Origin: Lujinxingia vulgaris
Lineage (GTDB): Bacteria; Myxococcota_A; Bradymonadia; Bradymonadales; Bradymonadaceae
Reading direction: 5' to 3'
Assembly: GCA_040393065.1 (NCBI GenBank)
Contig: JBEBUW010000012.1
Coordinates: 932 to 64,931, forward strand
Length of the DNA: 64,000 nt
Part shown: piece by piece, positions 1-64,000 of the stretch
Numbering within the stretch: the stretch's first letter is position 1
Layout of the letters: the number at the start of each line of letters is the position of its first letter
Made by a program: the position numbers and the translations under genes
Notes under the pieces: model-generated
Told to the model about the DNA's origin: nothing
What the model saw: the letters and a program-made list of their open reading frames with translations, nothing else
The model's database searches: none

Positions 1-1
1 A

Positions 2-703
2 CCCGAAAAGTTTGAAGAAGTCGTCAAAAAAGGCATCGAGCGCAATCCCCGCAGCGCACGCCTGAACACCATGCTCGTCGATTTCTACAAAGAACAGGCC
101 GAAAAGCTGCTCGAGCGCGGCGAAAAACTCAAAGCCGCCGAAAAACTCGAACAAATCCCCGATTTACTCACACTTCCCACCACCCGGCAGGCCGCCATCA
201 CGCGCGCAGAAACCCTCCGCCGTGAAGCTTTCATGGATGCCGCGCTCGCCCGATTCGAAGCCGAATTCAAACCCGAACTGCTCGCCAGCCAGCAATTCGA
301 CGTCGAACGCAACGCCGTTCTCCTGACCCTGGCACACCCCGTAAGCCGACGCCTGCTGCCCGCAAACCCCGAAGATAGCGCCCAGGCCCTGGCCCAGACG
401 CGCGAAGCCCTCACGCCTCTCATCGCCGAGTTGGCCGCCAAAATCGGCAACCTCCCACCCGACACCGATCCGGCCGTTTTTGCAGAACTTCCCTACGAAA
501 TCCGTAGCGAAAACTTCGTGCGCGGAACTTTTACCCTCGTCGCAGCCATTCCCCTGACTAATATTCTGGAACTAAGCTATCGCTTCCACGAAGCAGCACG
601 GCTCGCCGCCGAGCAAAATCCGGACAACTCCAACGTCCCACAAAACGATACCACCGGAGATCATGACGCCAATCCATCCCACGACCCCGACGCTCACCCC
701 TGA
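2..703 (+). CDS. hypothetical protein (5' end probably outside the window)
   Basis: The frame of ORF 71..703 stays open back to nt 2 (PEKFEEVVKKGIERNPRSARLNT-MLVDF...), so the CDS likely starts upstream. C/A-ending codon usage matches other + strand genes. No motif recognised. Confidence 0.5.
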   Translation, partial: PEKFEEVVKKGIERNPRSARLNTMLVDFYKEQAEKLLERGEKLKAAEKLEQIPDLLTLPTTRQAAITRAETLRREAFMDAALARFEAEFKPELLASQQFDVERNAVLLTLAHPVSRRLLPANPEDSAQALAQTREALTPLIAELAAKIGNLPPDTDPAVFAELPYEIRSENFVRGTFTLVAAIPLTNILELSYRFHEAARLAAEQNPDNSNVPQNDTTGDHDANPSHDPDAHP

Positions 704-761
704 GCTCGTACCTACTCCGAAAATGCCAGCATTGACTTGCTTTTTCCCGCGTTAATTCTCC

Positions 762-790
762 TTGACTTATACAAACGTGCCGTTCATATA
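762..790 (+). promoter_or_regulatory. candidate sigma70-type promoter for 846..1334
   Basis: TTGACT (762-767), 17-nt spacer, CATATA (785-790), about 55 nt upstream of the ATG. Read by eye only. Confidence 0.3.
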
Positions 791-845
791 ACGGCGCGCA
801 AGAAATCCCGGCCTTACACGGATATTCTTTGATCACGAGGCAGCA

Positions 846-1334
846 ATGACCAATGAATTAGAAGACGATTTCGACGACACCTTTGAAGCCGATATCGACG
901 ACAACTTTGAACCCGATCTAGACGAAGACATCGAGATCGATGAGTTTGAGGAAGAATCCGATTTTGCGGAAGAAAAACCTGAAACCGTCTTGATCGACAC
1001 ACACTTCGAAGGAGCTGTTCGCGCAAATCCCAAGCGCATGCAAATTGCAGCACGCAAAAAAGCAGCCAGCATCATCGAAGGCATCATCAGCGACGCCGAG
1101 CTTGTATCCCCCGAGGGTCAGGCCAAGGCATGGAAGAAACTCAACAAAAAATCCGACATCTCCCAGGCAAAACCCTTCGACATCCACGCCGTTCTCACCG
1201 AGAACGACATCGTCGACCATCCTCGCTTCGGCATCGGATTTGTCATCCAACTGCTTTCTCCCACCAAAGTCGAAGTCGTCTTTGAGTCGGGCATTAAGCG
1301 CCTTGCCTGCAACCAGGCTCCCAAAAAAGCCTGA
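846..1334 (+). CDS. small acidic protein with C-terminal HPxFGxGxV (DUF3553 / UvrD-PcrA Tudor-like) motif
   Basis: GAGG RBS before the ATG. N-terminal D/E-rich run (ELEDDFDDTFEADIDDNFEPDLDEDIEIDEFEEE). C-terminal DHPRFGIGFVIQLLSPTKVEVVFESGIKRL. Confidence 0.6.
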   Translation: MTNELEDDFDDTFEADIDDNFEPDLDEDIEIDEFEEESDFAEEKPETVLIDTHFEGAVRANPKRMQIAARKKAASIIEGIISDAELVSPEGQAKAWKKLNKKSDISQAKPFDIHAVLTENDIVDHPRFGIGFVIQLLSPTKVEVVFESGIKRLACNQAPKKA

Positions 1335-1361
1335 TTCCTCCAGGTACCCTGCTCTTTCTGA

Positions 1362-1411
1362 AAGCCGCATCTTCACCCCGCACGGATGAAGACGCGGCTT
1401 TCACTGTTTTT
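1362..1411 (+). terminator. rho-independent terminator
   Basis: Hairpin AAGCCGCATCTTCA-loop-TGAAGACGCGGCTT followed by a T-rich run (cactgttttt). Confidence 0.6.
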
Positions 1412-1545
1412 AACCAAAATCTTCCCCTGCCCCGGAAATACCCCTGGACACTGCACCGTTAACGTTTATCGTCTAAACAACCTGGCGCAATCCCAACTTC
1501 CCAGTTTTCTGCCTACTTTTTTACTTGCATCCCAGAGTGACCGTC

Positions 1546-2046
1546 ATGAGTAATCCGCGCAATTCCAACGCTCAAGGCAAGCCCGCCCCGGCCATCAAGT
1601 CGATCACAAAAAATCGCAAAGCGTACCATAACTACTTCGTCGACGAAGAATTCGAAGCCGGCATGATGCTGCTTGGCAGTGAAGTCAAAAGCCTACGTGA
1701 AGCCAAAGTTCAGCTCACCGACGCCTACGCCCGCTTCCAGGGCAACGAACTCTTCCTGGTCAATGCCCACATCAATCCCTACTCTCACGGCACCCACGAA
1801 AACCACGAGCCCGAACGCATGCGAAAACTCCTCATGCACCGCCGCGAGCTCAACAAACTCAAAAACAAAGTCGACCAATCCGGCTACACACTCATCCCGC
1901 TCGCGCTGTACTTCAAAGGCAGCAACGTCAAATGCCTGATCGGACTGTGCCGCGGTAAAAAACTCTTCGACAAACGCGAAGTCAGCCGCAAACGAGAAGC
2001 CGCACGCGATATCGCACGCGCTCATGCCGATGCTCGAAGGAAATAA
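1546..2046 (+). CDS. smpB: SsrA-binding protein SmpB
   Basis: KNRKAYHNYFV..EAG..L.GSEVKSLR, NAHINPY, RMRKLLMHRRELNKL and GYTLIPL.LYF are typical SmpB. ATG at 1546 preferred over the TTG at 1525. tmRNA gene lies directly downstream. Confidence 0.93.
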   Translation: MSNPRNSNAQGKPAPAIKSITKNRKAYHNYFVDEEFEAGMMLLGSEVKSLREAKVQLTDAYARFQGNELFLVNAHINPYSHGTHENHEPERMRKLLMHRRELNKLKNKVDQSGYTLIPLALYFKGSNVKCLIGLCRGKKLFDKREVSRKREAARDIARAHADARRK

Positions 2047-2072
2047 TTTCTCGCACTCTCTCGTTGTATCAC

Positions 2073-2100
2073 TTGACTATCCTGCAGAAATGTTCATAGT
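2073..2100 (+). promoter_or_regulatory. candidate promoter for ssrA precursor
   Basis: TTGACT (2073-2078), 16-nt spacer, CATAGT (2095-2100), about 70 nt upstream of the mature tmRNA 5' end. Would imply a processed precursor. Confidence 0.3.
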
Positions 2101-2171
2101 TCCTGCAGACTTCACAACCTCACTGAACGGAGATTGAGAAGTTAGTCAGTTGTTCGTTCCACACCCTTTTC

Positions 2172-2562
2172 GGGGGCGCAATGGCTTCGACGTGGGCATG
2201 GAAGCGGATGTGGCGTGCCGGAGGTTCTCGTGACTCCGTAATAACCATAGAGAAATGTTATAATTGCCAACGATAACGTTGAGGTAGCTCTCGCTGCGTA
2301 AGTAGCAAAGAGCACCAGCTGGTTCCCAAGGGAACCCCGTCTTGGTTAGCCTTGCCTGTGGGCTCTCCCGGACGTCACTTAGCAGGCTAGGCCAAAGGGA
2401 CTTCGTTCTTCGACCTGCGGCCGAAATTTAGAAGCGCACTCTCCAATCGTGGCTTTGTCCATTGGCAGCGAGGAAGGGAGTTAAAACTCTAATTATGGAC
2501 TACGCACGTAGAAGCGTTCAGCGGAAGGTTTGCGGACGCGGGTTCGACTCCCGCCGCCTCCA
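2172..2562 (+). ncRNA. ssrA: tmRNA (transfer-messenger RNA)
   Basis: 5' GGGGGCG..GGCTTCGACG pairs with 3' CGCCTCC, including a G3:U70-type wobble. T-arm GGGTTCGACTCCC. Conserved GGACTACGCACGTAGA. Internal tag ORF 2266..2301 (GCC AAC GAT AAC GTT GAG GTA GCT CTC GCT GCG TAA) encodes ANDNVEVALAA. Discriminator A at 2562, CCA not encoded (followed by TCA). Confidence 0.93.
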
Positions 2563-2569
2563 TCAAAAA

Positions 2570-2610
2570 CGCCCCGGTTCCCTAAAAAGAACCGGGGCGT
2601 TTTCTTTTCT
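2570..2610 (+). terminator. rho-independent terminator of ssrA
   Basis: GCCCCGGTTC-loop-GAACCGGGGC hairpin followed by GTTTTCTTTTCT. Confidence 0.8.
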
Positions 2611-2704
2611 TGCTTCACCCCATACATCCACAAATCCTACTTGAATCCAGCAAAAAGCTCTGGCAGTCTTTCCTGACTAAACCACACCATATCAGGAGCC
2701 CCTC

Positions 2705-3586
2705 ATGCCGCTTCTTTTTGCATTCACCGACGCACCCCATCTTGGCGATGTCTGGCAAACCAACCTCGATATCGACGTGCTCATCCATACCCGACCTCCG
2801 CTGCTTGCCGAGCGCGATCGCTTCGCCACCCATTACAGCTCCTATTACGCCCAACAAGAACTACAAAGAGGCGTCATCTATGGACTCAAGGCCTACGGCT
2901 ATCACCTGCTCCCCTCCCTTTACTACACGGTTTCCGATTTTTTCCTGAACTTCGAACCCCAGATGCACAACGACCACATCACCGCCTACATGACCATCAA
3001 AGACTACGACGCAACCCCGCAACAAATCACCGAAGCCCTGGCCGATTACGCCTCCCTTGAACGACACCTCCTGCAAGAAACACTCGACTCCCCCGAACTC
3101 ATCCAACAATTCATCCACGGCCCCCTCACCCAACTCGCCAACCTCGACCCCACCGAACGCATCACCGAAATATACCGGCTGCGCGCCGCCCAGTTCGCTC
3201 ACAACATCCCATTCGCAAAAAACGCCATCGCAATCATCGACAAACTCTTCTCCACCCCCAACGATGGCACCTACCTGCACCAGATCAACTCCGATCTCAC
3301 CATCCAGGTCCACAAAGAACTCATCGAAGACATCATCCACGGCCTCATCGAACGACTCGAACAAAATACCACCTTCCTGGACCTCGTCCTCACCCGCTGG
3401 GTCGTCCCCCTGCTCCACGAACGCTTCCCCAAAGTCGACGACGACATCGACAACATCTTCAACCACCTTCACACCAACAACCCCGAACTCTTCCCCAGCC
3501 GCCACCAGTACATCGCCTCCAGCAAAGCCGACACCGCCTGGCTCAAACTCGCCAAAAAGCTCGGCGCTCCACTGCCCCACCCCTGA
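2705..3586 (+). CDS. hypothetical protein, paralog of 11320..12213
   Basis: AGGAG RBS. Full-length similarity to the 11320..12213 product, e.g. FTDAPHLGDVWQTNLDIDVLIHTRPPLLAERDRFA vs FTDAPEINDVWQTNLDVDVLIHTRPLLIAERDRFA, and WVVPLLHERF vs WTIPLLHERF. Confidence 0.8.
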   Translation: MPLLFAFTDAPHLGDVWQTNLDIDVLIHTRPPLLAERDRFATHYSSYYAQQELQRGVIYGLKAYGYHLLPSLYYTVSDFFLNFEPQMHNDHITAYMTIKDYDATPQQITEALADYASLERHLLQETLDSPELIQQFIHGPLTQLANLDPTERITEIYRLRAAQFAHNIPFAKNAIAIIDKLFSTPNDGTYLHQINSDLTIQVHKELIEDIIHGLIERLEQNTTFLDLVLTRWVVPLLHERFPKVDDDIDNIFNHLHTNNPELFPSRHQYIASSKADTAWLKLAKKLGAPLPHP

Positions 3587-3759
3587 GCTGCATCCACCGT
3601 CATCCCAACCCGGGAACCCAACGACACGCATACCCCGTTCCACACACGAACGGGCAAACCAGACTTCGTCGCCCCCCTTGAATAAACGTCACCACGGCCC
3701 CGTCGGTCTTCTGTTCTTTCCTTGTCCCCAAACGACCACCACACCCCGACGAGTGCACC

Positions 3760-4923
3760 ATGAAACGAAGTCTCTCTCCCCTCTCACGCCCTATCCTTTT
3801 CCTCGCTCTACTCGCCGTCCCCGCTACCGGATGCGCCATACATCATCACCATTATCACACAGCCACGCCCGCCCAGACCGAAACCTCCCTGGCAATCCAC
3901 GACGAACCAGAATCCGATGACGACTTCGAAGAGAACTACGAAGAACCTCTCGCATCCGACCACGAAACCCACGCTATCTGGCACGACGACGAATCAACCG
4001 AAGAAGAAGACGACTACATCGAGGAATTCCACGAAACCGTCTACGCTCCCACAAAATCCGCGCCAACCCCGCTCCCCGACTGCGACTTCACCCCCCACAT
4101 CTCCGGCTGGATCGAAATCGACTGCGGCCACACCCAACTCCTACTCCAGACCGGCCCCGCCGCACGCGGCAGCAGATCCTACCTCGCGTCCTTCGCCGCT
4201 ACCTACGCCACAGAAATCGTCCCCGACGACGTCATGTACTTCGGCAGCCCCAACACCTCCATAACCCTGGGCCGACACAAACTTGAAGCGAACAATTTCG
4301 TCCTGCGCCAGAAGAAACCCGCGTTATTCGGCACCCAACACGACGAAAACGGCGCCATTATCGCCAACGCCCGCTTCATCATCGCCCCCTCCAAACTCGG
4401 CCAGATAGGCATGCTCTGCCTGCAACGCGGTACATCCCTCGATCACAACCGCTGCCGCGACTACTTCCAGACCCTCGCCACCCATGACCTCACCGGCATC
4501 GGCCTCAAATCCAACACCCCGGTCCTGCTCGCTGGCGTCCCCCTCATCTCCCAGGGCGATTGCTACTTCTACCGCCCCGGCGACTTCAGCTGCCCCAGCG
4601 GCGGCATCGAATGGCTCACAGGCTCACCAACAATCACCCGCCATAAACAACAAGAATTCCTCGCCTTCTGGCAAAACGACAACGGCATCGAAGGCTTCCA
4701 TAATCCCTACCGCACCGCCCCCTGCAACATCGGCGGACACCAGACCACCTGCCACGAAGTCGCCTACCAGGGCGTCCTCACAACTCCCGGCTCCATGTAC
4801 TACAGCGCCATCGTCGATACCCCCCGCGAAAGTATCCACATTACCTGCAGCTACTCCACCGCGTATCCCATCCCCAAACCCTGCACCGACGTCTTCCAGG
4901 ACATCATCGCATCCCGCCGCTAA
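3760..4923 (+). CDS. secreted lipoprotein, unknown function
   Basis: Signal peptide plus lipobox LAVPATG-C. His run CAIHHHHYH directly after the lipidated Cys, then an acidic region and a Cys-containing globular part. Confidence 0.7.
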   Translation: MKRSLSPLSRPILFLALLAVPATGCAIHHHHYHTATPAQTETSLAIHDEPESDDDFEENYEEPLASDHETHAIWHDDESTEEEDDYIEEFHETVYAPTKSAPTPLPDCDFTPHISGWIEIDCGHTQLLLQTGPAARGSRSYLASFAATYATEIVPDDVMYFGSPNTSITLGRHKLEANNFVLRQKKPALFGTQHDENGAIIANARFIIAPSKLGQIGMLCLQRGTSLDHNRCRDYFQTLATHDLTGIGLKSNTPVLLAGVPLISQGDCYFYRPGDFSCPSGGIEWLTGSPTITRHKQQEFLAFWQNDNGIEGFHNPYRTAPCNIGGHQTTCHEVAYQGVLTTPGSMYYSAIVDTPRESIHITCSYSTAYPIPKPCTDVFQDIIASRR

Positions 4924-4991
4924 ATCTTCGTAAGCCTCGTGCACCAACCTTCCCCCACACGCCTCTCTAAAACTCACATCCCCCTCCCCCC

Positions 4992-5033
4992 ACAAACAAA
5001 AACCCCGGCAACCTCTCTACGAGATTGCCGGGG
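4992..5033 (-). terminator. rho-independent terminator (member of the CCGGCAA..TTGCCGG hairpin family)
   Basis: CCCCGGCAACCTCTC-TAC-GAGATTGCCGGGG. On the minus strand it is followed by a T tract (GGGGTTTTTGTTTGT), downstream of gene 5095..6798(-). Confidence 0.6.
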
Positions 5034-5094
5034 CCAGACTTCAATCAAACCACCCGACACCCCAAAAAATCAGCGCCAGGCAAACACATCTGTT

Positions 5095-6798
5095 TCAACG
5101 GCAGGAAACAAACTCCGTCTCGCTTGCATGCACCTGACCGCTGTCATTCACATACACATCGCAAGTATGATTCGACTCAAACGTGACATGCTCCAGCTCG
5201 ATTTCGGCATTATTATCGACGTAAATCGTGCCCCAGTCTCCGTTTCCACCACCATGACGAATCACCGTATGGGAAAGTTTGCTATCGCGACTGGCGCTGG
5301 AATCAATCGAGATCGATTCCCAGTCTCCTGCACCCGGACCAGACTTCGAGCTCTCGAACACAACCGGCTCCTCAGCCGTGCCCTGCGTTTTGATCGAACC
5401 ACCCTCAACAACCGCAAGACCGGTATTCGGGCTCATCAAAACCGTCGTGCCCGCCTCAATCGTCAGCGGTGCCTTGATATTGCTGGTCGCCCAGATCGCG
5501 TTATAGGGCAGTCCCTGTTTCTTCCAGACCGCCGGCGAACTCACACCACTATTGGACAATGCAATCCAGTGCTCTCCCAGCCCTTCACCGGTAATATTCT
5601 CCAACTGACCGGCAAGATTCATATCCATCCGAAGCGGCGCCTTTCCAATTCCGTTAAAATGTACATTGGAAAACCCTTTCAGCCTGGAACCATCATCCAG
5701 ATAAACGCCGATTCCCTCAATGGACTCGAAACGCGCATCGCGCACCGTCACCGTTGCGCCGCCATCCACAAAGAGCACGCCCCAGTCGCCGGAGCCTCCG
5801 CCATGCATAATCTGCGTATGCTCAAAAACGCTGTCCGTGCTGGCGCTCGCGTCGATCTCAATCCGATCCCAGTCTCCCGCTTCCGGCGAATCTTTTGCGC
5901 TCGTGAACACAATCGGTTCTTCCGCAGTTCCCTGGGATTTGATTGCGCCGCCATCCACCACATGCAACGAAGTACCCGGACTCATCAAAACCGTCGTACC
6001 CGCCTCAATCGTCAGTGACGCTTTGATATTGCTATAGCCCCAGGTCACATTGTAGGGCAGCCCCTGCTTCTTCCAGACAGCCGACGACTCAACACCGCTA
6101 TTCGAAAGCGCGATCCAGCTCTCACCCAGCTCCTCACCGGTAATATTTTCCAGGTGACCGGCCAGATTCATATCCATAAAGATCGGTGCCTTGCCAGTGC
6201 CCTGGAAATGCACATCAGAAAACGCCTTGAGCCTTGCTCCGTCAGCCAGATAAGTACCGATGCCAGCAATCGACTCAAAACGCCCGTTGCGCACCGCTAC
6301 CGTTGCGCCGCCGTCTACGTACAAAGCACCCCAGTCGCCGCCGCCTCCGCCATGCAAAATGCTCGTGTATTCAAACACACTATCCGAACTCGCCGTCTCG
6401 TCGATCGCAAGCTGGTCCCAGTCACCTGCTTCCGGCGACGTCTTCGCCGAACGAAAAGTAATCGGACACTTCTCCGTTCCAACCGAGTGAATCGACCCGG
6501 AATCTTGAATATCAATGCGCGTTCCCGCCGACATATACACCGTCGTACACGGCTTAATCGTCAGCTTTGACGAAACCGGCACGTTGCCAAGAACCGTCAC
6601 GCTCCCCTCCCACAACGTCGGCTGCTCGACCGGCCCTTCCCAGTCCATCACCACATCGCTGGGTTGCTCATTGTTAACATTGTTGACGTTGCTGTTGTTA
6701 TCGCGCTCCTGCTCCTCTGAACCGCAGGCCACCAGGCTCAGCACCATCAAACCAGCGCAAACATTTTTTCCCATTCCTTGCCAGAAAACTCTCTGCAT
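5095..6798 (-). CDS. lipoprotein with three tandem right-handed beta-helix-like repeats
   Basis: GGAGG RBS before ATG 6798 (MQRVFWQGMGKNVCAGLMVLSLVA-C lipobox). About 182-aa unit repeated 2.7 times (LTIEAGTTVLMSPGT...AEEPIVFTSAKDSPEAGDWD...HGGGSGDWG...). Confidence 0.75.
   Translation of the reverse strand: MQRVFWQGMGKNVCAGLMVLSLVACGSEEQERDNNSNVNNVNNEQPSDVVMDWEGPVEQPTLWEGSVTVLGNVPVSSKLTIKPCTTVYMSAGTRIDIQDSGSIHSVGTEKCPITFRSAKTSPEAGDWDQLAIDETASSDSVFEYTSILHGGGGGDWGALYVDGGATVAVRNGRFESIAGIGTYLADGARLKAFSDVHFQGTGKAPIFMDMNLAGHLENITGEELGESWIALSNSGVESSAVWKKQGLPYNVTWGYSNIKASLTIEAGTTVLMSPGTSLHVVDGGAIKSQGTAEEPIVFTSAKDSPEAGDWDRIEIDASASTDSVFEHTQIMHGGGSGDWGVLFVDGGATVTVRDARFESIEGIGVYLDDGSRLKGFSNVHFNGIGKAPLRMDMNLAGQLENITGEGLGEHWIALSNSGVSSPAVWKKQGLPYNAIWATSNIKAPLTIEAGTTVLMSPNTGLAVVEGGSIKTQGTAEEPVVFESSKSGPGAGDWESISIDSSASRDSKLSHTVIRHGGGNGDWGTIYVDNNAEIELEHVTFESNHTCDVYVNDSGQVHASETEFVSCR
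5098..6564 (-). repeat. in-frame tandem coding repeat, period about 546 nt, about 2.7 copies
   Basis: Protein residues 86-268, 269-450 and 451-574 of the ORF-track product align along their length. Nucleotide similarity is visible, e.g. around 5500-5640 vs 6045-6185. Confidence 0.75.
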
Positions 6799-7105
6799 TC
6801 TCTTCCTCCTCAGCACCAAAATCGGGAGTCAATAAACGTCGTACAGCCCGAGCCGCAATCGCAAATGAAGGCTGTATCAGCCAACCTATAACTTTTTCAT
6901 CATGAAGATCCTTGGGAAAGGCCTATAGTCTACGAACGCCGCAAGGTCAATATTCAATGAACTCTGCTCATTCTAGGATTCTGGCCGCAATCGCCCCCCG
7001 GCTGTGCAAAACCCACCCTACAATTCCATCCAACTTTCTCCACCTCTATGCTAAGGAGTCCCCCAGACCAGCACTTCACCCCTCACTAAACCGGAGTAAA
7101 AATTG

Positions 7106-8635
7106 ATGTTCTCCCCCCAATTCCTGTTTCGCATTCCCCTGGTTCTCCTTACCACTCTTGCCCTCACAGCCAGCGCCTGCTCCGGAAAACAACAAACACC
7201 AGACACGCATCCCGCCGCCGAGCAAGCCGCTCCCCATCCTGACGCCCGACTGCAATCGGCCGAACTCCTGTCAACCCACGCCCAATGGATGCCTGCCGAT
7301 ACCGTAGCCGTCTTAATAGGCTCCCCACACGCTCTGTGGGAAATTGCCCACAACGTTTTTCCGACCGCCGAACGCGGAGGCGACACCCACTTTGAAGCAT
7401 TCCAAAAGGACATCAGCCAGCTACTTCTGCCCCATATCGGCGTGGACATCCGACAGGTCGACTCCGTGATCCTTGCCATCGGCCTGAGCCGACAAGTCCT
7501 GATCTTAGCCGGCGACCTGGACATGGAATATCTGAACAAACACCAGCCAGCCCCGGCCAAAGGCTACATCGCCTACCAATTCCAGCCCGGACTGCTGGGA
7601 GAATCCCAAAACTCCCTCTGGGGCGTACCCCTCGAAAACCAGCAGGGCATCGCAATCTTCTTAACGCCCGACGCCGCCAGCCAGGCCATCCAGGCCGTCG
7701 CCTCCGCCAGCAACACCCTTGCCAGCACGCCCGCACTTTTTAACTCCTTTCAAAACCTGCTCGAAGCCACCACCAGCAACGATCTCGTCCTGGCCGGTCA
7801 TCTCGACGAGGCAATGCAACAAACACTGACCGCACTGACCTCCATGCCAGCCCCCCGGACACTCGTGCTCGACTACGGCGACAGCGCCCTGCGCGCCCAC
7901 CTTCAAGGCCAGCCCGAAGCGCTCGATCATTACGAACACATATTCAATTTCTACCGCTATGACATGCCCGAAAACCTGCGCGCCCTCTACAACACCGGCG
8001 GCCTCGACACCCCCTACGCACGCGCGAGCTTCATCTCTGGCTACCATCTCGCCATGAGCCTTGCCGCCGCCCTCAAATTTGAGCGCACCCCCGAAACACT
8101 CGCCGTCGACATCGCCCTGCCACGCCAGAACGTCCTGATGCTGCTCGGCGTTGCCGCCGCATCCGCCATCCCGGCCTACGAAAAATACATCGCCCGCTCC
8201 AAAGCCTCCGAAGCACAAATCGTCTTCTCACAACTCAGCGCCGAAGCCATCGCCTACTACGAGCAATCCGCAGCACAAGGCGGCACCTGCCACTTTCCCC
8301 CGTCCGCAAACCCCGTCCCCGCCCACGAACCCTGCTGCGACGACATCGGCCCCACAGGCGGTGAGCGCTGGCAAGCACCCGCCGACACCTGGCAGCAACC
8401 CGGCTGGCAAGCCCTGAACGTCCAGATCACAGATCCCAGGTATTTCGCCTACCAGACCATCCACCAACCCGGTAAGGACGGCGCCCCCGACACCTTCATT
8501 CTACGCGCCTTCGCTGACTTCAAACTCGGCGGCCCGCGCCACACCACTGAACTCCACATCACCGGCCAACAGAACCCCGACGGCACCTGCCACGCCCGGG
8601 CATACGAGCCGATCACCCACAACGAACTCCAATAA
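7106..8635 (+). CDS. lipoprotein with internal TM segment and type IV pilin-like C-terminal domain
   Basis: Lipobox LTASA-C. Residues about 343-390 (VLMLLGVAAASAIPAYEKYIARSKASEAQIVFSQLSAEAIAYY) resemble the N-terminal helix of type IV pilins, but there is no G/FTLIE prepilin cleavage site. Confidence 0.65.
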   Translation: MFSPQFLFRIPLVLLTTLALTASACSGKQQTPDTHPAAEQAAPHPDARLQSAELLSTHAQWMPADTVAVLIGSPHALWEIAHNVFPTAERGGDTHFEAFQKDISQLLLPHIGVDIRQVDSVILAIGLSRQVLILAGDLDMEYLNKHQPAPAKGYIAYQFQPGLLGESQNSLWGVPLENQQGIAIFLTPDAASQAIQAVASASNTLASTPALFNSFQNLLEATTSNDLVLAGHLDEAMQQTLTALTSMPAPRTLVLDYGDSALRAHLQGQPEALDHYEHIFNFYRYDMPENLRALYNTGGLDTPYARASFISGYHLAMSLAAALKFERTPETLAVDIALPRQNVLMLLGVAAASAIPAYEKYIARSKASEAQIVFSQLSAEAIAYYEQSAAQGGTCHFPPSANPVPAHEPCCDDIGPTGGERWQAPADTWQQPGWQALNVQITDPRYFAYQTIHQPGKDGAPDTFILRAFADFKLGGPRHTTELHITGQQNPDGTCHARAYEPITHNELQ

Positions 8636-8675
8636 ATACCGTTCCCCTGTCGCAACCACACACCCGGAGACTCCC

Positions 8676-9203
8676 ATGCACCCGCTTTCCCGCATTTTCA
8701 TCCCCCTGGCCGCCCTCATCATCGTCAGCGCCTGTAACCCCTCCACCACACCCCCATCCACCTCCGCACCCACCCAGGATTCCCCCACCGAATACCGCTG
8801 GATGCCCGCCTCCGACGCCCAGAAATTCCTCGCCATCGAAGAACAACTCCAGGGCTTCTCACGCTCCATGCGCGAAATCCACTACCGCTACAACGAACTC
8901 TACTTCGCCGCTCAGGACCAAAACTGGCCCTACGCCGACTACCAGCTCGAACACCTCGTCGAAAGCCTCGAACAGGGCATGGCCCGCCGCCCGGAGCGCG
9001 CCACCCACTCCACCAACTTCATCAAAAACGACGTCCCACCCCTCCAGGAAGCCATCGATCAGAAAAACCCCGAACTCTTCGCCGAACGCTTCCAGGCCTT
9101 CACCACCGCCTGCAACACCTGCCACGCCATGGAAGACCACCCCTTCATCCACATCAACCCGCCCACCGTCCGCTTCTCCGCCGTCGGCCGTAGCTCCGAA
9201 TAA
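8676..9203 (+). CDS. lipoprotein, class II cytochrome c (cytochrome c')-like
   Basis: GGAG RBS. Lipobox IIVSA-C. Helical about 150-aa mature part with a single CxxCH (CNTCH) about 25 residues from the C terminus. Confidence 0.45.
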   Translation: MHPLSRIFIPLAALIIVSACNPSTTPPSTSAPTQDSPTEYRWMPASDAQKFLAIEEQLQGFSRSMREIHYRYNELYFAAQDQNWPYADYQLEHLVESLEQGMARRPERATHSTNFIKNDVPPLQEAIDQKNPELFAERFQAFTTACNTCHAMEDHPFIHINPPTVRFSAVGRSSE

Positions 9204-9215
9204 CTCCCCCAAAAC

Positions 9216-9253
9216 CCCAAAGCCCCGGCAACCTCTCCACAAGATTGCCGGGG
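9216..9253 (+). terminator. long hairpin (CCGGCAA..TTGCCGG family), possible terminator
   Basis: CCCCGGCAACCTCTC-CAC-AAGATTGCCGGGG directly after the stop of 8676..9203. No clear T tract on the + strand. Confidence 0.4.
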
Positions 9254-9401
9254 CCATTCAAGCCGCGCCGTCCCGAAATTCACGCCACACCCCCGAACCC
9301 CGCATCCCCCCCACTCCCTCAGACCAACTTTGTACTGGCCAGCCCCTCCCCTTTACAGTACTTTACAAGCCAGCACACAAACCAGAACCGGCGGAGGAAA
9401 A

Positions 9402-11237
9402 ATGACCACGTTCGACAGCACCAAATCATCCCTGAATGACCTGTTACGTGATATTCGCGAAGGCAAAATTCAACTACCCGATTTCCAGAGAGGCTGGGTC
9501 TGGGACGATGATCACATTCGTGACCTGCTCGTAAGCATCGCTCGATCCTTTCCAATTGGCGCCGTTATGCTTCTCGAAACCGGCGGCGATGTTCGCTTTC
9601 AAACACGCCCCGTCGAAGGCACAGAATCACTTATTGCCCCGAATCAAAAACCAGAAAAACTCATTCTGGACGGTCAACAGCGACTCACCACGTTGACCCA
9701 GGCGCTTTCCGCCGAAAAACCAGTAAAAACCCGCACCGCAAAAAAAGATAATATAAATCGCTACTATTACTTCGATATCGAAAAAGCCGTGGAGTCACCC
9801 TTCACGCTCGATGAAGCAATCATCGCGGTTGATGAGAAAAAACAGCTGAGAACAAATTTTGGCCGTGATGTTGAGCTTGACCTCTCCACACGCGAGCTCG
9901 AATGCAAACACATGTACTTTCCCTGCGGCCTCATCATGAATGCAGACGAATGGGAATCCACACTGTATCGTGTTAATCCAGACAAATTCGGCCTCTATAT
10001 GAAGTTTCGAGGTCAAATTCTGGATATTTTTCGCACCTATCAATTGCCCGTAATCCTACTCAAAAAAGAAACGACCAAAGAAGCCGTATGTCTGGTATTC
10101 GAAAAAGTGAATACCGGCGGCGTCTCCCTGTCCGTCTTTGAACTCATCACCGCAAGCTACGCAGCAGATGGCTACAACCTGCGCGATGACTGGTTCGGCT
10201 CTGACATACGCAATCTCGACTCACGCAAAAAGAGAATCGAAAGAAATCCTTTATTAAAAGGCATCGCCGCCACCGACTTCCTTCAAGCCGTCAGCCTGCT
10301 TTATACCCATGAACTCCGCAAAGCCGACCTCGCTAACGGTAAAACAGGCAAACAAGTACGCCCGGTCAGCGCCAAGCGCTCAGATGTTTTGCAATTACCA
10401 CTCTCCGCCTGGCAAAACTGGGCAGACGACGTCGAAGCAGGCTTCAAACTCGCCGGCCAATTCTTACAAAAAGAGTTTTTCTACAACCGAGCAGAACTAC
10501 CCTACGGCACACAAATTGTCCCCCTTGCCGCTGTGCTCGCCCGCCTGAAAACACGCTGGCTCGAGCCACGCATCTACGACAAACTCGCCAGGTGGTTCTG
10601 GTGTGGAGTCTTGGGTGAACTCTACGGCGGCGCCGTAGAAACCCGCATCGCCAATGATTACGAAGAACTCCTGACCTGGTTTAACGACGATTCGTCAGAG
10701 CCCCGCAGCGTAAAAGACGCAAGCTTTCATCCCGATCGATTTAACTCACTACGCTCCCGAAACAGTGCCGCCTACAAAGGCATCAACGTACTCGTCTTAC
10801 GCGAAGGCGCAAAAGACTGGCTCTGGAACGCCAGCATCCAGGAACTGGACGCCGCAGAAATGGGACTCGACATCCACCACATCTTCCCCCGCGCCTGGTG
10901 CGAAAAACACGGCATCTCCAAAAACCGCTACAACAGTATTCTCAACAAAACGCCCATTTCCTACCGCGCCAACCGCAAAATCGGCGGCAAAGCCCCCTCG
11001 CACTACATCCCCGAACTCCAGAAAGAAAAACAAACACAGTTTTCCGACCACACCATGGACGAACTACTCGCCAGCCACGCACTCTCCCCCGAGCTGCTCC
11101 GAGCTGACGACTTCGACAACTTCATCATAGACCGCCGTCGCCAACTAACCCAACTCGTCGAACGCGCCATGGGCAAATCAATCTTACTCCCCGACGCAAC
11201 GCCCCCTGAATTTTCCTCGGCAAACGAACTCCAATAA
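9402..11237 (+). CDS. GmrSD-family DUF262/DUF1524 protein (putative type IV restriction / modified-DNA nuclease)
   Basis: GGAGG RBS before ATG 9402. N-terminal IQLPDFQRGWVWD and DGQQRLTT (DUF262 ParB-like NTPase). C-terminal DIHHIFP...NKTPISYRANRKIGGKAP (DUF1524 His-Me finger style). Confidence 0.75.
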   Translation: MTTFDSTKSSLNDLLRDIREGKIQLPDFQRGWVWDDDHIRDLLVSIARSFPIGAVMLLETGGDVRFQTRPVEGTESLIAPNQKPEKLILDGQQRLTTLTQALSAEKPVKTRTAKKDNINRYYYFDIEKAVESPFTLDEAIIAVDEKKQLRTNFGRDVELDLSTRELECKHMYFPCGLIMNADEWESTLYRVNPDKFGLYMKFRGQILDIFRTYQLPVILLKKETTKEAVCLVFEKVNTGGVSLSVFELITASYAADGYNLRDDWFGSDIRNLDSRKKRIERNPLLKGIAATDFLQAVSLLYTHELRKADLANGKTGKQVRPVSAKRSDVLQLPLSAWQNWADDVEAGFKLAGQFLQKEFFYNRAELPYGTQIVPLAAVLARLKTRWLEPRIYDKLARWFWCGVLGELYGGAVETRIANDYEELLTWFNDDSSEPRSVKDASFHPDRFNSLRSRNSAAYKGINVLVLREGAKDWLWNASIQELDAAEMGLDIHHIFPRAWCEKHGISKNRYNSILNKTPISYRANRKIGGKAPSHYIPELQKEKQTQFSDHTMDELLASHALSPELLRADDFDNFIIDRRRQLTQLVERAMGKSILLPDATPPEFSSANELQ

Positions 11238-11319
11238 ATCCCCGACTTGAAATCCCGCACCATTCTCAGGATAGTTACCGCCTCCCACAAAGACCCGAAA
11301 ACCAGCCAGGTAACTATCC

Positions 11320-12213
11320 ATGAACCCCCCATTTCGATTCACCGACGCCCCCGAAATCAACGACGTCTGGCAAACCAATCTTGATGTAGATGTCCTCATT
11401 CACACCCGCCCCCTCCTCATTGCCGAGCGCGACCGCTTTGCCCGAACCTACGGCTCCCTCTACGCCGCCAACGAACTCCAATTCGCCGTGTACCGTGGCT
11501 TAAAAGAATACGGCCACGCCCAACTTCCCCGCTTCCGAGACCAGCTCTACGATCACATGGACGCCTTCCACACCGAAGTCGGCGCCGAAGCACTTGTGCT
11601 CTACTCCCTTCTCAACGCCCCGAAAGACATGAGCGCAAAAATCGACGACCGTGCCCAAAAACACTTCTACCAGACCCTTCAAACCCCCGAACTCATCGCC
11701 CGGTTCGTCGACCAGATCCTGCTCAAACTCCACACCCTCGACCCCATCGAACGCTTCCACGAAATCTTCCGCCTCCGCGCCCAACACATCGCCCAACAAA
11801 TCCCCTTCGCCCCCAACGCCTCCCAACTCCTGGCCGACTACTTCCAGAACCATTCCCCCTTCCTGGCCCTTCGCTCCCTGGCCCCCGACGAATTACCCTC
11901 ACTCTCGTCCCCCCAGGAACAAATCCTCAACAAAGCCCTCCTCACCGACCTCATGCACGGCCTGATCCACCGCCTCGAAACCACCCCCGCCTTCCTCGAC
12001 TCCATCCTCGCCCAGTGGACCATCCCCCTACTCCACGAACGCTTCCACGAAATCGACCACGAAATCGCCTCCATCCAGATCAACGGCAAAACCATCGACC
12101 GCCACACCTTCGTCACCCGCGCCAAAGCCCCCGCCCACTGGCTCCAACTCGCCGAAACCCTCGGCCACCCCGTACCACCACCCACAACCGCCCAACCAAA
12201 CGCCGCTCCCTGA
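11320..12213 (+). CDS. hypothetical protein, paralog of 2705..3586
   Basis: See 2705..3586. Colinear similarity over about 290 aa. Confidence 0.8.
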   Translation: MNPPFRFTDAPEINDVWQTNLDVDVLIHTRPLLIAERDRFARTYGSLYAANELQFAVYRGLKEYGHAQLPRFRDQLYDHMDAFHTEVGAEALVLYSLLNAPKDMSAKIDDRAQKHFYQTLQTPELIARFVDQILLKLHTLDPIERFHEIFRLRAQHIAQQIPFAPNASQLLADYFQNHSPFLALRSLAPDELPSLSSPQEQILNKALLTDLMHGLIHRLETTPAFLDSILAQWTIPLLHERFHEIDHEIASIQINGKTIDRHTFVTRAKAPAHWLQLAETLGHPVPPPTTAQPNAAP

Positions 12214-12372
12214 CCTCCCCTGACCTACCCAGTTTCTCCTTGCCAGACCTCTCCAGACCGCCTACCGTACCTCCCATCTCAAACAAGCAGTATTTCGCAG
12301 CCACAAAAGGCGGCGAGGGGTCCAAAATTCGGTCTGGAAATCTCACATTTTCTACTTCGATAGGAGAAACGA

Positions 12373-13593
12373 ATGCGACAGCTACTGTTCTATCTGGGGT
12401 TCACCTTACTGAGCATCATGGTTGTGAGCTGCGGCGACGACAAATCATCAAACCTGCAAGCCGACAAAGCCCATCAAGTCACCAACTCAATCGACGAAGT
12501 CAACCAGTCCAGGCGTGACATTGTCACCTCCTATTGCACTTGTGCGACATCCGAACCCGGCAGCGCCCGACAACAATGCATCGACGAAAACCAGCCAGAC
12601 CCTCTCAGCCTCTCCGAATGCCAGACAACCGCAGTCTCCTGCGATCCAGATAGCTACATCGCCTACATGAATTGCAATCGAGACGCCTACAAAGCTCTCA
12701 ACAGCTGCATTCAATTTTGCCCCGATTCAGCTACAGAAAGCCGGTGCATCGATGCCTTTGACACCAAAACTGACAGCTGCAACGCACTCATTTCCACAGA
12801 GATCATAACCGCATTACAATCATGCGGTTCCGGTCAAACCCCGGCCTGCACAAACACATCCTCTCCCGCCCCCAACCCCGGCACCGATCCCACGCCGCAG
12901 GACGACTGCTCGGTGATCTGCAACAAGGTCGAATCCTGCTTCACAGGTCCTGGCGGCCCCCCTTCGACCGATTGCCACACACGTTGCAAGGCAAATCAAT
13001 ACAATAGCGTTACTCTTGCCGACCCGACCATCAGTTGCCTGAAATCCGCCGGCACCTGCCCGGACGTGAAAGGTTGCCTGGTACAGGATTCGATCTGCGA
13101 CGAGGTCTGCCAGTCCCTGCTTACATGCAACGCCTTTGACTCCACCGAAACCTGCAAAGCAACTTGCGGCGTCATGGCCAGCACCGGCCAGTGGACCAGT
13201 GAACAGATCGATTGCCTGAATGCGGCCAGCTCCAAAGACACCTGCCACGATATCGCAGAAATGTGTCTCTACGGACGCCGTGATTCAACGGATGCTGCTT
13301 GCGGAATCTACCCTCAGAGCCGTTGTTGGGGCATGAGCGGATGCAGTTGTGATATCGCCTGGCGCCCCTGCGATCCCCGTGTCGCCTGCATGGACTGCCA
13401 GCGCGCCTGTATGAAATTCACAGGCTGCGTCTACGGCGGTCAGGCCAACACCGCACACCGCGCCGAATGCATGGCTGGCTGCGAAGGCGCCTGGTCCCAA
13501 GAAACCATCCAATGCTTCGCCGACCTCCCATCCGGCAACATCATGGGCAATGATTGCGACTCCGCCCAGATGCAACTCTGCCTGGGTTATTAA
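12373..13593 (+). CDS. cysteine-rich secreted lipoprotein
   Basis: AGGAG RBS. Lipobox IMVVS-C. Roughly 40 Cys in recurring C-x3-C / C-x7-C spacing (e.g. DCSVICNKVESC, TCPDVKGCLVQDSICDEVCQSLLTC). Confidence 0.75.
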   Translation: MRQLLFYLGFTLLSIMVVSCGDDKSSNLQADKAHQVTNSIDEVNQSRRDIVTSYCTCATSEPGSARQQCIDENQPDPLSLSECQTTAVSCDPDSYIAYMNCNRDAYKALNSCIQFCPDSATESRCIDAFDTKTDSCNALISTEIITALQSCGSGQTPACTNTSSPAPNPGTDPTPQDDCSVICNKVESCFTGPGGPPSTDCHTRCKANQYNSVTLADPTISCLKSAGTCPDVKGCLVQDSICDEVCQSLLTCNAFDSTETCKATCGVMASTGQWTSEQIDCLNAASSKDTCHDIAEMCLYGRRDSTDAACGIYPQSRCWGMSGCSCDIAWRPCDPRVACMDCQRACMKFTGCVYGGQANTAHRAECMAGCEGAWSQETIQCFADLPSGNIMGNDCDSAQMQLCLGY

Positions 13594-13915
13594 TCCTTGT
13601 ATTTACCGGCGTGATCCGTCCCCAACCTCGTTATTTCGGACGGCTCACGCCCCCTCCTCCCTTCAAAAACCCTTCGCGCCATTCGCGCCTTCGCGCCTTC
13701 GCGTGCGCCTTTTGCCTTTGCCATACCTTTACCGCGCCTTTCACCTCTCCCCGCCCCTTGCCAGCATCAAAAAAATATGATTAGGCTACCCCCACATTTT
13801 CGAAATCACGCAGTTCGTTTCGAGCAGTAGATGTACAGAAGGCAAAACCATTGGGAGGTCTTGCCACACATAATGGACCGCCGATTAAGCCGTTCGGCAT
13901 GGATGGAGAATCATC

Positions 13916-14740
13916 ATGTCTCAGCCTGCTTTTATCCGTCGTTTCATCGTCAGCTACGTCTTGACCGCCGGCCGCCGCGTGGTCGTCATCGAGGACATGC
14001 TCCGGGTCGCCAAAAAACACGGCAATGCCGCCCTCGTCACCGAACTCGAACAGGCCGCCGAACTCGCCCGCGAAACCTTCCGACTGGTCCGCCTCTGGCA
14101 CACCGAGCGCGACAAGTCCAAGCGCAGCCGCCCCGACGCCGTCGCACTCGACAACCAGTTGGACCGCGCCATCACCCGCGTGCGTGACCACGCCGCCAAC
14201 TTCGCCGATATGCCCGGCGACGATCCCGACGCCGTCATGGCCCGCAAGTTCCTGGCCGCTTTCTACCCACACGGCGTCCGCGCCATCACCCACCAACCCT
14301 ACGAAGAACAGCTCGTCACCGTCGAAGAAATGCTCACCGCCTGGGCCAAACCCGATTGGCAAGACACAATCCGTGAGCTCGGACTCGCCAAATTCATCCA
14401 ACTCATCACCACCCTCACCGCCGACTACCGCGAAGCCGTCACCGGCTTCGTCCGCCGCGACGTCACCTGGGACGAAGTCCGCACCGCCGAAGACGACGGC
14501 CAAACCCTCCTCGCCAGCCTCGTCGCCCGCGTCCTCGGCCTCTACCCCACCGACTCACCCGACGACCTCAAATTCCGCACCGAATACCTCGAAATGTTCG
14601 ACGAACAAAACAACCTGACCGCCGAATACCGCAGCCGCCGCAAAGGCAAAGAAGCCCCCGACGTCGACCCCGACACCGGCACCGAATTCGAAGACTCCGA
14701 CTCCGAAACCGAAACCACCACCGAGCTCTCCGAAGCCTGA
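13916..14740 (+). CDS. hypothetical helical protein with acidic C-terminal tail
   Basis: GGATGGAG RBS. C/A-ending codon usage consistent with a real + strand gene. No motif recognised. Tail DPDTGTEFEDSDSETETTTELSEA. Confidence 0.65.
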   Translation: MSQPAFIRRFIVSYVLTAGRRVVVIEDMLRVAKKHGNAALVTELEQAAELARETFRLVRLWHTERDKSKRSRPDAVALDNQLDRAITRVRDHAANFADMPGDDPDAVMARKFLAAFYPHGVRAITHQPYEEQLVTVEEMLTAWAKPDWQDTIRELGLAKFIQLITTLTADYREAVTGFVRRDVTWDEVRTAEDDGQTLLASLVARVLGLYPTDSPDDLKFRTEYLEMFDEQNNLTAEYRSRRKGKEAPDVDPDTGTEFEDSDSETETTTELSEA

Positions 14741-14799
14741 TCCCCTACCAACGATCACTGCACACTTGTGATCCATCGACCCCCCTCCATCCCATCCTC

Positions 14800-15011
14800 C
14801 ATCGCTCGCCGCGCCTCTGAGTCGCGCTGCGAGCGACCCACCATCGCCTCACTGCGCCATAAAGTCTCACCACAAGCGACCCACCATCGCTCGCAACGCC
14901 ACTCAGTCGCGCCGCAAGCGACTCACCATCGCCCAACTGCGCCATAAAGTCTCACCACCAGCGACCCATCATCGCTCACCACGCCACTCAGCCACGCGGC
15001 GAGCGACCTCC
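14800..15011. repeat. intergenic tandem repeat, 85-bp period (alternating 42/43-bp sub-units A-B-A-B-A)
   Basis: Units start at 14800, 14842, 14885, 14927 and 14970, each beginning CATCGC. A units carry an inverted repeat TCGCTCGC...GCGAGCGA. B units contain CTGCGCCATAAAGTCTCACCAC. Confidence 0.85.
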
Positions 15012-15156
15012 CATCGCGTGCACCACGCCTCATCCCTCCACCCTGGTCAGGAAACAGCACTTTACGCCCGTACATGCGCACGCAATACTCGACCGTCACG
15101 CTTGTTGAAGCCAAACAACGCGGTGCACCGACCTCTCTATAGAACAGGACTTCTTC

Positions 15157-16107
15157 ATGAATCATGGAAGCGTCATCCAGATATTTCTTACCGACGGAAG
15201 CGTTACCGGCGTTCGACACGCAGAACTCAGCAACTGGACAGGCCAGGCCATTGCTTTCCCTCGCACTCGAATCAATGAAGTAAATAAGTATGTAGCCGAA
15301 AACTATAAGAATGGAAAAAAAACCGGCGTCTACTTCTTGTTCGGCTCGGCCGGAACCGATGTGGCATACATCGGGGAATCCGACGATACCTATCACCGGA
15401 TTGGCCAACACCTGCAAAAAGATTTCTGGAACGAAGCGGTCGTCTTCACAAGCAAAGATTACAACCTGACCAAAGCCCATGCCCTGTATTTAGAGGCACA
15501 GCTCATCATTCAGGCGAAACACAACAAACGTTACACACTGGAAAACTCACAATTCCCTCCGATCCCGTCGCTTGCCCCCGCAGATCGCGCCGTCATGCAT
15601 GAATTCCTTCAGAAAATGAGGATACTGCTCGGCGCCCTGGGATACCGTATATTAGAACCCATGGCTTCACACACTATCTCCGAGAACCTGGAGTCTTCGT
15701 CTAACAACAAATCTTCCATAACTACAAAACCTCAAGACTCCGGAGTTTTAACCTTTGGCGTATCCAACGCTCAAGCGCGCGGCCTCCAGACGGACGAAGG
15801 CTTCATCATCTTAAAAGGCTCCCAGATGGTTACATCGGATACGTCATCCATCCCCGCCAACGCCAAAAAAACCCGCGCCTTTCTAATAGAAACATCACAA
15901 GTCATCCCCTCAAACGATGCCTATCTATTCACCGAAGATTATATATGCACATCGCCTAGCACCGCCGCCGCCATCGTCTCAGGCTCCAGCCGAAACGGCC
16001 TCATTTCCTGGACCGACTCCACCGGGAAACAACTAAAAACGCTCTTGGAAGAACAGATGAAAACGCTCGAAACTACAGAAACCACCAACCCACTGGTTTC
16101 CACGTAA
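15157..16107 (+). CDS. GIY-YIG nuclease-family protein with C-terminal DUF4357 domain
   Basis: GVYFLFG...VAYIGESDD..HRIGQH (GIY-YIG). C-terminal FIILKGS...TSPSTAAAIVSGSSRNGLISW matches my memory of DUF4357. Lower GC than flanks. Sits directly upstream of hsdR. Confidence 0.75.
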   Translation: MNHGSVIQIFLTDGSVTGVRHAELSNWTGQAIAFPRTRINEVNKYVAENYKNGKKTGVYFLFGSAGTDVAYIGESDDTYHRIGQHLQKDFWNEAVVFTSKDYNLTKAHALYLEAQLIIQAKHNKRYTLENSQFPPIPSLAPADRAVMHEFLQKMRILLGALGYRILEPMASHTISENLESSSNNKSSITTKPQDSGVLTFGVSNAQARGLQTDEGFIILKGSQMVTSDTSSIPANAKKTRAFLIETSQVIPSNDAYLFTEDYICTSPSTAAAIVSGSSRNGLISWTDSTGKQLKTLLEEQMKTLETTETTNPLVST

Positions 16108-16269
16108 CCGTACCGCCTGGCTCTACGTCACCACGCCTCATTGTAAGCCTTCTCCGACCTCACCATACAATTCGCATATTTAGGACTGCTACCCTCTATC
16201 GAACCATGCTATGGTCCCGGCATCATGCCGTGGCTCGGCAAACCGAGACGTAAAATGGGAGTGGAGCCG

Positions 16270-18663
16270 ATGAAGAAAAAGCAGTTCTCTGAGCGCGATA
16301 TCTGTACGAAGTTCATCACACCTGCCTTAGAACGAGCAGGTTGGGATATCGGCACACAGATTCGCGAAGAGTTTTCGCTCACCAATGGGCGCATCATCGT
16401 TCGTGGCAAAATGCACACCCGCGCAAAGAACAAGCGCGCTGATTATGTGCTGTTCCACAAAGCCAACATCCCCATCGCCATCATTGAAGCCAAAGACAAC
16501 AACCACTCCCTTGGCGACGGCATGCAACAAGGCCTGGGTTACGCCGAGATGCTGCAAGTTCCCTTCGTATTCAGCAGCAACGGCGACGGCTTTTTGTTCC
16601 ACAACAAAATCGCCACCGACGGTATCCTGGAGCGTGAACTGTCACTGGATGAGTTCCCCAGCCCTGAAACCCTCTGGCAGATGTGGGCCGAGCATCGCGG
16701 CCTGACTGAGCAACAAAGCGAGCTTGTCACACAAGATTATTACAGTGATGGCAGCAATAAAACGCCGCGCTATTACCAACTCCTGGCAATCAACAAAACC
16801 GTTGAAGCCGTGGCTCGCGGTCAAGACCGCATCTTGCTCGTCATGGCGACTGGCACAGGCAAAACCTACACTGCGTTTCAAATCATCTGGCGACTCTGGA
16901 AGGCCAAAGCTAAGAAACGCATTCTGTTTTTGGCCGATCGCAACATCCTCGTCGACCAGACCATGACCAACGACTTCAAGCCGTTTGGTGCGACGATGAC
17001 CAAAATCACGAAACGGCAAATCAACAAATCCTTTGAGGTTTACCTGTCTCTTTACCAGGCAGTCACCGGCAACGAGGAAGAGCGCAATATCTACAAGCAG
17101 TTCAGCCCGGACTTTTTCGACCTCATCGTGATCGACGAATGTCACCGGGGCAGCGCTGCCGAAGACTCTGCCTGGCGCGAAATCCTCGAATACTTTTCGT
17201 CCGCCACCCAGATTGGTCTGACCGCCACTCCCAAAGAAACCAAAGACGTCTCCAATATCGATTATTTCGGCGCGCCTATTTACACGTATTCCTTACGTCA
17301 GGGGATCGATGATGGATTTCTCGCACCGTACAAAGTCGTACGCATCGACCTCGACAAAGACCTGACCGGCTGGCGTCCCGACAAAGGAATGGTCGACAAA
17401 TACGGTGAGGAAATCGAAGACCGCATCTACAACCAGCGCGATTTCGACAAAACCCTTGTGCTCGAAAAGCGCACCGAACTGGTCGCCAAAAAGATCAGTG
17501 ATTTCTTAAAGCAAACCAATCGCTTCGACAAAACCATCGTCTTTTGCGACAACATCGACCACGCCGAACGCATGCGGCAGGCACTGGTCAATGAAAACGC
17601 CGACCTCGTGGCCCAGAACCACAAATACGTCATGCGCATTACCGGCGATAACGAAGAAGGAAAGGCTGAGCTGGATAACTTCATCTTTCCAGAAAGCACA
17701 TACCCGGTCATCGCAACCACCTCCAAATTGATGAGCACCGGAGTCGACGCACAGACTTGCAAACTGATCGTGCTCGATCAACGCATCCAGTCCATGACCG
17801 AATTCAAACAGATCATCGGGCGCGGCACCCGAATCAACGAAGATTACGACAAGTTCTACTTCACCATCATGGACTTCAAAAAGGCCACGGAGCTTTTTGC
17901 CGACCCTGATTTTGACGGAGAACCTGAGCAAATTTACGTGCCACAACCTGGCGATCCACTGGTCCCACCCGATGAGCCCGATGAATCCATCATCGACGGC
18001 GACTTCGATCTACCCGGTGGTTTCGATGAAGATTTCACGGGTGACTTTGAAGATGACCTTGGAGGTGACTTCGAAGGAGGTTCCGACGAAACCGGCTCCC
18101 GCGTACGACGTTATGTCGTAGCCAACGTCGAAGTCCGCGTCGCCGCCGAACGCGTCCAATACTTCGATGCCGATGGCAAGCTGATTACTGAATCGCTCAA
18201 GGACTACACACGTAAAGCTCTCGCCAAAGAATTCCGCTCACTCGATGAATTCCTTGTCCGCTGGAGCAGCGCTGACAAAAAACAAGCTGTTATCGACGCT
18301 CTCAGGGAAGAAGGCATCTTCTTCGAAGCACTCGCCGAAGAAATCGGCCGAGGACTAGATCCCTTCGATTTGATATGTCACGTCGCCTGGGACCAACCGC
18401 CGCTCACCCGCAAAGAGCGCGCCGAACAGGTCAAAAAGCGCAATTACTTCGCCCGCTACGGCGAGCAAGCCCAGCGCGTGCTCACCGCCCTGCTCGACAA
18501 ATACGCTGACGAAGGCATAAGTCCCATCGAGGAAACACAGATCCTCACTATCGCGCCCTTCTCGCAACTCGGCACCCCGATAGAACTCATTCGCAGCTTT
18601 GGCGGATTGGACAAATACCAGCACGCCCTTCACGAACTTCAACAAGCGCTTTACAGCGCATAA
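16270..18663 (+). CDS. hsdR: type I restriction enzyme R subunit
   Basis: N-terminal [19 protein letters not shown] (HsdR_N). Walker [13 protein letters not shown]-like VIDECH. Motif [12 protein letters not shown]. EcoEI-R-like C-terminal domain. ATG 16270 preferred over the ORF-track start. Confidence 0.92.
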
Positions 18664-18690
18664 ATCTTTTCACAATCGGAACACGAAAAC

Positions 18691-20157
18691 ATGTCAATCG
18701 GTACACTTGTAAAGTCCATCCAGGACATCATGCGCAAAGACGTTGGTGTTGATGGCGACGCACAACGCATCAGCCAGATCGTCTGGCTCCTTTTCCTCAA
18801 AATCTTCGACGACAAAGAACAAGAATGGGAATTCACCGTTCCCAACTATCAATCTCCTATCCCAGATCATTTGCGCTGGAGTAACTGGGCCAAAGACGAT
18901 GAAGGCATCACCGGCGAGGAGCTGATTGATTTCGTAAATAACGAACTCTTTCCCGCTCTTAAGCAGCTCGCCACTGCCGCAGGTGTTTCACCGCACGGAA
19001 AGGTCGTCGGCTCAGTATTTGCCGATGCTTACAACTACATGAAATCCGGCACGCTACTTCGTCAGGTAGTCAACGCCATCGAAGCCGACGTGGATTTCAA
19101 TTCCTCCACCGACCGCCATCTCTTCAACGATATCTATGAAAAAATCCTCGCCGACCTCCAATCCGCAGGCAATGCCGGCGAGTATTATACGCCCCGCCCT
19201 GTGACGCAGTTCATGGTCGATATCCTCGACCCGCAGCTTGGCCAGACCATTCTCGATCCCGCTTGCGGCACTGGCGGCTTTCTCACTTGCGCGATCGACC
19301 ACCTCAAAAAACAAGTCAAAACACCTGACGACCTGCGAATCCTGCAATCCAATATTTATGGCGTCGAGAAAAAACCTCTGCCCCACATGCTCGCCGTCAC
19401 CAATATGATGCTTCACGGCATCGACGTGCCCACCAATATCCAGCACGACAACACTTTAAGCCGCCCGCTCCGCGACTACGGCCCCAAAGATCGCGTCGAT
19501 ATCGTCCTCACCAACCCACCCTTCGGCGGCCAGGAAGAAGACGGAATCGAAACCAACTTTCCCCGCAAATACCAGACTCGCGAAACCGCCGACCTCTTCA
19601 TGGCGATGATCATGCACCGCCTCAAACCCAATACCGGCAAGGCTGCAGTCGTCCTCCCCGACGGCTTCCTCTTTGGCGAAGGCACCAAGGCCACCCTCAA
19701 GAAAGAACTCCTCGAAGAGTTCAACCTCCACACCATCGTCCGCCTCCCCAAAGGCGTTTTCTCGCCCTACACCACCATCTCCACCAACATCCTTTTCTTC
19801 GAAAAAGGCGGCCCCACTCAGGACGTCTGGTTCTTCGAACACCCCTACCCACCCGGCTACAAGGCCTACTCCCGCACTCGCCCCCTCACCATCGGCGAGT
19901 TCGACCGCGAAAAGAAATGGTGGGGCGGACCGGAGCGCAGAGGCCGCAAAACCACCGAACATGCCTGGAAAATATCTGCCGAAGAAATCGTCGAGCGCGG
20001 CTACAACCTCGACTGCAAGAACCCACACGAAATCATCGTCGATCATGGCGACCCCGCCGCGCTCATTCAGGAATACCACGAAATCGCCCGCCAGCTCGCC
20101 GAAGCCCAGCAAGCCCTCAAAACCGAGCTGATGGCAGCCCTCGAGAGAACACCATGA
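18691..20157 (+). CDS. hsdM: type I R-M N6-adenine DNA methyltransferase M subunit
   Basis: AGEYYTPRPV, DPACGTGGFL (SAM binding), VLTNPPFGG catalytic motif. Confidence 0.93.
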   Translation: MSIGTLVKSIQDIMRKDVGVDGDAQRISQIVWLLFLKIFDDKEQEWEFTVPNYQSPIPDHLRWSNWAKDDEGITGEELIDFVNNELFPALKQLATAAGVSPHGKVVGSVFADAYNYMKSGTLLRQVVNAIEADVDFNSSTDRHLFNDIYEKILADLQSAGNAGEYYTPRPVTQFMVDILDPQLGQTILDPACGTGGFLTCAIDHLKKQVKTPDDLRILQSNIYGVEKKPLPHMLAVTNMMLHGIDVPTNIQHDNTLSRPLRDYGPKDRVDIVLTNPPFGGQEEDGIETNFPRKYQTRETADLFMAMIMHRLKPNTGKAAVVLPDGFLFGEGTKATLKKELLEEFNLHTIVRLPKGVFSPYTTISTNILFFEKGGPTQDVWFFEHPYPPGYKAYSRTRPLTIGEFDREKKWWGGPERRGRKTTEHAWKISAEEIVERGYNLDCKNPHEIIVDHGDPAALIQEYHEIARQLAEAQQALKTELMAALERTP

Positions 20158-21203
20158 GCGAAGATAATAAAAAGCTAATCCGCAATAGCACTGCCGAATT
20201 CCTGATCTTCACTGGTCAGGCCGGCGAACAAAGCATCGAAGCGCGTTATGAAGATCAAACAATCTGGCTTAGCCAGAAGTTGATGGCCACGCTATTTGAT
20301 GTAACCGTACCCACCATCAACGAGCACCTGAAGAACATCTTCGACTCCGATGAACTCAGTCGCGAGGCAACTATTCGGAATTTCCGAATAGTTCAAACCG
20401 AGGGGAACCGCGACGTCACCCGCAACGTAGAGTTCTATAATCTCGATGCGATTATCTCTCTCGGTTACCGCGTCAATTCGGTCCGAGCAACCCAATTCCG
20501 CCAATGGGCAACCCAAGTATTGAAAGAATTTGCCATCAAGGGATATGTGCTGGACAAAAAGCGCATGGAGAATGGCACCTTCCTTGATGAAAACTATTTC
20601 GAACAACTGCTTGCAGAAATTCGAGAAATACGCCTTAGCGAACGCCAGTTCTACCAGAAAATCACCGATATCTATGCGACCAGCGTGGATTATAACAAGT
20701 CAGCTCCTACGACGAAGGAATTCTTCGCAAAAGTGCAGAATAAATTACACTTTGCAATCCATGGACATACTGCCGCAGAACTGATTCACCAACGAGCTGA
20801 CAGCAGTCAATCACATATGGGGCTGACTTCATGGGCGAATGCACCCGACGGTAAAATACTAAAATCTGATGTGGCCATTGCCAAGAACTACCTGAACAAG
20901 GAAGAGCTGGAAGCGTTAGGTCGCATCGTCAACGCCTATCTCGATATTGCCGAAGATCGTGCGCTACGAAAAATCCCAACCACCATGGAAGACTGGGCCA
21001 AACGTCTGGATAATTTTCTCGAACTCACTGATCGCGATATCCTTAAAAATGCTGGCAAAATATCTGCAAAAATTGCGAAAGAACATGCCGAAGGCGAGTT
21101 CGAAAAATATCGCATCGTTCAAGATCGCCTCTTCGAAAGCGATTTCGACAAAGTAATCAAACAAATAGAATCCTCAGTTAAAGACAAAAAAGAAGATGAA
21201 TAA
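20154..21203 (+). CDS. rhuM: RhuM-family protein embedded in the R-M operon
   Basis: IRNSTAEFLIF, TIWLSQKLMATLFDVTVPTINEHLKNIF, YNLDAIISLGYRVNSVRATQFRQWATQVLKE. Start ATG overlaps the hsdM stop (ATGA at 20154-20157). Confidence 0.85.
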   Translation: MSEDNKKLIRNSTAEFLIFTGQAGEQSIEARYEDQTIWLSQKLMATLFDVTVPTINEHLKNIFDSDELSREATIRNFRIVQTEGNRDVTRNVEFYNLDAIISLGYRVNSVRATQFRQWATQVLKEFAIKGYVLDKKRMENGTFLDENYFEQLLAEIREIRLSERQFYQKITDIYATSVDYNKSAPTTKEFFAKVQNKLHFAIHGHTAAELIHQRADSSQSHMGLTSWANAPDGKILKSDVAIAKNYLNKEELEALGRIVNAYLDIAEDRALRKIPTTMEDWAKRLDNFLELTDRDILKNAGKISAKIAKEHAEGEFEKYRIVQDRLFESDFDKVIKQIESSVKDKKEDE

Positions 21204-22833
21204 CCAGACCGCCCAGCTCCTCGAACAACACTTCGACACCGCCTTCAGCGCCCCCGACGGCATCAAAAAACTCCGTGAGCTCATCCTCACCCTCGCCATG
21301 CAAGGCAAGCTCGTTCCTCAGGACCCTGACGATCCTCCCGCCAGCCAGTTGTTAAAAGAGATCGAGGCGGAGAAAAAACGCCTCGTGCAAGAAGGCACGA
21401 TCAAAAAGCCCAAGCCATTGCCAGCCATCAAGCCAGAAGAAGTGCCTTACGAAATACCAAAGAGTTGGGAGTGGGTGCGAATTGGAGCTGTCACAAATAT
21501 TTCTACTGGAAAGCTGAATGCAAATGCTGCAGTAGATGATGGCATGTATCCTTTTTTCACTTGCTCTAATACGCCGTCAGAGATCGATACTTACTCATAT
21601 AACACTGAAGCTGTCCTGCTCGCAGGAAATGGCGACTTCAACATAAAGTATTATCGAGGGAAGTTTGATGCTTATCAGCGAACATACATAATAGAGCCAA
21701 TAAAATCTGAATTAAAGCACACTTACTATGGTATTAAGAATTGTTTAGCCGAAATCACAAAAAGTCATAGAGGCTCGGCAATCCCATATTTAAGACTTGC
21801 TGATATAACTCACCCTCTTATACCCCTCCCACCTCTCCCCGAACAGCACCGCATCGTCACTAAAATTGACCAGCTCATGGCGCGCTGCGACGAACTCGAA
21901 AAACTACGCGACGAGTACGAACAAAAGCGCCGCAACGTCCACACCGCAGCCCTCAATCAATTGCTGGAAGCCCAAACAGACGACAGCTTCACCGACGCTT
22001 GGCATTTCATCACCCAACACTTCACCGAACTCTACTCCATCAAAGAAAACGTCGATGAGCTACGCAAAGCCATTCTCCAGCTTGCGGTGATGGGTAAGTT
22101 GGTGCCGCAGGATCCTGATGATCCGCCAGCCAGCCAGTTGTTGAAAGAGATCGAGGCGGAGAAAAGGCGCTTGGTTAAGGAAGGGGTGATCAAGAAGCCT
22201 AAGGCGTTGCCGAAGATTAAGGCGGAAGAAGTGCCTTACGAGATACCGGAGAGTTGGGAGTGGTGCCGCATTTGGGATATTGCCAAAGTAATAACATCTG
22301 GTTCGCGTGACTGGGCAAAATATTACTCGGAATCTGGTGCTGTTTTTGTGACTATGGGAAACTTATCACGCGGAAACTATCAGCTTCGCATGAATACTAT
22401 TCGTTATGTCAATCCACCTTCTGATGGCGAAGGGGCCAGAACTAGGCTAAAAGAAAATGACTTGCTAATATCAATTACAGGTGATGTAGGAAACCTTGGT
22501 TTAATTCCACCAGAATTCGGAGAGGCATATATTAATCAACATACATGTTTACTCCGATTCATGCCTCATTGTAGAAATCTGTATTTTCCAGAACTAATGA
22601 GAACTGCTTTAGTAAAACGTCAATTTGATGCTCCACAACGTGGTATAAAAAATAGCCTTAGATTAAGTGATGTTGGAGAAATACTAATTCCCCTCCCACC
22701 CCTGCCTGAACAACACCGCATCGTTGCCAAGATCGACCAGCTTATGGGGATGTGTGACGTGTTGGAAGAACAGATCGAGGCGGCGACTGTTAAAAAGACC
22801 AGGTTGTTGAGTGCGTTGGTGGCGGCCGTTTAA
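21196..22833 (+). CDS. hsdS: type I R-M specificity subunit
   Basis: Two TRDs separated by duplicated conserved regions (LVPQDPDDPPASQLLKEIEAEK.RLV.EG.IKKPK.LP.IK.EEVPYEIP.SWEW twice; PLPPLPEQHRIV.KIDQLM twice). Overlaps the rhuM end by 8 nt. Confidence 0.92.
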   Translation: MNNQTAQLLEQHFDTAFSAPDGIKKLRELILTLAMQGKLVPQDPDDPPASQLLKEIEAEKKRLVQEGTIKKPKPLPAIKPEEVPYEIPKSWEWVRIGAVTNISTGKLNANAAVDDGMYPFFTCSNTPSEIDTYSYNTEAVLLAGNGDFNIKYYRGKFDAYQRTYIIEPIKSELKHTYYGIKNCLAEITKSHRGSAIPYLRLADITHPLIPLPPLPEQHRIVTKIDQLMARCDELEKLRDEYEQKRRNVHTAALNQLLEAQTDDSFTDAWHFITQHFTELYSIKENVDELRKAILQLAVMGKLVPQDPDDPPASQLLKEIEAEKRRLVKEGVIKKPKALPKIKAEEVPYEIPESWEWCRIWDIAKVITSGSRDWAKYYSESGAVFVTMGNLSRGNYQLRMNTIRYVNPPSDGEGARTRLKENDLLISITGDVGNLGLIPPEFGEAYINQHTCLLRFMPHCRNLYFPELMRTALVKRQFDAPQRGIKNSLRLSDVGEILIPLPPLPEQHRIVAKIDQLMGMCDVLEEQIEAATVKKTRLLSALVAAV

Positions 22834-22842
22834 GGGTTAAGG

Positions 22843-22872
22843 AGTTCATGAGTTAAAGGCTCATTATGAACT
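22843..22872. terminator. possible bidirectional hairpin between convergent genes
   Basis: AGTTCATGAG-loop-CTCATTATGAACT imperfect hairpin between the hsdS stop (22833) and the stop of the minus-strand gene (22871). Confidence 0.3.
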
Positions 22873-24802
22873 ACTCATCAACGGTCTTGGCGATTGGTGC
22901 TTTTTCTGGATCGCTAGTGTCAGACATTTCAACGGCCTTTGTCACAGTCGGCTGTTCTGATACTATTTTGATCAGTTCTTTTATTTGAGCTTTAAGCTGT
23001 TTGATTTCTTCTTCATGAATATCTCGCTGAGGGGTGCCATTATGCATGGTAGAAAGAACTTCTGTCTGCCAGTTTTCATTGGCCTTACTACTTATATTTT
23101 CCATATATAGTCCAAATATGGTTACAACCAGACCAACGAACGCGAAAAGTGCTGTAACCACTATAGCTGAAACAGCAATGTTAATTTGTTTATTACTAGC
23201 TACTTCTGCATCCTCTGCTTGCGTTTTAAAATCTTCAACCATCTTTTCAGTATTGAGTGCTATGCTTTGCAACTTCTTAGCAGAGTGGCGAGTGTTTGCA
23301 TCAGAAATTTCTGCTTGACGCCTAGACTCCTCGACCATTTCTTTAGTACTTAATGCTACATTTTTTAAATAATTAGCAGATTCACGTGCGTCCTGATCTG
23401 CCTTCTGAGAACGCTCATCAAATCGGTCAAGCATCTCGGCAGCAGCTTCTGCTAAGTCTTTCAGAACGTGAGCTGATTCAGCTGTCATCTTACTTGTTAT
23501 CCGAGCTAAATCTAATTCTTCATTTCTGTCATGCGTAGCTTGTTCTGCTCGTTCATCAAACTGTTTAAGCACTTTGGCAACAGTATCTGCTAAATTTTGT
23601 AAAACAAGGGTTAATTCTGTTGTTCCCTTACTCGTTGTTCGAGCTAGCTCCAGCTCTTCCTGTCTCTCACGAGTTGTCTTTTCTTGAGCACGAGCAAGGG
23701 CGTCTATCCCATTAGTAACGTTTTTACGCATCTCATCTAATGAATCTAATGAGATGTCATCGTTTTCTAAGGAATAATCTATTTTGAAAGGATCTTGCAG
23801 CATATCATATCCACTTTTAAGATTCGGGGCACGATAAGTATTTGCAAGTGTTTGAGGCAAAAATTCAGAACTTGTCCATGTTTTCGTGATTTCTCCATAA
23901 TTCTTTAGTGTTTCATTAAGGGCGGAACTGCTCGATCGTATATAATCAAGAGCACTATGGCTTAATTGAGATGAATACTTGTCCATGTCCTCGAGAAGTT
24001 TTGTGTTTACCGCACTGTTAAAGCTACTATAAGGTTTGGATACATCATTAAGTTTAGCAATATCCTTTTGATGCTTTGCAAGGTAATCTATACCAAGCTG
24101 GTTAACGGAAAACTTCTGTGCTTCCTCAAGAGCCTTAGCATTTACCGCATTATTAAACTCATGCAGGTTTTTGTATGAGCCTTCTAACAGTGCGTTTCTT
24201 GCTGCTTTGGATAAATACTTCATATTAGAAGTTATTAACGCCATAGCCTCTTTTGTCACCATTGCATTATCCGTGGACATCTTTGCTACTATTTGATTTG
24301 TATCATTTTGAGCAGCCAGCATTGATGCCTGAATCTCCTTAATCTCCTCAGTATAAATTTCTAGTTGCTTTCTAAGTAACCGGTCTAAATAAGAAACCGC
24401 TGTTTCTTCCTCATCTCGTGGAAGCCTTGCTCTATTGTCGGCTCCTAAATGAGTATCTTCGAATTCATTTAACTGCGCATAGGCCTCTGCCAATAATTCT
24501 AAATCACCTTCAGAAAGTTGGGAAATATATTCCTGCGCCAATGGCTCTCGTTTTCCTCCAGGTTCCGATACTGCAGATAAACTTGCAATCCGAGGCAAAA
24601 GCTCCTTAAATCTTTCATATGAATCTTCAATGGTAAGATCATATAGAAAATCAACATCTTTTGCCCTTAGTCCATAAAGATGAATTACCCCAACTGACGT
24701 TTCGATCGCCTTCGCTGCCTTCTGAACCAGACTCACCAACATATCCTTGGTGATTGTTGGACTCCCATTTTTATTTGAAGAATCATTTTCACTACTCATC
24801 AC
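22871..24802 (-). CDS. hypothetical coiled-coil protein with one C-terminal TM helix (AT-rich cassette, gene 2)
   Basis: GGGGAG RBS before the ATG. 643 aa, predominantly helical. Four tandem helical repeats (residues about 378-535), then TM INIAVSAIVVTALFAFVGLVVTIFGLY. No catalytic motif recognised. Confidence 0.75.
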   Translation of the reverse strand: MMSSENDSSNKNGSPTITKDMLVSLVQKAAKAIETSVGVIHLYGLRAKDVDFLYDLTIEDSYERFKELLPRIASLSAVSEPGGKREPLAQEYISQLSEGDLELLAEAYAQLNEFEDTHLGADNRARLPRDEEETAVSYLDRLLRKQLEIYTEEIKEIQASMLAAQNDTNQIVAKMSTDNAMVTKEAMALITSNMKYLSKAARNALLEGSYKNLHEFNNAVNAKALEEAQKFSVNQLGIDYLAKHQKDIAKLNDVSKPYSSFNSAVNTKLLEDMDKYSSQLSHSALDYIRSSSSALNETLKNYGEITKTWTSSEFLPQTLANTYRAPNLKSGYDMLQDPFKIDYSLENDDISLDSLDEMRKNVTNGIDALARAQEKTTRERQEELELARTTSKGTTELTLVLQNLADTVAKVLKQFDERAEQATHDRNEELDLARITSKMTAESAHVLKDLAEAAAEMLDRFDERSQKADQDARESANYLKNVALSTKEMVEESRRQAEISDANTRHSAKKLQSIALNTEKMVEDFKTQAEDAEVASNKQINIAVSAIVVTALFAFVGLVVTIFGLYMENISSKANENWQTEVLSTMHNGTPQRDIHEEEIKQLKAQIKELIKIVSEQPTVTKAVEMSDTSDPEKAPIAKTVDE

Positions 24803-24907
24803 TTACTCCCCTTACATCTTTTTACATTTCAAAGAAAAACCATTTGCCCCTAAAGGACGTTTACAACACCAATAAAAGTGTTTGTATCGTTTTATAGACA
24901 TTTCCAT

Positions 24908-25873
24908 CTATTTCATGCTTATTACCGGCTTATCGGCCGCCTTATATTTCGATAAAACTTCTGCCTTCATCGTGTGGAATTCTTCATCAGTGATATAGCC
25001 TTTTTCATGCATATCAATCAGCTCTTTAAGCTGCATCGTGCTTTCCCCTACGTCACTGCTTTTTGCGCTCGATGCCTCAACACTATTATCCTTACCACTC
25101 AACTTTTGTGCAGAAAAAATCAAAGACCTTACAACTCCATACCATTCACGAACTAACCTCAAGGTCGGTTTCACGGCCTCACTATCTTGAGGAACTGGCT
25201 TATCCAACTCAAGAAACGTGAGTTCATACGACGAGTTCTCTGTCCCAGTCACAATCATATGAAGACTCAACTTCTTCATAACAGAAGTGGAAGTTTGTGA
25301 TGCACTCGATGCGCCAACTATTGCTCCTGCACCTCCAAACAACAATCCACCAACAACTGCACGCTCTACTCCATCGTTTTGGGTGACCTCCATAACTGCA
25401 TCGTCATTCAAAACAATTTTCACCTCAACGATTTGCTCGGAATTAATTATTACTGGAGGATAATATAGAGGTTCACTAGCAGACAATGGGTCTACACCAG
25501 CTTTACCCTGTATCAAAATCAGTTGACTTTTCTTCCTATCAAACAGCAATGCAAATGAATACCCTGATCCAATTAGCTCATCCTTTTCTTTAATTACACA
25601 TTTATTTTTAACCGATACAATAACTTCTTCTAGCTGTCTTTTGCAAATCGCCATTCGATGAGCATTATTTTGCTTTGCCGGTCCATTAGCTGATTGCAAC
25701 CAAAATACAACCCCACCTAGAACAACTACTAAAAGAATTGCACCTCCAACATGTCCTTCAGCATCACCACCGTCTCCTAAGGCAATACAAGGGACAGTGA
25801 TGAGCGCTGCAAGAAAAAACAACCATGCACACCCAAGACAACCTTCATTATCTTCAAGCTTTTCTTGATACAT
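24908..25873 (-). CDS. hypothetical membrane protein with C-terminal SHOCT domain (AT-rich cassette, gene 1)
   Basis: Two N-terminal TM helices, glycine zipper AVVGGLLFGGAGAIVGA, C-terminal LKELIDMHEKGYITDEEFHTMKAEVLSKY (SHOCT). The third codon ATG (25873) has better GAGG spacing than 25879. Confidence 0.7.
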   Translation of the reverse strand: MYQEKLEDNEGCLGCAWLFFLAALITVPCIALGDGGDAEGHVGGAILLVVVLGGVVFWLQSANGPAKQNNAHRMAICKRQLEEVIVSVKNKCVIKEKDELIGSGYSFALLFDRKKSQLILIQGKAGVDPLSASEPLYYPPVIINSEQIVEVKIVLNDDAVMEVTQNDGVERAVVGGLLFGGAGAIVGASSASQTSTSVMKKLSLHMIVTGTENSSYELTFLELDKPVPQDSEAVKPTLRLVREWYGVVRSLIFSAQKLSGKDNSVEASSAKSSDVGESTMQLKELIDMHEKGYITDEEFHTMKAEVLSKYKAADKPVISMK

Positions 25874-26169
25874 TACCATCTACCTCACAAACAAATCTGG
25901 CTAAAATCAATTCTATTAGTTTATTATCCCTAGACAGGCTACTCTACACTATCACTCAGTTTCATTTACCTGCTATCTCCCACTACACGCTGGATTTTCA
26001 TTAAGTGTTGTTACCTAACGCGTAGAGCTAGCACGGATTTTTAGGATTGTCTCTTGGGAACATTTGTAACATCCATCTGCACATCCCCGTCCACACTTCA
26101 CCCCCACCCCACACAATGCTACTCTCCCCATGTGCATAGAAATGGATTGCAACGTATGGAGGTCTGGTG

Positions 26170-28635
26170 ATGAATGGTAAAAATTGGTGGCGGCTGTTGG
26201 TGGTTTTAGCGGGAATCTGGGCGGCGTTGTTTTCGCTGCCGGTGGAGGCGCAGGCGGCGGATACGTGGACGACGGTGCATCCGGGGATGCGGCGGCTTTT
26301 GCGGACGACGTCGGAGCCGAATCGCATCCATGCGCTGGAGATCGACCTGTGTCGGGCGGGCGTGAGTGTGCGGGCGACGAAGAGCAATGAGCGGAAGCAG
26401 AGGCCGTCGGCGTTCGGGCGGGCGGTGGGGGCGCAGGCCGCGATCAACGGGGATTTCTTTAGTTATAGCGATTACAGCCCGACGGGGCTTGCGATCGGCG
26501 AGGGGGCGCACTGGGCGGGGACGTCGGATAATAACTCCAAGGCGTATATGGCGTTTGGGAAGAACCGGGTGGATTTCTCGGGGCTTCTGGAGACGCGCAA
26601 TCAGGAGAAGTGGATGCGGTCGGTGGTTTCGGGGCGCTCGGTGCTGGTCGAAAACGGCGTGGCGCTCGCCCAGAACTCGGGGCCGGGGATCATGGCGCAC
26701 TGCTCGGACAGGCATCCGCGTTCGATGATGGGGTTGTCGAAAGATCGGAAGACACTGTATCTGGCGGTGGTCGATGGCCGGCAGCCGGGGGTGAGCCGCG
26801 GGATGTTGTGTACGGAAATGGCGGCGCTGATGAAAGGCCTGGGGGCGTATTCGGCGGTGGAGTTGGACGGCGGTGGCTCGAGCGCGTTGTGGGTCGATGG
26901 CGTGGGCGTGTTGAACCGGCCGTCGGACGGCTCGGAGCGCGTGGTGGCCAATCATCTGGCGATCATTGCAAAAGGCAGTGCGCAGCCGGGTTCTTGCGAC
27001 CGTTCGTTTGAGGAATCTTCGCTGCAAACGGCCGCGCACAATGCCAGCACGACAACCGACATCGACGGCGACGGGCTGGCGGACGCCTGCTCGCTCGGGC
27101 CGGATGGCATCGAATGTTATCTGGCGGGCTCGACGCCGCCGTTTTCCAAACGCGTCAACGGGCCGGCGCTGCCGCTTGACCGGGGTTGGAGCAATCCGGC
27201 GAACTATTCGACGATTCGGTATGGCGACATCAACGGTGACGGCAAGGCCGACATCTGCGCGCGCTACAACACGGGGGTGCGCTGCTTTTTGTCGACGGGC
27301 TCCGGATTTTCGGCCGGCTTTGACGGGCCGACGCTCTCCAACGAAGGCGGCTGGAACGCCACGCCGGCTTATTATTCGACGCTCAAAATGGCGGACGTAA
27401 ACGGTGATGGCAAAGACGACTTGTGTGCGCGGGGCTCGGCCGGTTTTTACTGTTATATGAGCCAGGGCAATGCTTTTTCGGGCCGCACTGCCGCGCTGGC
27501 CGCGCTGAACGACGCGAACGGTTTTCATGAGGCCGAGTACTACGGCACGATTCGGATGGGTGATATCAACGGCGACGGCAAAGCCGACGTCTGCGCGCGT
27601 ACCAAAGACGGCATGCGCTGCTGGCTCTCGACCGGCAACGGCTTTGGCACGGAAGTCACCGGACCAGGCTGGAGTGATGCAGGCAACTGGGACCGGCTGC
27701 CGTACTGGTCGACGATTCGGCTGGCGGATGTGGACGGCGACGGCCGCGCGGATCTGTGCGCACGCGCAGGCGCCGGATTTCGCTGCCACCTCTCGCGCGG
27801 CACAAGCTTTGGTGGCGCTGTCTCGGCCGAAATTCTGACCGACGCCTCGGGCTGGGACGACCACGACAACTTTTCGACCATCCAGCTTGCCGACGTAAAC
27901 GGCGACGGCAAACTCGACGTCTGCGCGCGCGCCAACGCCCGCGTGACCTGCTATCCGTGGAATGGCAACGGCTGGGGCTCGGGCATCGCGAGCCTGGCGC
28001 TCGATGACGCGGGCGACTGGAACCAGATCCATTACTATTCGACGATTCGCTACGCCGACGTAAACGGCGACGGCAAAGCCGACCTGTGCGCGCGCGGATT
28101 TAGTCGGTTTGATTGCACGACCAACGCAACAAGCACGGCTGCCGCCAACGTCCTGGGGCCGGCATGGAGCAACGCCCGGGGTTGGACCAGCCCGGCGCAG
28201 TACGCCACGATTCAGATCGTCGATCCGCCGGCGCGGGCGAGTGAACCGGAACCCGAAGATCCGGAAGATCCTGAAGATCCGGAAGATCCAGGACCCGAAG
28301 AGCCAGAAGATCCCACAAACCCTGAGCCGCAAGACGCCGGCGGTTACGACGACATCGATGAATTCGATGACCTGGATGCTCATGATTCCCCGGATGCACA
28401 CCTGGAGGACGCCAGCGGCGCGGACTTCGTCGACACTATGGACGAAGATTTCGACGACCCACAAAACCCGGGCCATCACCATACCACTTCCATGACCGGA
28501 AGCTGCGGCTGCGCCCACATCACGGCGCCGGCCTCACCGCCCCCCGCCGGCGTTTTGTTTGGACTCGCCGGTCTCGCGGCCGTGGTCGCCCTCCGGCGCC
28601 AAGCCTCCACACGAAGGCCGGCCCGCAAACACTGA
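26170..28635 (+). CDS. secreted phosphodiester glycosidase (DUF2233/NAGPA-like) with 7 FG-GAP repeats and MYXO-CTERM-like tail
   Basis: GGAGG RBS. Signal peptide. AINGDFF, RSMMGLSKDRKTLYLAVVDGRQ, ELDGGGSS. Seven D(I/V)(N/D)GDGK.D.CAR repeats. Acidic linker. C-terminal GSCGC...LFGLAGLAAVVALRRQ. Confidence 0.8.
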   Translation: MNGKNWWRLLVVLAGIWAALFSLPVEAQAADTWTTVHPGMRRLLRTTSEPNRIHALEIDLCRAGVSVRATKSNERKQRPSAFGRAVGAQAAINGDFFSYSDYSPTGLAIGEGAHWAGTSDNNSKAYMAFGKNRVDFSGLLETRNQEKWMRSVVSGRSVLVENGVALAQNSGPGIMAHCSDRHPRSMMGLSKDRKTLYLAVVDGRQPGVSRGMLCTEMAALMKGLGAYSAVELDGGGSSALWVDGVGVLNRPSDGSERVVANHLAIIAKGSAQPGSCDRSFEESSLQTAAHNASTTTDIDGDGLADACSLGPDGIECYLAGSTPPFSKRVNGPALPLDRGWSNPANYSTIRYGDINGDGKADICARYNTGVRCFLSTGSGFSAGFDGPTLSNEGGWNATPAYYSTLKMADVNGDGKDDLCARGSAGFYCYMSQGNAFSGRTAALAALNDANGFHEAEYYGTIRMGDINGDGKADVCARTKDGMRCWLSTGNGFGTEVTGPGWSDAGNWDRLPYWSTIRLADVDGDGRADLCARAGAGFRCHLSRGTSFGGAVSAEILTDASGWDDHDNFSTIQLADVNGDGKLDVCARANARVTCYPWNGNGWGSGIASLALDDAGDWNQIHYYSTIRYADVNGDGKADLCARGFSRFDCTTNATSTAAANVLGPAWSNARGWTSPAQYATIQIVDPPARASEPEPEDPEDPEDPEDPGPEEPEDPTNPEPQDAGGYDDIDEFDDLDAHDSPDAHLEDASGADFVDTMDEDFDDPQNPGHHHTTSMTGSCGCAHITAPASPPPAGVLFGLAGLAAVVALRRQASTRRPARKH

Positions 28636-28784
28636 GGCCCCGGCTACCCGCCGGCGCTTTTTGGCTTTACGCCAAACCTTTTCAGACGTACCGTTCCCCT
28701 TATCGTAGCTGTACATAGTAGCCGTTTTATCAAGGCCCGGGACGTATTGGGGGAACACAATACGCGATTTGAAAAGGGGAACGC

Positions 28785-30023
28785 ATGATTAAAAAAAGCT
28801 CGTGGCTCAAAATTCTTGCCGGTCTGGGGTGTGCAACGCTGTTGACGCTTGGCTGTCTTATTGGCCTGCTGGCGCTGGCATTCACCTCAACCATGCACTC
28901 CAACGATCTGGAATCCTGGGAAGCTCTGATCGGGCAAAAGGTTTCGCCGCGCAAACTGCCCGGATGCGCAACCGAGTGGCAGCTTGACCAATCACAAACC
29001 CGAATAACCTGCGATACGCTCCAGGGGCAGCTTCCTTTTGCGCCGGCCGAAAAAACCGGTGTCGCCATCACCACCAATGCAAACAGGCAGGCTCAGCTCA
29101 TCGACTTCACACTCCACGGCGTTGAGAACTACCAGCTCAAAAACGTTGACGACACAATCTATGTGGCATCCTGGGAGCAGATGGCTATCAAACAAATCCT
29201 GGCCAAAGATTGCGCGCCTATTTCCCGACACTATGCCGACATCATCCTCCAACAGTGCACCCACGTTGCCTACGGGCTCGCCCTCCCCACGCCTTCCCGG
29301 CGCGGTCGTCTGAATCTGCCCGATGGCTTCACCGGTCACATCTGGATTGGCCGCAAAACCAGTGAATTCAAGCCGCTGCTGCATACCTGGGGGCACTACA
29401 GCAGCCAGAAACATAGCCAACTCGCTCTGATGACTGCCGAGGACTTGCTCAAAGAAAAGGATTTCCTGAACGCCGACAAAGCCCTGATCGGCGCCGCCTA
29501 CTACGCCCTGCAAACCCGCCAGCCGGATTCGCCCAACGCACCGGACGCAAAGTTCCTCCAGAAAGTCGCCAAAAACCGTCTTCAAATCCGCAGCCAGCTC
29601 GTGAATCTTCGCAAACAGAAACGGCTCGATCCACCGTTGCCCTCCCACAACAGCCTGCTGGACTTGCCTTTCTTACTGCATAAAACCCAATCCGATATCG
29701 AGCTTGTGCTGGGCAAACCCAGAGGCTGCAAAACCATGACCATGCCCTCGACCGGCAAATTTCCACGCTGCACCTACGGCGGCGACGCCTGGCAAATCGA
29801 GGTTTCCTTCATCGAGCAAAAATCCGCGCGCCTGACCTTCACCATTCTCAGCGGGCACCTCCCCTTTGCCAGGGAGTCTCTGGCCAAACTACAAATTCCA
29901 GTCGCAAAGCCTGGCAAATCCACGTCCACTACGCTGCAGTGGAACAACATCGCCGGACTCAAAGAACTTACCCTGCAGACCCAGAAGCCCGACCGCACCG
30001 TCGTCTCGGCACGCGTCCGCTGA
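28785..30023 (+). CDS. hypothetical membrane-anchored/secreted protein
   Basis: N-terminal hydrophobic segment WLKILAGLGCATLLTLGCLIGLLALAF. Coherent codon usage. No motif recognised. Confidence 0.6.
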   Translation: MIKKSSWLKILAGLGCATLLTLGCLIGLLALAFTSTMHSNDLESWEALIGQKVSPRKLPGCATEWQLDQSQTRITCDTLQGQLPFAPAEKTGVAITTNANRQAQLIDFTLHGVENYQLKNVDDTIYVASWEQMAIKQILAKDCAPISRHYADIILQQCTHVAYGLALPTPSRRGRLNLPDGFTGHIWIGRKTSEFKPLLHTWGHYSSQKHSQLALMTAEDLLKEKDFLNADKALIGAAYYALQTRQPDSPNAPDAKFLQKVAKNRLQIRSQLVNLRKQKRLDPPLPSHNSLLDLPFLLHKTQSDIELVLGKPRGCKTMTMPSTGKFPRCTYGGDAWQIEVSFIEQKSARLTFTILSGHLPFARESLAKLQIPVAKPGKSTSTTLQWNNIAGLKELTLQTQKPDRTVVSARVR

Positions 30024-30061
30024 CACGAAACGCCAGCCCCCGAAAACATTCTTCTTGGGTG

Positions 30062-30174
30062 CCGAACCGTTCGGGGCGCAAGAATCATTTGTCGTTCACG
30101 TCCCGAACCGTTCGGGGCGCAAGAATTATTTGTCGATCACGTCCCGAACCGTTCGGGGCGCAAGAATCATTTGT
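30062..30174. repeat. intergenic tandem repeat, 41-bp period, about 2.75 copies, each unit with a short hairpin
   Basis: CCGAACCGTTCGGGGCGCAAGAAT(C/T)ATTTGTCG(T/A)TCACGTC starting at 30062, 30103 and 30144. CCCGAA-CCG-TTCGGG stem-loop in each unit. Confidence 0.9.
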
Positions 30175-30397
30175 ATCGGGCAAGGACACGCGAAGCGCAC
30201 TCCTGGCAAACAAAACCGGAAGCCAGTCCATGCACGGAACTTGCGCCGTGTTCACATCTATTGGCAACGTTCGTTCTGTCTCCAACCCCTTGATTTAGAA
30301 AGGCAAAAGCACGGCGAGCTGGCCACAGGCTGCATTTCATGCCATGTTTTCCCACGCATTGAGTCTATCTGCTCGTAACCACATTCAGGGTGCCCTT

Positions 30398-31159
30398 ATG
30401 ACCAAAAACAGTTCTCCTGCTCGCTTCTATCCTTTATTTCTTATCCTGGCTTGCAGCGCGCAGCTTGCGGGCTGCGCTTCGGGTCAAGCGACGACGGTGG
30501 AACATACCAGTCGCGTGCTCGAGCCGCCGATCCAGCAAACGCGTCCGGCCGCCGGCGAGTTTATTGTGAGCGGGGGGATGGTGGAGGGAGACAGGATTCG
30601 GGCGGAAATTGAGTACCAGCCTTATTGCTACACGCTGGTGCTCGACCAGATTGAGCACAATAAAATCTATGGTCCTAGAAAAAAGCACAGCAGTGGCGCC
30701 GATACCGTTGGCAATACGATTGCCGGCATCGGCAGCGGTGTGCTGGATCAGGCTGCCGGCGAAAAATCCGATATTTTTACGCATGAGACCGGCGAAGATC
30801 GTTTCCTGGCCAGGGAGCAATCCGCCGCAGAAATTCTCTTTGGCGTGCTATTTCTGGCGAGCGGCAGTGAATTTGCATCGCAGAGCCTGAGCCGGCCGAG
30901 TTCGCTGCGCTGGGTCAACGTCACCGAGCGCCCGTACCGCTCCAAAGAAGTTTGTAGCGAGTCACAACCGGGCGGCAGAATTAGAGTTTTCCTGGATGAC
31001 GCGCTTCTGGCCGAAACCGAGTCTGATGACGGGCGCATCGACCTGGATCTGCGCAAGCTGCCGGGCGCGTGTGGGCATCCGGTGCGGGTGATCTACACAC
31101 CGCACAGCTCGGCGGATGAGTTGGTTCTGGTAGATGGGTATGAGGTGGGGTGTGAGTAA
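30398..31159 (+). CDS. lipoprotein, unknown function
   Basis: MTKNSSPARFYPLFLILACSAQLAG-C lipobox. ATG 30398 preferred over the ORF-track start at 30344. Confidence 0.65.
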   Translation: MTKNSSPARFYPLFLILACSAQLAGCASGQATTVEHTSRVLEPPIQQTRPAAGEFIVSGGMVEGDRIRAEIEYQPYCYTLVLDQIEHNKIYGPRKKHSSGADTVGNTIAGIGSGVLDQAAGEKSDIFTHETGEDRFLAREQSAAEILFGVLFLASGSEFASQSLSRPSSLRWVNVTERPYRSKEVCSESQPGGRIRVFLDDALLAETESDDGRIDLDLRKLPGACGHPVRVIYTPHSSADELVLVDGYEVGCE

Positions 31160-31314
31160 AAGGCGAGTCTCGCGCGAAGCCGCGAGGCCGCGAAGAAATT
31201 GAAGTAGGTAAGGAAAGGGCACCGCGTAGCGAGGCGTCAGCCTCAGCGGAGCCAGTCGGTTGTTTTAGCCCTCGGCGTCAGCCGACGGGTGGGGCCGGTG
31301 CATATTGCCTGATT

Positions 31315-32655
31315 TTATTGGATAGGAATGGGCGGGCAGGCGTGTCTCTCGCGAGACACATATTTCTCTCCAAACGCCGCGGCAAAACCCAGATTCAGGG
31401 GCAACAAAAAGCTCAGCGGGATGCTGGTATCCTGGTAGAGAACCGGCACGAACTGCCCCACGCCAAATAGAAGTAAGGCGAGCAGGCTGGTGGCGGCCAG
31501 GAGCAGCCAGAGGTTGGGGAGCCAGCGGGTGGCGCGCTCGGAGCCGAAGGCGTACATCAGGCCAAGCGGGAGCATGAGGAAGGTGAGCGGATTGGCGAGT
31601 AGAACGTTCTGGTTCCAGTAGGTAACGCTGTGGTCGGTGAAGGTTCCCATCAGAGCCAGGACGAGGCCCGGGATGCCGGGGAAAAGCCCGATGAGTGCTG
31701 TGTAGAGGCCGAGCAGGCGGCGTTTTTGGAAGTGTCCAAGTGTTGCGGCGATACCGCCCGCGAGCAGGCCAAGCGCGAGAGCAAAGGGCCAGAGGAGTGA
31801 GGGTTCCTCGGGGATGGGAGCGCGGGTAGAGGTAGCGTAGACAGTGCGGTTGGCAACGAGCGGAATGCGGTTGCCAGCGGCGTCGGTGTACTCGAATTTA
31901 TCGACGGACATTTCGAGTTCTGCAGGCAAAAACATCTCCTCGCGGTTGGTGATGGGCTGGTCGATTTCGTTGTTCATCAGGAACATGAGCAGCGCGTCCA
32001 TGAGAGGATTGTGGCGCGCGTGGCGGCGCGTGTGTTCGCGCAGGGTGAAGCGGGCCGGGGCTTCGGCGGCTTTTGCGAACTGGCCGTCGGTGGCCAGATC
32101 GATGACGTCACGGATGCGGGTAGCGCAGTTGTCGTCGTAGTGGTGGTAGAGGTAGTCGCGGTTTTCGGGCAGGACGTTGTTGGCCAGAAAGCGCGCGATT
32201 TCGACGCGTTTTTCCGGCGAGATATTGAGTTCCTGGATGCGCACGCCGCGGTTCATGCTGGCGTAGAAATCGTAGGTGCGCTTGACGTGGGAGTCGCCGA
32301 CCCAGAATTCCAGGCGTCCCATGGCGAATTTGGCGAGCATGGCGCTGTCGAAGGAAAACATGCCGTAGTTGTAGAGGCGGCTTGTGCGCAGGCGTGTGTC
32401 TTCGACGACAAGTGCGGTGTGTCCGAACCAGGAGGGGATATCGTCGCCGGGTTCAAAGGTGACAAGCTGGATGGACAGGTCTTCGCCGCGGCTGATGCCA
32501 GCTTCGCCCCAGGGCGGCTGGCTGGCCTGGGCGGCGTCTGGATGGGCAGTGGCCACGAGCGCCATCATGAAAAGGCTGAACGCGAAAAGCACCGCTTTAC
32601 GACAAATACTCACTGCTGGTTCCGTAGGTAATAAATGGTTAAAAGGTGTAGCCAA
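31315..32655 (-). CDS. DUF4105 (Lnb N-terminal-like) domain protein with C-terminal multi-TM region
   Basis: Signal peptide. WFGHTALVVED...LYNYGMFSFD...GRLEFWV resembles DUF4105. About 5 hydrophobic helices in the C-terminal third. An alternative GTG start lies about 42 nt downstream. Confidence 0.55.
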   Translation of the reverse strand: MATPFNHLLPTEPAVSICRKAVLFAFSLFMMALVATAHPDAAQASQPPWGEAGISRGEDLSIQLVTFEPGDDIPSWFGHTALVVEDTRLRTSRLYNYGMFSFDSAMLAKFAMGRLEFWVGDSHVKRTYDFYASMNRGVRIQELNISPEKRVEIARFLANNVLPENRDYLYHHYDDNCATRIRDVIDLATDGQFAKAAEAPARFTLREHTRRHARHNPLMDALLMFLMNNEIDQPITNREEMFLPAELEMSVDKFEYTDAAGNRIPLVANRTVYATSTRAPIPEEPSLLWPFALALGLLAGGIAATLGHFQKRRLLGLYTALIGLFPGIPGLVLALMGTFTDHSVTYWNQNVLLANPLTFLMLPLGLMYAFGSERATRWLPNLWLLLAATSLLALLLFGVGQFVPVLYQDTSIPLSFLLPLNLGFAAAFGEKYVSRERHACPPIPIQ

Positions 32656-35600
32656 GATTGAAGTGAAAGCTGCCGAAGTCTTCGCCCGGCCGACGATTTA
32701 AGACAATGCCATAATCGAAAAGTACGGGAATTTGATCGACGATCAGATAACGCAATCCCAGACCGGCCGTCGTTCGAATGTTGCTCAACGCGCCCGTGGC
32801 CGGAAATGCGTTTTTATAACAGCCGGCCGTACTGCGTGTGTTTCCCTCGTCAAAACAATCGGTGAGCAGGCCGGCATCAAAAAACGTGGCTCCGTACACG
32901 TTCCAGCGCTTTACAAGGGGAAATCTAAATTCGGCATTGTAATTGAGCATCAGTTCACCGCCCGGCCCGTGTTGATAACCGGTCACGGGGCCGAGCGAGT
33001 TCGTCGGGAAACCTCGCACGCTGCCCACGCCGCCCAGGTAAAAGCGTTCATCGGGCGGCACGATGGTCTGGCGATCGAAGAGCGGCACAATCTGCCCGAA
33101 GCGGAAACTCTGACCGAACACCAGATCTTTCCAGAGCGTGAAATAGGCGCTGGCGGCGAAGTTCAGGCGCAGGTACGAATCCCCCAGCGCGTCTTCGGCG
33201 CCCTGGGTCAGCGCGTCGCCACTGACAAGCTGCGGTTTGATCTGCAGATGATATCCCTTGCGCGGATTGAGCGGGCTGTCGCGCCGATCCAGGGTAACTT
33301 CGGGGCTGAGTTTTCCGGTGGCACGGCGCGGGGAAAAGATGCGCACATTGCCCACCATTGGATCGTCGGGCGTCCACGTCGCGGCCTGTTTGGCCTCGAT
33401 TCCAAAGGTCAAGGTCAGGCGATCCATCAGCTCGAAAAGCTCTTTGCGAAGCTCCAGGCGAAGGCCCCATTCCTCGCGCAAAACCTCGTCGTTGGCGACG
33501 CCGAGCAAATCGAGCATATAAAAAGGCGTAATCGTCAAAAACAACTTATCGACCCTGGACCACTGCTTCAAAAAGCGCGGATGCGTATAAATCAGCTCTG
33601 CGCCCACCAGATAATCGAGGTTCGAAAACTTTTGCGCAGCGCCCAGATCGCTCATCGTATCGGAGCCGATACTCCACAGATCAAACGCATCGACCGCTGC
33701 GATCAGACGCGGTCGAAAGCGCTGCCCGAATCCAAACAAATTGCTGTCATTGTACTGTACCTCGCCCGTTACCAGCAAGCGACGGCTATCGCCGAGCAGG
33801 TCGCGCCCTTCCAGGCCGAACTTGAAATCGAGATACCGCGAGCGCGATTCTTCCACACTAATCACAAGCGCTGCGGTGAGCTCGTCGTCCACACTGCCGC
33901 CCTGCCCCGGCAGATTCTCTTCCAGGCCGATGGTTTCGATACTGACCGAATCGAACAGCCCGAGCGAACGCATATTGGCCTGACCTTCCAACACCTTATT
34001 GACATTGAAACGCTCGCCGGTTTTCAGCGGCAGCTCCTGATAAATCAGGTCCGCGCTGGTGCGAAAGTTTCCTTTCAACAAGATTTCGCCCACCCGAACG
34101 CGTGGCCCTTCCTCGATCGTATGGCGCACTCGCACATTGGCTTCGATCGCGCCGCCCTCGAATTTGCACCGCTCATCGTCGCGGATCATTTCGCAGGTGA
34201 GCTTATGGCGCGGCTCATCTTCGGCCGTGCACATCGAGCGCAAATCCTCCAGACTCGTCGCCCTGCATTCCGGCGCAAGCTGCGGCGCGTCGCACGCGAC
34301 TTCGCTGCCGCCGAGCAGACGACAACTCGTCTCAATCCGCGTCATCGGATAACCGATCGATGCGTAATGCTGGATCATTCGCGCCTGATCTGCGCGCACA
34401 TTGAGCGGAACAAAGGATTTCCCATTGGAAACGCCCAGCAAAGCCTGCAGCGAACCCGCCGGAACCACGCGCGCACCTGTAATATCCACGCGTTCTGCAA
34501 GCGTTTTGTAGCCTTCTCGAATATAAATGTGCACGTTCATGGCGTCGTTGGACGGCAGTGTTTCCAGCACAAAACGCTCGACCACGGCCTGCAAAAAACC
34601 GCGTTCCCGATACAGAGCTTCGACCTTGCTAAAGTCGTCCAACAACTGATCGGTCTGCAAATAACCGCCGGCCGCAAACAATTCGTAAGGCTGCGTGCCA
34701 AATCCCTGCGTGATTTCCGAGGCCGCAAGATTCTCATTACCGTGAATCAGAATTTTGTTAATTTTCAGGCGCGGCCCTTCACGGATTTCAAACTCAATCG
34801 AGCGCGTATCGCGATCCACGATGATCTCTTGCCCCTGCACCCGGCTGAACGGATAGCCACGGGTTTCATACAGCTTACGAATCTCGTGCTCGGCCTGCGC
34901 AATCGCCTCGCGGTCGACATATCCCGACGCAAAAAACGGCAACTGAGAAATCAACGCATCCGCATCAAAAAGCTGATTGCCCTTGAAACTCAATTTCCAG
35001 TGCGGCCCCTCATTGATATCGAACAAAAGCCTGGCGCAACCCGCATCCAGATCCGTTTGAACAGCCTGCTCCACAATCCGCGCGCGGAAATACCCGAGAC
35101 GCCGATACTGCTGGATCAGCGCATCGCGCCCGGCACGATAATCCTGCGTGGTAAAGGTAGGCTTCACCAGCGGAACGCGGCGCGTAAAAAACGGCAGATT
35201 CGTCAGCAAAAGCTCACGCGCCTGCGAATAACGCATCGCGCGCACACCCCGCAGGCCAATATCGCAAACCGACAGCCCTTCGCCCTTATCAATCTTGAAT
35301 GTCAGATCTACCAGATGTTTCTGGTTCCCGACGTTTTCGACGATCATCTCGATCTTGGAGCCGAAATATCCCTCGCGCTCAAACATCGCCTGCAGACTCG
35401 AAAGCTGCGCCTCGGCCTTGTCGTCATCCTCGGCATAAGCCTGGCCGGGGCGATAAATCAGCAACTTGCGCAATTCCGACTCAAACGGCGGCGGCGAAAG
35501 CCCCTCAAAACTCACCTTGCGGATCAGCACCGCACCGCGCGCCGCGATGGTCAGCATGACGCGCTCGCCCGCAAGCTCTTTGCTGAACTCAAACGACTGA

Positions 35601-36070
35601 AAAAATCCCGTCTTCGCCAGCCGTTCCTGCGCGCGCCGCTGGCCCTGCGTCGAATAAGGCTGCCCGATATACAGCCCGCTCAACTCCTTGAATCGATCGA
35701 TCGCAATCGGATTTCTGCACAAATCCAGATCGCACACCAGATTGATCTGCCCGATTGGCTTGCCGACAAACGGCGCATCCGCCGCCTCACGCGCCGCGCG
35801 CCGCGATTGCCGAGCGCTGTCGCTGCTGCCCGGCATGGAGCCAGGAACCTGAACCGCCCGGGCAGAATCTTCGGCACCGCTCGGCCCGGAGTTTTCCTGT
35901 TCCGAAGTGTGTAAAGTATGTGCCGTCCCGGATTCCTCTTCGAGCGCAAGAGCCACGACAGGCAGGCACAAGAAAGCAAAAAAAACGACCATACCCAATA
36001 GGCTCGTTCTCCTTGCTTTCCCGCTACTCTCCACAGCCTGACTACGTTGCGTCATGTTCCTCGATTTCAA
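32639..36070 (-). CDS. BamA/TamA-family outer-membrane protein (POTRA repeats plus Omp85 barrel)
   Basis: Repeated POTRA-like units (I..I.F.GN...). C-terminal barrel ending GSFHFNLGYTF (aromatic beta-signal). Start overlaps the tamB stop. The start is a TTG at 36070; an alternative ATG lies at 36055. Confidence 0.8.
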   Translation of the reverse strand: MKSRNMTQRSQAVESSGKARRTSLLGMVVFFAFLCLPVVALALEEESGTAHTLHTSEQENSGPSGAEDSARAVQVPGSMPGSSDSARQSRRAAREAADAPFVGKPIGQINLVCDLDLCRNPIAIDRFKELSGLYIGQPYSTQGQRRAQERLAKTGFFQSFEFSKELAGERVMLTIAARGAVLIRKVSFEGLSPPPFESELRKLLIYRPGQAYAEDDDKAEAQLSSLQAMFEREGYFGSKIEMIVENVGNQKHLVDLTFKIDKGEGLSVCDIGLRGVRAMRYSQARELLLTNLPFFTRRVPLVKPTFTTQDYRAGRDALIQQYRRLGYFRARIVEQAVQTDLDAGCARLLFDINEGPHWKLSFKGNQLFDADALISQLPFFASGYVDREAIAQAEHEIRKLYETRGYPFSRVQGQEIIVDRDTRSIEFEIREGPRLKINKILIHGNENLAASEITQGFGTQPYELFAAGGYLQTDQLLDDFSKVEALYRERGFLQAVVERFVLETLPSNDAMNVHIYIREGYKTLAERVDITGARVVPAGSLQALLGVSNGKSFVPLNVRADQARMIQHYASIGYPMTRIETSCRLLGGSEVACDAPQLAPECRATSLEDLRSMCTAEDEPRHKLTCEMIRDDERCKFEGGAIEANVRVRHTIEEGPRVRVGEILLKGNFRTSADLIYQELPLKTGERFNVNKVLEGQANMRSLGLFDSVSIETIGLEENLPGQGGSVDDELTAALVISVEESRSRYLDFKFGLEGRDLLGDSRRLLVTGEVQYNDSNLFGFGQRFRPRLIAAVDAFDLWSIGSDTMSDLGAAQKFSNLDYLVGAELIYTHPRFLKQWSRVDKLFLTITPFYMLDLLGVANDEVLREEWGLRLELRKELFELMDRLTLTFGIEAKQAATWTPDDPMVGNVRIFSPRRATGKLSPEVTLDRRDSPLNPRKGYHLQIKPQLVSGDALTQGAEDALGDSYLRLNFAASAYFTLWKDLVFGQSFRFGQIVPLFDRQTIVPPDERFYLGGVGSVRGFPTNSLGPVTGYQHGPGGELMLNYNAEFRFPLVKRWNVYGATFFDAGLLTDCFDEGNTRSTAGCYKNAFPATGALSNIRTTAGLGLRYLIVDQIPVLFDYGIVLNRRPGEDFGSFHFNLGYTF

Positions 36071-39000
36071 TCCAGCGGCAGCCGGTACTTCAGCTTCAGA
36101 TCGAGCAAAAAGCTGTTGGTTTCCGAGCGGCTACGCTCGCTGAGTTCCGCCGACCAGTTATCACTCAACTTATATTCGAGCTGATACTGCTGGCCGCCGC
36201 TTGCTTCGGCAAATCCGGTATCCAGCTGAAATCGCCAGCTCAACCTGCGCGTCAGCGTATCGCCGATCCGCAACTGGGTGCGCTCCACACCGGGCATAAT
36301 CGTAAATTCTTCAACCTTCACGACATCCTGAATTTCACGTTCCAACCGCCCGAGCAATGGCCCCAGCGCAATTTCCAACGTCGGCCGGCTCGCGCTCGAT
36401 GCCGTCAACTGGTCCACCGTACATCCTGTCAACAACATGCTCAAAATATCGCGCTGATCTGCGTACGGACTGCTCTCAAACTGCACATCCAGATTGTCCA
36501 GATTCCCGCGCGCATTGAGCGTAATATGATAATACTGCTGACGACTCGTATCGATATTCGCACTCAGCGACATCGCCGAGGAAATCTCATCAAAAACCTC
36601 GCCATCACGACATGTGTTCCGCACGTCCGCGCCGGCCACAATATCCACCCAGGGATTATCCAGGCTATCCGCAAAACGCACCGTTCCCGAACGCACTTCA
36701 AAGCGCTCTCCCTGAAACGACACGCTGCCATCAATGACCTCAACATCACCGACCACCCGCGGATTGACCAGCGTATTGCGCAGCTTCAAATCCACCCGCA
36801 ATTCCAGATCAAGCCCGATCCGATCGATCTGATTGCGCAGCTTGAATCCATCGCGCGCACGAATATCCAGATCAAAAACCGTATCCTTCAAGCCCGGAAT
36901 CTGGTTGATAAAATTCGTATCATAGCGCTCTGCACGTCGATTGAATGCGCCCAGCACACGGTCCGTAAGCTGCTTTTCCACCACATTCAGCTCGCGATAA
37001 TACAGACCGTCCAGCACGTTTACTTCGCCGCTCACAAACCAGGTTTCCATCCGCGCAATATCCGTGCCCTGCAAACGCAAATCCGTATCGAACGTCAAAT
37101 CCGCCATATTCGGAATTCGATAGCTCATATTATGGCTCCACATCCGCAGATCGAATCGATCTTCGCCCGACTCAGGCATCCGCATATTGCCCGCCAGCCG
37201 GACCATGCCCCCCAACGCCTGCCCGAGCAGCGGCCGAGCATTTGAAATAAAAATCCCCTCACGATTGAAGCGCACCTCGCCGCTGGAAATCAGCAGCGGC
37301 TCAGGCAGCGGCCGCAACACGATCTCCGACGGTGCAAACGTCAACAGCCCTTCTGCCGCCATATTGCCCGGCACACCGCGGATATTCGCGTCCACGGTGA
37401 CAAACCCTTGCGACTCCACAAAGAAATCCGGGAAAAGCCGCGGAAACGCCAGCCGCGCGCTGTTCAAAAGCCCCAGATCGAGATCGCCTTCCAGACGCAC
37501 GTCAATCAAGGACGAGTCAAAAACCAGACCACCCTGCAAACTCACAAAACGGCCGCCAATTCCAAAAACAGCCTGCTGAATCTGCAGAATTTCCCCGTTA
37601 TTGATACCGGCCACAAACGGTCCCCGATTTTTGATCGTCTGCCCGAACGACTCGAGCTGCACATCAATCAGATCCGCCACAACCTGATAATTCGAGAAAT
37701 CTTCGGCGACAAAAACCTCCACCGATCCCGTCACCAGCGCATCATCGATGATCCCCAGCCCGCGCACTTCCGGCACTGCCTGCAACACATTCAATGCATC
37801 CATCCGAATGTTCGCATAATACGGACTGCCCTTTTGCAGCGGCACTTCCAGCGCCACATTCACCCACGGCAACAACGCGCCCGCCAGATGAATCGTGTTC
37901 TCCGCCGTGTGGGCAACCAGCGCAACATCCCCCACACGCCGCGAACCGGCCCCGAGCTCATACAACCGCAAACTGCCCGAAATATCCGGCTTCGCCAACG
38001 TTCCCGTCCCCTGCACCTGCGCATCACCGCGCCCGACGACCTGAACCGGCAAATCCTGCAACTCACGCACATATTCAAAATTAAAGTCGTCCAGATTCAG
38101 CTCAAAATCCATGCCGCCATCAAACCCATAACGGCCTTTCCCATGCAGCTTCCCCGCACGCTCCGCATCGATCTCCAGCAGATCAACCCGCACCTCGCGC
38201 TCATCGAGTTCTCCTGCCAGACTCAACGCCCGTATCCGCTGCCCGCGCACGGCGCCGTCCCGGATATAAACCCCGAATTTGCCCTCGGGCCGCGCCGAAG
38301 TCCCTTGAATACTCGCGTCCAGATCTGCCAGGCCCTCCAGTGCAAGCTCCGGCGCAAACAACCTGCCCCATGGCTCCAAACGCCCATCATGCACCGACAG
38401 TTTCAGATCCATCGGTTTGACCGCCCGCACCTCCGGCACCATCGAACGCTCTTCATCCGCCCGCCGTGTATAATACGTCGGCACCTCCAACAGACCGATT
38501 TCCCCACGCAGCCGCGCGTCGCCCGCCCGCGACGTAAACCAGAACTCATCGAGCTCCAGCACACCGCGCCTCAGTGCAAACGTCATCCGCGCCTGCTCTC
38601 CCTCGACTGACCCTCCCTCCCACGAAAAAGCCGGTTCCGTCAGCACCGCCTTTGTATCCAGATCCGGCATCCCGATCATGCCACGCATCTTCAAATCAAT
38701 ATCCAGCGCGCCGCTCAACCCCGGCAGCCCATAACTGGCCGCCAGATCGCTCGCGTCCGCAAAACGCGCGCGCACGCGCGCTTCCTTGCCCAGCGAAGTG
38801 CGCTCCATCATCATCGTTTGATAATTCATCTGGAAATCCCAGATTTCCGCCTGATCACTTCCCCGCCCCAGCCCAACCCGTGCATACGGCACACCCACAC
38901 GCGACAGATCTACCCACGCTGTGCTCCCCGCACTCAACACCGCCACATCCACCGGCACCAGCTCACGACTCTGACGCGCCAGCGTCACCGGTCGCGTCAA

Positions 39001-40359
39001 CACCAGATCTGCATACCGCCCCACCGTGTGATTCCGCAGCTGAAACGGCCCTTCCCCACGATATTCCGGCCCCGAAGGAATCTCGCCGACCAGCATTACC
39101 CCGCCCCTTGCACGCCCCTCCAGCCACGGCAAATCGACCTTAAAATCACGCAACACACCTGCCGGATTCACTCCCTCAAAATCCGCGATCACACCGTAAC
39201 GCGTATCGAGCAGACTGAAATACGCATACGGAAACGTCAGCCGCCCGCCATGAACCCGCGCGCTGCCCTCCTTCATCGTCAAAAACCGATCCTCAAGCGT
39301 CATCCGCGCCCGAATATCCTCAAAAAATAGCCCGGCAACTTCGAAAACGCTCGAATAAACCTCCAGCTCCCCATCGATTTCCTCCAACGTCCCCGCCGCG
39401 CTCACCGTCAATTCCGGAATCTCAAAATGCAAATTCTCGCGCAAAAAATACTTCAGCAGCGGACTCCAATAAGGCGCCGTCAGCTTACCTCGCGCATCAT
39501 AATGCATCTGCGTTCCCTCCTCCGGCCCTCCCGACGGAAACGACATGCGCCCGTTCACATCCAGCTCAAAACCCTCGACATTGGCCAGAACCTGCTCAAC
39601 CAGAAACCCCTCATTTGCCCAGCGCCAGTTTCGCACCTCAAAGTCACGCACCGTGAACGTCCAGTTGCCATGACGCTCATCAAAACGAAAAAGATGCGGA
39701 TAAAACACAAAATCTGCGCTGGGAACCAGAAGATGATCCACCGTCATCAACAACGTCGCAGGCTCCACAAATACCGAGCCTTTCTCGATATTTACGTCCG
39801 GTATTTTGAGCGTAAATATCGAATGCACAAACTCAAACTCTGAATCTTCAATCCGAATATCGGCAAACCCGATCGAAAAACCGCGCGGCTCCCTGACCTC
39901 CGGCTCTTCCTCCTTCTCTTCGTCGTCGTCGCTAAAACCCAACGCGTCAAAAAGATTGAACGTACCGTCTTCGCCTTCGCCAAACTTCAAGCTCACCCAC
40001 GCCCCGACCGCATGCGCTTTATCAAACTGCACCCGCCCCCTTAGCAACAAAAGCGGATTGATCGTCGCATGAATCGCCCGCGCCGTAATCACCGGCTCAC
40101 GCTCCGGCGTCAACATACTCGCCTGATACACATGAACTTTCGTCAAACTCGGCTCAATATCGAGATTTGTCGTCTCAATATAGCCCCCCAGAACGTCATG
40201 CAGCTTGTTGTTGAGCGTCTGTAGAAACCACCCGGAATTTAGAAAAAAATAAACCAGGACATACACGCTCAGGATACAGAGCACCGGAACAAAAAAGATC
40301 AGCGGGATCTTAATGTGGCTGCGGTAAACCCGAAACTCAATTTCGTCCAGTAATGCCAT
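36067..40359 (-). CDS. tamB: TamB/AsmA-like translocation and assembly module protein
   Basis: 1430 aa. N-terminal membrane anchor IPLIFFVPVLCILSVYVLVYFF. Long beta-rich body. DUF490-like C terminus. Immediately upstream of and overlapping the Omp85-family gene. Confidence 0.7.
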   Translation of the reverse strand: MALLDEIEFRVYRSHIKIPLIFFVPVLCILSVYVLVYFFLNSGWFLQTLNNKLHDVLGGYIETTNLDIEPSLTKVHVYQASMLTPEREPVITARAIHATINPLLLLRGRVQFDKAHAVGAWVSLKFGEGEDGTFNLFDALGFSDDDEEKEEEPEVREPRGFSIGFADIRIEDSEFEFVHSIFTLKIPDVNIEKGSVFVEPATLLMTVDHLLVPSADFVFYPHLFRFDERHGNWTFTVRDFEVRNWRWANEGFLVEQVLANVEGFELDVNGRMSFPSGGPEEGTQMHYDARGKLTAPYWSPLLKYFLRENLHFEIPELTVSAAGTLEEIDGELEVYSSVFEVAGLFFEDIRARMTLEDRFLTMKEGSARVHGGRLTFPYAYFSLLDTRYGVIADFEGVNPAGVLRDFKVDLPWLEGRARGGVMLVGEIPSGPEYRGEGPFQLRNHTVGRYADLVLTRPVTLARQSRELVPVDVAVLSAGSTAWVDLSRVGVPYARVGLGRGSDQAEIWDFQMNYQTMMMERTSLGKEARVRARFADASDLAASYGLPGLSGALDIDLKMRGMIGMPDLDTKAVLTEPAFSWEGGSVEGEQARMTFALRRGVLELDEFWFTSRAGDARLRGEIGLLEVPTYYTRRADEERSMVPEVRAVKPMDLKLSVHDGRLEPWGRLFAPELALEGLADLDASIQGTSARPEGKFGVYIRDGAVRGQRIRALSLAGELDEREVRVDLLEIDAERAGKLHGKGRYGFDGGMDFELNLDDFNFEYVRELQDLPVQVVGRGDAQVQGTGTLAKPDISGSLRLYELGAGSRRVGDVALVAHTAENTIHLAGALLPWVNVALEVPLQKGSPYYANIRMDALNVLQAVPEVRGLGIIDDALVTGSVEVFVAEDFSNYQVVADLIDVQLESFGQTIKNRGPFVAGINNGEILQIQQAVFGIGGRFVSLQGGLVFDSSLIDVRLEGDLDLGLLNSARLAFPRLFPDFFVESQGFVTVDANIRGVPGNMAAEGLLTFAPSEIVLRPLPEPLLISSGEVRFNREGIFISNARPLLGQALGGMVRLAGNMRMPESGEDRFDLRMWSHNMSYRIPNMADLTFDTDLRLQGTDIARMETWFVSGEVNVLDGLYYRELNVVEKQLTDRVLGAFNRRAERYDTNFINQIPGLKDTVFDLDIRARDGFKLRNQIDRIGLDLELRVDLKLRNTLVNPRVVGDVEVIDGSVSFQGERFEVRSGTVRFADSLDNPWVDIVAGADVRNTCRDGEVFDEISSAMSLSANIDTSRQQYYHITLNARGNLDNLDVQFESSPYADQRDILSMLLTGCTVDQLTASSASRPTLEIALGPLLGRLEREIQDVVKVEEFTIMPGVERTQLRIGDTLTRRLSWRFQLDTGFAEASGGQQYQLEYKLSDNWSAELSERSRSETNSFLLDLKLKYRLPLD

Positions 40360-40941
40360 GATTCTATTCGTAAAGCCGATGGCTTCAGGCGTTGCCTAAA
40401 ACAACGAAGACTTTTCAAGCCCCTTCGGCAAGCCCTGTACTTTGCGCCAGCAATTGTCTCGGATTTCGCTTATAAAAACCGCGTTCATCCGAACAAATCG
40501 CAAAGGGAAACCACATCCAGCCGCGATCCTATTGCCGGCGCACACGCGAAATCTCCGTTTCCTTGGACGCAGGCCGCGGCGATTTAATCATTGAACGGCC
40601 CACATGGAAAGGATGCTCGCCATTTGCCTCCATACTTTCTGTGCAAATTAAACCGACTCAGAAATTCTCACCAAAATATCGGCAACCGCTTTCGCCGCAT
40701 CAGCACTGGCCCAAACAACGTTCATCAAAGACTGCTGCCGCCTCGAAACACGTCATTTTTCACTTTTCTATCAATTTCTAATATTCTTTTTATAAAAAAT
40801 ACATACCCTCGAATTGCCTCACCGAGGCGCTTATTTGCGCACCTGATTTTTTCCCGGCATTGCCTCCTCTCAGAATTTACAGACGCTTCATAGAAATCTT
40901 ACTGTTTTAGCCAAACGGCGTTTTTTCAACGATGCACGCGG

Positions 40942-40971
40942 TTGACAATAACGACATCTCGAACATACTGT
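40942..40971 (+). promoter_or_regulatory. candidate sigma70-type promoter for 41024..41455
   Basis: Consensus -35 TTGACA (40942-40947), 18-nt spacer, TACTGT (40966-40971). Confidence 0.35.
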
Positions 40972-41023
40972 GCAAGTTACCTCGTAGTTGGTCGATATTC
41001 CCCTACCCAGGCAGTCCCTACCA

Positions 41024-41455
41024 ATGGCCGAAAACAAGACGCGAAAACGAACCGCCAACAAGCGCGGTGCCCGCAAGGGACTGCGGCGAAGCAAAACCAT
41101 AGCCCTCAAAAAACTCAGCGACGAAGAACGCCTTGAGATCGCCGCGGTACTTGAAGATCTGGACGCTCTCCGCCCCAAAGACCGCGCAGATTGCCGCACC
41201 GGCGAACGTCCTTGCCCCTTTGTTTCCTGCAAATACCATCTGTATCTGGACGTAAATCCCCACACAGGCTCGATCAAACTCAACTTCCCCGATCTCGAAG
41301 TCTGGGAGCTCGCAGAAACCTGCGCACTTGATGTAGCAGATCGTGGTGGAATGACACTTGAAGAAGTCGGCGAGTTGCTTAATCTCACCCGGGAGCGAAT
41401 CCGTCAGGTGGAATCGACTGGACTTGAGAAGCTCCGTGACGAATACGACGACTGA
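41024..41455 (+). CDS. sigma-70 region-4-like HTH DNA-binding protein
   Basis: [29 protein letters not shown] is a sigma region 4.2-type HTH. Basic N terminus. No region 2 is present. Confidence 0.65.
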
Positions 41456-41530
41456 GTTTATCGGCGATTCCTGTTTAATTTCGGCCACAGCAGTACCGGG
41501 CCTTTACCCAAGACTGTTTGAGCCAATCCT

Positions 41531-43126
41531 ATGCCTGAAAAAAACCAGCCTTTTGCCCTCTTCAGTGTTTCTGACAAAACCGGGATTCTGGCCTTTGCAA
41601 AGCAACTGATCAGCCTCGGTTTCACAATCATTTCTACCGGCGGCACAGCCCAGCACCTCCGCGACGGCGGCGTCGATGTCCTGCCCGTAAGTGACATCAC
41701 CGGCATCGAAGAACTCTTCGATGGCCGCGTAAAAACGCTGCATCCCTACATCCACGGTGCGCTTCTGGCCGATCGCTCTAACCCCGGCCACCGCAAGCAG
41801 CTCGAACAACTCGACCTACCGGATATTCAACTGGTGGTCGTCAATCTTTATCCTTTCACCAGCGTCATTTCCAACGACAGCCCCTGGGATCAGGCGATCG
41901 AGAATATCGATATTGGCGGCCCGGCCATGATTCGTGCTGCCGCCAAGAACCATCACTCGATCACCGTCGTTACCGATCCGGGCGATTTCTCGCGCGTTTA
42001 TGAAACCCTGACCGCGACTTCCCCCGGCGCCACAGACGATACCGGACTCCTCAGCCTGCGCCGTGAACTCGCCCTCAAGGCCTTCCAACATACGGCTGAT
42101 TACGACGCTGCCATTGTTCGTTTTTTCGAAGCCAAACAAAGCGCCGCGCCCTCCAACAAGCCCGCTGCAAAAAACGCCGAGCTGCCGCAATTGCCCCCGC
42201 AATTCGACCTCACGCTGATGCAAGATCAGCAACTTCGTTACGGTGAAAACCCGCACCAACACGCTGCTCTCTACAAAAACCACGCCGACCCCGCATTCGG
42301 CGGTATGGAACAACTCCACGGCAAAGAACTCAGCTACAACAACATCGTCGATCTGGATGCCGCGCTCGAGCTTATCTGGGAGTTTGAACGTCCCGCAGCC
42401 ACCATCATCAAACACACCAATCCTGCCGGCTGCTCCCACGCCGATTCCCTCGAAAATGCCTATATCTGGGCGCTTCAAGCCGATCCGATCAGCGCATTCG
42501 GCGGCATCGTCGCACTCAACCGCACCGTCAACAGTGCGCTGGCCCATCGCATGAACGAACACTTCTTCGAAATCATCGCTGCGCCTGATTTTGAACCCGA
42601 CGCGCTGGAAATTCTCCAGCAAAAAGCCAATATCCGCCTGATCCGCTGGAAACACCCCACACAACCACGCCTGGCGCTCCGTGCGACTTCCCTTGGAATC
42701 CTCGCACAAACGCCCGACCCCAGGATTACGCTGGCCACACACGGCCTCCAGATCCCGACACGGCGCGGACCCACCGACACCGAACTCGAAGACCTCCAAT
42801 TCGCCTGGAAAGTCTGCAAGCATGTCAAATCCAACGCCATCGTCCTCGCCAACAAAGGCCGCACCATCGGCGTTGGCGCCGGCCAGATGAGCCGTGTCGA
42901 CTCCGTAGAACTCGCCATAAAAAAATGCGCGAGCTCTCCCGCAGGCTCCGTAATGGCCAGCGACGCATTTTTCCCTTTCCGTGACGGGATCGACGCAGCC
43001 GCCCGCGCCGGAATCCGCGCCATCATTCAACCCGGCGGCTCCAAACGCGACCCGGAAGTTATCGCGGCTTGCGATGCACAAAACATCGCCATGATCTTCA
43101 CCGGCCGACGGCACTTCCGCCACTAA
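41531..43126 (+). CDS. purH: bifunctional AICAR transformylase / IMP cyclohydrolase
   Basis: [14 protein letters not shown]...[42 protein letters not shown]-terminal QPGGS.RD. Confidence 0.95.
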
Positions 43127-43166
43127 GCCACATCGGATCTCTTCCATCCGAACTTTCTGCTCTAAC

Positions 43167-43212
43167 AAAAAAGCGCTCCCGGATATTTTCGATATCCAGG
43201 AGCGCTTTTTTT
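43167..43212. terminator. bidirectional rho-independent terminator
   Basis: AAAAAAGCGCTCCCGGATAT-loop-ATATCCAGGAGCGCTTTTTTT between convergent purH and 43234..45414(-). Confidence 0.8.
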
Positions 43213-43233
43213 CATTTCACCAGCGATAACTTC

Positions 43234-45414
43234 TCAGTCCTTTCCAAACAGCTTGGAAATAAACCCTTTGCGCTTCTTCTCCACGATGATTTCAGGCACA
43301 GCAAACGGAGAATTTACAACCGGCGGCAGCGGCAAATCATCATCGCCCAGCAATTCATCAAGAACATCGCGCTGCCTGTCTTCCTCTGAAACCGCGCTTT
43401 TAGCTTCCAACTCTTTTTGTGCATTCGCCAAAAGTGCCGACAAACTATCAGGTTCGTCATCAACTTCAGGCGAAGATGGCACATTCAACCCATGACTGAG
43501 CGATAAACCCTCACCCAGCGAAAGGCCACCATCGTCCTCAGCACCGCTGTCTTCCAGAGCGCCTAGCAATGACAAAAGCTCCGAAGGATCTGCTTCCTGC
43601 TTCTCCTCAACAGCATCTGCCACAGGCGCAGGCTCAGGTTCTGAATCAGGCACTGGCGGAAGTGGCGGAACCTGGTCAACAATCTCCTCAGAAACGTCTT
43701 CATCCATGATAAATGAAAACGAACCCTCGGAAGCACTCGATTCCACAAGCCCAATAGCTTCTTCGCTTTCGACTTCTTCTACGGATTCAGGTGCAGAAGG
43801 ATCCGCCAGCAGACTCTCTAGCTCCAAAGCTTCTGGTGCAGCTTCAGCGGCTTCCTCCACGATAAACCCATCAGCAGAAACCGGTTCGCTCTCCTCGCCA
43901 AAAAGCAGAGCCGCCAGGCTGTCCTCCGATGATTCTTCAACCTCAGCATCCGAAGACGGAACTTCCAGGGGCGCTGCAGGCGGCATCGACACGGGTTGCA
44001 ACAAGGCAGGTTCGTCCAGCATCCCTGCATCTTCCATCGCCTCGATTTCGGCCGCAATCTCATCCAAAGCGCCGTGCGCTTCCCCGACCTCCGACTTTTC
44101 TTCTTCTTCCTCTTCTGCCTGAGAAGTCGCAAACTCTACAGCGTTCTCTGCACTTTCATCTTCGCCGTCTGAATCACCGAAAGCACCACCGAAGGCACTG
44201 CCAAACACGTCATCAAACATCGAATCGACGTCGTCTTCGCTGCCAAGCGCAAATTGCTCAAAGTCACGATCCACCGCTTCATCAGCGCTGCCATCAAACG
44301 AATGGATCTGTAAACCGCCACGCGTTTCCCGAACGACGCGCGGAGCAATCGTGTCGTCCTCGACAACATCAGCTGCATCTTCTTCGCCAGCAATTTTCAA
44401 CTGTTCTTCAGCAACGACCTCTTGCGAAGCATCCTCAGCTGCTGCATCCGCAGAAACTTCCGACAAAGAGAACGCAGGAAAATCCATCAAATCCTGCTCG
44501 TCTTGCTCCTCGCCTCCATCAAAAACCAGGGAATCCCCGGCCACGGGCTCTTCCGCGTCAAATTCAGGCTCAGAAAGCTCCAATTCAAAATGGAAATCAA
44601 CATCAGCCGATGCGTCTTCTTTTGAAAAAACTTGCTCGGACTCCGGCGCTTCAAAATCATCCGCATCAAAACCAAACAGATCGAGGCTCAACTCACCCGA
44701 CCCGGCCGTACCGATTTCCTCGGACTCCGGCCCCCAATCCTGCGAAGGGTGAGCCGTCATCGATTGGCTTTCAGCAAGAGCGTCATCATGAATATCTTCA
44801 TGAATATCTTCGTCTTCAACAACCGACTCCGCAGGCTTCTCGCCATAAGTCGAGGCACCAAGCCCTGCCAATTCTGACGCCTGCAAACGCCCTGTCCGAT
44901 CGGTAAACAAAGCACCCAGATCTTCATCGCTATCTTCGATTCCTGCTCTGACACTGGAATGCGCCAGATCTGCCAGCGAATAACTCCCGGTGGTTGCTTC
45001 CTGCACCCCGGATTCTATGGCGTCAGAGTTCGAAAAATTGGCTGCATCGTTTTCATCCGACAAAAGATCGACGCCCAACTTCTCAACTTCCTTCAGCGCG
45101 ACAATGCGATCGATCAAAACTTTGGAATCCTGACTAAGTTTTGTGAACTTAACGAGCATTCCAATCGGACTATCGGCATCTTCTGATTCCAGCCCGCGGA
45201 TCTGACGCACAATACCTTCGCCCAACAGAGCCGTTGCGCCATCACCCAGCACAAACTGAAAGCGAACCGTTGTGCCTACAGGCTTTAATTTTGCAGGCAT
45301 CATCGGGATGAACATGCCACCGGCAGTTACATAGCGCGAATAGCCATCAATAAATTCATCGACCGACTCGTAACGAAGGCGAGCACGAATTGCGGAGAAA
45401 TTTGGTTCCGTCAC
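43234..45414 (-). CDS. PilZ (TIGR02266-type) domain protein with about 600-aa highly acidic low-complexity region
   Basis: N terminus RARLRYESVDEFIDGYSRYVTAGGMFIPM...PVGTTVRFQFVL..G....GEGIVRQI. The remainder is D/E/S/A-rich. GTG start. Confidence 0.7.
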   Translation of the reverse strand: MTEPNFSAIRARLRYESVDEFIDGYSRYVTAGGMFIPMMPAKLKPVGTTVRFQFVLGDGATALLGEGIVRQIRGLESEDADSPIGMLVKFTKLSQDSKVLIDRIVALKEVEKLGVDLLSDENDAANFSNSDAIESGVQEATTGSYSLADLAHSSVRAGIEDSDEDLGALFTDRTGRLQASELAGLGASTYGEKPAESVVEDEDIHEDIHDDALAESQSMTAHPSQDWGPESEEIGTAGSGELSLDLFGFDADDFEAPESEQVFSKEDASADVDFHFELELSEPEFDAEEPVAGDSLVFDGGEEQDEQDLMDFPAFSLSEVSADAAAEDASQEVVAEEQLKIAGEEDAADVVEDDTIAPRVVRETRGGLQIHSFDGSADEAVDRDFEQFALGSEDDVDSMFDDVFGSAFGGAFGDSDGEDESAENAVEFATSQAEEEEEEKSEVGEAHGALDEIAAEIEAMEDAGMLDEPALLQPVSMPPAAPLEVPSSDAEVEESSEDSLAALLFGEESEPVSADGFIVEEAAEAAPEALELESLLADPSAPESVEEVESEEAIGLVESSASEGSFSFIMDEDVSEEIVDQVPPLPPVPDSEPEPAPVADAVEEKQEADPSELLSLLGALEDSGAEDDGGLSLGEGLSLSHGLNVPSSPEVDDEPDSLSALLANAQKELEAKSAVSEEDRQRDVLDELLGDDDLPLPPVVNSPFAVPEIIVEKKRKGFISKLFGKD

Positions 45415-45659
45415 AAAAATTCCTCTTGACGTTCAGATTGCGTGTAGTCTGGCCGATCCCGAACGGTGGGGGCGGTCAGCAACCGCTTCAAAAACTACTC
45501 TTGTTACCTTATCACGGCTGACAACAGGCGACGAGCTTCCCGGTCTGCATCGACCATATTCGTTCACCGCCTGCCGTGAAAATCCGAAAAACCGCTACCC
45601 AAAGTATCGATATTTTCTAGTAAAAAAAGCCTAGAATACACTCTTTTTTACGAAAAACA

Positions 45660-47021
45660 TCAATATTGATACGTAAGTGCGATACGCAGGCCCTGGACCA
45701 GTTCAAAGGCCAGCGCATCGACGAATCCGTCTAACTCGCCTTCGCCCTGGTATCCGCTGCGAATCATCTGGAAACCATACCCGACGGACGCGCCCAACTT
45801 CGGCATAAATTCATACAAAAAACCAAGCTCTGTACCAAAACCATAGCTGTGCGAACTCTGCCCAAACAGCAATTGCTGATTGCCCACAAACGCAAGCGGC
45901 ACAAGATCTGCGTTTGCCCATACGGCAAGACCACTCATGCCGACCGGAAAAGACAACCGCGTTCCAAGCACCAGCGAAACCATACTCAGAGAGGGCACAT
46001 ATTCATTCTCACCAACAGCAGATGCCGTATAACGAACACCGAGCTTAAACCGTACCTGCTGATTGATCAGCGAACTTGCCGTGCCAAGCGGCGAATCCAT
46101 CCGATAAATCGCGCCGCCCTCGATTCCGAAATGGTGAATGGGCAAAGACAAAATATCACCATCCTCCAATGGTATCTGAGCACTATCAAACCCGTGATAG
46201 TAGTTAGCATAGATTCCCGCCGAAGCCATTTCAGGATTGGAAAGAGAAAAAGGATACGCTTCGATATCCAGCTCCATTCCGGCCATCATATTCGATGGAT
46301 AGGCATAAGTTCCTTTCGGATCAAAAGTGTCCTTGTCAATCGGCCGGCTTGCCACCAGCGTGTCTTTACCGGTCAAGCGAAAACCACCGCGAAGCCAGAG
46401 CCAGTCGCGCTTCAACCGATCCGCAATGGCCTGCTTTTCGCTCGCGGCACGTGCACGAACAACCTCTGGATCATCCGACGCTTCGACCTCGTCTTCGAGC
46501 AGACTTACACTTTCTTCCGCACGCGGTTCAGCCCCGACCGCCTTGACGATGCCAGTAAGTCGTTCCGTTTCGAGCCGCAAAAACGAAGCACCAGCACCTG
46601 ACAAACCCGATTCACTCTTATCGACCTGCACACTTTTTTGAGGCTGACCGGACTGCGCCTCAATAAAATGAGCGATATAACCGGTTTCTTCTTCGTTCAG
46701 CACGACATGCAGCAAAAAATCAATACTGCTGCCACTCATTACCCAACGAAGATCTCCGGCTCTTTCCATGATCGTTTCTGCACGGAATCCGCGGCCTTTT
46801 ACCTGCCCCATGAACCAATCAGAATCACGAACATCGAGCCCTTCCACCGACTGAAGCTCCGTCAACAAACGCTCGGTGCCACCTTCAGGAACATCCAGAA
46901 CGACCACCCGCACAGGCTGCGGTGCCGGCTGTGCAGCTGCATCCGAAGTCCAGATGGATGAGGTGACCAGTGCAGAAACCAGCACCATCGCCACAAGAAA
47001 AATTCCGCGAGAAAATCCCAT
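45660..47021 (-). CDS. putative outer-membrane beta-barrel protein
   Basis: Signal peptide MGFSRGIFLVAMVLVSALVTSSIWTSDAAA. C-terminal half with alternating beta-strand pattern ending LRIALTYQY. Downstream of pilT on the same strand. Confidence 0.5.
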   Translation of the reverse strand: MGFSRGIFLVAMVLVSALVTSSIWTSDAAAQPAPQPVRVVVLDVPEGGTERLLTELQSVEGLDVRDSDWFMGQVKGRGFRAETIMERAGDLRWVMSGSSIDFLLHVVLNEEETGYIAHFIEAQSGQPQKSVQVDKSESGLSGAGASFLRLETERLTGIVKAVGAEPRAEESVSLLEDEVEASDDPEVVRARAASEKQAIADRLKRDWLWLRGGFRLTGKDTLVASRPIDKDTFDPKGTYAYPSNMMAGMELDIEAYPFSLSNPEMASAGIYANYYHGFDSAQIPLEDGDILSLPIHHFGIEGGAIYRMDSPLGTASSLINQQVRFKLGVRYTASAVGENEYVPSLSMVSLVLGTRLSFPVGMSGLAVWANADLVPLAFVGNQQLLFGQSSHSYGFGTELGFLYEFMPKLGASVGYGFQMIRSGYQGEGELDGFVDALAFELVQGLRIALTYQY

Positions 47022-47131
47022 ACTTTTACGACAATACGTCACCGGAAAACCCCTTCTCGTTCGTTCATTCTTATTCATCAAGTTCTGAGAGCTCCGCGAA
47101 ATTTTACGCAACCGGCGATAAGCCGGTCAGG

Positions 47132-48310
47132 TTAAAATCGCTCGATATCAAAATCATCCAGGTCAAAATCATCACCGCCGGTCGTTCTTCTGGATACGTG
47201 ATCCGCTTCAAAGCTTTGCCACGCACTCTCATTACTGGTTGAGCCAATTCCGCTCACTCGAAGCGCGAAATCATCGGGATTACTCGACTGAACCAGTGCC
47301 TCTTCGTACGTAATATACCCGTTCTGCAACAGCCACATCAAAGATTGATCAAAGGTCTGCATTCCGTAGTTATCGAAACCTTTGGCCATTTGCTCTGTGA
47401 TAATTCGTGCTGTTGCTTCTTCCAGAATCAGTTCGCGGATCCGCGCCGTAGACAACATGACCTCAACAGCCGGGACACGTCCTTTGCCATCGGCCCGCGG
47501 AACCAAACGCTGCGAAATTACGCCACGAAACAAGTTCGCAAACTGATACCGTGCCTGATCACGCATATGCGGCGGAAATGCCGTCACAATACGCGTAATC
47601 GATTCCGCCGCATCCACCGTATGCAGCGTAGAAATTACAAGATGTCCGGTTTCAGCAGCCGTCATCGCGATTTCAATCGTTTCCAGATCTCGCATCTCAC
47701 CCAACATGATGACATCCGGATCTTGTCTCAATGCGGCTTTGAGCGCGCGCGCAAACGAGCTGGTGTCATTACCGATCTCACGCTGATTGATGATGCTGCG
47801 CTTATCACGAATCAAAAACTCGATCGGATCTTCGACCGTCATGATATGCGCTGTGCGCGTTTGATTGATGTAATCCACCATCGACGCCATGGTTGTCGAT
47901 TTACCACTTCCCGTTGCGCCGGTGACAAGAATCAAACCACGACGCTCCTCACTCAGTCGTTTCACAACTTCCGGCAAAAGCAGTTCTTCCACCGTATTGA
48001 CTTTGAAAGGAATGATACGGAAAACCAGACCGATTGAGCCTCGTTGCTGAAAGCAGTTCACGCGGAACCGCCCCACTCCGGGCACGCCATACGCAAGATC
48101 TACGTCCAGAGTTTTTTGAAACTCCTCGCGCTGATACTTTGACATGATATCCGAAGCCACCTTGCCCAGATCTTCTGGCGTCAGTCGTTTCGCATCACGA
48201 AGCGGTAACAACGAGCCGTCTACGCGGAAAATCGGCGGTAAGCCGGCTTTCAGATGTATATCACTCGCGCCACCCTTTACTGCGACCTGCAAAATCCTGT
48301 TCAGATCCAT
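47132..48310 (-). CDS. pilT: type IV pilus retraction ATPase PilT family
   Basis: GASDIHL..G.PP..RV.G, Walker A GATGSGKST, TVEDPIEF, LRQDPDVIMLGEMRD, GHLV.STLHT. Acidic C-terminal extension. Confidence 0.9.
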   Translation of the reverse strand: MDLNRILQVAVKGGASDIHLKAGLPPIFRVDGSLLPLRDAKRLTPEDLGKVASDIMSKYQREEFQKTLDVDLAYGVPGVGRFRVNCFQQRGSIGLVFRIIPFKVNTVEELLLPEVVKRLSEERRGLILVTGATGSGKSTTMASMVDYINQTRTAHIMTVEDPIEFLIRDKRSIINQREIGNDTSSFARALKAALRQDPDVIMLGEMRDLETIEIAMTAAETGHLVISTLHTVDAAESITRIVTAFPPHMRDQARYQFANLFRGVISQRLVPRADGKGRVPAVEVMLSTARIRELILEEATARIITEQMAKGFDNYGMQTFDQSLMWLLQNGYITYEEALVQSSNPDDFALRVSGIGSTSNESAWQSFEADHVSRRTTGGDDFDLDDFDIERF

Positions 48311-48528
48311 GTCAGCTATCGTTTAGGTTTATAAAAGTGTTGATAAAATAAGATGTTAATAGGACGCAAAACCGACGTGATAGTCGCATGCGCACCTGAT
48401 TAACTCAACAGCTTTCATACTACTGCGATCAACGACACTTCCGGTAATTTTTCGCTAAAAAAACCCGTTCAGCCCGAAAAACAATGTCCACAATGACTTG
48501 TTCTTCCAGGATTTTCGCTAAAAGACAC

Positions 48529-48574
48529 AAAAAAACCCGTGCAATCGCCTCGACCAACCCGGTGACTGCACAGG
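48529..48574 (-). terminator. rho-independent terminator of recA
   Basis: Minus strand reads CCTGTGCAGTC...GATTGCACGGG followed by TTTTTTT. Confidence 0.65.
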
Positions 48575-48605
48575 TAATTTTTTAGATCGTTTCTATCTGC
48601 CTGAC

Positions 48606-49649
48606 TTATTCTGCGGGAGCAGCAACCACCGCAATTTCCGGCTTCGCTGCCGGCAGGCCGTAATGATCACGAATCTGATTCTCGATATCCAGCAACATTT
48701 CTGGCCGATCGATCAAGAATTGCTTGGCATTTTCACGCCCCTGGCCCAGCCGCTCATCGCGATAGCTAAACCACGAGCCCGCCTTGTCCACAATGCCCAG
48801 CTCACATCCCACGTCGAGCACGTCGCCCGCGCGGCTGATGCCCTGGCCATACATGATATCGAATTCAGCTTCCTTAAACGGCGGTGCGCATTTGTTTTTT
48901 ACCACTTTTACGCGCGTACGGTTCCCTGTGAGATCCGAGCCATCCTTAATCGCGCCAATCCGTCGGATGTCCATGCGTACTGAAGAATAGAACTTCAGCG
49001 CATTTCCACCGGTCGTGGTTTCTGGATTGCCAAACATCACGCCGATTTTCATGCGGATCTGGTTGATGAAAATAACGCAGGTTTTCGATTTGCTGATCGT
49101 ACCCGTCAGCTTCCGGAGCGCCTGACTCATCAAACGAGCCTGCAGGCCCATGTGGCTGTCACCCATTTCACCCTCGATTTCCGCGCGTGGCACCAGCGCA
49201 GCTACCGAGTCGACAACCAGCAGATCGATGGCATTGGAACGCACCAACATATCCACAATTTCCAGGGCCTGCTCACCGGTGTCCGGCTGGCTGACCAACA
49301 ACTCATCGATGTTCACTCCGAGCGACTGCGCATACTTCACATCCAGCGCATGCTCCGCGTCGATGAACGCAACCACGCCACCCGCTTTCTGCGCATTCGC
49401 CAGCGCGTGCAGCGTCAAAGTCGTCTTTCCAGAAGACTCCGGCCCATAAATCTCGATCACACGGCCACGCGGAAATCCGCCTACGCCCAATGCAATGTCC
49501 AACGAAATCGAACCGGTAGAAATCGGATCTTCCTCTTTGATCGTCTCGTCTGTTCCCAGACGCATGATCGCACCCTTACCGAACTGCTTCTCGATCGCCC
49601 CAACCGTCAGTTCGAGTGCTTTTTGCTTATTTTTATCTGCTGTAGCCAT
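48606..49649 (-). CDS. recA: recombinase RecA
   Basis: GKGAIMRLG, Walker [55 protein letters not shown]. Confidence 0.97.
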
Positions 49650-49739
49650 GCTGAAGTCTCCCTAGATTTGACTGAACTTATGTATATCGAAAGCTTTTGC
49701 GTTTCATTCTAACGAAAGCGAACATCACATCCCAAAACA

Positions 49740-49777
49740 CTGAATACCTGTATAGCCACCTCCCCTGGTTGAGTCAA
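49740..49777 (-). promoter_or_regulatory. candidate recA promoter with overlapping LexA-box-like site
   Basis: Minus strand: TTGACT (49772-49777), 17 nt, TATACA (49749-49754). CTATACAGGTATTCAG (49740-49755) overlaps the -10. It matches about 14/17 positions of the M. xanthus LexA box CTRHAMRYBYGTTCAGS as I remember it. Confidence 0.3.
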
Positions 49778-50125
49778 GACCGAGATTACAAAATTGCGGC
49801 CTTATTTTGATCGTATCAGGCACAATAATCTGAATGACCTTTATGCCCTGTTGAACAACGCACTCATAATGTTATCGAACGATCGGCACGAAATGTTGCC
49901 TGTTATTATTAATTTTTTTCAGAATCCCCACTGCCGAACGTAAAAGCAGGCAAATTCGTTCGGAACTCCATCAATCAGTGTCCTTCAAAACCGCCCACAA
50001 AGTACCGGCCATTCCCCGCCCACCTCTGTTTTTTATTCTTCGTCGTCTGCGCGCCCCCGACAGCCCGACCACACAACCCGAACACAGCGAACTGGCACCG
50101 AATCTCCCTGAAAAATTTTAACGTT

Positions 50126-50713
50126 TCAGGTATTTCCGAGCGGGAAGCGCTCCAGAACAATGTACCTCGGCCCCCGATGCTCAAGCCTGGATTCGTACAG
50201 AACAATATCTTTGATATAACTTTTCCCAAACCGCATATCGGAAAACCGCTCGATCGTTTCGCTCACATCGACAGCTTTCGTCGTACGCACACGCCCGAGC
50301 GTAATGTGAGGAAGAAACTCACGTGTTTCCTCCGCGATTCCAAGCTCCTCCAGGTCGCGCTCGACTGCCTGCTGCAACAGGCCCAGCACCTCGCCACCAC
50401 GCGTATCCATGCCGGCCCACAGAATCCTTGGTCGAGAAATATCCGGAAAAAATCCCACGCCCTGACATTCGACTTCGAAAGGAAACAACGGCTGCCCCAG
50501 CTTCTCCAGCTTCTGCGCAATCATCGGCAACAACGCATCTTCCGTTTCTCCCAGAAATTTCAGTGTCAGATGAATATTCGGCGCCTCAACCCAGCGCACA
50601 TTCAACCCGTCGCCTACACGCGAGCTAAATTGCCGTTGTAAATCTTCCTGAAGAATTGCCAGCTTTTCGACGACCGCAATGGATAAATCGACTGCTATAA
50701 AAAGACGTTTCAT
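50126..50713 (-). CDS. thpR: RNA 2',3'-cyclic phosphodiesterase (2H family)
   Basis: Two H-x-T-x motifs (HLTLKFLG and HITLGR). RLFIAV start. ATGA overlap with the cinA stop. Confidence 0.85.
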   Translation of the reverse strand: MKRLFIAVDLSIAVVEKLAILQEDLQRQFSSRVGDGLNVRWVEAPNIHLTLKFLGETEDALLPMIAQKLEKLGQPLFPFEVECQGVGFFPDISRPRILWAGMDTRGGEVLGLLQQAVERDLEELGIAEETREFLPHITLGRVRTTKAVDVSETIERFSDMRFGKSYIKDIVLYESRLEHRGPRYIVLERFPLGNT

Positions 50714-52035
50714 GAACCCTTACTGGCCTCAACTGATGAATTACCAAGTATAAAATCTGTGTCCTCAAACGGACCGTCGACCCGATGCTGCGTCAACCTG
50801 CCTTCCAGCTTCCATAACAATAACGACAACGCCGTGTAAACCGATGCCTGCCGGACTTGTTCACGATCACGTTGCACATAGAGCATGTGTCGATGCCACG
50901 TCCCGCGGGCTAACGACAGAGCAATATGCACGGTCCCCACTGGTTTTTCTGGCGAACCTCCCGACGGCCCTGCAATTCCACTGATCGCCAGGGCATAGTC
51001 AGAACCAGCACGCCTGCGTGCACCAATTGCCATCTGACAAACAACTTCACGACTGACCGCGCCATGCGTAGCCAACGCATCCGGATGAACCCCCAACTCT
51101 TCCATCTTGGAACGGTTCGAATACGTAATATATCCGCGCTCAAACCAGGCAGAACTTCCGGAAACTTCCGTCAGTGCAGCGCCAAGACCACCACCCGTGC
51201 ACGATTCCGCAACTGTAACGGTGGCTTGCTCAGCCATCAACAGACGTCCAACGCGCGCAACCAACGTTTCGTCGCCCTCGCTGATCAGCCAGGCACCTGC
51301 CCGCTCCAGAACACGCTTTTGCAAACGCTCCAGCCCGGACGATTCCAGTGCTGAAAGCGCCACTTCGATCAACGGATAAGCCGCCCGATAACTCACACGC
51401 CCTCCAACTTCGGCGGCTATTTCACCGATATCTCCGAGTTTCTCGGCGAGTTCACTTTCACCCACACCGTGGAAGCCGTACTTCGTGTGGAGTCTGACGC
51501 CAGAAGCCGCACTTTCATCCAGAATCGGCACTACATAGGTTTCTAAAAACCAGCGAAACTCCCGCGGGACTCCCGGAAAAAACAACACCCTGACACCCGC
51601 CTTCACCAGCTCAAAACCAGCGGCTGTTCCCACCTCTGTGCGCAAAATCTTCGCCAGCGCTGGAAAATACGCCTGCCGTGCGTTGTTTTCGGTAAAATGA
51701 GCACCACGCGCCCGAAAGCGCTCCTTCATCTGCTCCAGCGTCATGTCATCAAGCACCAACGCACACCCCGCCCAGGCAGCGGCCACTTCACGTGTAAGAT
51801 CGTCTTCCGTCGGTCCCAGCCCTCCCGACACGATGACCAGCCCGACGCCTTCATCAGCCACCGCATCATTGAGCGCTCCCAGAACTGCAGCTCTGGTATC
51901 GCGCACAATCCGAATCGACACGACCTCCGCTTCATGCATCCCGGCAAACTGCACCATCGAACCGCTATTTTGATCCGTAATCCGGCCGTCTAAAAGCTCA
52001 TCCCCTGTGCATACCACGCTGATTTTCATCATCAT
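50710..52035 (-). CDS. cinA: CinA-family competence/damage-inducible protein (MoCF-like N domain plus PncC-like deamidase)
   Basis: KISVVCTGDELLDGRITDQNS, SGGLGPTEDDLT, VAESCTGGGLGAAL. Start taken at the ATG cluster after a GGTG RBS rather than the ORF-track 52134. Confidence 0.88.
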   Translation of the reverse strand: MMMKISVVCTGDELLDGRITDQNSGSMVQFAGMHEAEVVSIRIVRDTRAAVLGALNDAVADEGVGLVIVSGGLGPTEDDLTREVAAAWAGCALVLDDMTLEQMKERFRARGAHFTENNARQAYFPALAKILRTEVGTAAGFELVKAGVRVLFFPGVPREFRWFLETYVVPILDESAASGVRLHTKYGFHGVGESELAEKLGDIGEIAAEVGGRVSYRAAYPLIEVALSALESSGLERLQKRVLERAGAWLISEGDETLVARVGRLLMAEQATVTVAESCTGGGLGAALTEVSGSSAWFERGYITYSNRSKMEELGVHPDALATHGAVSREVVCQMAIGARRRAGSDYALAISGIAGPSGGSPEKPVGTVHIALSLARGTWHRHMLYVQRDREQVRQASVYTALSLLLWKLEGRLTQHRVDGPFEDTDFILGNSSVEASKGS

Positions 52036-52214
52036 TTCACCTTTCGATGTCAGTTCTTCATGCCGATATAGCAATCGAAAGCACAACGTCTCTATAGAAC
52101 TTGACGCTGTCCAGAGCACTGCACTACAGTCCAAGTTCAGCGCGCGGCTCCACTCGTCGCCTTACATCAGACGTCCAAATCCATGACAATGTGCATGGTG
52201 CCATGGGTTATTTC

Positions 52215-54803
52215 ATGCCTGATATTTTCGATAAATACCAGCTTATCAAGCGAATAGCTCAGGGCGGAATTGCCGAAGTCTTTCTGGCCAGACAACTCGG
52301 CGATGTCGGCGGATTTTCAAGGCAAGTCGCGATTAAGCGCATGTTTCCGCACCTGATCGATCGCGAGGACATCATCACGATGTTCATCGACGAAGCGCGC
52401 ATTGTGGCCGAACTCAATCACCCGGCGATCGTGCAGACTTTCGATCTTGGCGTGACCGATGGCGCTTTTTACATCGCTATGGAATACATCGACGGCCTGG
52501 ATTTGCGCCGGGTCTGTGAAATCGGCATCGAAAACGACGCTTTTCTGCCTGCTGAAATCGCGGTCCAGATCATCATCGAAGCAGCCGCCGGTCTGCATTA
52601 TGCGCACACGCGCGTCGACGCCAACGGCAACCCGATGAACATCGTCCACCGCGATGTTTCTCCACAAAACATCCTGATCAGTCGACAAGGCGCCGTAAAA
52701 ATCTGCGACTTTGGCATTGCCAAGGCAGAACGACGTTTGACCACAACTCGTTCCGGAGAGTTCAAAGGCAAATTTGGCTACATGAGCCCCGAGCAGGCCG
52801 AGGGCCTGCCACTCGACGCGCGAAGCGACATCTTTTCGCTCGGCATCATGCTGTATGAAATCACGGTCGGAACGCGGCTTTTTCGTGCTTTTAACGAATA
52901 TGAAACCATCAAACTGGTCGTAAATGCGCAGATTGAGCCGCCTTCGAAAATCGTTCCGAACTTTCCGCGAGATCTGGAAGCGATTATCCTGAAAGCCCTG
53001 CAACGAGAGCCCTCCAAACGGTTTCAGACTGCCGAAGCCCTCCAACTCGCCCTGGAAGACTGGTTGTTTACCCATCGGCAACGTGTGGGCCCGCAGCAAA
53101 TCGCTCGTTACATGGAACTTTTGTTTTCTAAGCTTCCGCCAGAAACCGAGGAAAACACACCGCTGCGCACCGAATCAGCACCTGCTTCCGCGGTTGCGGC
53201 TCCAGCTCCGGCTCCGGCGCCTGTGCAGACGACACCCAATCCTGTGTTGCCTTCTTTGCAGATTCAGCCCAGACCCGGCTCGAGCCCACTTCCGACCGCT
53301 CTCAATCTGCCATCGCCCTCAACCGGGCTGCGATTGCCTGCCCCCAGACTCGATCAGACTTCGATTGACGCGATGTTTGCCGATAACGCTGTCGGCGATG
53401 ACGATTTAACGCGTCCATTTTCACCCGATCAACAACGTTCTCCGGCTCCTGCGCCTGCTGCTGTTGGATTGCCCGACCCGGCCAGCATGCAACATCCAGC
53501 CGCACCCGCAGCGACGGCCATCCCGGCAGCACTTCCCGCCCCGGCCCCGGCCCGTTTACAACCACAGCTCAGACCTGCAACACCTCAAGCTCTCCGGCCC
53601 CAAACGGCTCCGGCACAACCACCAGCCGCAGAACCGGCCCCGGCACCGCAAAAAACCTGGTCCGTCGATCCACTACTCGACGATGACGACGATACCAACT
53701 GGGCCCAAACCCACGCCCGGCGCAAAAAGCTACTCGCCGGCGTCGCCATTCTTGGTGCCGCCATTGTCATCGGCGGCGCAGCCTGGTTTCTTACGCAGCA
53801 GCCCGAACCCGATGCCCACCAGGCTTCCCTGGCCGAAAGCCCGGAAAGCACGGAGGTAATTCATCGCGGCCCTCTGCTCGATCACCCGACCACCAACGTT
53901 TCCGTTGAATCTACCCCGCCGGGCGCCCATATCGTCGTAAATGGAAAATTATCCGGCCTCACAACACCGGCCGAAGTCGCTCTGTTTCGCGATACGCCCA
54001 ACGAAATCGTGCTCTATTCGCAGGGATTTCTTCCCTCCCAATTGATTCTGACGCCTTCAGAATCAACGCCGGTACAATCCGCAAATCTTACGCCACGCCC
54101 TCAGCCTGTTGCTGGCAAACTTCATCTAAAAAGCACACCCCTTGGCGCAACCATTACCTTGAACGGCGAGCAGATTGGCACCACGCCTATGACGCTCGAA
54201 AATATCGCCAGCAATTTTGAACACCATGTCCAGCTAAGCCTGAATGATCATTTTACGTTCGCCGGCTTCATTTATATTTTGCCAGAACTCGACAATACCA
54301 TTGACGCTATTCTGGCTCCGCTCGACCAGCCCGGTCGTCAGGCGCTCGTTGAAGTCGCTTTTGAACCACTCCCACGCGGCTCGCATGTACAGCTTAACGG
54401 CGAAACCCTGGGAATTTCTCCGTTTTACTCCAACCAAAGCCGCGATTCTCTGCTCCAACTCGAAGTGCAAGCCGTCAATCATCAAGCAATCCGCCGCGTT
54501 ATCGCAACTTCGGATATCGGCTCATTTCTTTTGCGTCCTTATCTTCCACCGATCAAACGGGAAGCCGGCCGCATCAGTCTAAACGTACAGCCGGCGGCCG
54601 CAAACGTGTACATCGGCTCGCGCGCCTACGATGCAAAGCAACTGCGCAACATCGAACTGCTGGAAGGCGAGTACGATGCCGTCTTCGAAACCACAGACGG
54701 CGAACGGCTCCGCACCAAAATCCAGGTTCATCCCAATCAGCGCACTTCCTACAATGTGCAACTCACCGCCGAACAGGCCACTGTAACCGTTTCCCAGCGC
54801 TGA
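52215..54803 (+). CDS. Ser/Thr protein kinase with Pro-rich linker, TM segment and PEGA domains
   Basis: GGIAEVFLA, VAIKR, HRDVSPQNIL, DFGIAK, GYMSPEQ. TM LLAGVAILGAAIVIGGAAWFL. PEGA-like VESTPPGAHIVVNGKLSGLTTP and LKSTPLGATITLNGEQIGTTP. Start uncertain (52203 or 52215). Confidence 0.88.
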   Translation: MPDIFDKYQLIKRIAQGGIAEVFLARQLGDVGGFSRQVAIKRMFPHLIDREDIITMFIDEARIVAELNHPAIVQTFDLGVTDGAFYIAMEYIDGLDLRRVCEIGIENDAFLPAEIAVQIIIEAAAGLHYAHTRVDANGNPMNIVHRDVSPQNILISRQGAVKICDFGIAKAERRLTTTRSGEFKGKFGYMSPEQAEGLPLDARSDIFSLGIMLYEITVGTRLFRAFNEYETIKLVVNAQIEPPSKIVPNFPRDLEAIILKALQREPSKRFQTAEALQLALEDWLFTHRQRVGPQQIARYMELLFSKLPPETEENTPLRTESAPASAVAAPAPAPAPVQTTPNPVLPSLQIQPRPGSSPLPTALNLPSPSTGLRLPAPRLDQTSIDAMFADNAVGDDDLTRPFSPDQQRSPAPAPAAVGLPDPASMQHPAAPAATAIPAALPAPAPARLQPQLRPATPQALRPQTAPAQPPAAEPAPAPQKTWSVDPLLDDDDDTNWAQTHARRKKLLAGVAILGAAIVIGGAAWFLTQQPEPDAHQASLAESPESTEVIHRGPLLDHPTTNVSVESTPPGAHIVVNGKLSGLTTPAEVALFRDTPNEIVLYSQGFLPSQLILTPSESTPVQSANLTPRPQPVAGKLHLKSTPLGATITLNGEQIGTTPMTLENIASNFEHHVQLSLNDHFTFAGFIYILPELDNTIDAILAPLDQPGRQALVEVAFEPLPRGSHVQLNGETLGISPFYSNQSRDSLLQLEVQAVNHQAIRRVIATSDIGSFLLRPYLPPIKREAGRISLNVQPAAANVYIGSRAYDAKQLRNIELLEGEYDAVFETTDGERLRTKIQVHPNQRTSYNVQLTAEQATVTVSQR

Positions 54804-54822
54804 ATCATTTATCCACAACACC

Positions 54823-54867
54823 AAAAAGGCCGCGGCAATATCTCATAAGACATTGCCGCGGCCTTTT
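54823..54867. terminator. bidirectional terminator (CCGGCAA..TTGCCGG-like hairpin family)
   Basis: AAAAAGGCCGCGGCAATATCTC-ATA-AGACATTGCCGCGGCCTTTT. Confidence 0.75.
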
Positions 54868-54925
54868 ACTTTCCGGCGATTCCAAAATCTCGCAGACAAA
54901 AATGCCTACGGTTTAAGAATCCTGT

Positions 54926-55531
54926 TTAAGGATTCTGTCCGACCTGCTCCTCAATATATTTTGGAATATAACCCACCGTAATATGCGTGGCGCCAGTCGC
55001 ACCATCATCCCAACTCGCAAACAAGCGAAAACGCGTCGATGCCATAATCACAGCGCCCGGCCGCGGAATATCCTCGGTCAAAGCATCCGCAAATTCTGTA
55101 AATCGAGCACGAACCACCAGAGGCGAAAAGTTATAATGCTTGATTTCCAGCGTTGAAACGCGATTCCCATTATGCGGCCAAAAGCCAGCGCGAATCGTGC
55201 GCGTTTCACCGTCTTTTTCGATGATACAACCTTTGAAAACAGCCCCTTTATGACGCCACCCTCCATCATAAACTTCCAGGCGTCCGCAATGCTTTTCGAG
55301 AACGGCAAGTGCTTCTTGCTCTTCCTGGCCCAGATAAAGGCCGTCTACGCCTTCCAGCGCCAGACTTCCTTCTCGTTCTAAAAAGATCTTGGGCTGCCCC
55401 TGAACCGCATACCTGATTTCCTCGGCAGAAAGTGGCGGAGCCTTTCGAGGACCACAGCCACCAGAAATCAGCAACATTCCAACAAGAATCAGAGCAACGC
55501 CGGGCGCAACGTTTTTTTTGTTCATAGACAT
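54926..55531 (-). CDS. lipoprotein, unknown function
   Basis: MSMNKKNVAPGVALILVGMLLISGG-C lipobox. Last gene of the kinase-rimK string. Confidence 0.65.
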   Translation of the reverse strand: MSMNKKNVAPGVALILVGMLLISGGCGPRKAPPLSAEEIRYAVQGQPKIFLEREGSLALEGVDGLYLGQEEQEALAVLEKHCGRLEVYDGGWRHKGAVFKGCIIEKDGETRTIRAGFWPHNGNRVSTLEIKHYNFSPLVVRARFTEFADALTEDIPRPGAVIMASTRFRLFASWDDGATGATHITVGYIPKYIEEQVGQNP

Positions 55532-55606
55532 CGAGGAGGCCCGTCCGAAACCGTGACAGGTTCGAAGGATTTTAATCAATTCAATGCAAATACAGGACAT
55601 CACCCA

Positions 55607-56497
55607 CTAGCAATGGTTCCTTTGTAGATGAATTTGAGTTTCCGTCCAACAGATAATCTCACGCGCGACATCTTTGCCTGTCGTCGTTTCAATTCCTTCC
55701 AGCCCCGGCGATGAATTCACCTCAATCACCAGAGGCCCTTGCTCAGTAACAAGCAAATCCACGCCTGCCGTATGCAATCCAACACACTGAGCCGCTGCCA
55801 GAGCAACTTCTGCTTCCCGCGCACTCAGCCTGGCCGGAGTGCTCGTACCACCACGATGCAAATTGCTACGGAACTCGCCTTTTTCGGCATGCCGATGCAT
55901 GGCTGCCACAACTTTGCCGCCCACAATGATGACACGCACGTCATGACCACGGCTTTCCTGGACGTATTGCTGCACCAGACAATCCGCATCCAGGCTCCAC
56001 AAGGTCTCCAGGGTTGAGCGCGCCTGCTCCACGGTATCTGCCTTGATCACGCCAATCCCCTGCGTTCCACTCAAGAGCTTGATGATAACGGGCGTCCCCA
56101 CGCTTTGTAGTGCGGCGTCAATCATCTCCGGACTGCAGACCAGAGCTGTACGCGGCACAGGGATCTGCGAAGCCGCCAGAAACTGTAAGGTCCGAAATTT
56201 ATCCCGACTCAGAGCAATCGCGTTGGACGAATTGAGCACAAATATGTTCTTCAGCTCAAAATACGTCAGCATCGCAATACCTTGCCGGGTTACCGACGCC
56301 CCTATACGCGGAATGATGCCATCAAAATCATGCAGCGAGAGCCCATCACACGTGAGAATCAGACCTTCTTCCCCGGCAGAAACCGAGCAATGCAATGGAT
56401 TGATGATCCGCACATCATGCCCGCGTTTACGACCACTTTCAGCCAGACGCCGCGTGCTATACAGAGTACGTTTTGTAGAGAATATCCCGAGCTTCAT
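55607..56497 (-). CDS. rimK: RimK-family ATP-grasp alpha-L-glutamate ligase
   Basis: MKLGIFS....LYSTRRL.E....GH.V..I.P, PVIIKLLSGTQG.GV, EFRSNLHRGG, AGVDLL....GP.V.EVNSSPGLEGIE. Confidence 0.88.
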   Translation of the reverse strand: MKLGIFSTKRTLYSTRRLAESGRKRGHDVRIINPLHCSVSAGEEGLILTCDGLSLHDFDGIIPRIGASVTRQGIAMLTYFELKNIFVLNSSNAIALSRDKFRTLQFLAASQIPVPRTALVCSPEMIDAALQSVGTPVIIKLLSGTQGIGVIKADTVEQARSTLETLWSLDADCLVQQYVQESRGHDVRVIIVGGKVVAAMHRHAEKGEFRSNLHRGGTSTPARLSAREAEVALAAAQCVGLHTAGVDLLVTEQGPLVIEVNSSPGLEGIETTTGKDVAREIICWTETQIHLQRNHC

Positions 56498-56525
56498 GAC
56501 TCACCGGTACATTCAAGCACCGACA

Positions 56526-57692
56526 TCAGCCGGTGATAAGACGATAGATAATGAACACCAACAGACAACCAATCAGCCCGGCCATTGCAATCAACACACC
56601 CCAACCACCTGCATATCCCCCATTCGTTTTCTCTGCCCGACCACGCCTGCTTGCAGGACTGGAATCGTCCTGAACAGGTGCAGCCACAGGCGCGGCAACG
56701 GCAGCCGCACGCCCCGCTGCCTGCAAACCCGCCGGCGGCACATACGTCCTGGTTTCCGCCAGCGTTTCCAGATCTATCGCTGCAGAAACCTGCGGATCAT
56801 GCTCCGTAACCACCGGCCATTCGCCCTGCCCCGGAAGCTCAGCAAGCGCTTCTTCGGCAGACTGAAAACGCCCGCTCGGGCTCTTATCCATCATCTTTAA
56901 CAACCAGGACTGCCAGTCCGGCGGACAATCACTGACATCAAAAGGCGTAGGCATCACCAGCTGCGCCATCACTGCCCCGTAATTTCCCGCCTTAACGCGC
57001 GGCGTACCCGTGAGCCATTCCGCAATCACAAGCCCCAGACTGAACAGATCGGCCGGCGGCCCGGTCGGATCTCCCACCACCTGCTCCGGCGCAGCATAGC
57101 GCGGCGTACCGATGACATCGCCCACTCGGGTCTTTACCTGCGTCACAGGCTCCCCATCGTCTGACGTCAACGGCGCAAGAGCTTTCGCAATCCCAAAGTC
57201 CACCAACTTCACATACTCAACCGTTCCGTCCGGCGTTTTACAGAGCAAGATATTGTCCGGCTTAATATCCCGATGCAAAATCTTCTTACTATGCGCCCAC
57301 TTCAACGCCGACAACATCTGATGAACCAGCGGCAACGCCCGCGCCGGCGCTATCGGCCCCTCTTCCTGCAAAACCAGAGCCATACTGCGGCCCTCAACCA
57401 GCTCCATCACCAGGAAAGTACCTTCCGAACTGTCCTCGAAATCGTACAGAGCCACGATGTTGGGATGATTTACAGCGCGCAGTATCTCCGCCTCTTGCCG
57501 CATCCGTGCATACGCATTGGGATCGCTCTGACGCACGTCAGCATGCAAGATCTTGAGCGCAACCTCCCGCTTCTCACGCAAATCATACGCCGACACGACC
57601 TCGCCGTATCCTCCCTGACCAATCCGATGCCTGACACGATAACGTCCATTCAGGTCATCACCAGAAACTAGAGGAGCTATTGAAGATTTCAC
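56526..57692 (-). CDS. Ser/Thr protein kinase with C-terminal membrane anchor
   Basis: IGQGGYGEV, VALK, HRDIKPDNILL, DFGIAK, GTPRYAAPEQ. C-terminal TM WGVLIAMAGLIGCLLVFIIY. GTG start. Confidence 0.88.
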   Translation of the reverse strand: MKSSIAPLVSGDDLNGRYRVRHRIGQGGYGEVVSAYDLREKREVALKILHADVRQSDPNAYARMRQEAEILRAVNHPNIVALYDFEDSSEGTFLVMELVEGRSMALVLQEEGPIAPARALPLVHQMLSALKWAHSKKILHRDIKPDNILLCKTPDGTVEYVKLVDFGIAKALAPLTSDDGEPVTQVKTRVGDVIGTPRYAAPEQVVGDPTGPPADLFSLGLVIAEWLTGTPRVKAGNYGAVMAQLVMPTPFDVSDCPPDWQSWLLKMMDKSPSGRFQSAEEALAELPGQGEWPVVTEHDPQVSAAIDLETLAETRTYVPPAGLQAAGRAAAVAAPVAAPVQDDSSPASRRGRAEKTNGGYAGGWGVLIAMAGLIGCLLVFIIYRLITG

Positions 57693-58059
57693 GAAAAAAG
57701 TCGGGGGATAATTCTAGAAAAGGATAAAGGAAGGAAGCCGGCAATCGAGTCAACGATACGCAGTCCCCTATGATGGCGCGCTTCGTTTTCACATGCAAGC
57801 GACATCAAGTTCGAATCATTCCACGATTTTCTAAAAATTCGCTGGAAGCGGCTTAAACATTTCCATTTCTCTTCCGCACGGCTAAGATAGATCCCGACAG
57901 CAGCACGCTCAAACCTTGACCACCTGTTGAGGCCGTGTTATTCGACTGCATCTAGAATAGACGCACGCTCAGGCGTTGTATGTCTGTCTTTACTATGACC
58001 CGTGAATCGGGTGAAACCTACTCGAAACAAGAATATTAGTATCCTCCAAAGGAGTATGC

Positions 58060-58959
58060 ATGAGCCAGACGGTCCTCGTAGCCGATGACAGTCGAACGAT
58101 TCGCAAAGTGGTTGAAATGGCCCTCAAGGCTCAGCCCTTCGAAGTTATCGGCGTAGGAAGTGCTCGCGAAGCTATGGAAGCCGCAGAGCGTCGCCCTTCT
58201 ATCATCATACTCGATTATTATATGCCCGATGGCAGCGGCTATGATGTATGCCGGGCACTGAAAGCCAATCAGTCGACCAGCAATATTCCTGTTCTGATGC
58301 TTGGCGGAACTTATAAGGACTTCGATCCTGCCCTGGCCCGCGATAGCGGCGCTACTGGCGTGCTCATGAAGCCCTTCAAAACCGACGATCTGCTCAGCGC
58401 AATCACTGCGGCAATTTCGTCAGCCCCACGTTCCGCTGGAGCGCCCAGGCCGCCAACCTCGCCGGCTGCACCGCCGCCGCGTCCTCCGGTTACGCCGGCA
58501 TCGCTTTCTCAACCGCCGCGCAATGTACCCACGCCGGCGCCTCGCTCTGCCGTGGACGTTTCGGCTTCCAGCCAGCCGCGCATCCCCATGTCCAGCAGCC
58601 AGCCCAGAATCAATCCGTCCGAAGCGGCTGCAGCCAATGCGCGCCATCGCACTCCGACTCCAGTCAGCGGACTTTCCTCTCCCGGCTTTACTGCCACCAG
58701 CGGTTCCGGTGTTTCGCCGCTGCCGATGAACCGCGCCGAATTGGAAAACTTGATCCGCGAAGAAGTAAAGAAAACCGTTCGCGAAGAACTCCCCGGTTTG
58801 CTGCGCAATGTAATGGGCGAGGTTTTCCAACAAAAAGTTCTGCCGCGCCTGCTCAAACACAGCGATGAGCGCATCCAGACCACGCTTCGTGAGGAACTGG
58901 ACGAGCGCATCAAACAACAAGTCCGCCAGGAACTTGAGCGCCTGCTGAGCGAAGAGTAA
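58060..58959 (+). CDS. response-regulator receiver protein with Pro-rich linker and charged helical C-terminal region (RomR-like layout)
   Basis: AGGAG RBS. VLVADDS..IRK, ILDYYMPDGSGYD (phospho-acceptor Asp), MKPF. Pro-rich residues about 125-200. E/R/K-rich helical tail. No HTH or enzymatic output seen. Confidence 0.8.
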   Translation: MSQTVLVADDSRTIRKVVEMALKAQPFEVIGVGSAREAMEAAERRPSIIILDYYMPDGSGYDVCRALKANQSTSNIPVLMLGGTYKDFDPALARDSGATGVLMKPFKTDDLLSAITAAISSAPRSAGAPRPPTSPAAPPPRPPVTPASLSQPPRNVPTPAPRSAVDVSASSQPRIPMSSSQPRINPSEAAAANARHRTPTPVSGLSSPGFTATSGSGVSPLPMNRAELENLIREEVKKTVREELPGLLRNVMGEVFQQKVLPRLLKHSDERIQTTLREELDERIKQQVRQELERLLSEE

Positions 58960-58988
58960 TTCTAAAAAGTTTCAACGAAATCTACGCC

Positions 58989-59038
58989 AAAAAAGACTCC
59001 GGCAATATCCTCTGAGATGTTGCCGGAGTCTTTTTTTT
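58989..59038. terminator. bidirectional terminator (CCGGCAA..TTGCCGG hairpin family)
   Basis: AAAAAAGACTCCGGCAATATCCTC-TGA-GATGTTGCCGGAGTCTTTTTTTT. Confidence 0.8.
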
Positions 59039-59093
59039 CCGAAAAACTTATCGCCCGGCCATTCAACCAGGCAAAGCTATGATGCGCTCAGGC

Positions 59094-59657
59094 TCATTTC
59101 TGCGCTGCGCTTACCATCTTCCGAAGGCTGGCAACGTCATGCACGCCGACTGAAACCTGATCGACCACCCCATCAGGTCGAAGAACCACCAACGTTGGAA
59201 TGCGCGAAACCCGATACAGGGAACTGGCCGAACCATCATCCAACAATGTGGTCATCGTCAGCGCATTACGCTGCAAAAAAGTCCGCACCAATTCCTCGCG
59301 CATGCCATCTTCGTCATCCGTGTTGATCGACAAAATATGCACATGCTCGGCCAGTTCCGGATCGGCCGCCAGCTGCTGAAGCGCCGGCATTTGCTTACGG
59401 CACGGCGGGCACCACGTAGCCCAGAAATCCATCAAGACGACCTTGCCCTGATAGTCGGAAAGCTTCTGCACCTCTCCTCCATGCACTTCCTTCAAACCAA
59501 AATTCGGCCCCGGCCGCCCCACCATTTGATTGGCAGGATCTGGCTGCAAAAAATTAAACAAAATCACGGCCAGCAACGCTGCGACCAGCCCCCAGACCGC
59601 AAATGTAATGATCTTTTCTTTATTGATTCCACCCGCTCCAGCGTTTTCTGCCTGCAT
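59094..59657 (-). CDS. TlpA-family thiol:disulfide oxidoreductase (membrane-anchored thioredoxin fold)
   Basis: N-terminal TM. FWATWCPPCRKQMP active site. Confidence 0.85.
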   Translation of the reverse strand: MQAENAGAGGINKEKIITFAVWGLVAALLAVILFNFLQPDPANQMVGRPGPNFGLKEVHGGEVQKLSDYQGKVVLMDFWATWCPPCRKQMPALQQLAADPELAEHVHILSINTDDEDGMREELVRTFLQRNALTMTTLLDDGSASSLYRVSRIPTLVVLRPDGVVDQVSVGVHDVASLRKMVSAAQK

Positions 59658-59713
59658 GCTCAATGTATCCTCTCAAAATCCAAGAATGGGGAGATTTTAT
59701 TTTTGCCAACAAC

Positions 59714-61285
59714 TTAAAGCGCTGGAACGGTCTGCTTCAATCCATCAAAACGCGCATTGGGCGTCGTATAATACTGCTGCACTCCTTTGCGAATCACAGC
59801 AATATTGTCCTCATGCCACAGAGAAACATACGGCAACTCGCGTGCCAGGATCTGCTGCACCTCGCTGTAAATCGCCCGCCGCGCCTCCAGATCTGCTTCA
59901 CTGTCACCAGCTACCAGCAATTCGTCCACCCTGGCATTGCGATACGCTCCACGATTCGCGCCCGCCGCGCGATTGTCCTCCGAAGGGATGTTCTCTGAAT
60001 GAAAAATCCATCGATACAAACTGGGCTCCATCACGGACGGCCACTGCAGCGTTGTCATATCAAAATTTCGACTTCGGATATCATGAAAAAACGTTCCCCA
60101 CTCATACGAACGCACCCGAACCTCGATCCCAAGCTCACCGAGCTGATGCGCCATCAACTCCGCCAGAGAACGCCGAAACTTACTGGCTGAAACCTTAAAC
60201 TCTAACTGAAAACGCACGCCATTTTTGTCTGGCGGATAACCGGCCTCATCCAGCAACGCGCGCGCGCGCTCCGGATCATAATCAAACCGCTCCACATCCG
60301 GCTCATACGCCCAGTGATCCGGCGCAAGCATACCTGTCGATAAGCGCGCCGTATTACGAAACTTGTACTGAATGATCGATTCCCGATCGATTCCCAGAGC
60401 GATGGCACGACGAACCCGCTCATCCTTCAAAATCGGGTGCTCTAAATTAAAGGCCAGATACGTATATTTGAACGACGGCGAAGTAATCATATCCAGCCGA
60501 TCGCTTTTCTCAACAACCGGCAACATCAAGGGCGCGACCGCATTTTGAACCACATCCGCCGTGTTCCCCAGCAAAGCCAGAAGCCGGGTATTATCATCCC
60601 GAACAACCCGAAACACGAGCCTTTCAATCGCTGGTTTCCCTTCAAAATATTTATCAAACGCCCGAAGCTCGACCCGCATCTCGCCGTGTTGCGAAACAAA
60701 AGCAAACGGCCCCGCACCTATCGGCACGCCCGGACATTCCTTATGCCCTGCACACAAATGACGAGGCACGATGCCCAACCCCATATCCGTGATGAAGGGC
60801 GCATGCGGCTCAAACAAAGTAATTGTAAAACGCCGCTCATCCTGGATTTCGAACGACTTGATCCGCCGTGAAAGCCCCGCAAAAGGACTTTTGACAAGCT
60901 CGCTGTCCAGTTCCATGAACGTGTATTCGACGTCGGCTGACGTCACAGGGCGGCCATCATGAAAATAAATATCGTCCCGAAGCTCGACCTCATACACGAC
61001 CGGAGTCGTTTGCTGAATCGACTTCGCCAGCCTCAACTCCCATGCCCCCGACGCCGTATCCGTCGATAAAAGCCCTGCGTGCAGCAGTCCCACCAACTTC
61101 GCGCTACTATCATTGGTCGCAAAACGCGGATCAAGCCCACGCGGCGAAGTATCCAGCAACACCACGAAAGCCTGCTCTTCCTCGCTTGCAGCTTTGCTTT
61201 CCGAGGAACATCCCCACAAATACTGTAGGACAATCAGCGCCGCGATAGCCCGCAGGATGCCTTGATGACGATGAATAAAGTTCAA
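59714..61285 (-). CDS. ABC transporter substrate-binding lipoprotein, family 5 (peptide/nickel type)
   Basis: Lipobox LQYLWG-C. Overall SBP_bac_5-like sequence (LDPRFA, YF.DG.PVTSADV, GAGPF). TTG start. Confidence 0.75.
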   Translation of the reverse strand: MNFIHRHQGILRAIAALIVLQYLWGCSSESKAASEEEQAFVVLLDTSPRGLDPRFATNDSSAKLVGLLHAGLLSTDTASGAWELRLAKSIQQTTPVVYEVELRDDIYFHDGRPVTSADVEYTFMELDSELVKSPFAGLSRRIKSFEIQDERRFTITLFEPHAPFITDMGLGIVPRHLCAGHKECPGVPIGAGPFAFVSQHGEMRVELRAFDKYFEGKPAIERLVFRVVRDDNTRLLALLGNTADVVQNAVAPLMLPVVEKSDRLDMITSPSFKYTYLAFNLEHPILKDERVRRAIALGIDRESIIQYKFRNTARLSTGMLAPDHWAYEPDVERFDYDPERARALLDEAGYPPDKNGVRFQLEFKVSASKFRRSLAELMAHQLGELGIEVRVRSYEWGTFFHDIRSRNFDMTTLQWPSVMEPSLYRWIFHSENIPSEDNRAAGANRGAYRNARVDELLVAGDSEADLEARRAIYSEVQQILARELPYVSLWHEDNIAVIRKGVQQYYTTPNARFDGLKQTVPAL

Positions 61286-61557
61286 AACACTCAGGCCTGG
61301 TAGGGGAAAACCTGCACCCGGACGGGGCAGGCAGACCGATCATTTTCACTGAAATCGAGAAAACTGATCACCCATGCAGCATAACAACACACAAAAAGGC
61401 GTCAAGTTTCTCGCCACTTACAATACTCCATGCACCTTACAAAATACATGGACTTCAAAGACTTTCTCCGCTCCGCACAAACTACCTGCATTTTCCTCTA
61501 AATTCGGTATAAAAGCCTGCTGGATTCATCATCCGCTCATTCCAGGCCACAGACCCG

Positions 61558-62061
61558 GTGGCCCAACACAATTCCTTGCAGGATTTACTGATAATTTCCG
61601 GAGAAATTCTCTTGGCCAAGATAAAACTCAGCGAAACGATTCACTTCTTCCCCATAAGCGAGACTGCTCATAACAACGAACAGCCGCTTGTATCCGAACT
61701 ACAACTCAGCATCGAAAACAACCCGCTTGCTCCGGGCGATGAGCTACACGCGCAGCTGCAGGGCAGCTTTGCCGGCAATCTCCCAACACGGCTTGATTGC
61801 CTGACTGTTTCGCTGGAAGGCCGGATTGCACAGGGCGAGGATTCAACAGCGTTTGTTCATGCCGCAGAAATTGCGCATGATTATCAGGTTTCTGCCGGTT
61901 CGCGATTCACGCAGCCTGTAAGCATCCAGATTCCGCACGACGCACTTCCAAGTAGCGCAGAAGTTACCTGGAAGCTGGTGGCGCGCGCCGTCTGGGAGAC
62001 TTCTCAGAGTCTTCAGGATGAAATGACACTCACCGTCGTACCAGAACCTGCCGCTGAATAA
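61558..62061 (+). CDS. hypothetical protein (possibly arrestin/Spo0M-like beta-sandwich)
   Basis: GTG start. Coherent coding pattern. Weak resemblance in the pattern L.V.L.G......F...V.IP.D..PS....V.W.L.A. Function is a guess. Confidence 0.45.
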   Translation: MAQHNSLQDLLIISGEILLAKIKLSETIHFFPISETAHNNEQPLVSELQLSIENNPLAPGDELHAQLQGSFAGNLPTRLDCLTVSLEGRIAQGEDSTAFVHAAEIAHDYQVSAGSRFTQPVSIQIPHDALPSSAEVTWKLVARAVWETSQSLQDEMTLTVVPEPAAE

Positions 62062-62115
62062 ACGCGCCGGACGATTTACTCGTCCTGAAATCGCGCCTGC
62101 TGTCTTCGTAAATCT

Positions 62116-62143
62116 AAAAAGCCCGGGGTATTCGCCCCGGGCT
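62116..62143. terminator. hairpin between convergent genes
   Basis: AAAAAGCCCGGGG-TATTC-GCCCCGGGCT. Confidence 0.6.
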
Positions 62144-62187
62144 CTCCATTCCTCTAACCATCTAATACTTAAATAATACTCAAAATT

Positions 62188-62994
62188 TCACGCCACTCGA
62201 TGCTTCACATTCAGATAACTCGTTTCCACCAGCTCCATCCGCGGAGATTCTCCGTACTCTAGACGGAAAAAGCTCAGTTCCGGCATCGCGCGAATTCTCC
62301 AGGGCCACGACGCCGAACCCAGTCCACGATTGATATACAAATAACTATTGGCAATCCGATACGCGCCGGCAAAAAACTCCGTCCCAAACTGGCTCGCGAT
62401 CCGATGGGTCACGCCTGGAATATTGAACTGAAATCCGTGCGTATGTCCGCTCAAAATCAAATCAGCTCCCCGACTTGCCAGCTTCGGCGCAATCGACGGC
62501 ACGTGATTCAAAGTCAGACAAAAGTTCTCACCATGCACACCACCAAAAGCAGCATCAATGTCTGCTTTTTTGGTCACATGATCATCCACGCCGACCAGAT
62601 CGAACCAGACTCCATCGTGCTCAAATGGCACCAGCGCGTTCGCCAGAACCGGAATCTTAAGCTTTTGAAACGTGTTCATTGAAAGCTCTGTACTTGCCCA
62701 GTGATCATGATTTCCAAGTACGGCATATGTGGGATGATCCAGTCCACTCAAAGTTTCTACACACGGCAAAATATCGTGGGTACTATACCCGACATAATCG
62801 CCCGTCAGGGCAGTTAATTGTGGATTGCGATGATTTACAAAATCTACAATCTGTCGCATATGACGCGGCTTCACCCAGCGTCCGAGATGAACATCACTGA
62901 TCTGAGCGACCTCAAAGTTCTTCAAGCCTTGAGGAACTTTGGGATGGCGAAAAACGAAGGTATTGATCTCGACTGTCTTTAAGGGGTTGATCAT
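62188..62994 (-). CDS. calcineurin-like metallophosphoesterase
   Basis: ISDVHLG, TGDYVG, GNHD, GHTH motifs in canonical order. Confidence 0.85.
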   Translation of the reverse strand: MINPLKTVEINTFVFRHPKVPQGLKNFEVAQISDVHLGRWVKPRHMRQIVDFVNHRNPQLTALTGDYVGYSTHDILPCVETLSGLDHPTYAVLGNHDHWASTELSMNTFQKLKIPVLANALVPFEHDGVWFDLVGVDDHVTKKADIDAAFGGVHGENFCLTLNHVPSIAPKLASRGADLILSGHTHGFQFNIPGVTHRIASQFGTEFFAGAYRIANSYLYINRGLGSASWPWRIRAMPELSFFRLEYGESPRMELVETSYLNVKHRVA

Positions 62995-63290
62995 CGTGCT
63001 TTACCGTCCTAACTTCGTCGTTTGGCCCGGAGCTTCAGGGCACAAAATGGTTTGCGTTGCCTCGCGGATAGATTCCAGTAAATATTCAAAGATTTAATGT
63101 CACTGCAAAGTTAAGGAATGACGCTGATTCATTATTTCCACGAACCCATAATCTAAGCGATGCTTCTGTGATGGGTTACGATGCTGCATGAATTCGTCCA
63201 CACCATCCACCACGGACTCAGCCCTGCAAACACCCTCTTAGGTTCTGTACTCCAGACAATTTGTTACTCCCTCTTCGAAGAGTTACCTTG

Positions 63291-64000
63291 ATGTCGTACA
63301 ACCCGAATAATCCCTTGATCGTCCAATCAGACCGCACAGTTTTGCTGGAAACAGCGAACGAAAAATTCGAGGAAGCGCGTGATGCGCTGTCGATATTTGC
63401 AGAACTGGTCAAATCGCCCGAGCACATTCATACCTACCGCATTACACCTCTCTCGCTTTGGAATGCCGCCGCTCTGGGGTACACGCCTGACGATATCAAG
63501 GCGCAGCTCACAGTTTATACCAAATATGCGCTGCCGACGAACCTGCTTACAGATATCGACGACTTCGTCTCTCGTTATGGCCGCCTCAAACTGATCGCGG
63601 AAGGCGAAGATCTGTTTCTGGTTTCCGAAGACGAAACGCTGCTCGAAGAAATTTCACGACAGCGACTGGTCGCGCCCTACTTAAAAGATCGCGTTGGGCC
63701 GCTGCGCTTTCTCGTCGACAGCGAACAGCGCGGATTCATCAAACATGCGCTCATTCGGGTCGGATTCCCGGTCGAAGACCTTGCCGGCTACATTCCCGGC
63801 GAGCCGCTCGACATCGCTGTGCGCAATCCCACGCTGGGCGGACAGGATTTCGGCCTGCGCGAGTATCAAAAGGAAGCGGTCGGCGCTTTCTGGGCCGGAG
63901 GCACCACCCAGGGCGGCAGCGGCACCATCGTTTTGCCCTGCGGCGCCGGGAAAACCATCGTCGCAATCGGTGCGATGGACGCCGTCAAAAGCCACACGCT
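63291..64000 (+). CDS. XPB/ERCC3-like SF2 DNA repair helicase (3' end outside the window)
   Basis: Not in the ORF track because it runs off the window. My translation reads MSYNPNNPLIVQSDRTVLLE...HIHTYRITPLSLWNAAALGYTPDDI (XPB damage-recognition-like N domain)...LREYQKEAV...IVLPCGAGKT (motif I). Confidence 0.8.
   Translation, partial: MSYNPNNPLIVQSDRTVLLETANEKFEEARDALSIFAELVKSPEHIHTYRITPLSLWNAAALGYTPDDIKAQLTVYTKYALPTNLLTDIDDFVSRYGRLKLIAEGEDLFLVSEDETLLEEISRQRLVAPYLKDRVGPLRFLVDSEQRGFIKHALIRVGFPVEDLAGYIPGEPLDIAVRNPTLGGQDFGLREYQKEAVGAFWAGGTTQGGSGTIVLPCGAGKTIVAIGAMDAVKSHT

Follow-up and report, generated by a model that had tools for sequence, protein, structure and literature searches.

Two AT-rich membrane protein genes at the edge of a defence region of Lujinxingia vulgaris: a PH_gly_zipper/SHOCT protein and a diverged relative of a restriction-operon-associated family

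The locus described here lies in a stretch of 64,000 nucleotides of Lujinxingia vulgaris contig JBEBUW010000012.1, referred to below as the window, and comprises two co-oriented genes of the minus strand, gene A and, downstream of it, gene B (Table 1). The original prediction had described two real reading frames, a 105-nt spacer and a GGGGAG ribosome binding site in front of the second one, and all of these were confirmed by the ORF calls; the ribosome binding site stands at the 3' end of the spacer, 6 nt upstream of the ATG at 24799. The spacer also contains a weak stem followed by a T-run at 24858-24846, nevertheless the number of terminator-like sites did not rise above the expectation from shuffled sequences, and no convincing terminator was recognized between the two genes. 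The AT-rich, compositionally foreign character that had been ascribed to the block is evident as well: the GC content of the two genes is 0.39-0.41 (gene A 0.413 with a GC3 of 0.34, gene B 0.394 with a GC3 of 0.31) versus 0.47-0.64 in the flanks (hsdS 0.47, hsdR and hsdM 0.53-0.55, the NAGPA gene 0.64) and 0.541 in the whole window.

A type I restriction-modification (R-M) operon converges on gene B, and the stop codons of gene B (22871) and hsdS (22833) face each other tail-to-tail, as had been noticed earlier, with a measured gap of 37 nt. A GIY-YIG/DUF4357 gene (PDC-S14), a GmrSD-like gene and a NAGPA gene are also found nearby, and the defence-rich surroundings that the original prediction had recognized from hsdS, the GmrSD-like gene and the GIY-YIG/DUF4357 gene were verified with Pfam and PADLOC. 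The block lies at the edge of a variable defence region. Among the window ORFs scanned no BREX gene was present, and hence no BREX type 3 core around gene B.

Table 1. Features of the two-gene block and of the adjacent type I R-M operon (positions in the window)
Feature	Positions	Strand	Basis
Gene B, single-pass membrane protein, by homology a diverged and enlarged representative of an unnamed family associated with restriction operons	22871..24802	-	ORF calls, phmmer, HMM, BLASTP
Gene B, N-terminal family domain, residues 2-161	24320..24799	-	N-domain HMM E=3.1e-34
Gene B, lineage-specific helical expansion, residues ~162-370	23693..24319	-	alignment A2
Gene B, two tandem copies of the conserved helical unit, residues 375-420 and 421-466	23405..23680	-	Smith-Waterman, repeat HMM
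Gene B, further, weaker pair of 32-aa repeats, residues 469-498 and 501-530	23213..23398	-	score 71 vs shuffle maximum 83, marginal
Gene B, predicted TM helix (538-571), conserved post-TM motif and helical C-terminal tail (572-643)	22874..23191	-	hydropathy 2.77
Gene A, PH_gly_zipper (PF27000) and SHOCT membrane protein	24908..25879	-	ORF calls, Pfam, phrog_888
Gene A, N-terminal hydrophobic (TM) helix pair, residues 11-38 and 40-66	25682..25849	-	Kyte-Doolittle windows >=2.28; helices in AF2 model
Gene A, beta-rich PH-like core (residues ~100-260) into which the glycine zipper is inserted	25100..25582	-	AF2 with MSA, BFVD
Gene A, glycine zipper AVVGGLLFGGAGAIVGA, residues ~170-193	25301..25372	-	11 invariant columns among 17 relatives
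Gene A, SHOCT, residues 283-309	24953..25033	-	Pfam PF09851, E=1.3e-6, 28.4 bits vs cutoff 27
A-B spacer, 105 nt	24803..24907	-	homology with sister genome ends inside, about 24861
Type I R-M operon, converging on gene B	16225..22833	+	Pfam, PADLOC, gene calls
hsdR	16225-18663	+	Pfam, PADLOC, gene calls
hsdM	18691-20157	+	Pfam, PADLOC, gene calls
Embedded RhuM (PDC-S05)	about 20154-21203	+	Pfam, PADLOC, gene calls
hsdS	21196-22833	+	Pfam, PADLOC, gene calls

The frame of gene A encodes 323 aa from the ATG at 25879, although the true start is likely Met3 at 25873 (321 aa), which agrees with the database protein P0002 and with the start of the ortholog in a sister genome. P0002, the identical database protein, is assigned both PF27000 and PF09851 in Pfam's precomputed annotation, and PF27000 is likewise listed for all 16 relatives; the PF27000 assignment is taken from this annotation. 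Since gene A already belongs to a Pfam family (PF27000, in addition to SHOCT), it is not new to the databases. It shares with PF27000, PF09851 and PHROG 888 the invariant glycine zipper in a beta-rich PH-like core and the SHOCT tail, and phrog_888 matches residues 109-310 with E=9e-18. Two TM helices, a beta-rich middle, a glycine zipper and a SHOCT tail had been proposed for this protein, and hydropathy, AF2 modeling and Pfam are all in agreement with it. The AF2 model built with an MSA reaches a pLDDT of ~85-94 over residues 70-165 and 200-260, with beta strands across residues 101-230 flanking the zipper, which itself stays below 50. In BFVD this fold matched phage proteins annotated as 'Short C-terminal domain' and 'Bacterial PH domain' (E 1.3e-8 to 2.3e-3, the 'Bacterial PH domain protein' at E=2.3e-3), and no PDB match reached E<1e-3. 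The zipper positions A174, G177, F181-G182 and A184-A190 are invariant in 17 sequences, which, the 80% identical ortholog excepted, share only 17-29% overall identity with gene A; some of the relatives carry a DUF4428 zinc ribbon or other termini where gene A has its 2-TM N-terminus. In the few contexts examined the family sits in prophages and mobile elements: one gene follows a cI-like repressor in a prophage (L045), two are near integrase, antirepressor or resolvase genes (L003, L046), and relatives also occur on viral contigs. Here gene A is conserved together with the neighbouring NAGPA gene.

The frame of gene B spans 643 aa from a GTG, and its true start is likely the ATG at 24799, which yields 642 aa and equals the database protein P0001. 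A word-indexed search of 5.8 billion proteins matched gene B only to itself, with no close relative, and an exhaustive HMMER search (phmmer) retrieved 98 distant relatives of about 360 aa, which are covered by no Pfam, NCBIfam, PADLOC or PHROG model. These proteins typically begin with a ~160-aa N-terminal domain, continue with a conserved helical unit and a single TM helix, and end in a short tail. Judged from several sequence comparisons, gene B is a strongly diverged and enlarged member of this unnamed family: it matches A3, a family HMM constructed from other sequences, with E=4.9e-78, HMM, alignment and BLASTP recover all four family modules in it, and the relative P0019 is aligned to it in three collinear BLASTP segments (7e-24 for the N-terminal domain, 8e-16 for the TM/tail region). 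Where they match, gene B is about 27-38% identical to its relatives, and it retains every one of the nearly invariant family residues (alignment A2, columns numbered on gene B). The family order of the helical unit (ARERAEELE.xRLTGxMTAxSA...DERD), the TM helix and the post-TM motif is likewise kept. The size is outside the typical range of about 340-400 aa, because a ~130-aa insertion, absent from typical ~360-aa members in alignment A2, and duplicated units bring gene B to 642-643 aa.

The expansion of gene B holds a conserved DYIRSSSSALNETL element, the counterpart of the family motif IFDQVRKSS..LG, and a weak internal repeat (residues 216-258 and 261-302). Four tandem repeats had been claimed for this protein. 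One part of the claim stands, as the 46-aa duplication of the ARERAEELE..RLTG.MTAESA unit is clear (Smith-Waterman score 112 vs 50 +/- 8 for shuffles), and the repeat HMM matches twice, at 371-422 and 422-470; the 32-aa pair, with its score of 71, is marginal. The single C-terminal TM helix was predicted correctly: hydropathy places it at 538-571, and the TM/C-tail HMM matches residues 537-602. Gene B, which the original prediction had called a coiled-coil protein, is predicted to be almost all helix, in a low-confidence model only (pLDDT 40.6), so that the coiled coil is a tentative feature. As stated earlier, neither product displays a catalytic motif; no catalytic Pfam domain and no PADLOC match was found in gene A or gene B.

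The N-domain is combined with a TM helix in 67 of the 98 relatives, and in two others the same domain is fused to a nuclease-type domain in place of the TM tail, namely to HEPN_Swt1 in P0031 (E=1.4e-8) and to pP_pnuc_1 in P0061 (E=7e-29). P0031 matches the PADLOC family PDC-M34B, only through its HEPN part, and PADLOC-DB v2.0.0 returned no family for gene A, gene B or a typical member of 375 aa (L006). The word 'undescribed', which the original prediction had applied to the block, is correct in the sense that PADLOC gave no named defence system, and incorrect in so far as gene A is in Pfam and gene B has its 98 distant relatives.

Genomic context links the family to restriction more strongly than the original prediction, which had proposed a defence connection, could claim for gene B: the relatives are terminal genes of BREX type 3 (BREX-3), Hma, type III and type I R-M operons. 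In 25 of the 29 informative loci from species-representative genomes the family gene stands on the same strand behind a restriction-type operon. BREX type 3 is the partner in 12 loci, where PglXI, BrxHII, PglZ and BrxA lie upstream and BrxA immediately precedes the family gene; Hma in 8 (5 directly after HmaC, 3 with the family gene 1-3 genes after HmaC); type III Mod-Res in 4; and type I hsdR in 1. Stop-to-match gaps mostly fall between -4 and +88 nt, and the genes downstream are for the most part convergent. The family gene normally closes a DNA-modification-based restriction operon, often with translational coupling. A further type III example was seen (L055), another member follows GmrSD after a 31-nt gap (L040), and some members are stand-alone or beside LysR genes (L010, L024, L028), as is the pP_pnuc_1 variant, which is stand-alone (L037-39). 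As the genome loci were retrieved with the single peptide pattern [VAT]RLTG[KQ]MTA and come mostly from Burkholderiales and other Betaproteobacteria, the restriction association is established for one subfamily only. Gene B keeps the adjacency to a type I R-M operon, but it converges on hsdS and its same-strand upstream neighbour is gene A, unlike the usual position of the family as last same-strand gene behind a BREX-3, Hma, type III or type I gene; this observation counts against the explanation that we favour below.

That explanation, to which we assign about an even chance, is that the block consists of two independently inherited, horizontally acquired membrane genes, gene B belonging to a family of restriction-associated backup effectors and gene A being separate cargo. 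The original prediction had considered A and B as a sensor-effector pair forming a two-gene module. A newly assembled two-gene membrane sensor-effector module, acting by abortive infection in this genome, would be in line with the co-orientation of the genes, the 105-nt spacer lacking a convincing terminator, the similarly low GC and GC3 values and the presence of two membrane proteins in a defence-rich region, but we consider it quite unlikely. Co-occurrence is zero in the loci compared: the 44 B-family loci (542 kb) contain neither a gene A family gene nor the glycine-zipper motif, and the 9 A-family loci lack any B-family gene. Moreover the 80% identical ortholog of gene A stands beside the same NAGPA gene in the sister genome (L002) without gene B, the DNA homology between the two genomes ends 46 nt after the gene A stop, inside the spacer and upstream of the gene B ribosome binding site, and the two families have separate, differing recurrent contexts. 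From these comparisons gene A and gene B are not a conserved pair, and the claim of a two-gene module is not supported. It is also rather unlikely that both genes are non-defence mobile cargo, such as prophage remnants or envelope, superinfection-exclusion or addiction functions, whose link to restriction operons is hitch-hiking in variable islands. The foreign, AT-rich composition of both genes, the gene A relatives in prophages and integrative elements, the gene B relatives on IMG/VR contigs adjoining prophage genes, and a tmRNA gene, a classic island integration site, 20 kb away from the block would all suit such an origin. Hitch-hiking, however, does not predict that in different species the family gene should follow restriction genes on the same strand with a short gap or overlap (25/29 loci), the IMG/VR contigs with a visible upstream region again show Hma, and tblastn found no match for A or B in 50,697 phage records, nor for A or the typical member P0019 in 72,556 plasmid records.

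Two further alternatives concern gene B. The family might be a non-toxic membrane tether, scaffold or regulator of restriction complexes, for example at the sites of phage DNA entry; this we regard as unlikely, in spite of the terminal, translationally coupled and operonic position of the family gene with restriction enzymes, the single TM anchor joined to a large cytoplasmic part, and the lack of a detected toxin-like domain in the TM members. Because nuclease domains (HEPN RNase or pP_pnuc_1) replace the TM module on the same N-domain in relatives, the effector slot fits better than an anchor; furthermore BREX-3/Hma, type III, type I and GmrSD systems are unlikely to share one docking surface, and some family members are stand-alone. 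Gene B itself could be a decaying or neofunctionalised relic, having lost its partner operon, grown by internal duplication and given up the family function. Its unusual length (642 aa vs about 360) with the ~130-aa insertion and extra repeats, its atypical orientation to the R-M operon and the failure to find a close relative among 5.8 billion proteins speak in this direction; nevertheless the frame is intact and has a good ribosome binding site, all the nearly invariant family residues are kept, and the TM and post-TM motif are conserved. We rate this as the least probable of the alternatives.

Returning to the favoured reading, with gene B as a restriction-associated effector and gene A as separate cargo, gene B may serve as a second line of defence that kills the cell, in which its logic would resemble that of Ronin and PrrC. 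The N-terminal domain of the family, predicted to be cytoplasmic and a putative sensor or adaptor module, would monitor the state of the restriction machinery or sense a phage cue, e.g. an anti-restriction protein; the helical unit, of which gene B has two copies, would mediate oligomerisation; and the TM helix with the short conserved outer tail would damage the inner membrane, leading to abortive infection. In rare relatives HEPN RNase or pP_pnuc_1 nuclease domains would act in place of the TM module. Transcription of gene B may start from its own promoter or arise by read-through from gene A. The toxicity, the membrane damage and the trigger are inferred for all members of the family, and since gene B has ~27-38% identity to its relatives and nearly twice their length, its own function may have drifted. 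A single shared physical interface is disfavoured, because the partner systems differ greatly.

A broader idea can be put forward tentatively, and we consider it possible but doubtful: the ~160-aa N-domain would be a widespread unnamed 'restriction-guard' module, occupying the terminal position behind five or more kinds of modification-dependent restriction system (BREX-3, Hma/BR, type III, type I and GmrSD), which would sense that restriction is inhibited or overwhelmed and fire interchangeable suicide effectors, mostly TM modules and also HEPN RNase or pP_pnuc_1, gene B being a duplicated stand-alone offshoot. The exchange of TM, HEPN and pP_pnuc_1 tails on one N-domain makes this domain a candidate infection sensor. 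The practical consequence for the window is that its annotation should list the two genes of the block separately, without uniting them into a new two-gene system.

Among the known systems, PrrC/RloC proteins combine an ABC-ATPase-like N-domain with a C-terminal anticodon nuclease and are embedded in a type I R-M locus, and PARIS consists of an OLD-ABC ATPase and a TOPRIM protein. Gene B has none of their domains, Pfam, NCBIfam and PADLOC having revealed no ATPase or nuclease domain in it, and its predicted effector is a TM helix. PARIS (AriA/AriB) and PrrC, the latter guarded by the type I R-M system EcoprrI, are presented as backup abortive-infection effectors that are linked genetically to restriction systems or guard them, and that are triggered when restriction is inhibited (PMC12839542; bioRxiv 10.1101/2023.04.06.535777). 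On this principle, the relatives of gene B with a fused HEPN or pP_pnuc_1 domain would represent nuclease variants.

A parallel in logic is Ronin (RonA with HsdM/HsdS), a decoy-immunity system of E. coli ECOR55 (Silas et al., bioRxiv 10.1101/2023.04.06.535777). RonA is a TM effector of 61 aa with one TM helix, linked to hsdMS or BREX, whose toxicity is described as masked by HsdMS and triggered by the anti-restriction proteins Ocr, ArdA or Aop1 (bioRxiv 10.1101/2023.04.06.535777). It shares with the gene B family a single TM helix and a close genomic linkage to type I R-M-like or BREX loci, and the genomic logic of the family matches the proposal that RonA is held inactive by the restriction/modification complex and kills or arrests the cell upon the arrival of a phage anti-restriction protein. 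The differences are considerable: the family proteins have about 360 aa (642 here) and a large conserved N-domain, and they follow BREX-3, Hma, type III and type I operons, whereas Ronin involves hsdMS-only decoys. In size and architecture gene B thus differs from the small single-TM RonA.

According to Payne et al. (bioRxiv 10.1101/2024.01.29.577857), genes nested within Hma, BREX and type I R-M loci frequently have a defence function, and the homologous BREX-3 and DUF499/DUF1156 systems recruit 'auxiliary and backup' effectors (Rakesh & Krishnan, NAR 2026, PMC12839542). The gene B family resembles these auxiliary or embedded genes, which are found repeatedly in the interior or at the termini of BREX, Hma and type I R-M operons and are read as additional layers of defence; the homology of BREX-3 and Hma accounts for an accessory gene shared by the two. 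The family gene follows BrxA in 12 other genomes, yet it is not among the six published core components of BREX type 3, i.e. BrxF, BrxC/PglY, PglXI, BrxHII, PglZ and BrxA (PMC12839542). The published catalogues cited here contain nucleases as the sole effectors for such a role (HNH, PD-(D/E)xK, TOPRIM/OLD, HEPN, PIN and Schlafen; PMC12839542; bioRxiv 10.1101/2024.01.29.577857), and a transmembrane component is nowhere mentioned in the NAR paper (PMC12839542). It should be emphasized that, if the favoured reading is true, the family would represent a non-nuclease, membrane-acting class of accessory genes common to BREX type 3, Hma, type III and type I systems, and would bear on how restriction-type systems are guarded against anti-restriction.

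The ORF calls confirmed two co-oriented minus-strand genes where the original prediction had placed them: gene A, the upstream ORF coding for a PH_gly_zipper/SHOCT membrane protein, and gene B, the downstream ORF, separated by 105 nt, with gene B lying tail-to-tail 37 nt from the hsdS stop. The block was also clearly AT-rich compared with its surroundings, as had been claimed: gene A (GC 0.41, GC3 0.34) and gene B (GC 0.39, GC3 0.31) have the lowest GC of the neighbourhood, versus 0.47 in hsdS, 0.53-0.55 in hsdR/M and 0.64 in the NAGPA gene, which is located on the far side of gene A. The defence neighbourhood was likewise found as described, and comprises hsdR, hsdM, an embedded RhuM gene (PDC-S05), hsdS, a GIY-YIG/DUF4357 gene (PDC-S14) and a GmrSD-like gene. 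The database protein identical to gene A (P0002, 321 aa) starts at Met3 of our ORF, and the ortholog in a related genome begins at the same Met, while the protein identical to gene B (P0001, 642 aa) starts at the ATG one codon past the GTG, 6 nt from GGGGAG. In the spacer between the two genes promoter and terminator consensus matches occurred only at chance level, none of them convincing, and the z-score of its RNA fold was -1.0.

Coordinates of the features in the window and in the retrieved loci (L-numbers)
Feature	Location	Strand	Description
Gene A	window 24908..25879	-	323 aa from first ATG
Gene B	window 22871..24802	-	643 aa from GTG
RhuM-family gene	window 20154-21203	+	PADLOC PDC-S05; embedded between hsdM and hsdS
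NAGPA/FG-GAP gene	window 26167-28635	+	large, secreted-type NAGPA (phosphodiester glycosidase) + FG-GAP repeat protein
NAGPA/FG-GAP ortholog	L002 124-2577	-	sister genome
BrxL-MIT_C gene	L002 4043-5047	-	sister genome; BrxL-like ATPase + MIT_C (phospholipase D-like) domain
P0031	L035 211-2136		641 aa; N-domain + Swt1-like HEPN (HEPN_Swt1), Pfam 1.4e-8, PADLOC PDC-M34B; no TM helix
P0061	L037 8001-9503		500 aa; N-domain + pP_pnuc_1 (pPIWI-associated predicted nuclease), 7e-29
SMODS gene	L016 6414-7400		two genes upstream of gene B relative, in place of a restriction system
261-aa gene	L011 7195-7980; L015 7165-7950		between Hma core genes and gene B relative
tmRNA gene	window 2172-2562	+	tag peptide ANDNVEVALAA; 20 kb from genes A and B
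16-nt match to tmRNA 3' end	window 44511-44526		exact; within 726-aa ORF
85-bp unit	window 14796-15050		three direct copies in tandem; GIY-YIG/DUF4357 (PDC-S14) gene lies just downstream
53-nt repeat	window 4984-5036 and 9204-9256		85% identity; GC-rich hairpin CCCCGGCAA...TTGCCGGGG

The RhuM-family gene is a textbook 'embedded' accessory gene of a type I R-M operon, and in the Logan gene call its two ends overlap the hsdM stop (4 nt) and the hsdS start (8 nt). The NAGPA/FG-GAP gene contains six DNA repeats of ~165 nt, and at the end of its ortholog a Cys-containing motif is joined by a hydrophobic helix and an RRKRAR tail, an arrangement similar to a C-terminal sorting signal.

Genes A and B had been proposed to form a two-gene sensor-effector module; this was not supported, since conservation of the pair is absent. 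The gene A family HMM and the zipper motif had no match in any of the 44 gene B-family loci (542 kb), with the motif recovering 9/9 gene A-family loci as a positive control, and the reverse search with gene B-family HMMs in the gene A-family loci was also empty. Furthermore, in the sister-genome locus L002 the closest gene A relative (P0003, 80% identity) adjoins the same NAGPA/FG-GAP gene (86% DNA identity), and instead of gene B a different convergent gene stands next to it, coding for a BrxL-like ATPase fused to MIT_C. The DNA homology between the two genomes ends about 46 nt past the gene A stop, roughly 59 nt upstream of the gene B start, thus the RBS of gene B lies in the non-homologous segment. 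With the BrxL-MIT_C gene occupying the place of gene B and of the hsd operon, the site beside the conserved NAGPA-gene A pair appears to be a slot for variable defence genes.

Gene B belongs, as an enlarged outlier, to an undescribed family whose members are associated with defence operons of the restriction type. An exhaustive HMMER search, run over 1.84 billion cluster representatives, gave 98 relatives at E<1e-3, 41 of them below 1e-10. In a word-indexed search of 5.8 billion proteins gene B found only itself among the matches listed, its candidates sharing mostly coiled-coil words, and the same type of search with an alignment of the family (A2) also returned only the query among the matches listed. 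The members, mostly 340-400 aa in the alignment, consist of an N-terminal domain of about 160 aa (consensus TS.G.(I/L)YL(Y/F)PLR.SD, R(I)R.FLP.IASLS, LSD.EVE.LAEAY), a short conserved helix (IFDQVRKSS..LG), a strongly conserved helical unit (ARERAEELEM.RLTG.MTAESAK.L..LAEAA....DERD) and a C-terminal part with one TM helix, a conserved post-TM motif (Y.QD..NN.S.D.WQ) and a helical tail; the N-domain and the TM helix are combined in 67/98 relatives. All of these modules are kept in gene B together with the nearly invariant residues (in its numbering L42, E133 and L295 are invariant in the family, and T35, G38, D49, R66, R85, Y108 and R141 nearly so), and it matches an HMM of eight typical members, from which it was left out, at E=4.9e-78. 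What it has in addition is an insertion of ~130 aa behind the N-domain, a second copy of the helical unit and one more pair of repeats.

The 'four tandem repeats' originally ascribed to gene B were reduced by this analysis to one clearly significant 46-aa duplication (375-420 / 421-466) and another, only marginal pair of 32 aa. The single C-terminal TM helix was located at residues 538-571, and the long helical character stood only as far as a low-confidence single-sequence AF2 model (pLDDT 40.6), nearly all-helical, can carry it. The N-terminus of the family is hydrophilic, has no signal peptide, and basic residues are commoner before the TM helix than after it, which suggests an N-in, C-out, tail-anchored-like topology as judged from sequence. 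In agreement with the claim that the pair corresponds to no named system, no PADLOC (DB v2.0.0), Pfam, NCBIfam or PHROG model matched gene B or typical members. The PDB sequence search with a family profile built without gene B (A3) gave no match. With tblastn, gene B had no match in phages, and P0019, a typical member, had none in plasmids.

The genomic context of the relatives was mapped by scanning a single genome for each GTDB species, which yielded 30 loci, mostly from Burkholderiales and other Betaproteobacteria; flanking ORFs were clustered and representatives annotated with Pfam and PADLOC. Operonic coupling to restriction-type systems was found in 25/29 loci, a raw count over loci retrieved by a single peptide pattern in one bacterial clade. 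BREX type 3 (PglXI-BrxHII-PglZ-BrxA-[family gene], BrxA being immediately upstream) accounts for 12 loci, Hma (helicase, DUF1156 methylase, DUF499 ATPase) for eight, where the family gene follows HmaC directly in five and after 1-3 small genes in three, type III Mod-Res for four, and HEC-07 with type I hsdR for one. At one further locus the gene two positions upstream contains SMODS, the nucleotidyltransferase domain of CBASS systems; at two there are LysR genes upstream and the family gene apparently stands alone; one upstream context could not be resolved, and one family gene was cut at the contig end. Since the stop-to-match gaps upstream are mostly -4 to +88 nt, with stop/start codon overlap in several Hma and type III loci, and the downstream gene is usually convergent, the family gene is typically the last one in its operon. 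Additionally, one member (L040) stands 31 nt after a GmrSD gene, another, in the only locus from a metagenome scan with the N-domain alignment (L055, JGI), lies in a further type III operon, and IMG/VR contigs carry Hma operons with the family gene and prophage genes beyond it. Gene B itself is atypical, being convergent on hsdS and downstream of gene A. The GC content of the family genes is only about 3.6 points lower than that of their operons; the strong AT bias of gene B belongs to this locus and not to the family.

The 261-aa gene of some Hma loci matches the PADLOC Aga_Helical-REase and PDC-S35 models, so accessory genes are stacked at the operon end there. The idea that the N-domain is a homotypic adaptor with counterparts in the partner proteins was rejected, as no secondary N-domain matches were found in the 44 loci.

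In two relatives the N-domain is joined to other C-terminal modules in place of the TM tail, namely a HEPN domain (P0031) and a predicted nuclease (P0061). The HEPN variant sits in an element with an integrase, and its contigs begin about 210 nt upstream of the gene, so that the upstream neighbour is cut off. In established comparative-genomics practice, one conserved N-module with alternative toxic-type C-modules is the usual sensor-plus-effector signature in conflict systems.

Gene A belongs to an already known, phage-associated family without assigned function. The two N-terminal hydrophobic helices, the beta-rich middle, the glycine zipper (AVVGGLLFGGAGAIVGA) and the SHOCT tail foreseen for it were all recovered, the last with a score just over the Pfam cutoff. 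P0002 and all gene A relatives carry the Pfam label PF27000 (PH_gly_zipper), often together with SHOCT; the label is a precomputed annotation, the model being newer than the local Pfam copy. Gene A also matches PHROG 888 at 9e-18. Across 17 relatives of about 20-30% identity the glycine zipper is the sole invariant block; the N-terminus is either two TM helices or a DUF4428 zinc ribbon, and the C-terminus is a SHOCT, repeat-like or zinc-ribbon tail. The AF2 model, computed with the alignment of relatives, has a beta core with pLDDT of about 90 and a zipper that is not confident. In BFVD it resembled phage "Short C-terminal domain" and "Bacterial PH domain" proteins (E 1.3e-8 to 2.3e-3); Foldseek against the PDB gave no match at E<1e-3, tblastn against phages and plasmids none, and our literature search found no mention of PH_gly_zipper and nothing related under 'glycine zipper' and 'SHOCT' together. 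Relatives stand in the immunity region of a prophage, immediately behind a cI-like repressor (L045), beside integrase, antirepressor and ParB genes (L003), between integrase and resolvase (L046), and on four IMG/VR contigs. Lysogeny modules are a frequent home of superinfection-exclusion or abortive-infection genes, and this placement hints at such a role as a lead only.

Elsewhere in the window, a tmRNA-anchored island was considered and discarded, as no copy of the tmRNA 3' end lies near 26 kb or bounds the AT-rich block; the 16-nt match is probably due to chance, and none of the ORFs at 2.7-14.7 kb matched an integrase in Pfam. The second and third copies of the 85-bp unit are 87% and 61% identical to the first. 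The 53-nt repeat looks like a REP or terminator element, one copy being upstream of the GmrSD-like gene. The + strand is C-rich and A-rich nearly throughout positions 1-64000 (GC skew about -0.1 to -0.46, AT skew mostly positive), except at roughly 22-33 kb, where genes change strand.

We propose that in the gene B family the N-domain would monitor the condition of the restriction machinery encoded next to it or detect a phage product, e.g. an anti-restriction protein, the conserved helical unit would mediate assembly, and the TM helix with the conserved outer motif would compromise the inner membrane, so that abortive infection would back up restriction as a second line. The family might instead provide a membrane tether or regulator and not a toxin, a reading weakened by the nuclease-tailed relatives and the diversity of the partner systems. 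That genes A and B are non-defence mobile cargo is likewise weakened, by the operonic coupling in most loci, and the intact frame and conserved residues speak against gene B being a drifting relic. It is possible that genes A and B cooperate in this genome alone, a view without support from any conservation.

The proposed backup role of the gene B family has precedents. In Ronin, the TM protein RonA (61 aa), which is linked to hsdMS or BREX, is lethal by itself; HsdMS masks it, and Ocr, ArdA or Aop1 release it. The same logic applies to PrrC and PARIS (bioRxiv 10.1101/2023.04.06.535777). Additional genes within Hma, BREX and type I R-M loci often belong to defence ("guilt-by-embedding", bioRxiv 10.1101/2024.01.29.577857). 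A survey of BREX and BR systems shows that BREX-3 is homologous to the DUF499/DUF1156 (Hma) systems and that both recruit "auxiliary and backup" effectors, which are listed there as nucleases only, a transmembrane component never being mentioned (PMC12839542). By analogy, the gene B family appears to resemble this known kind, and gene B is best filed as a variant of the backup effectors attached to restriction systems.
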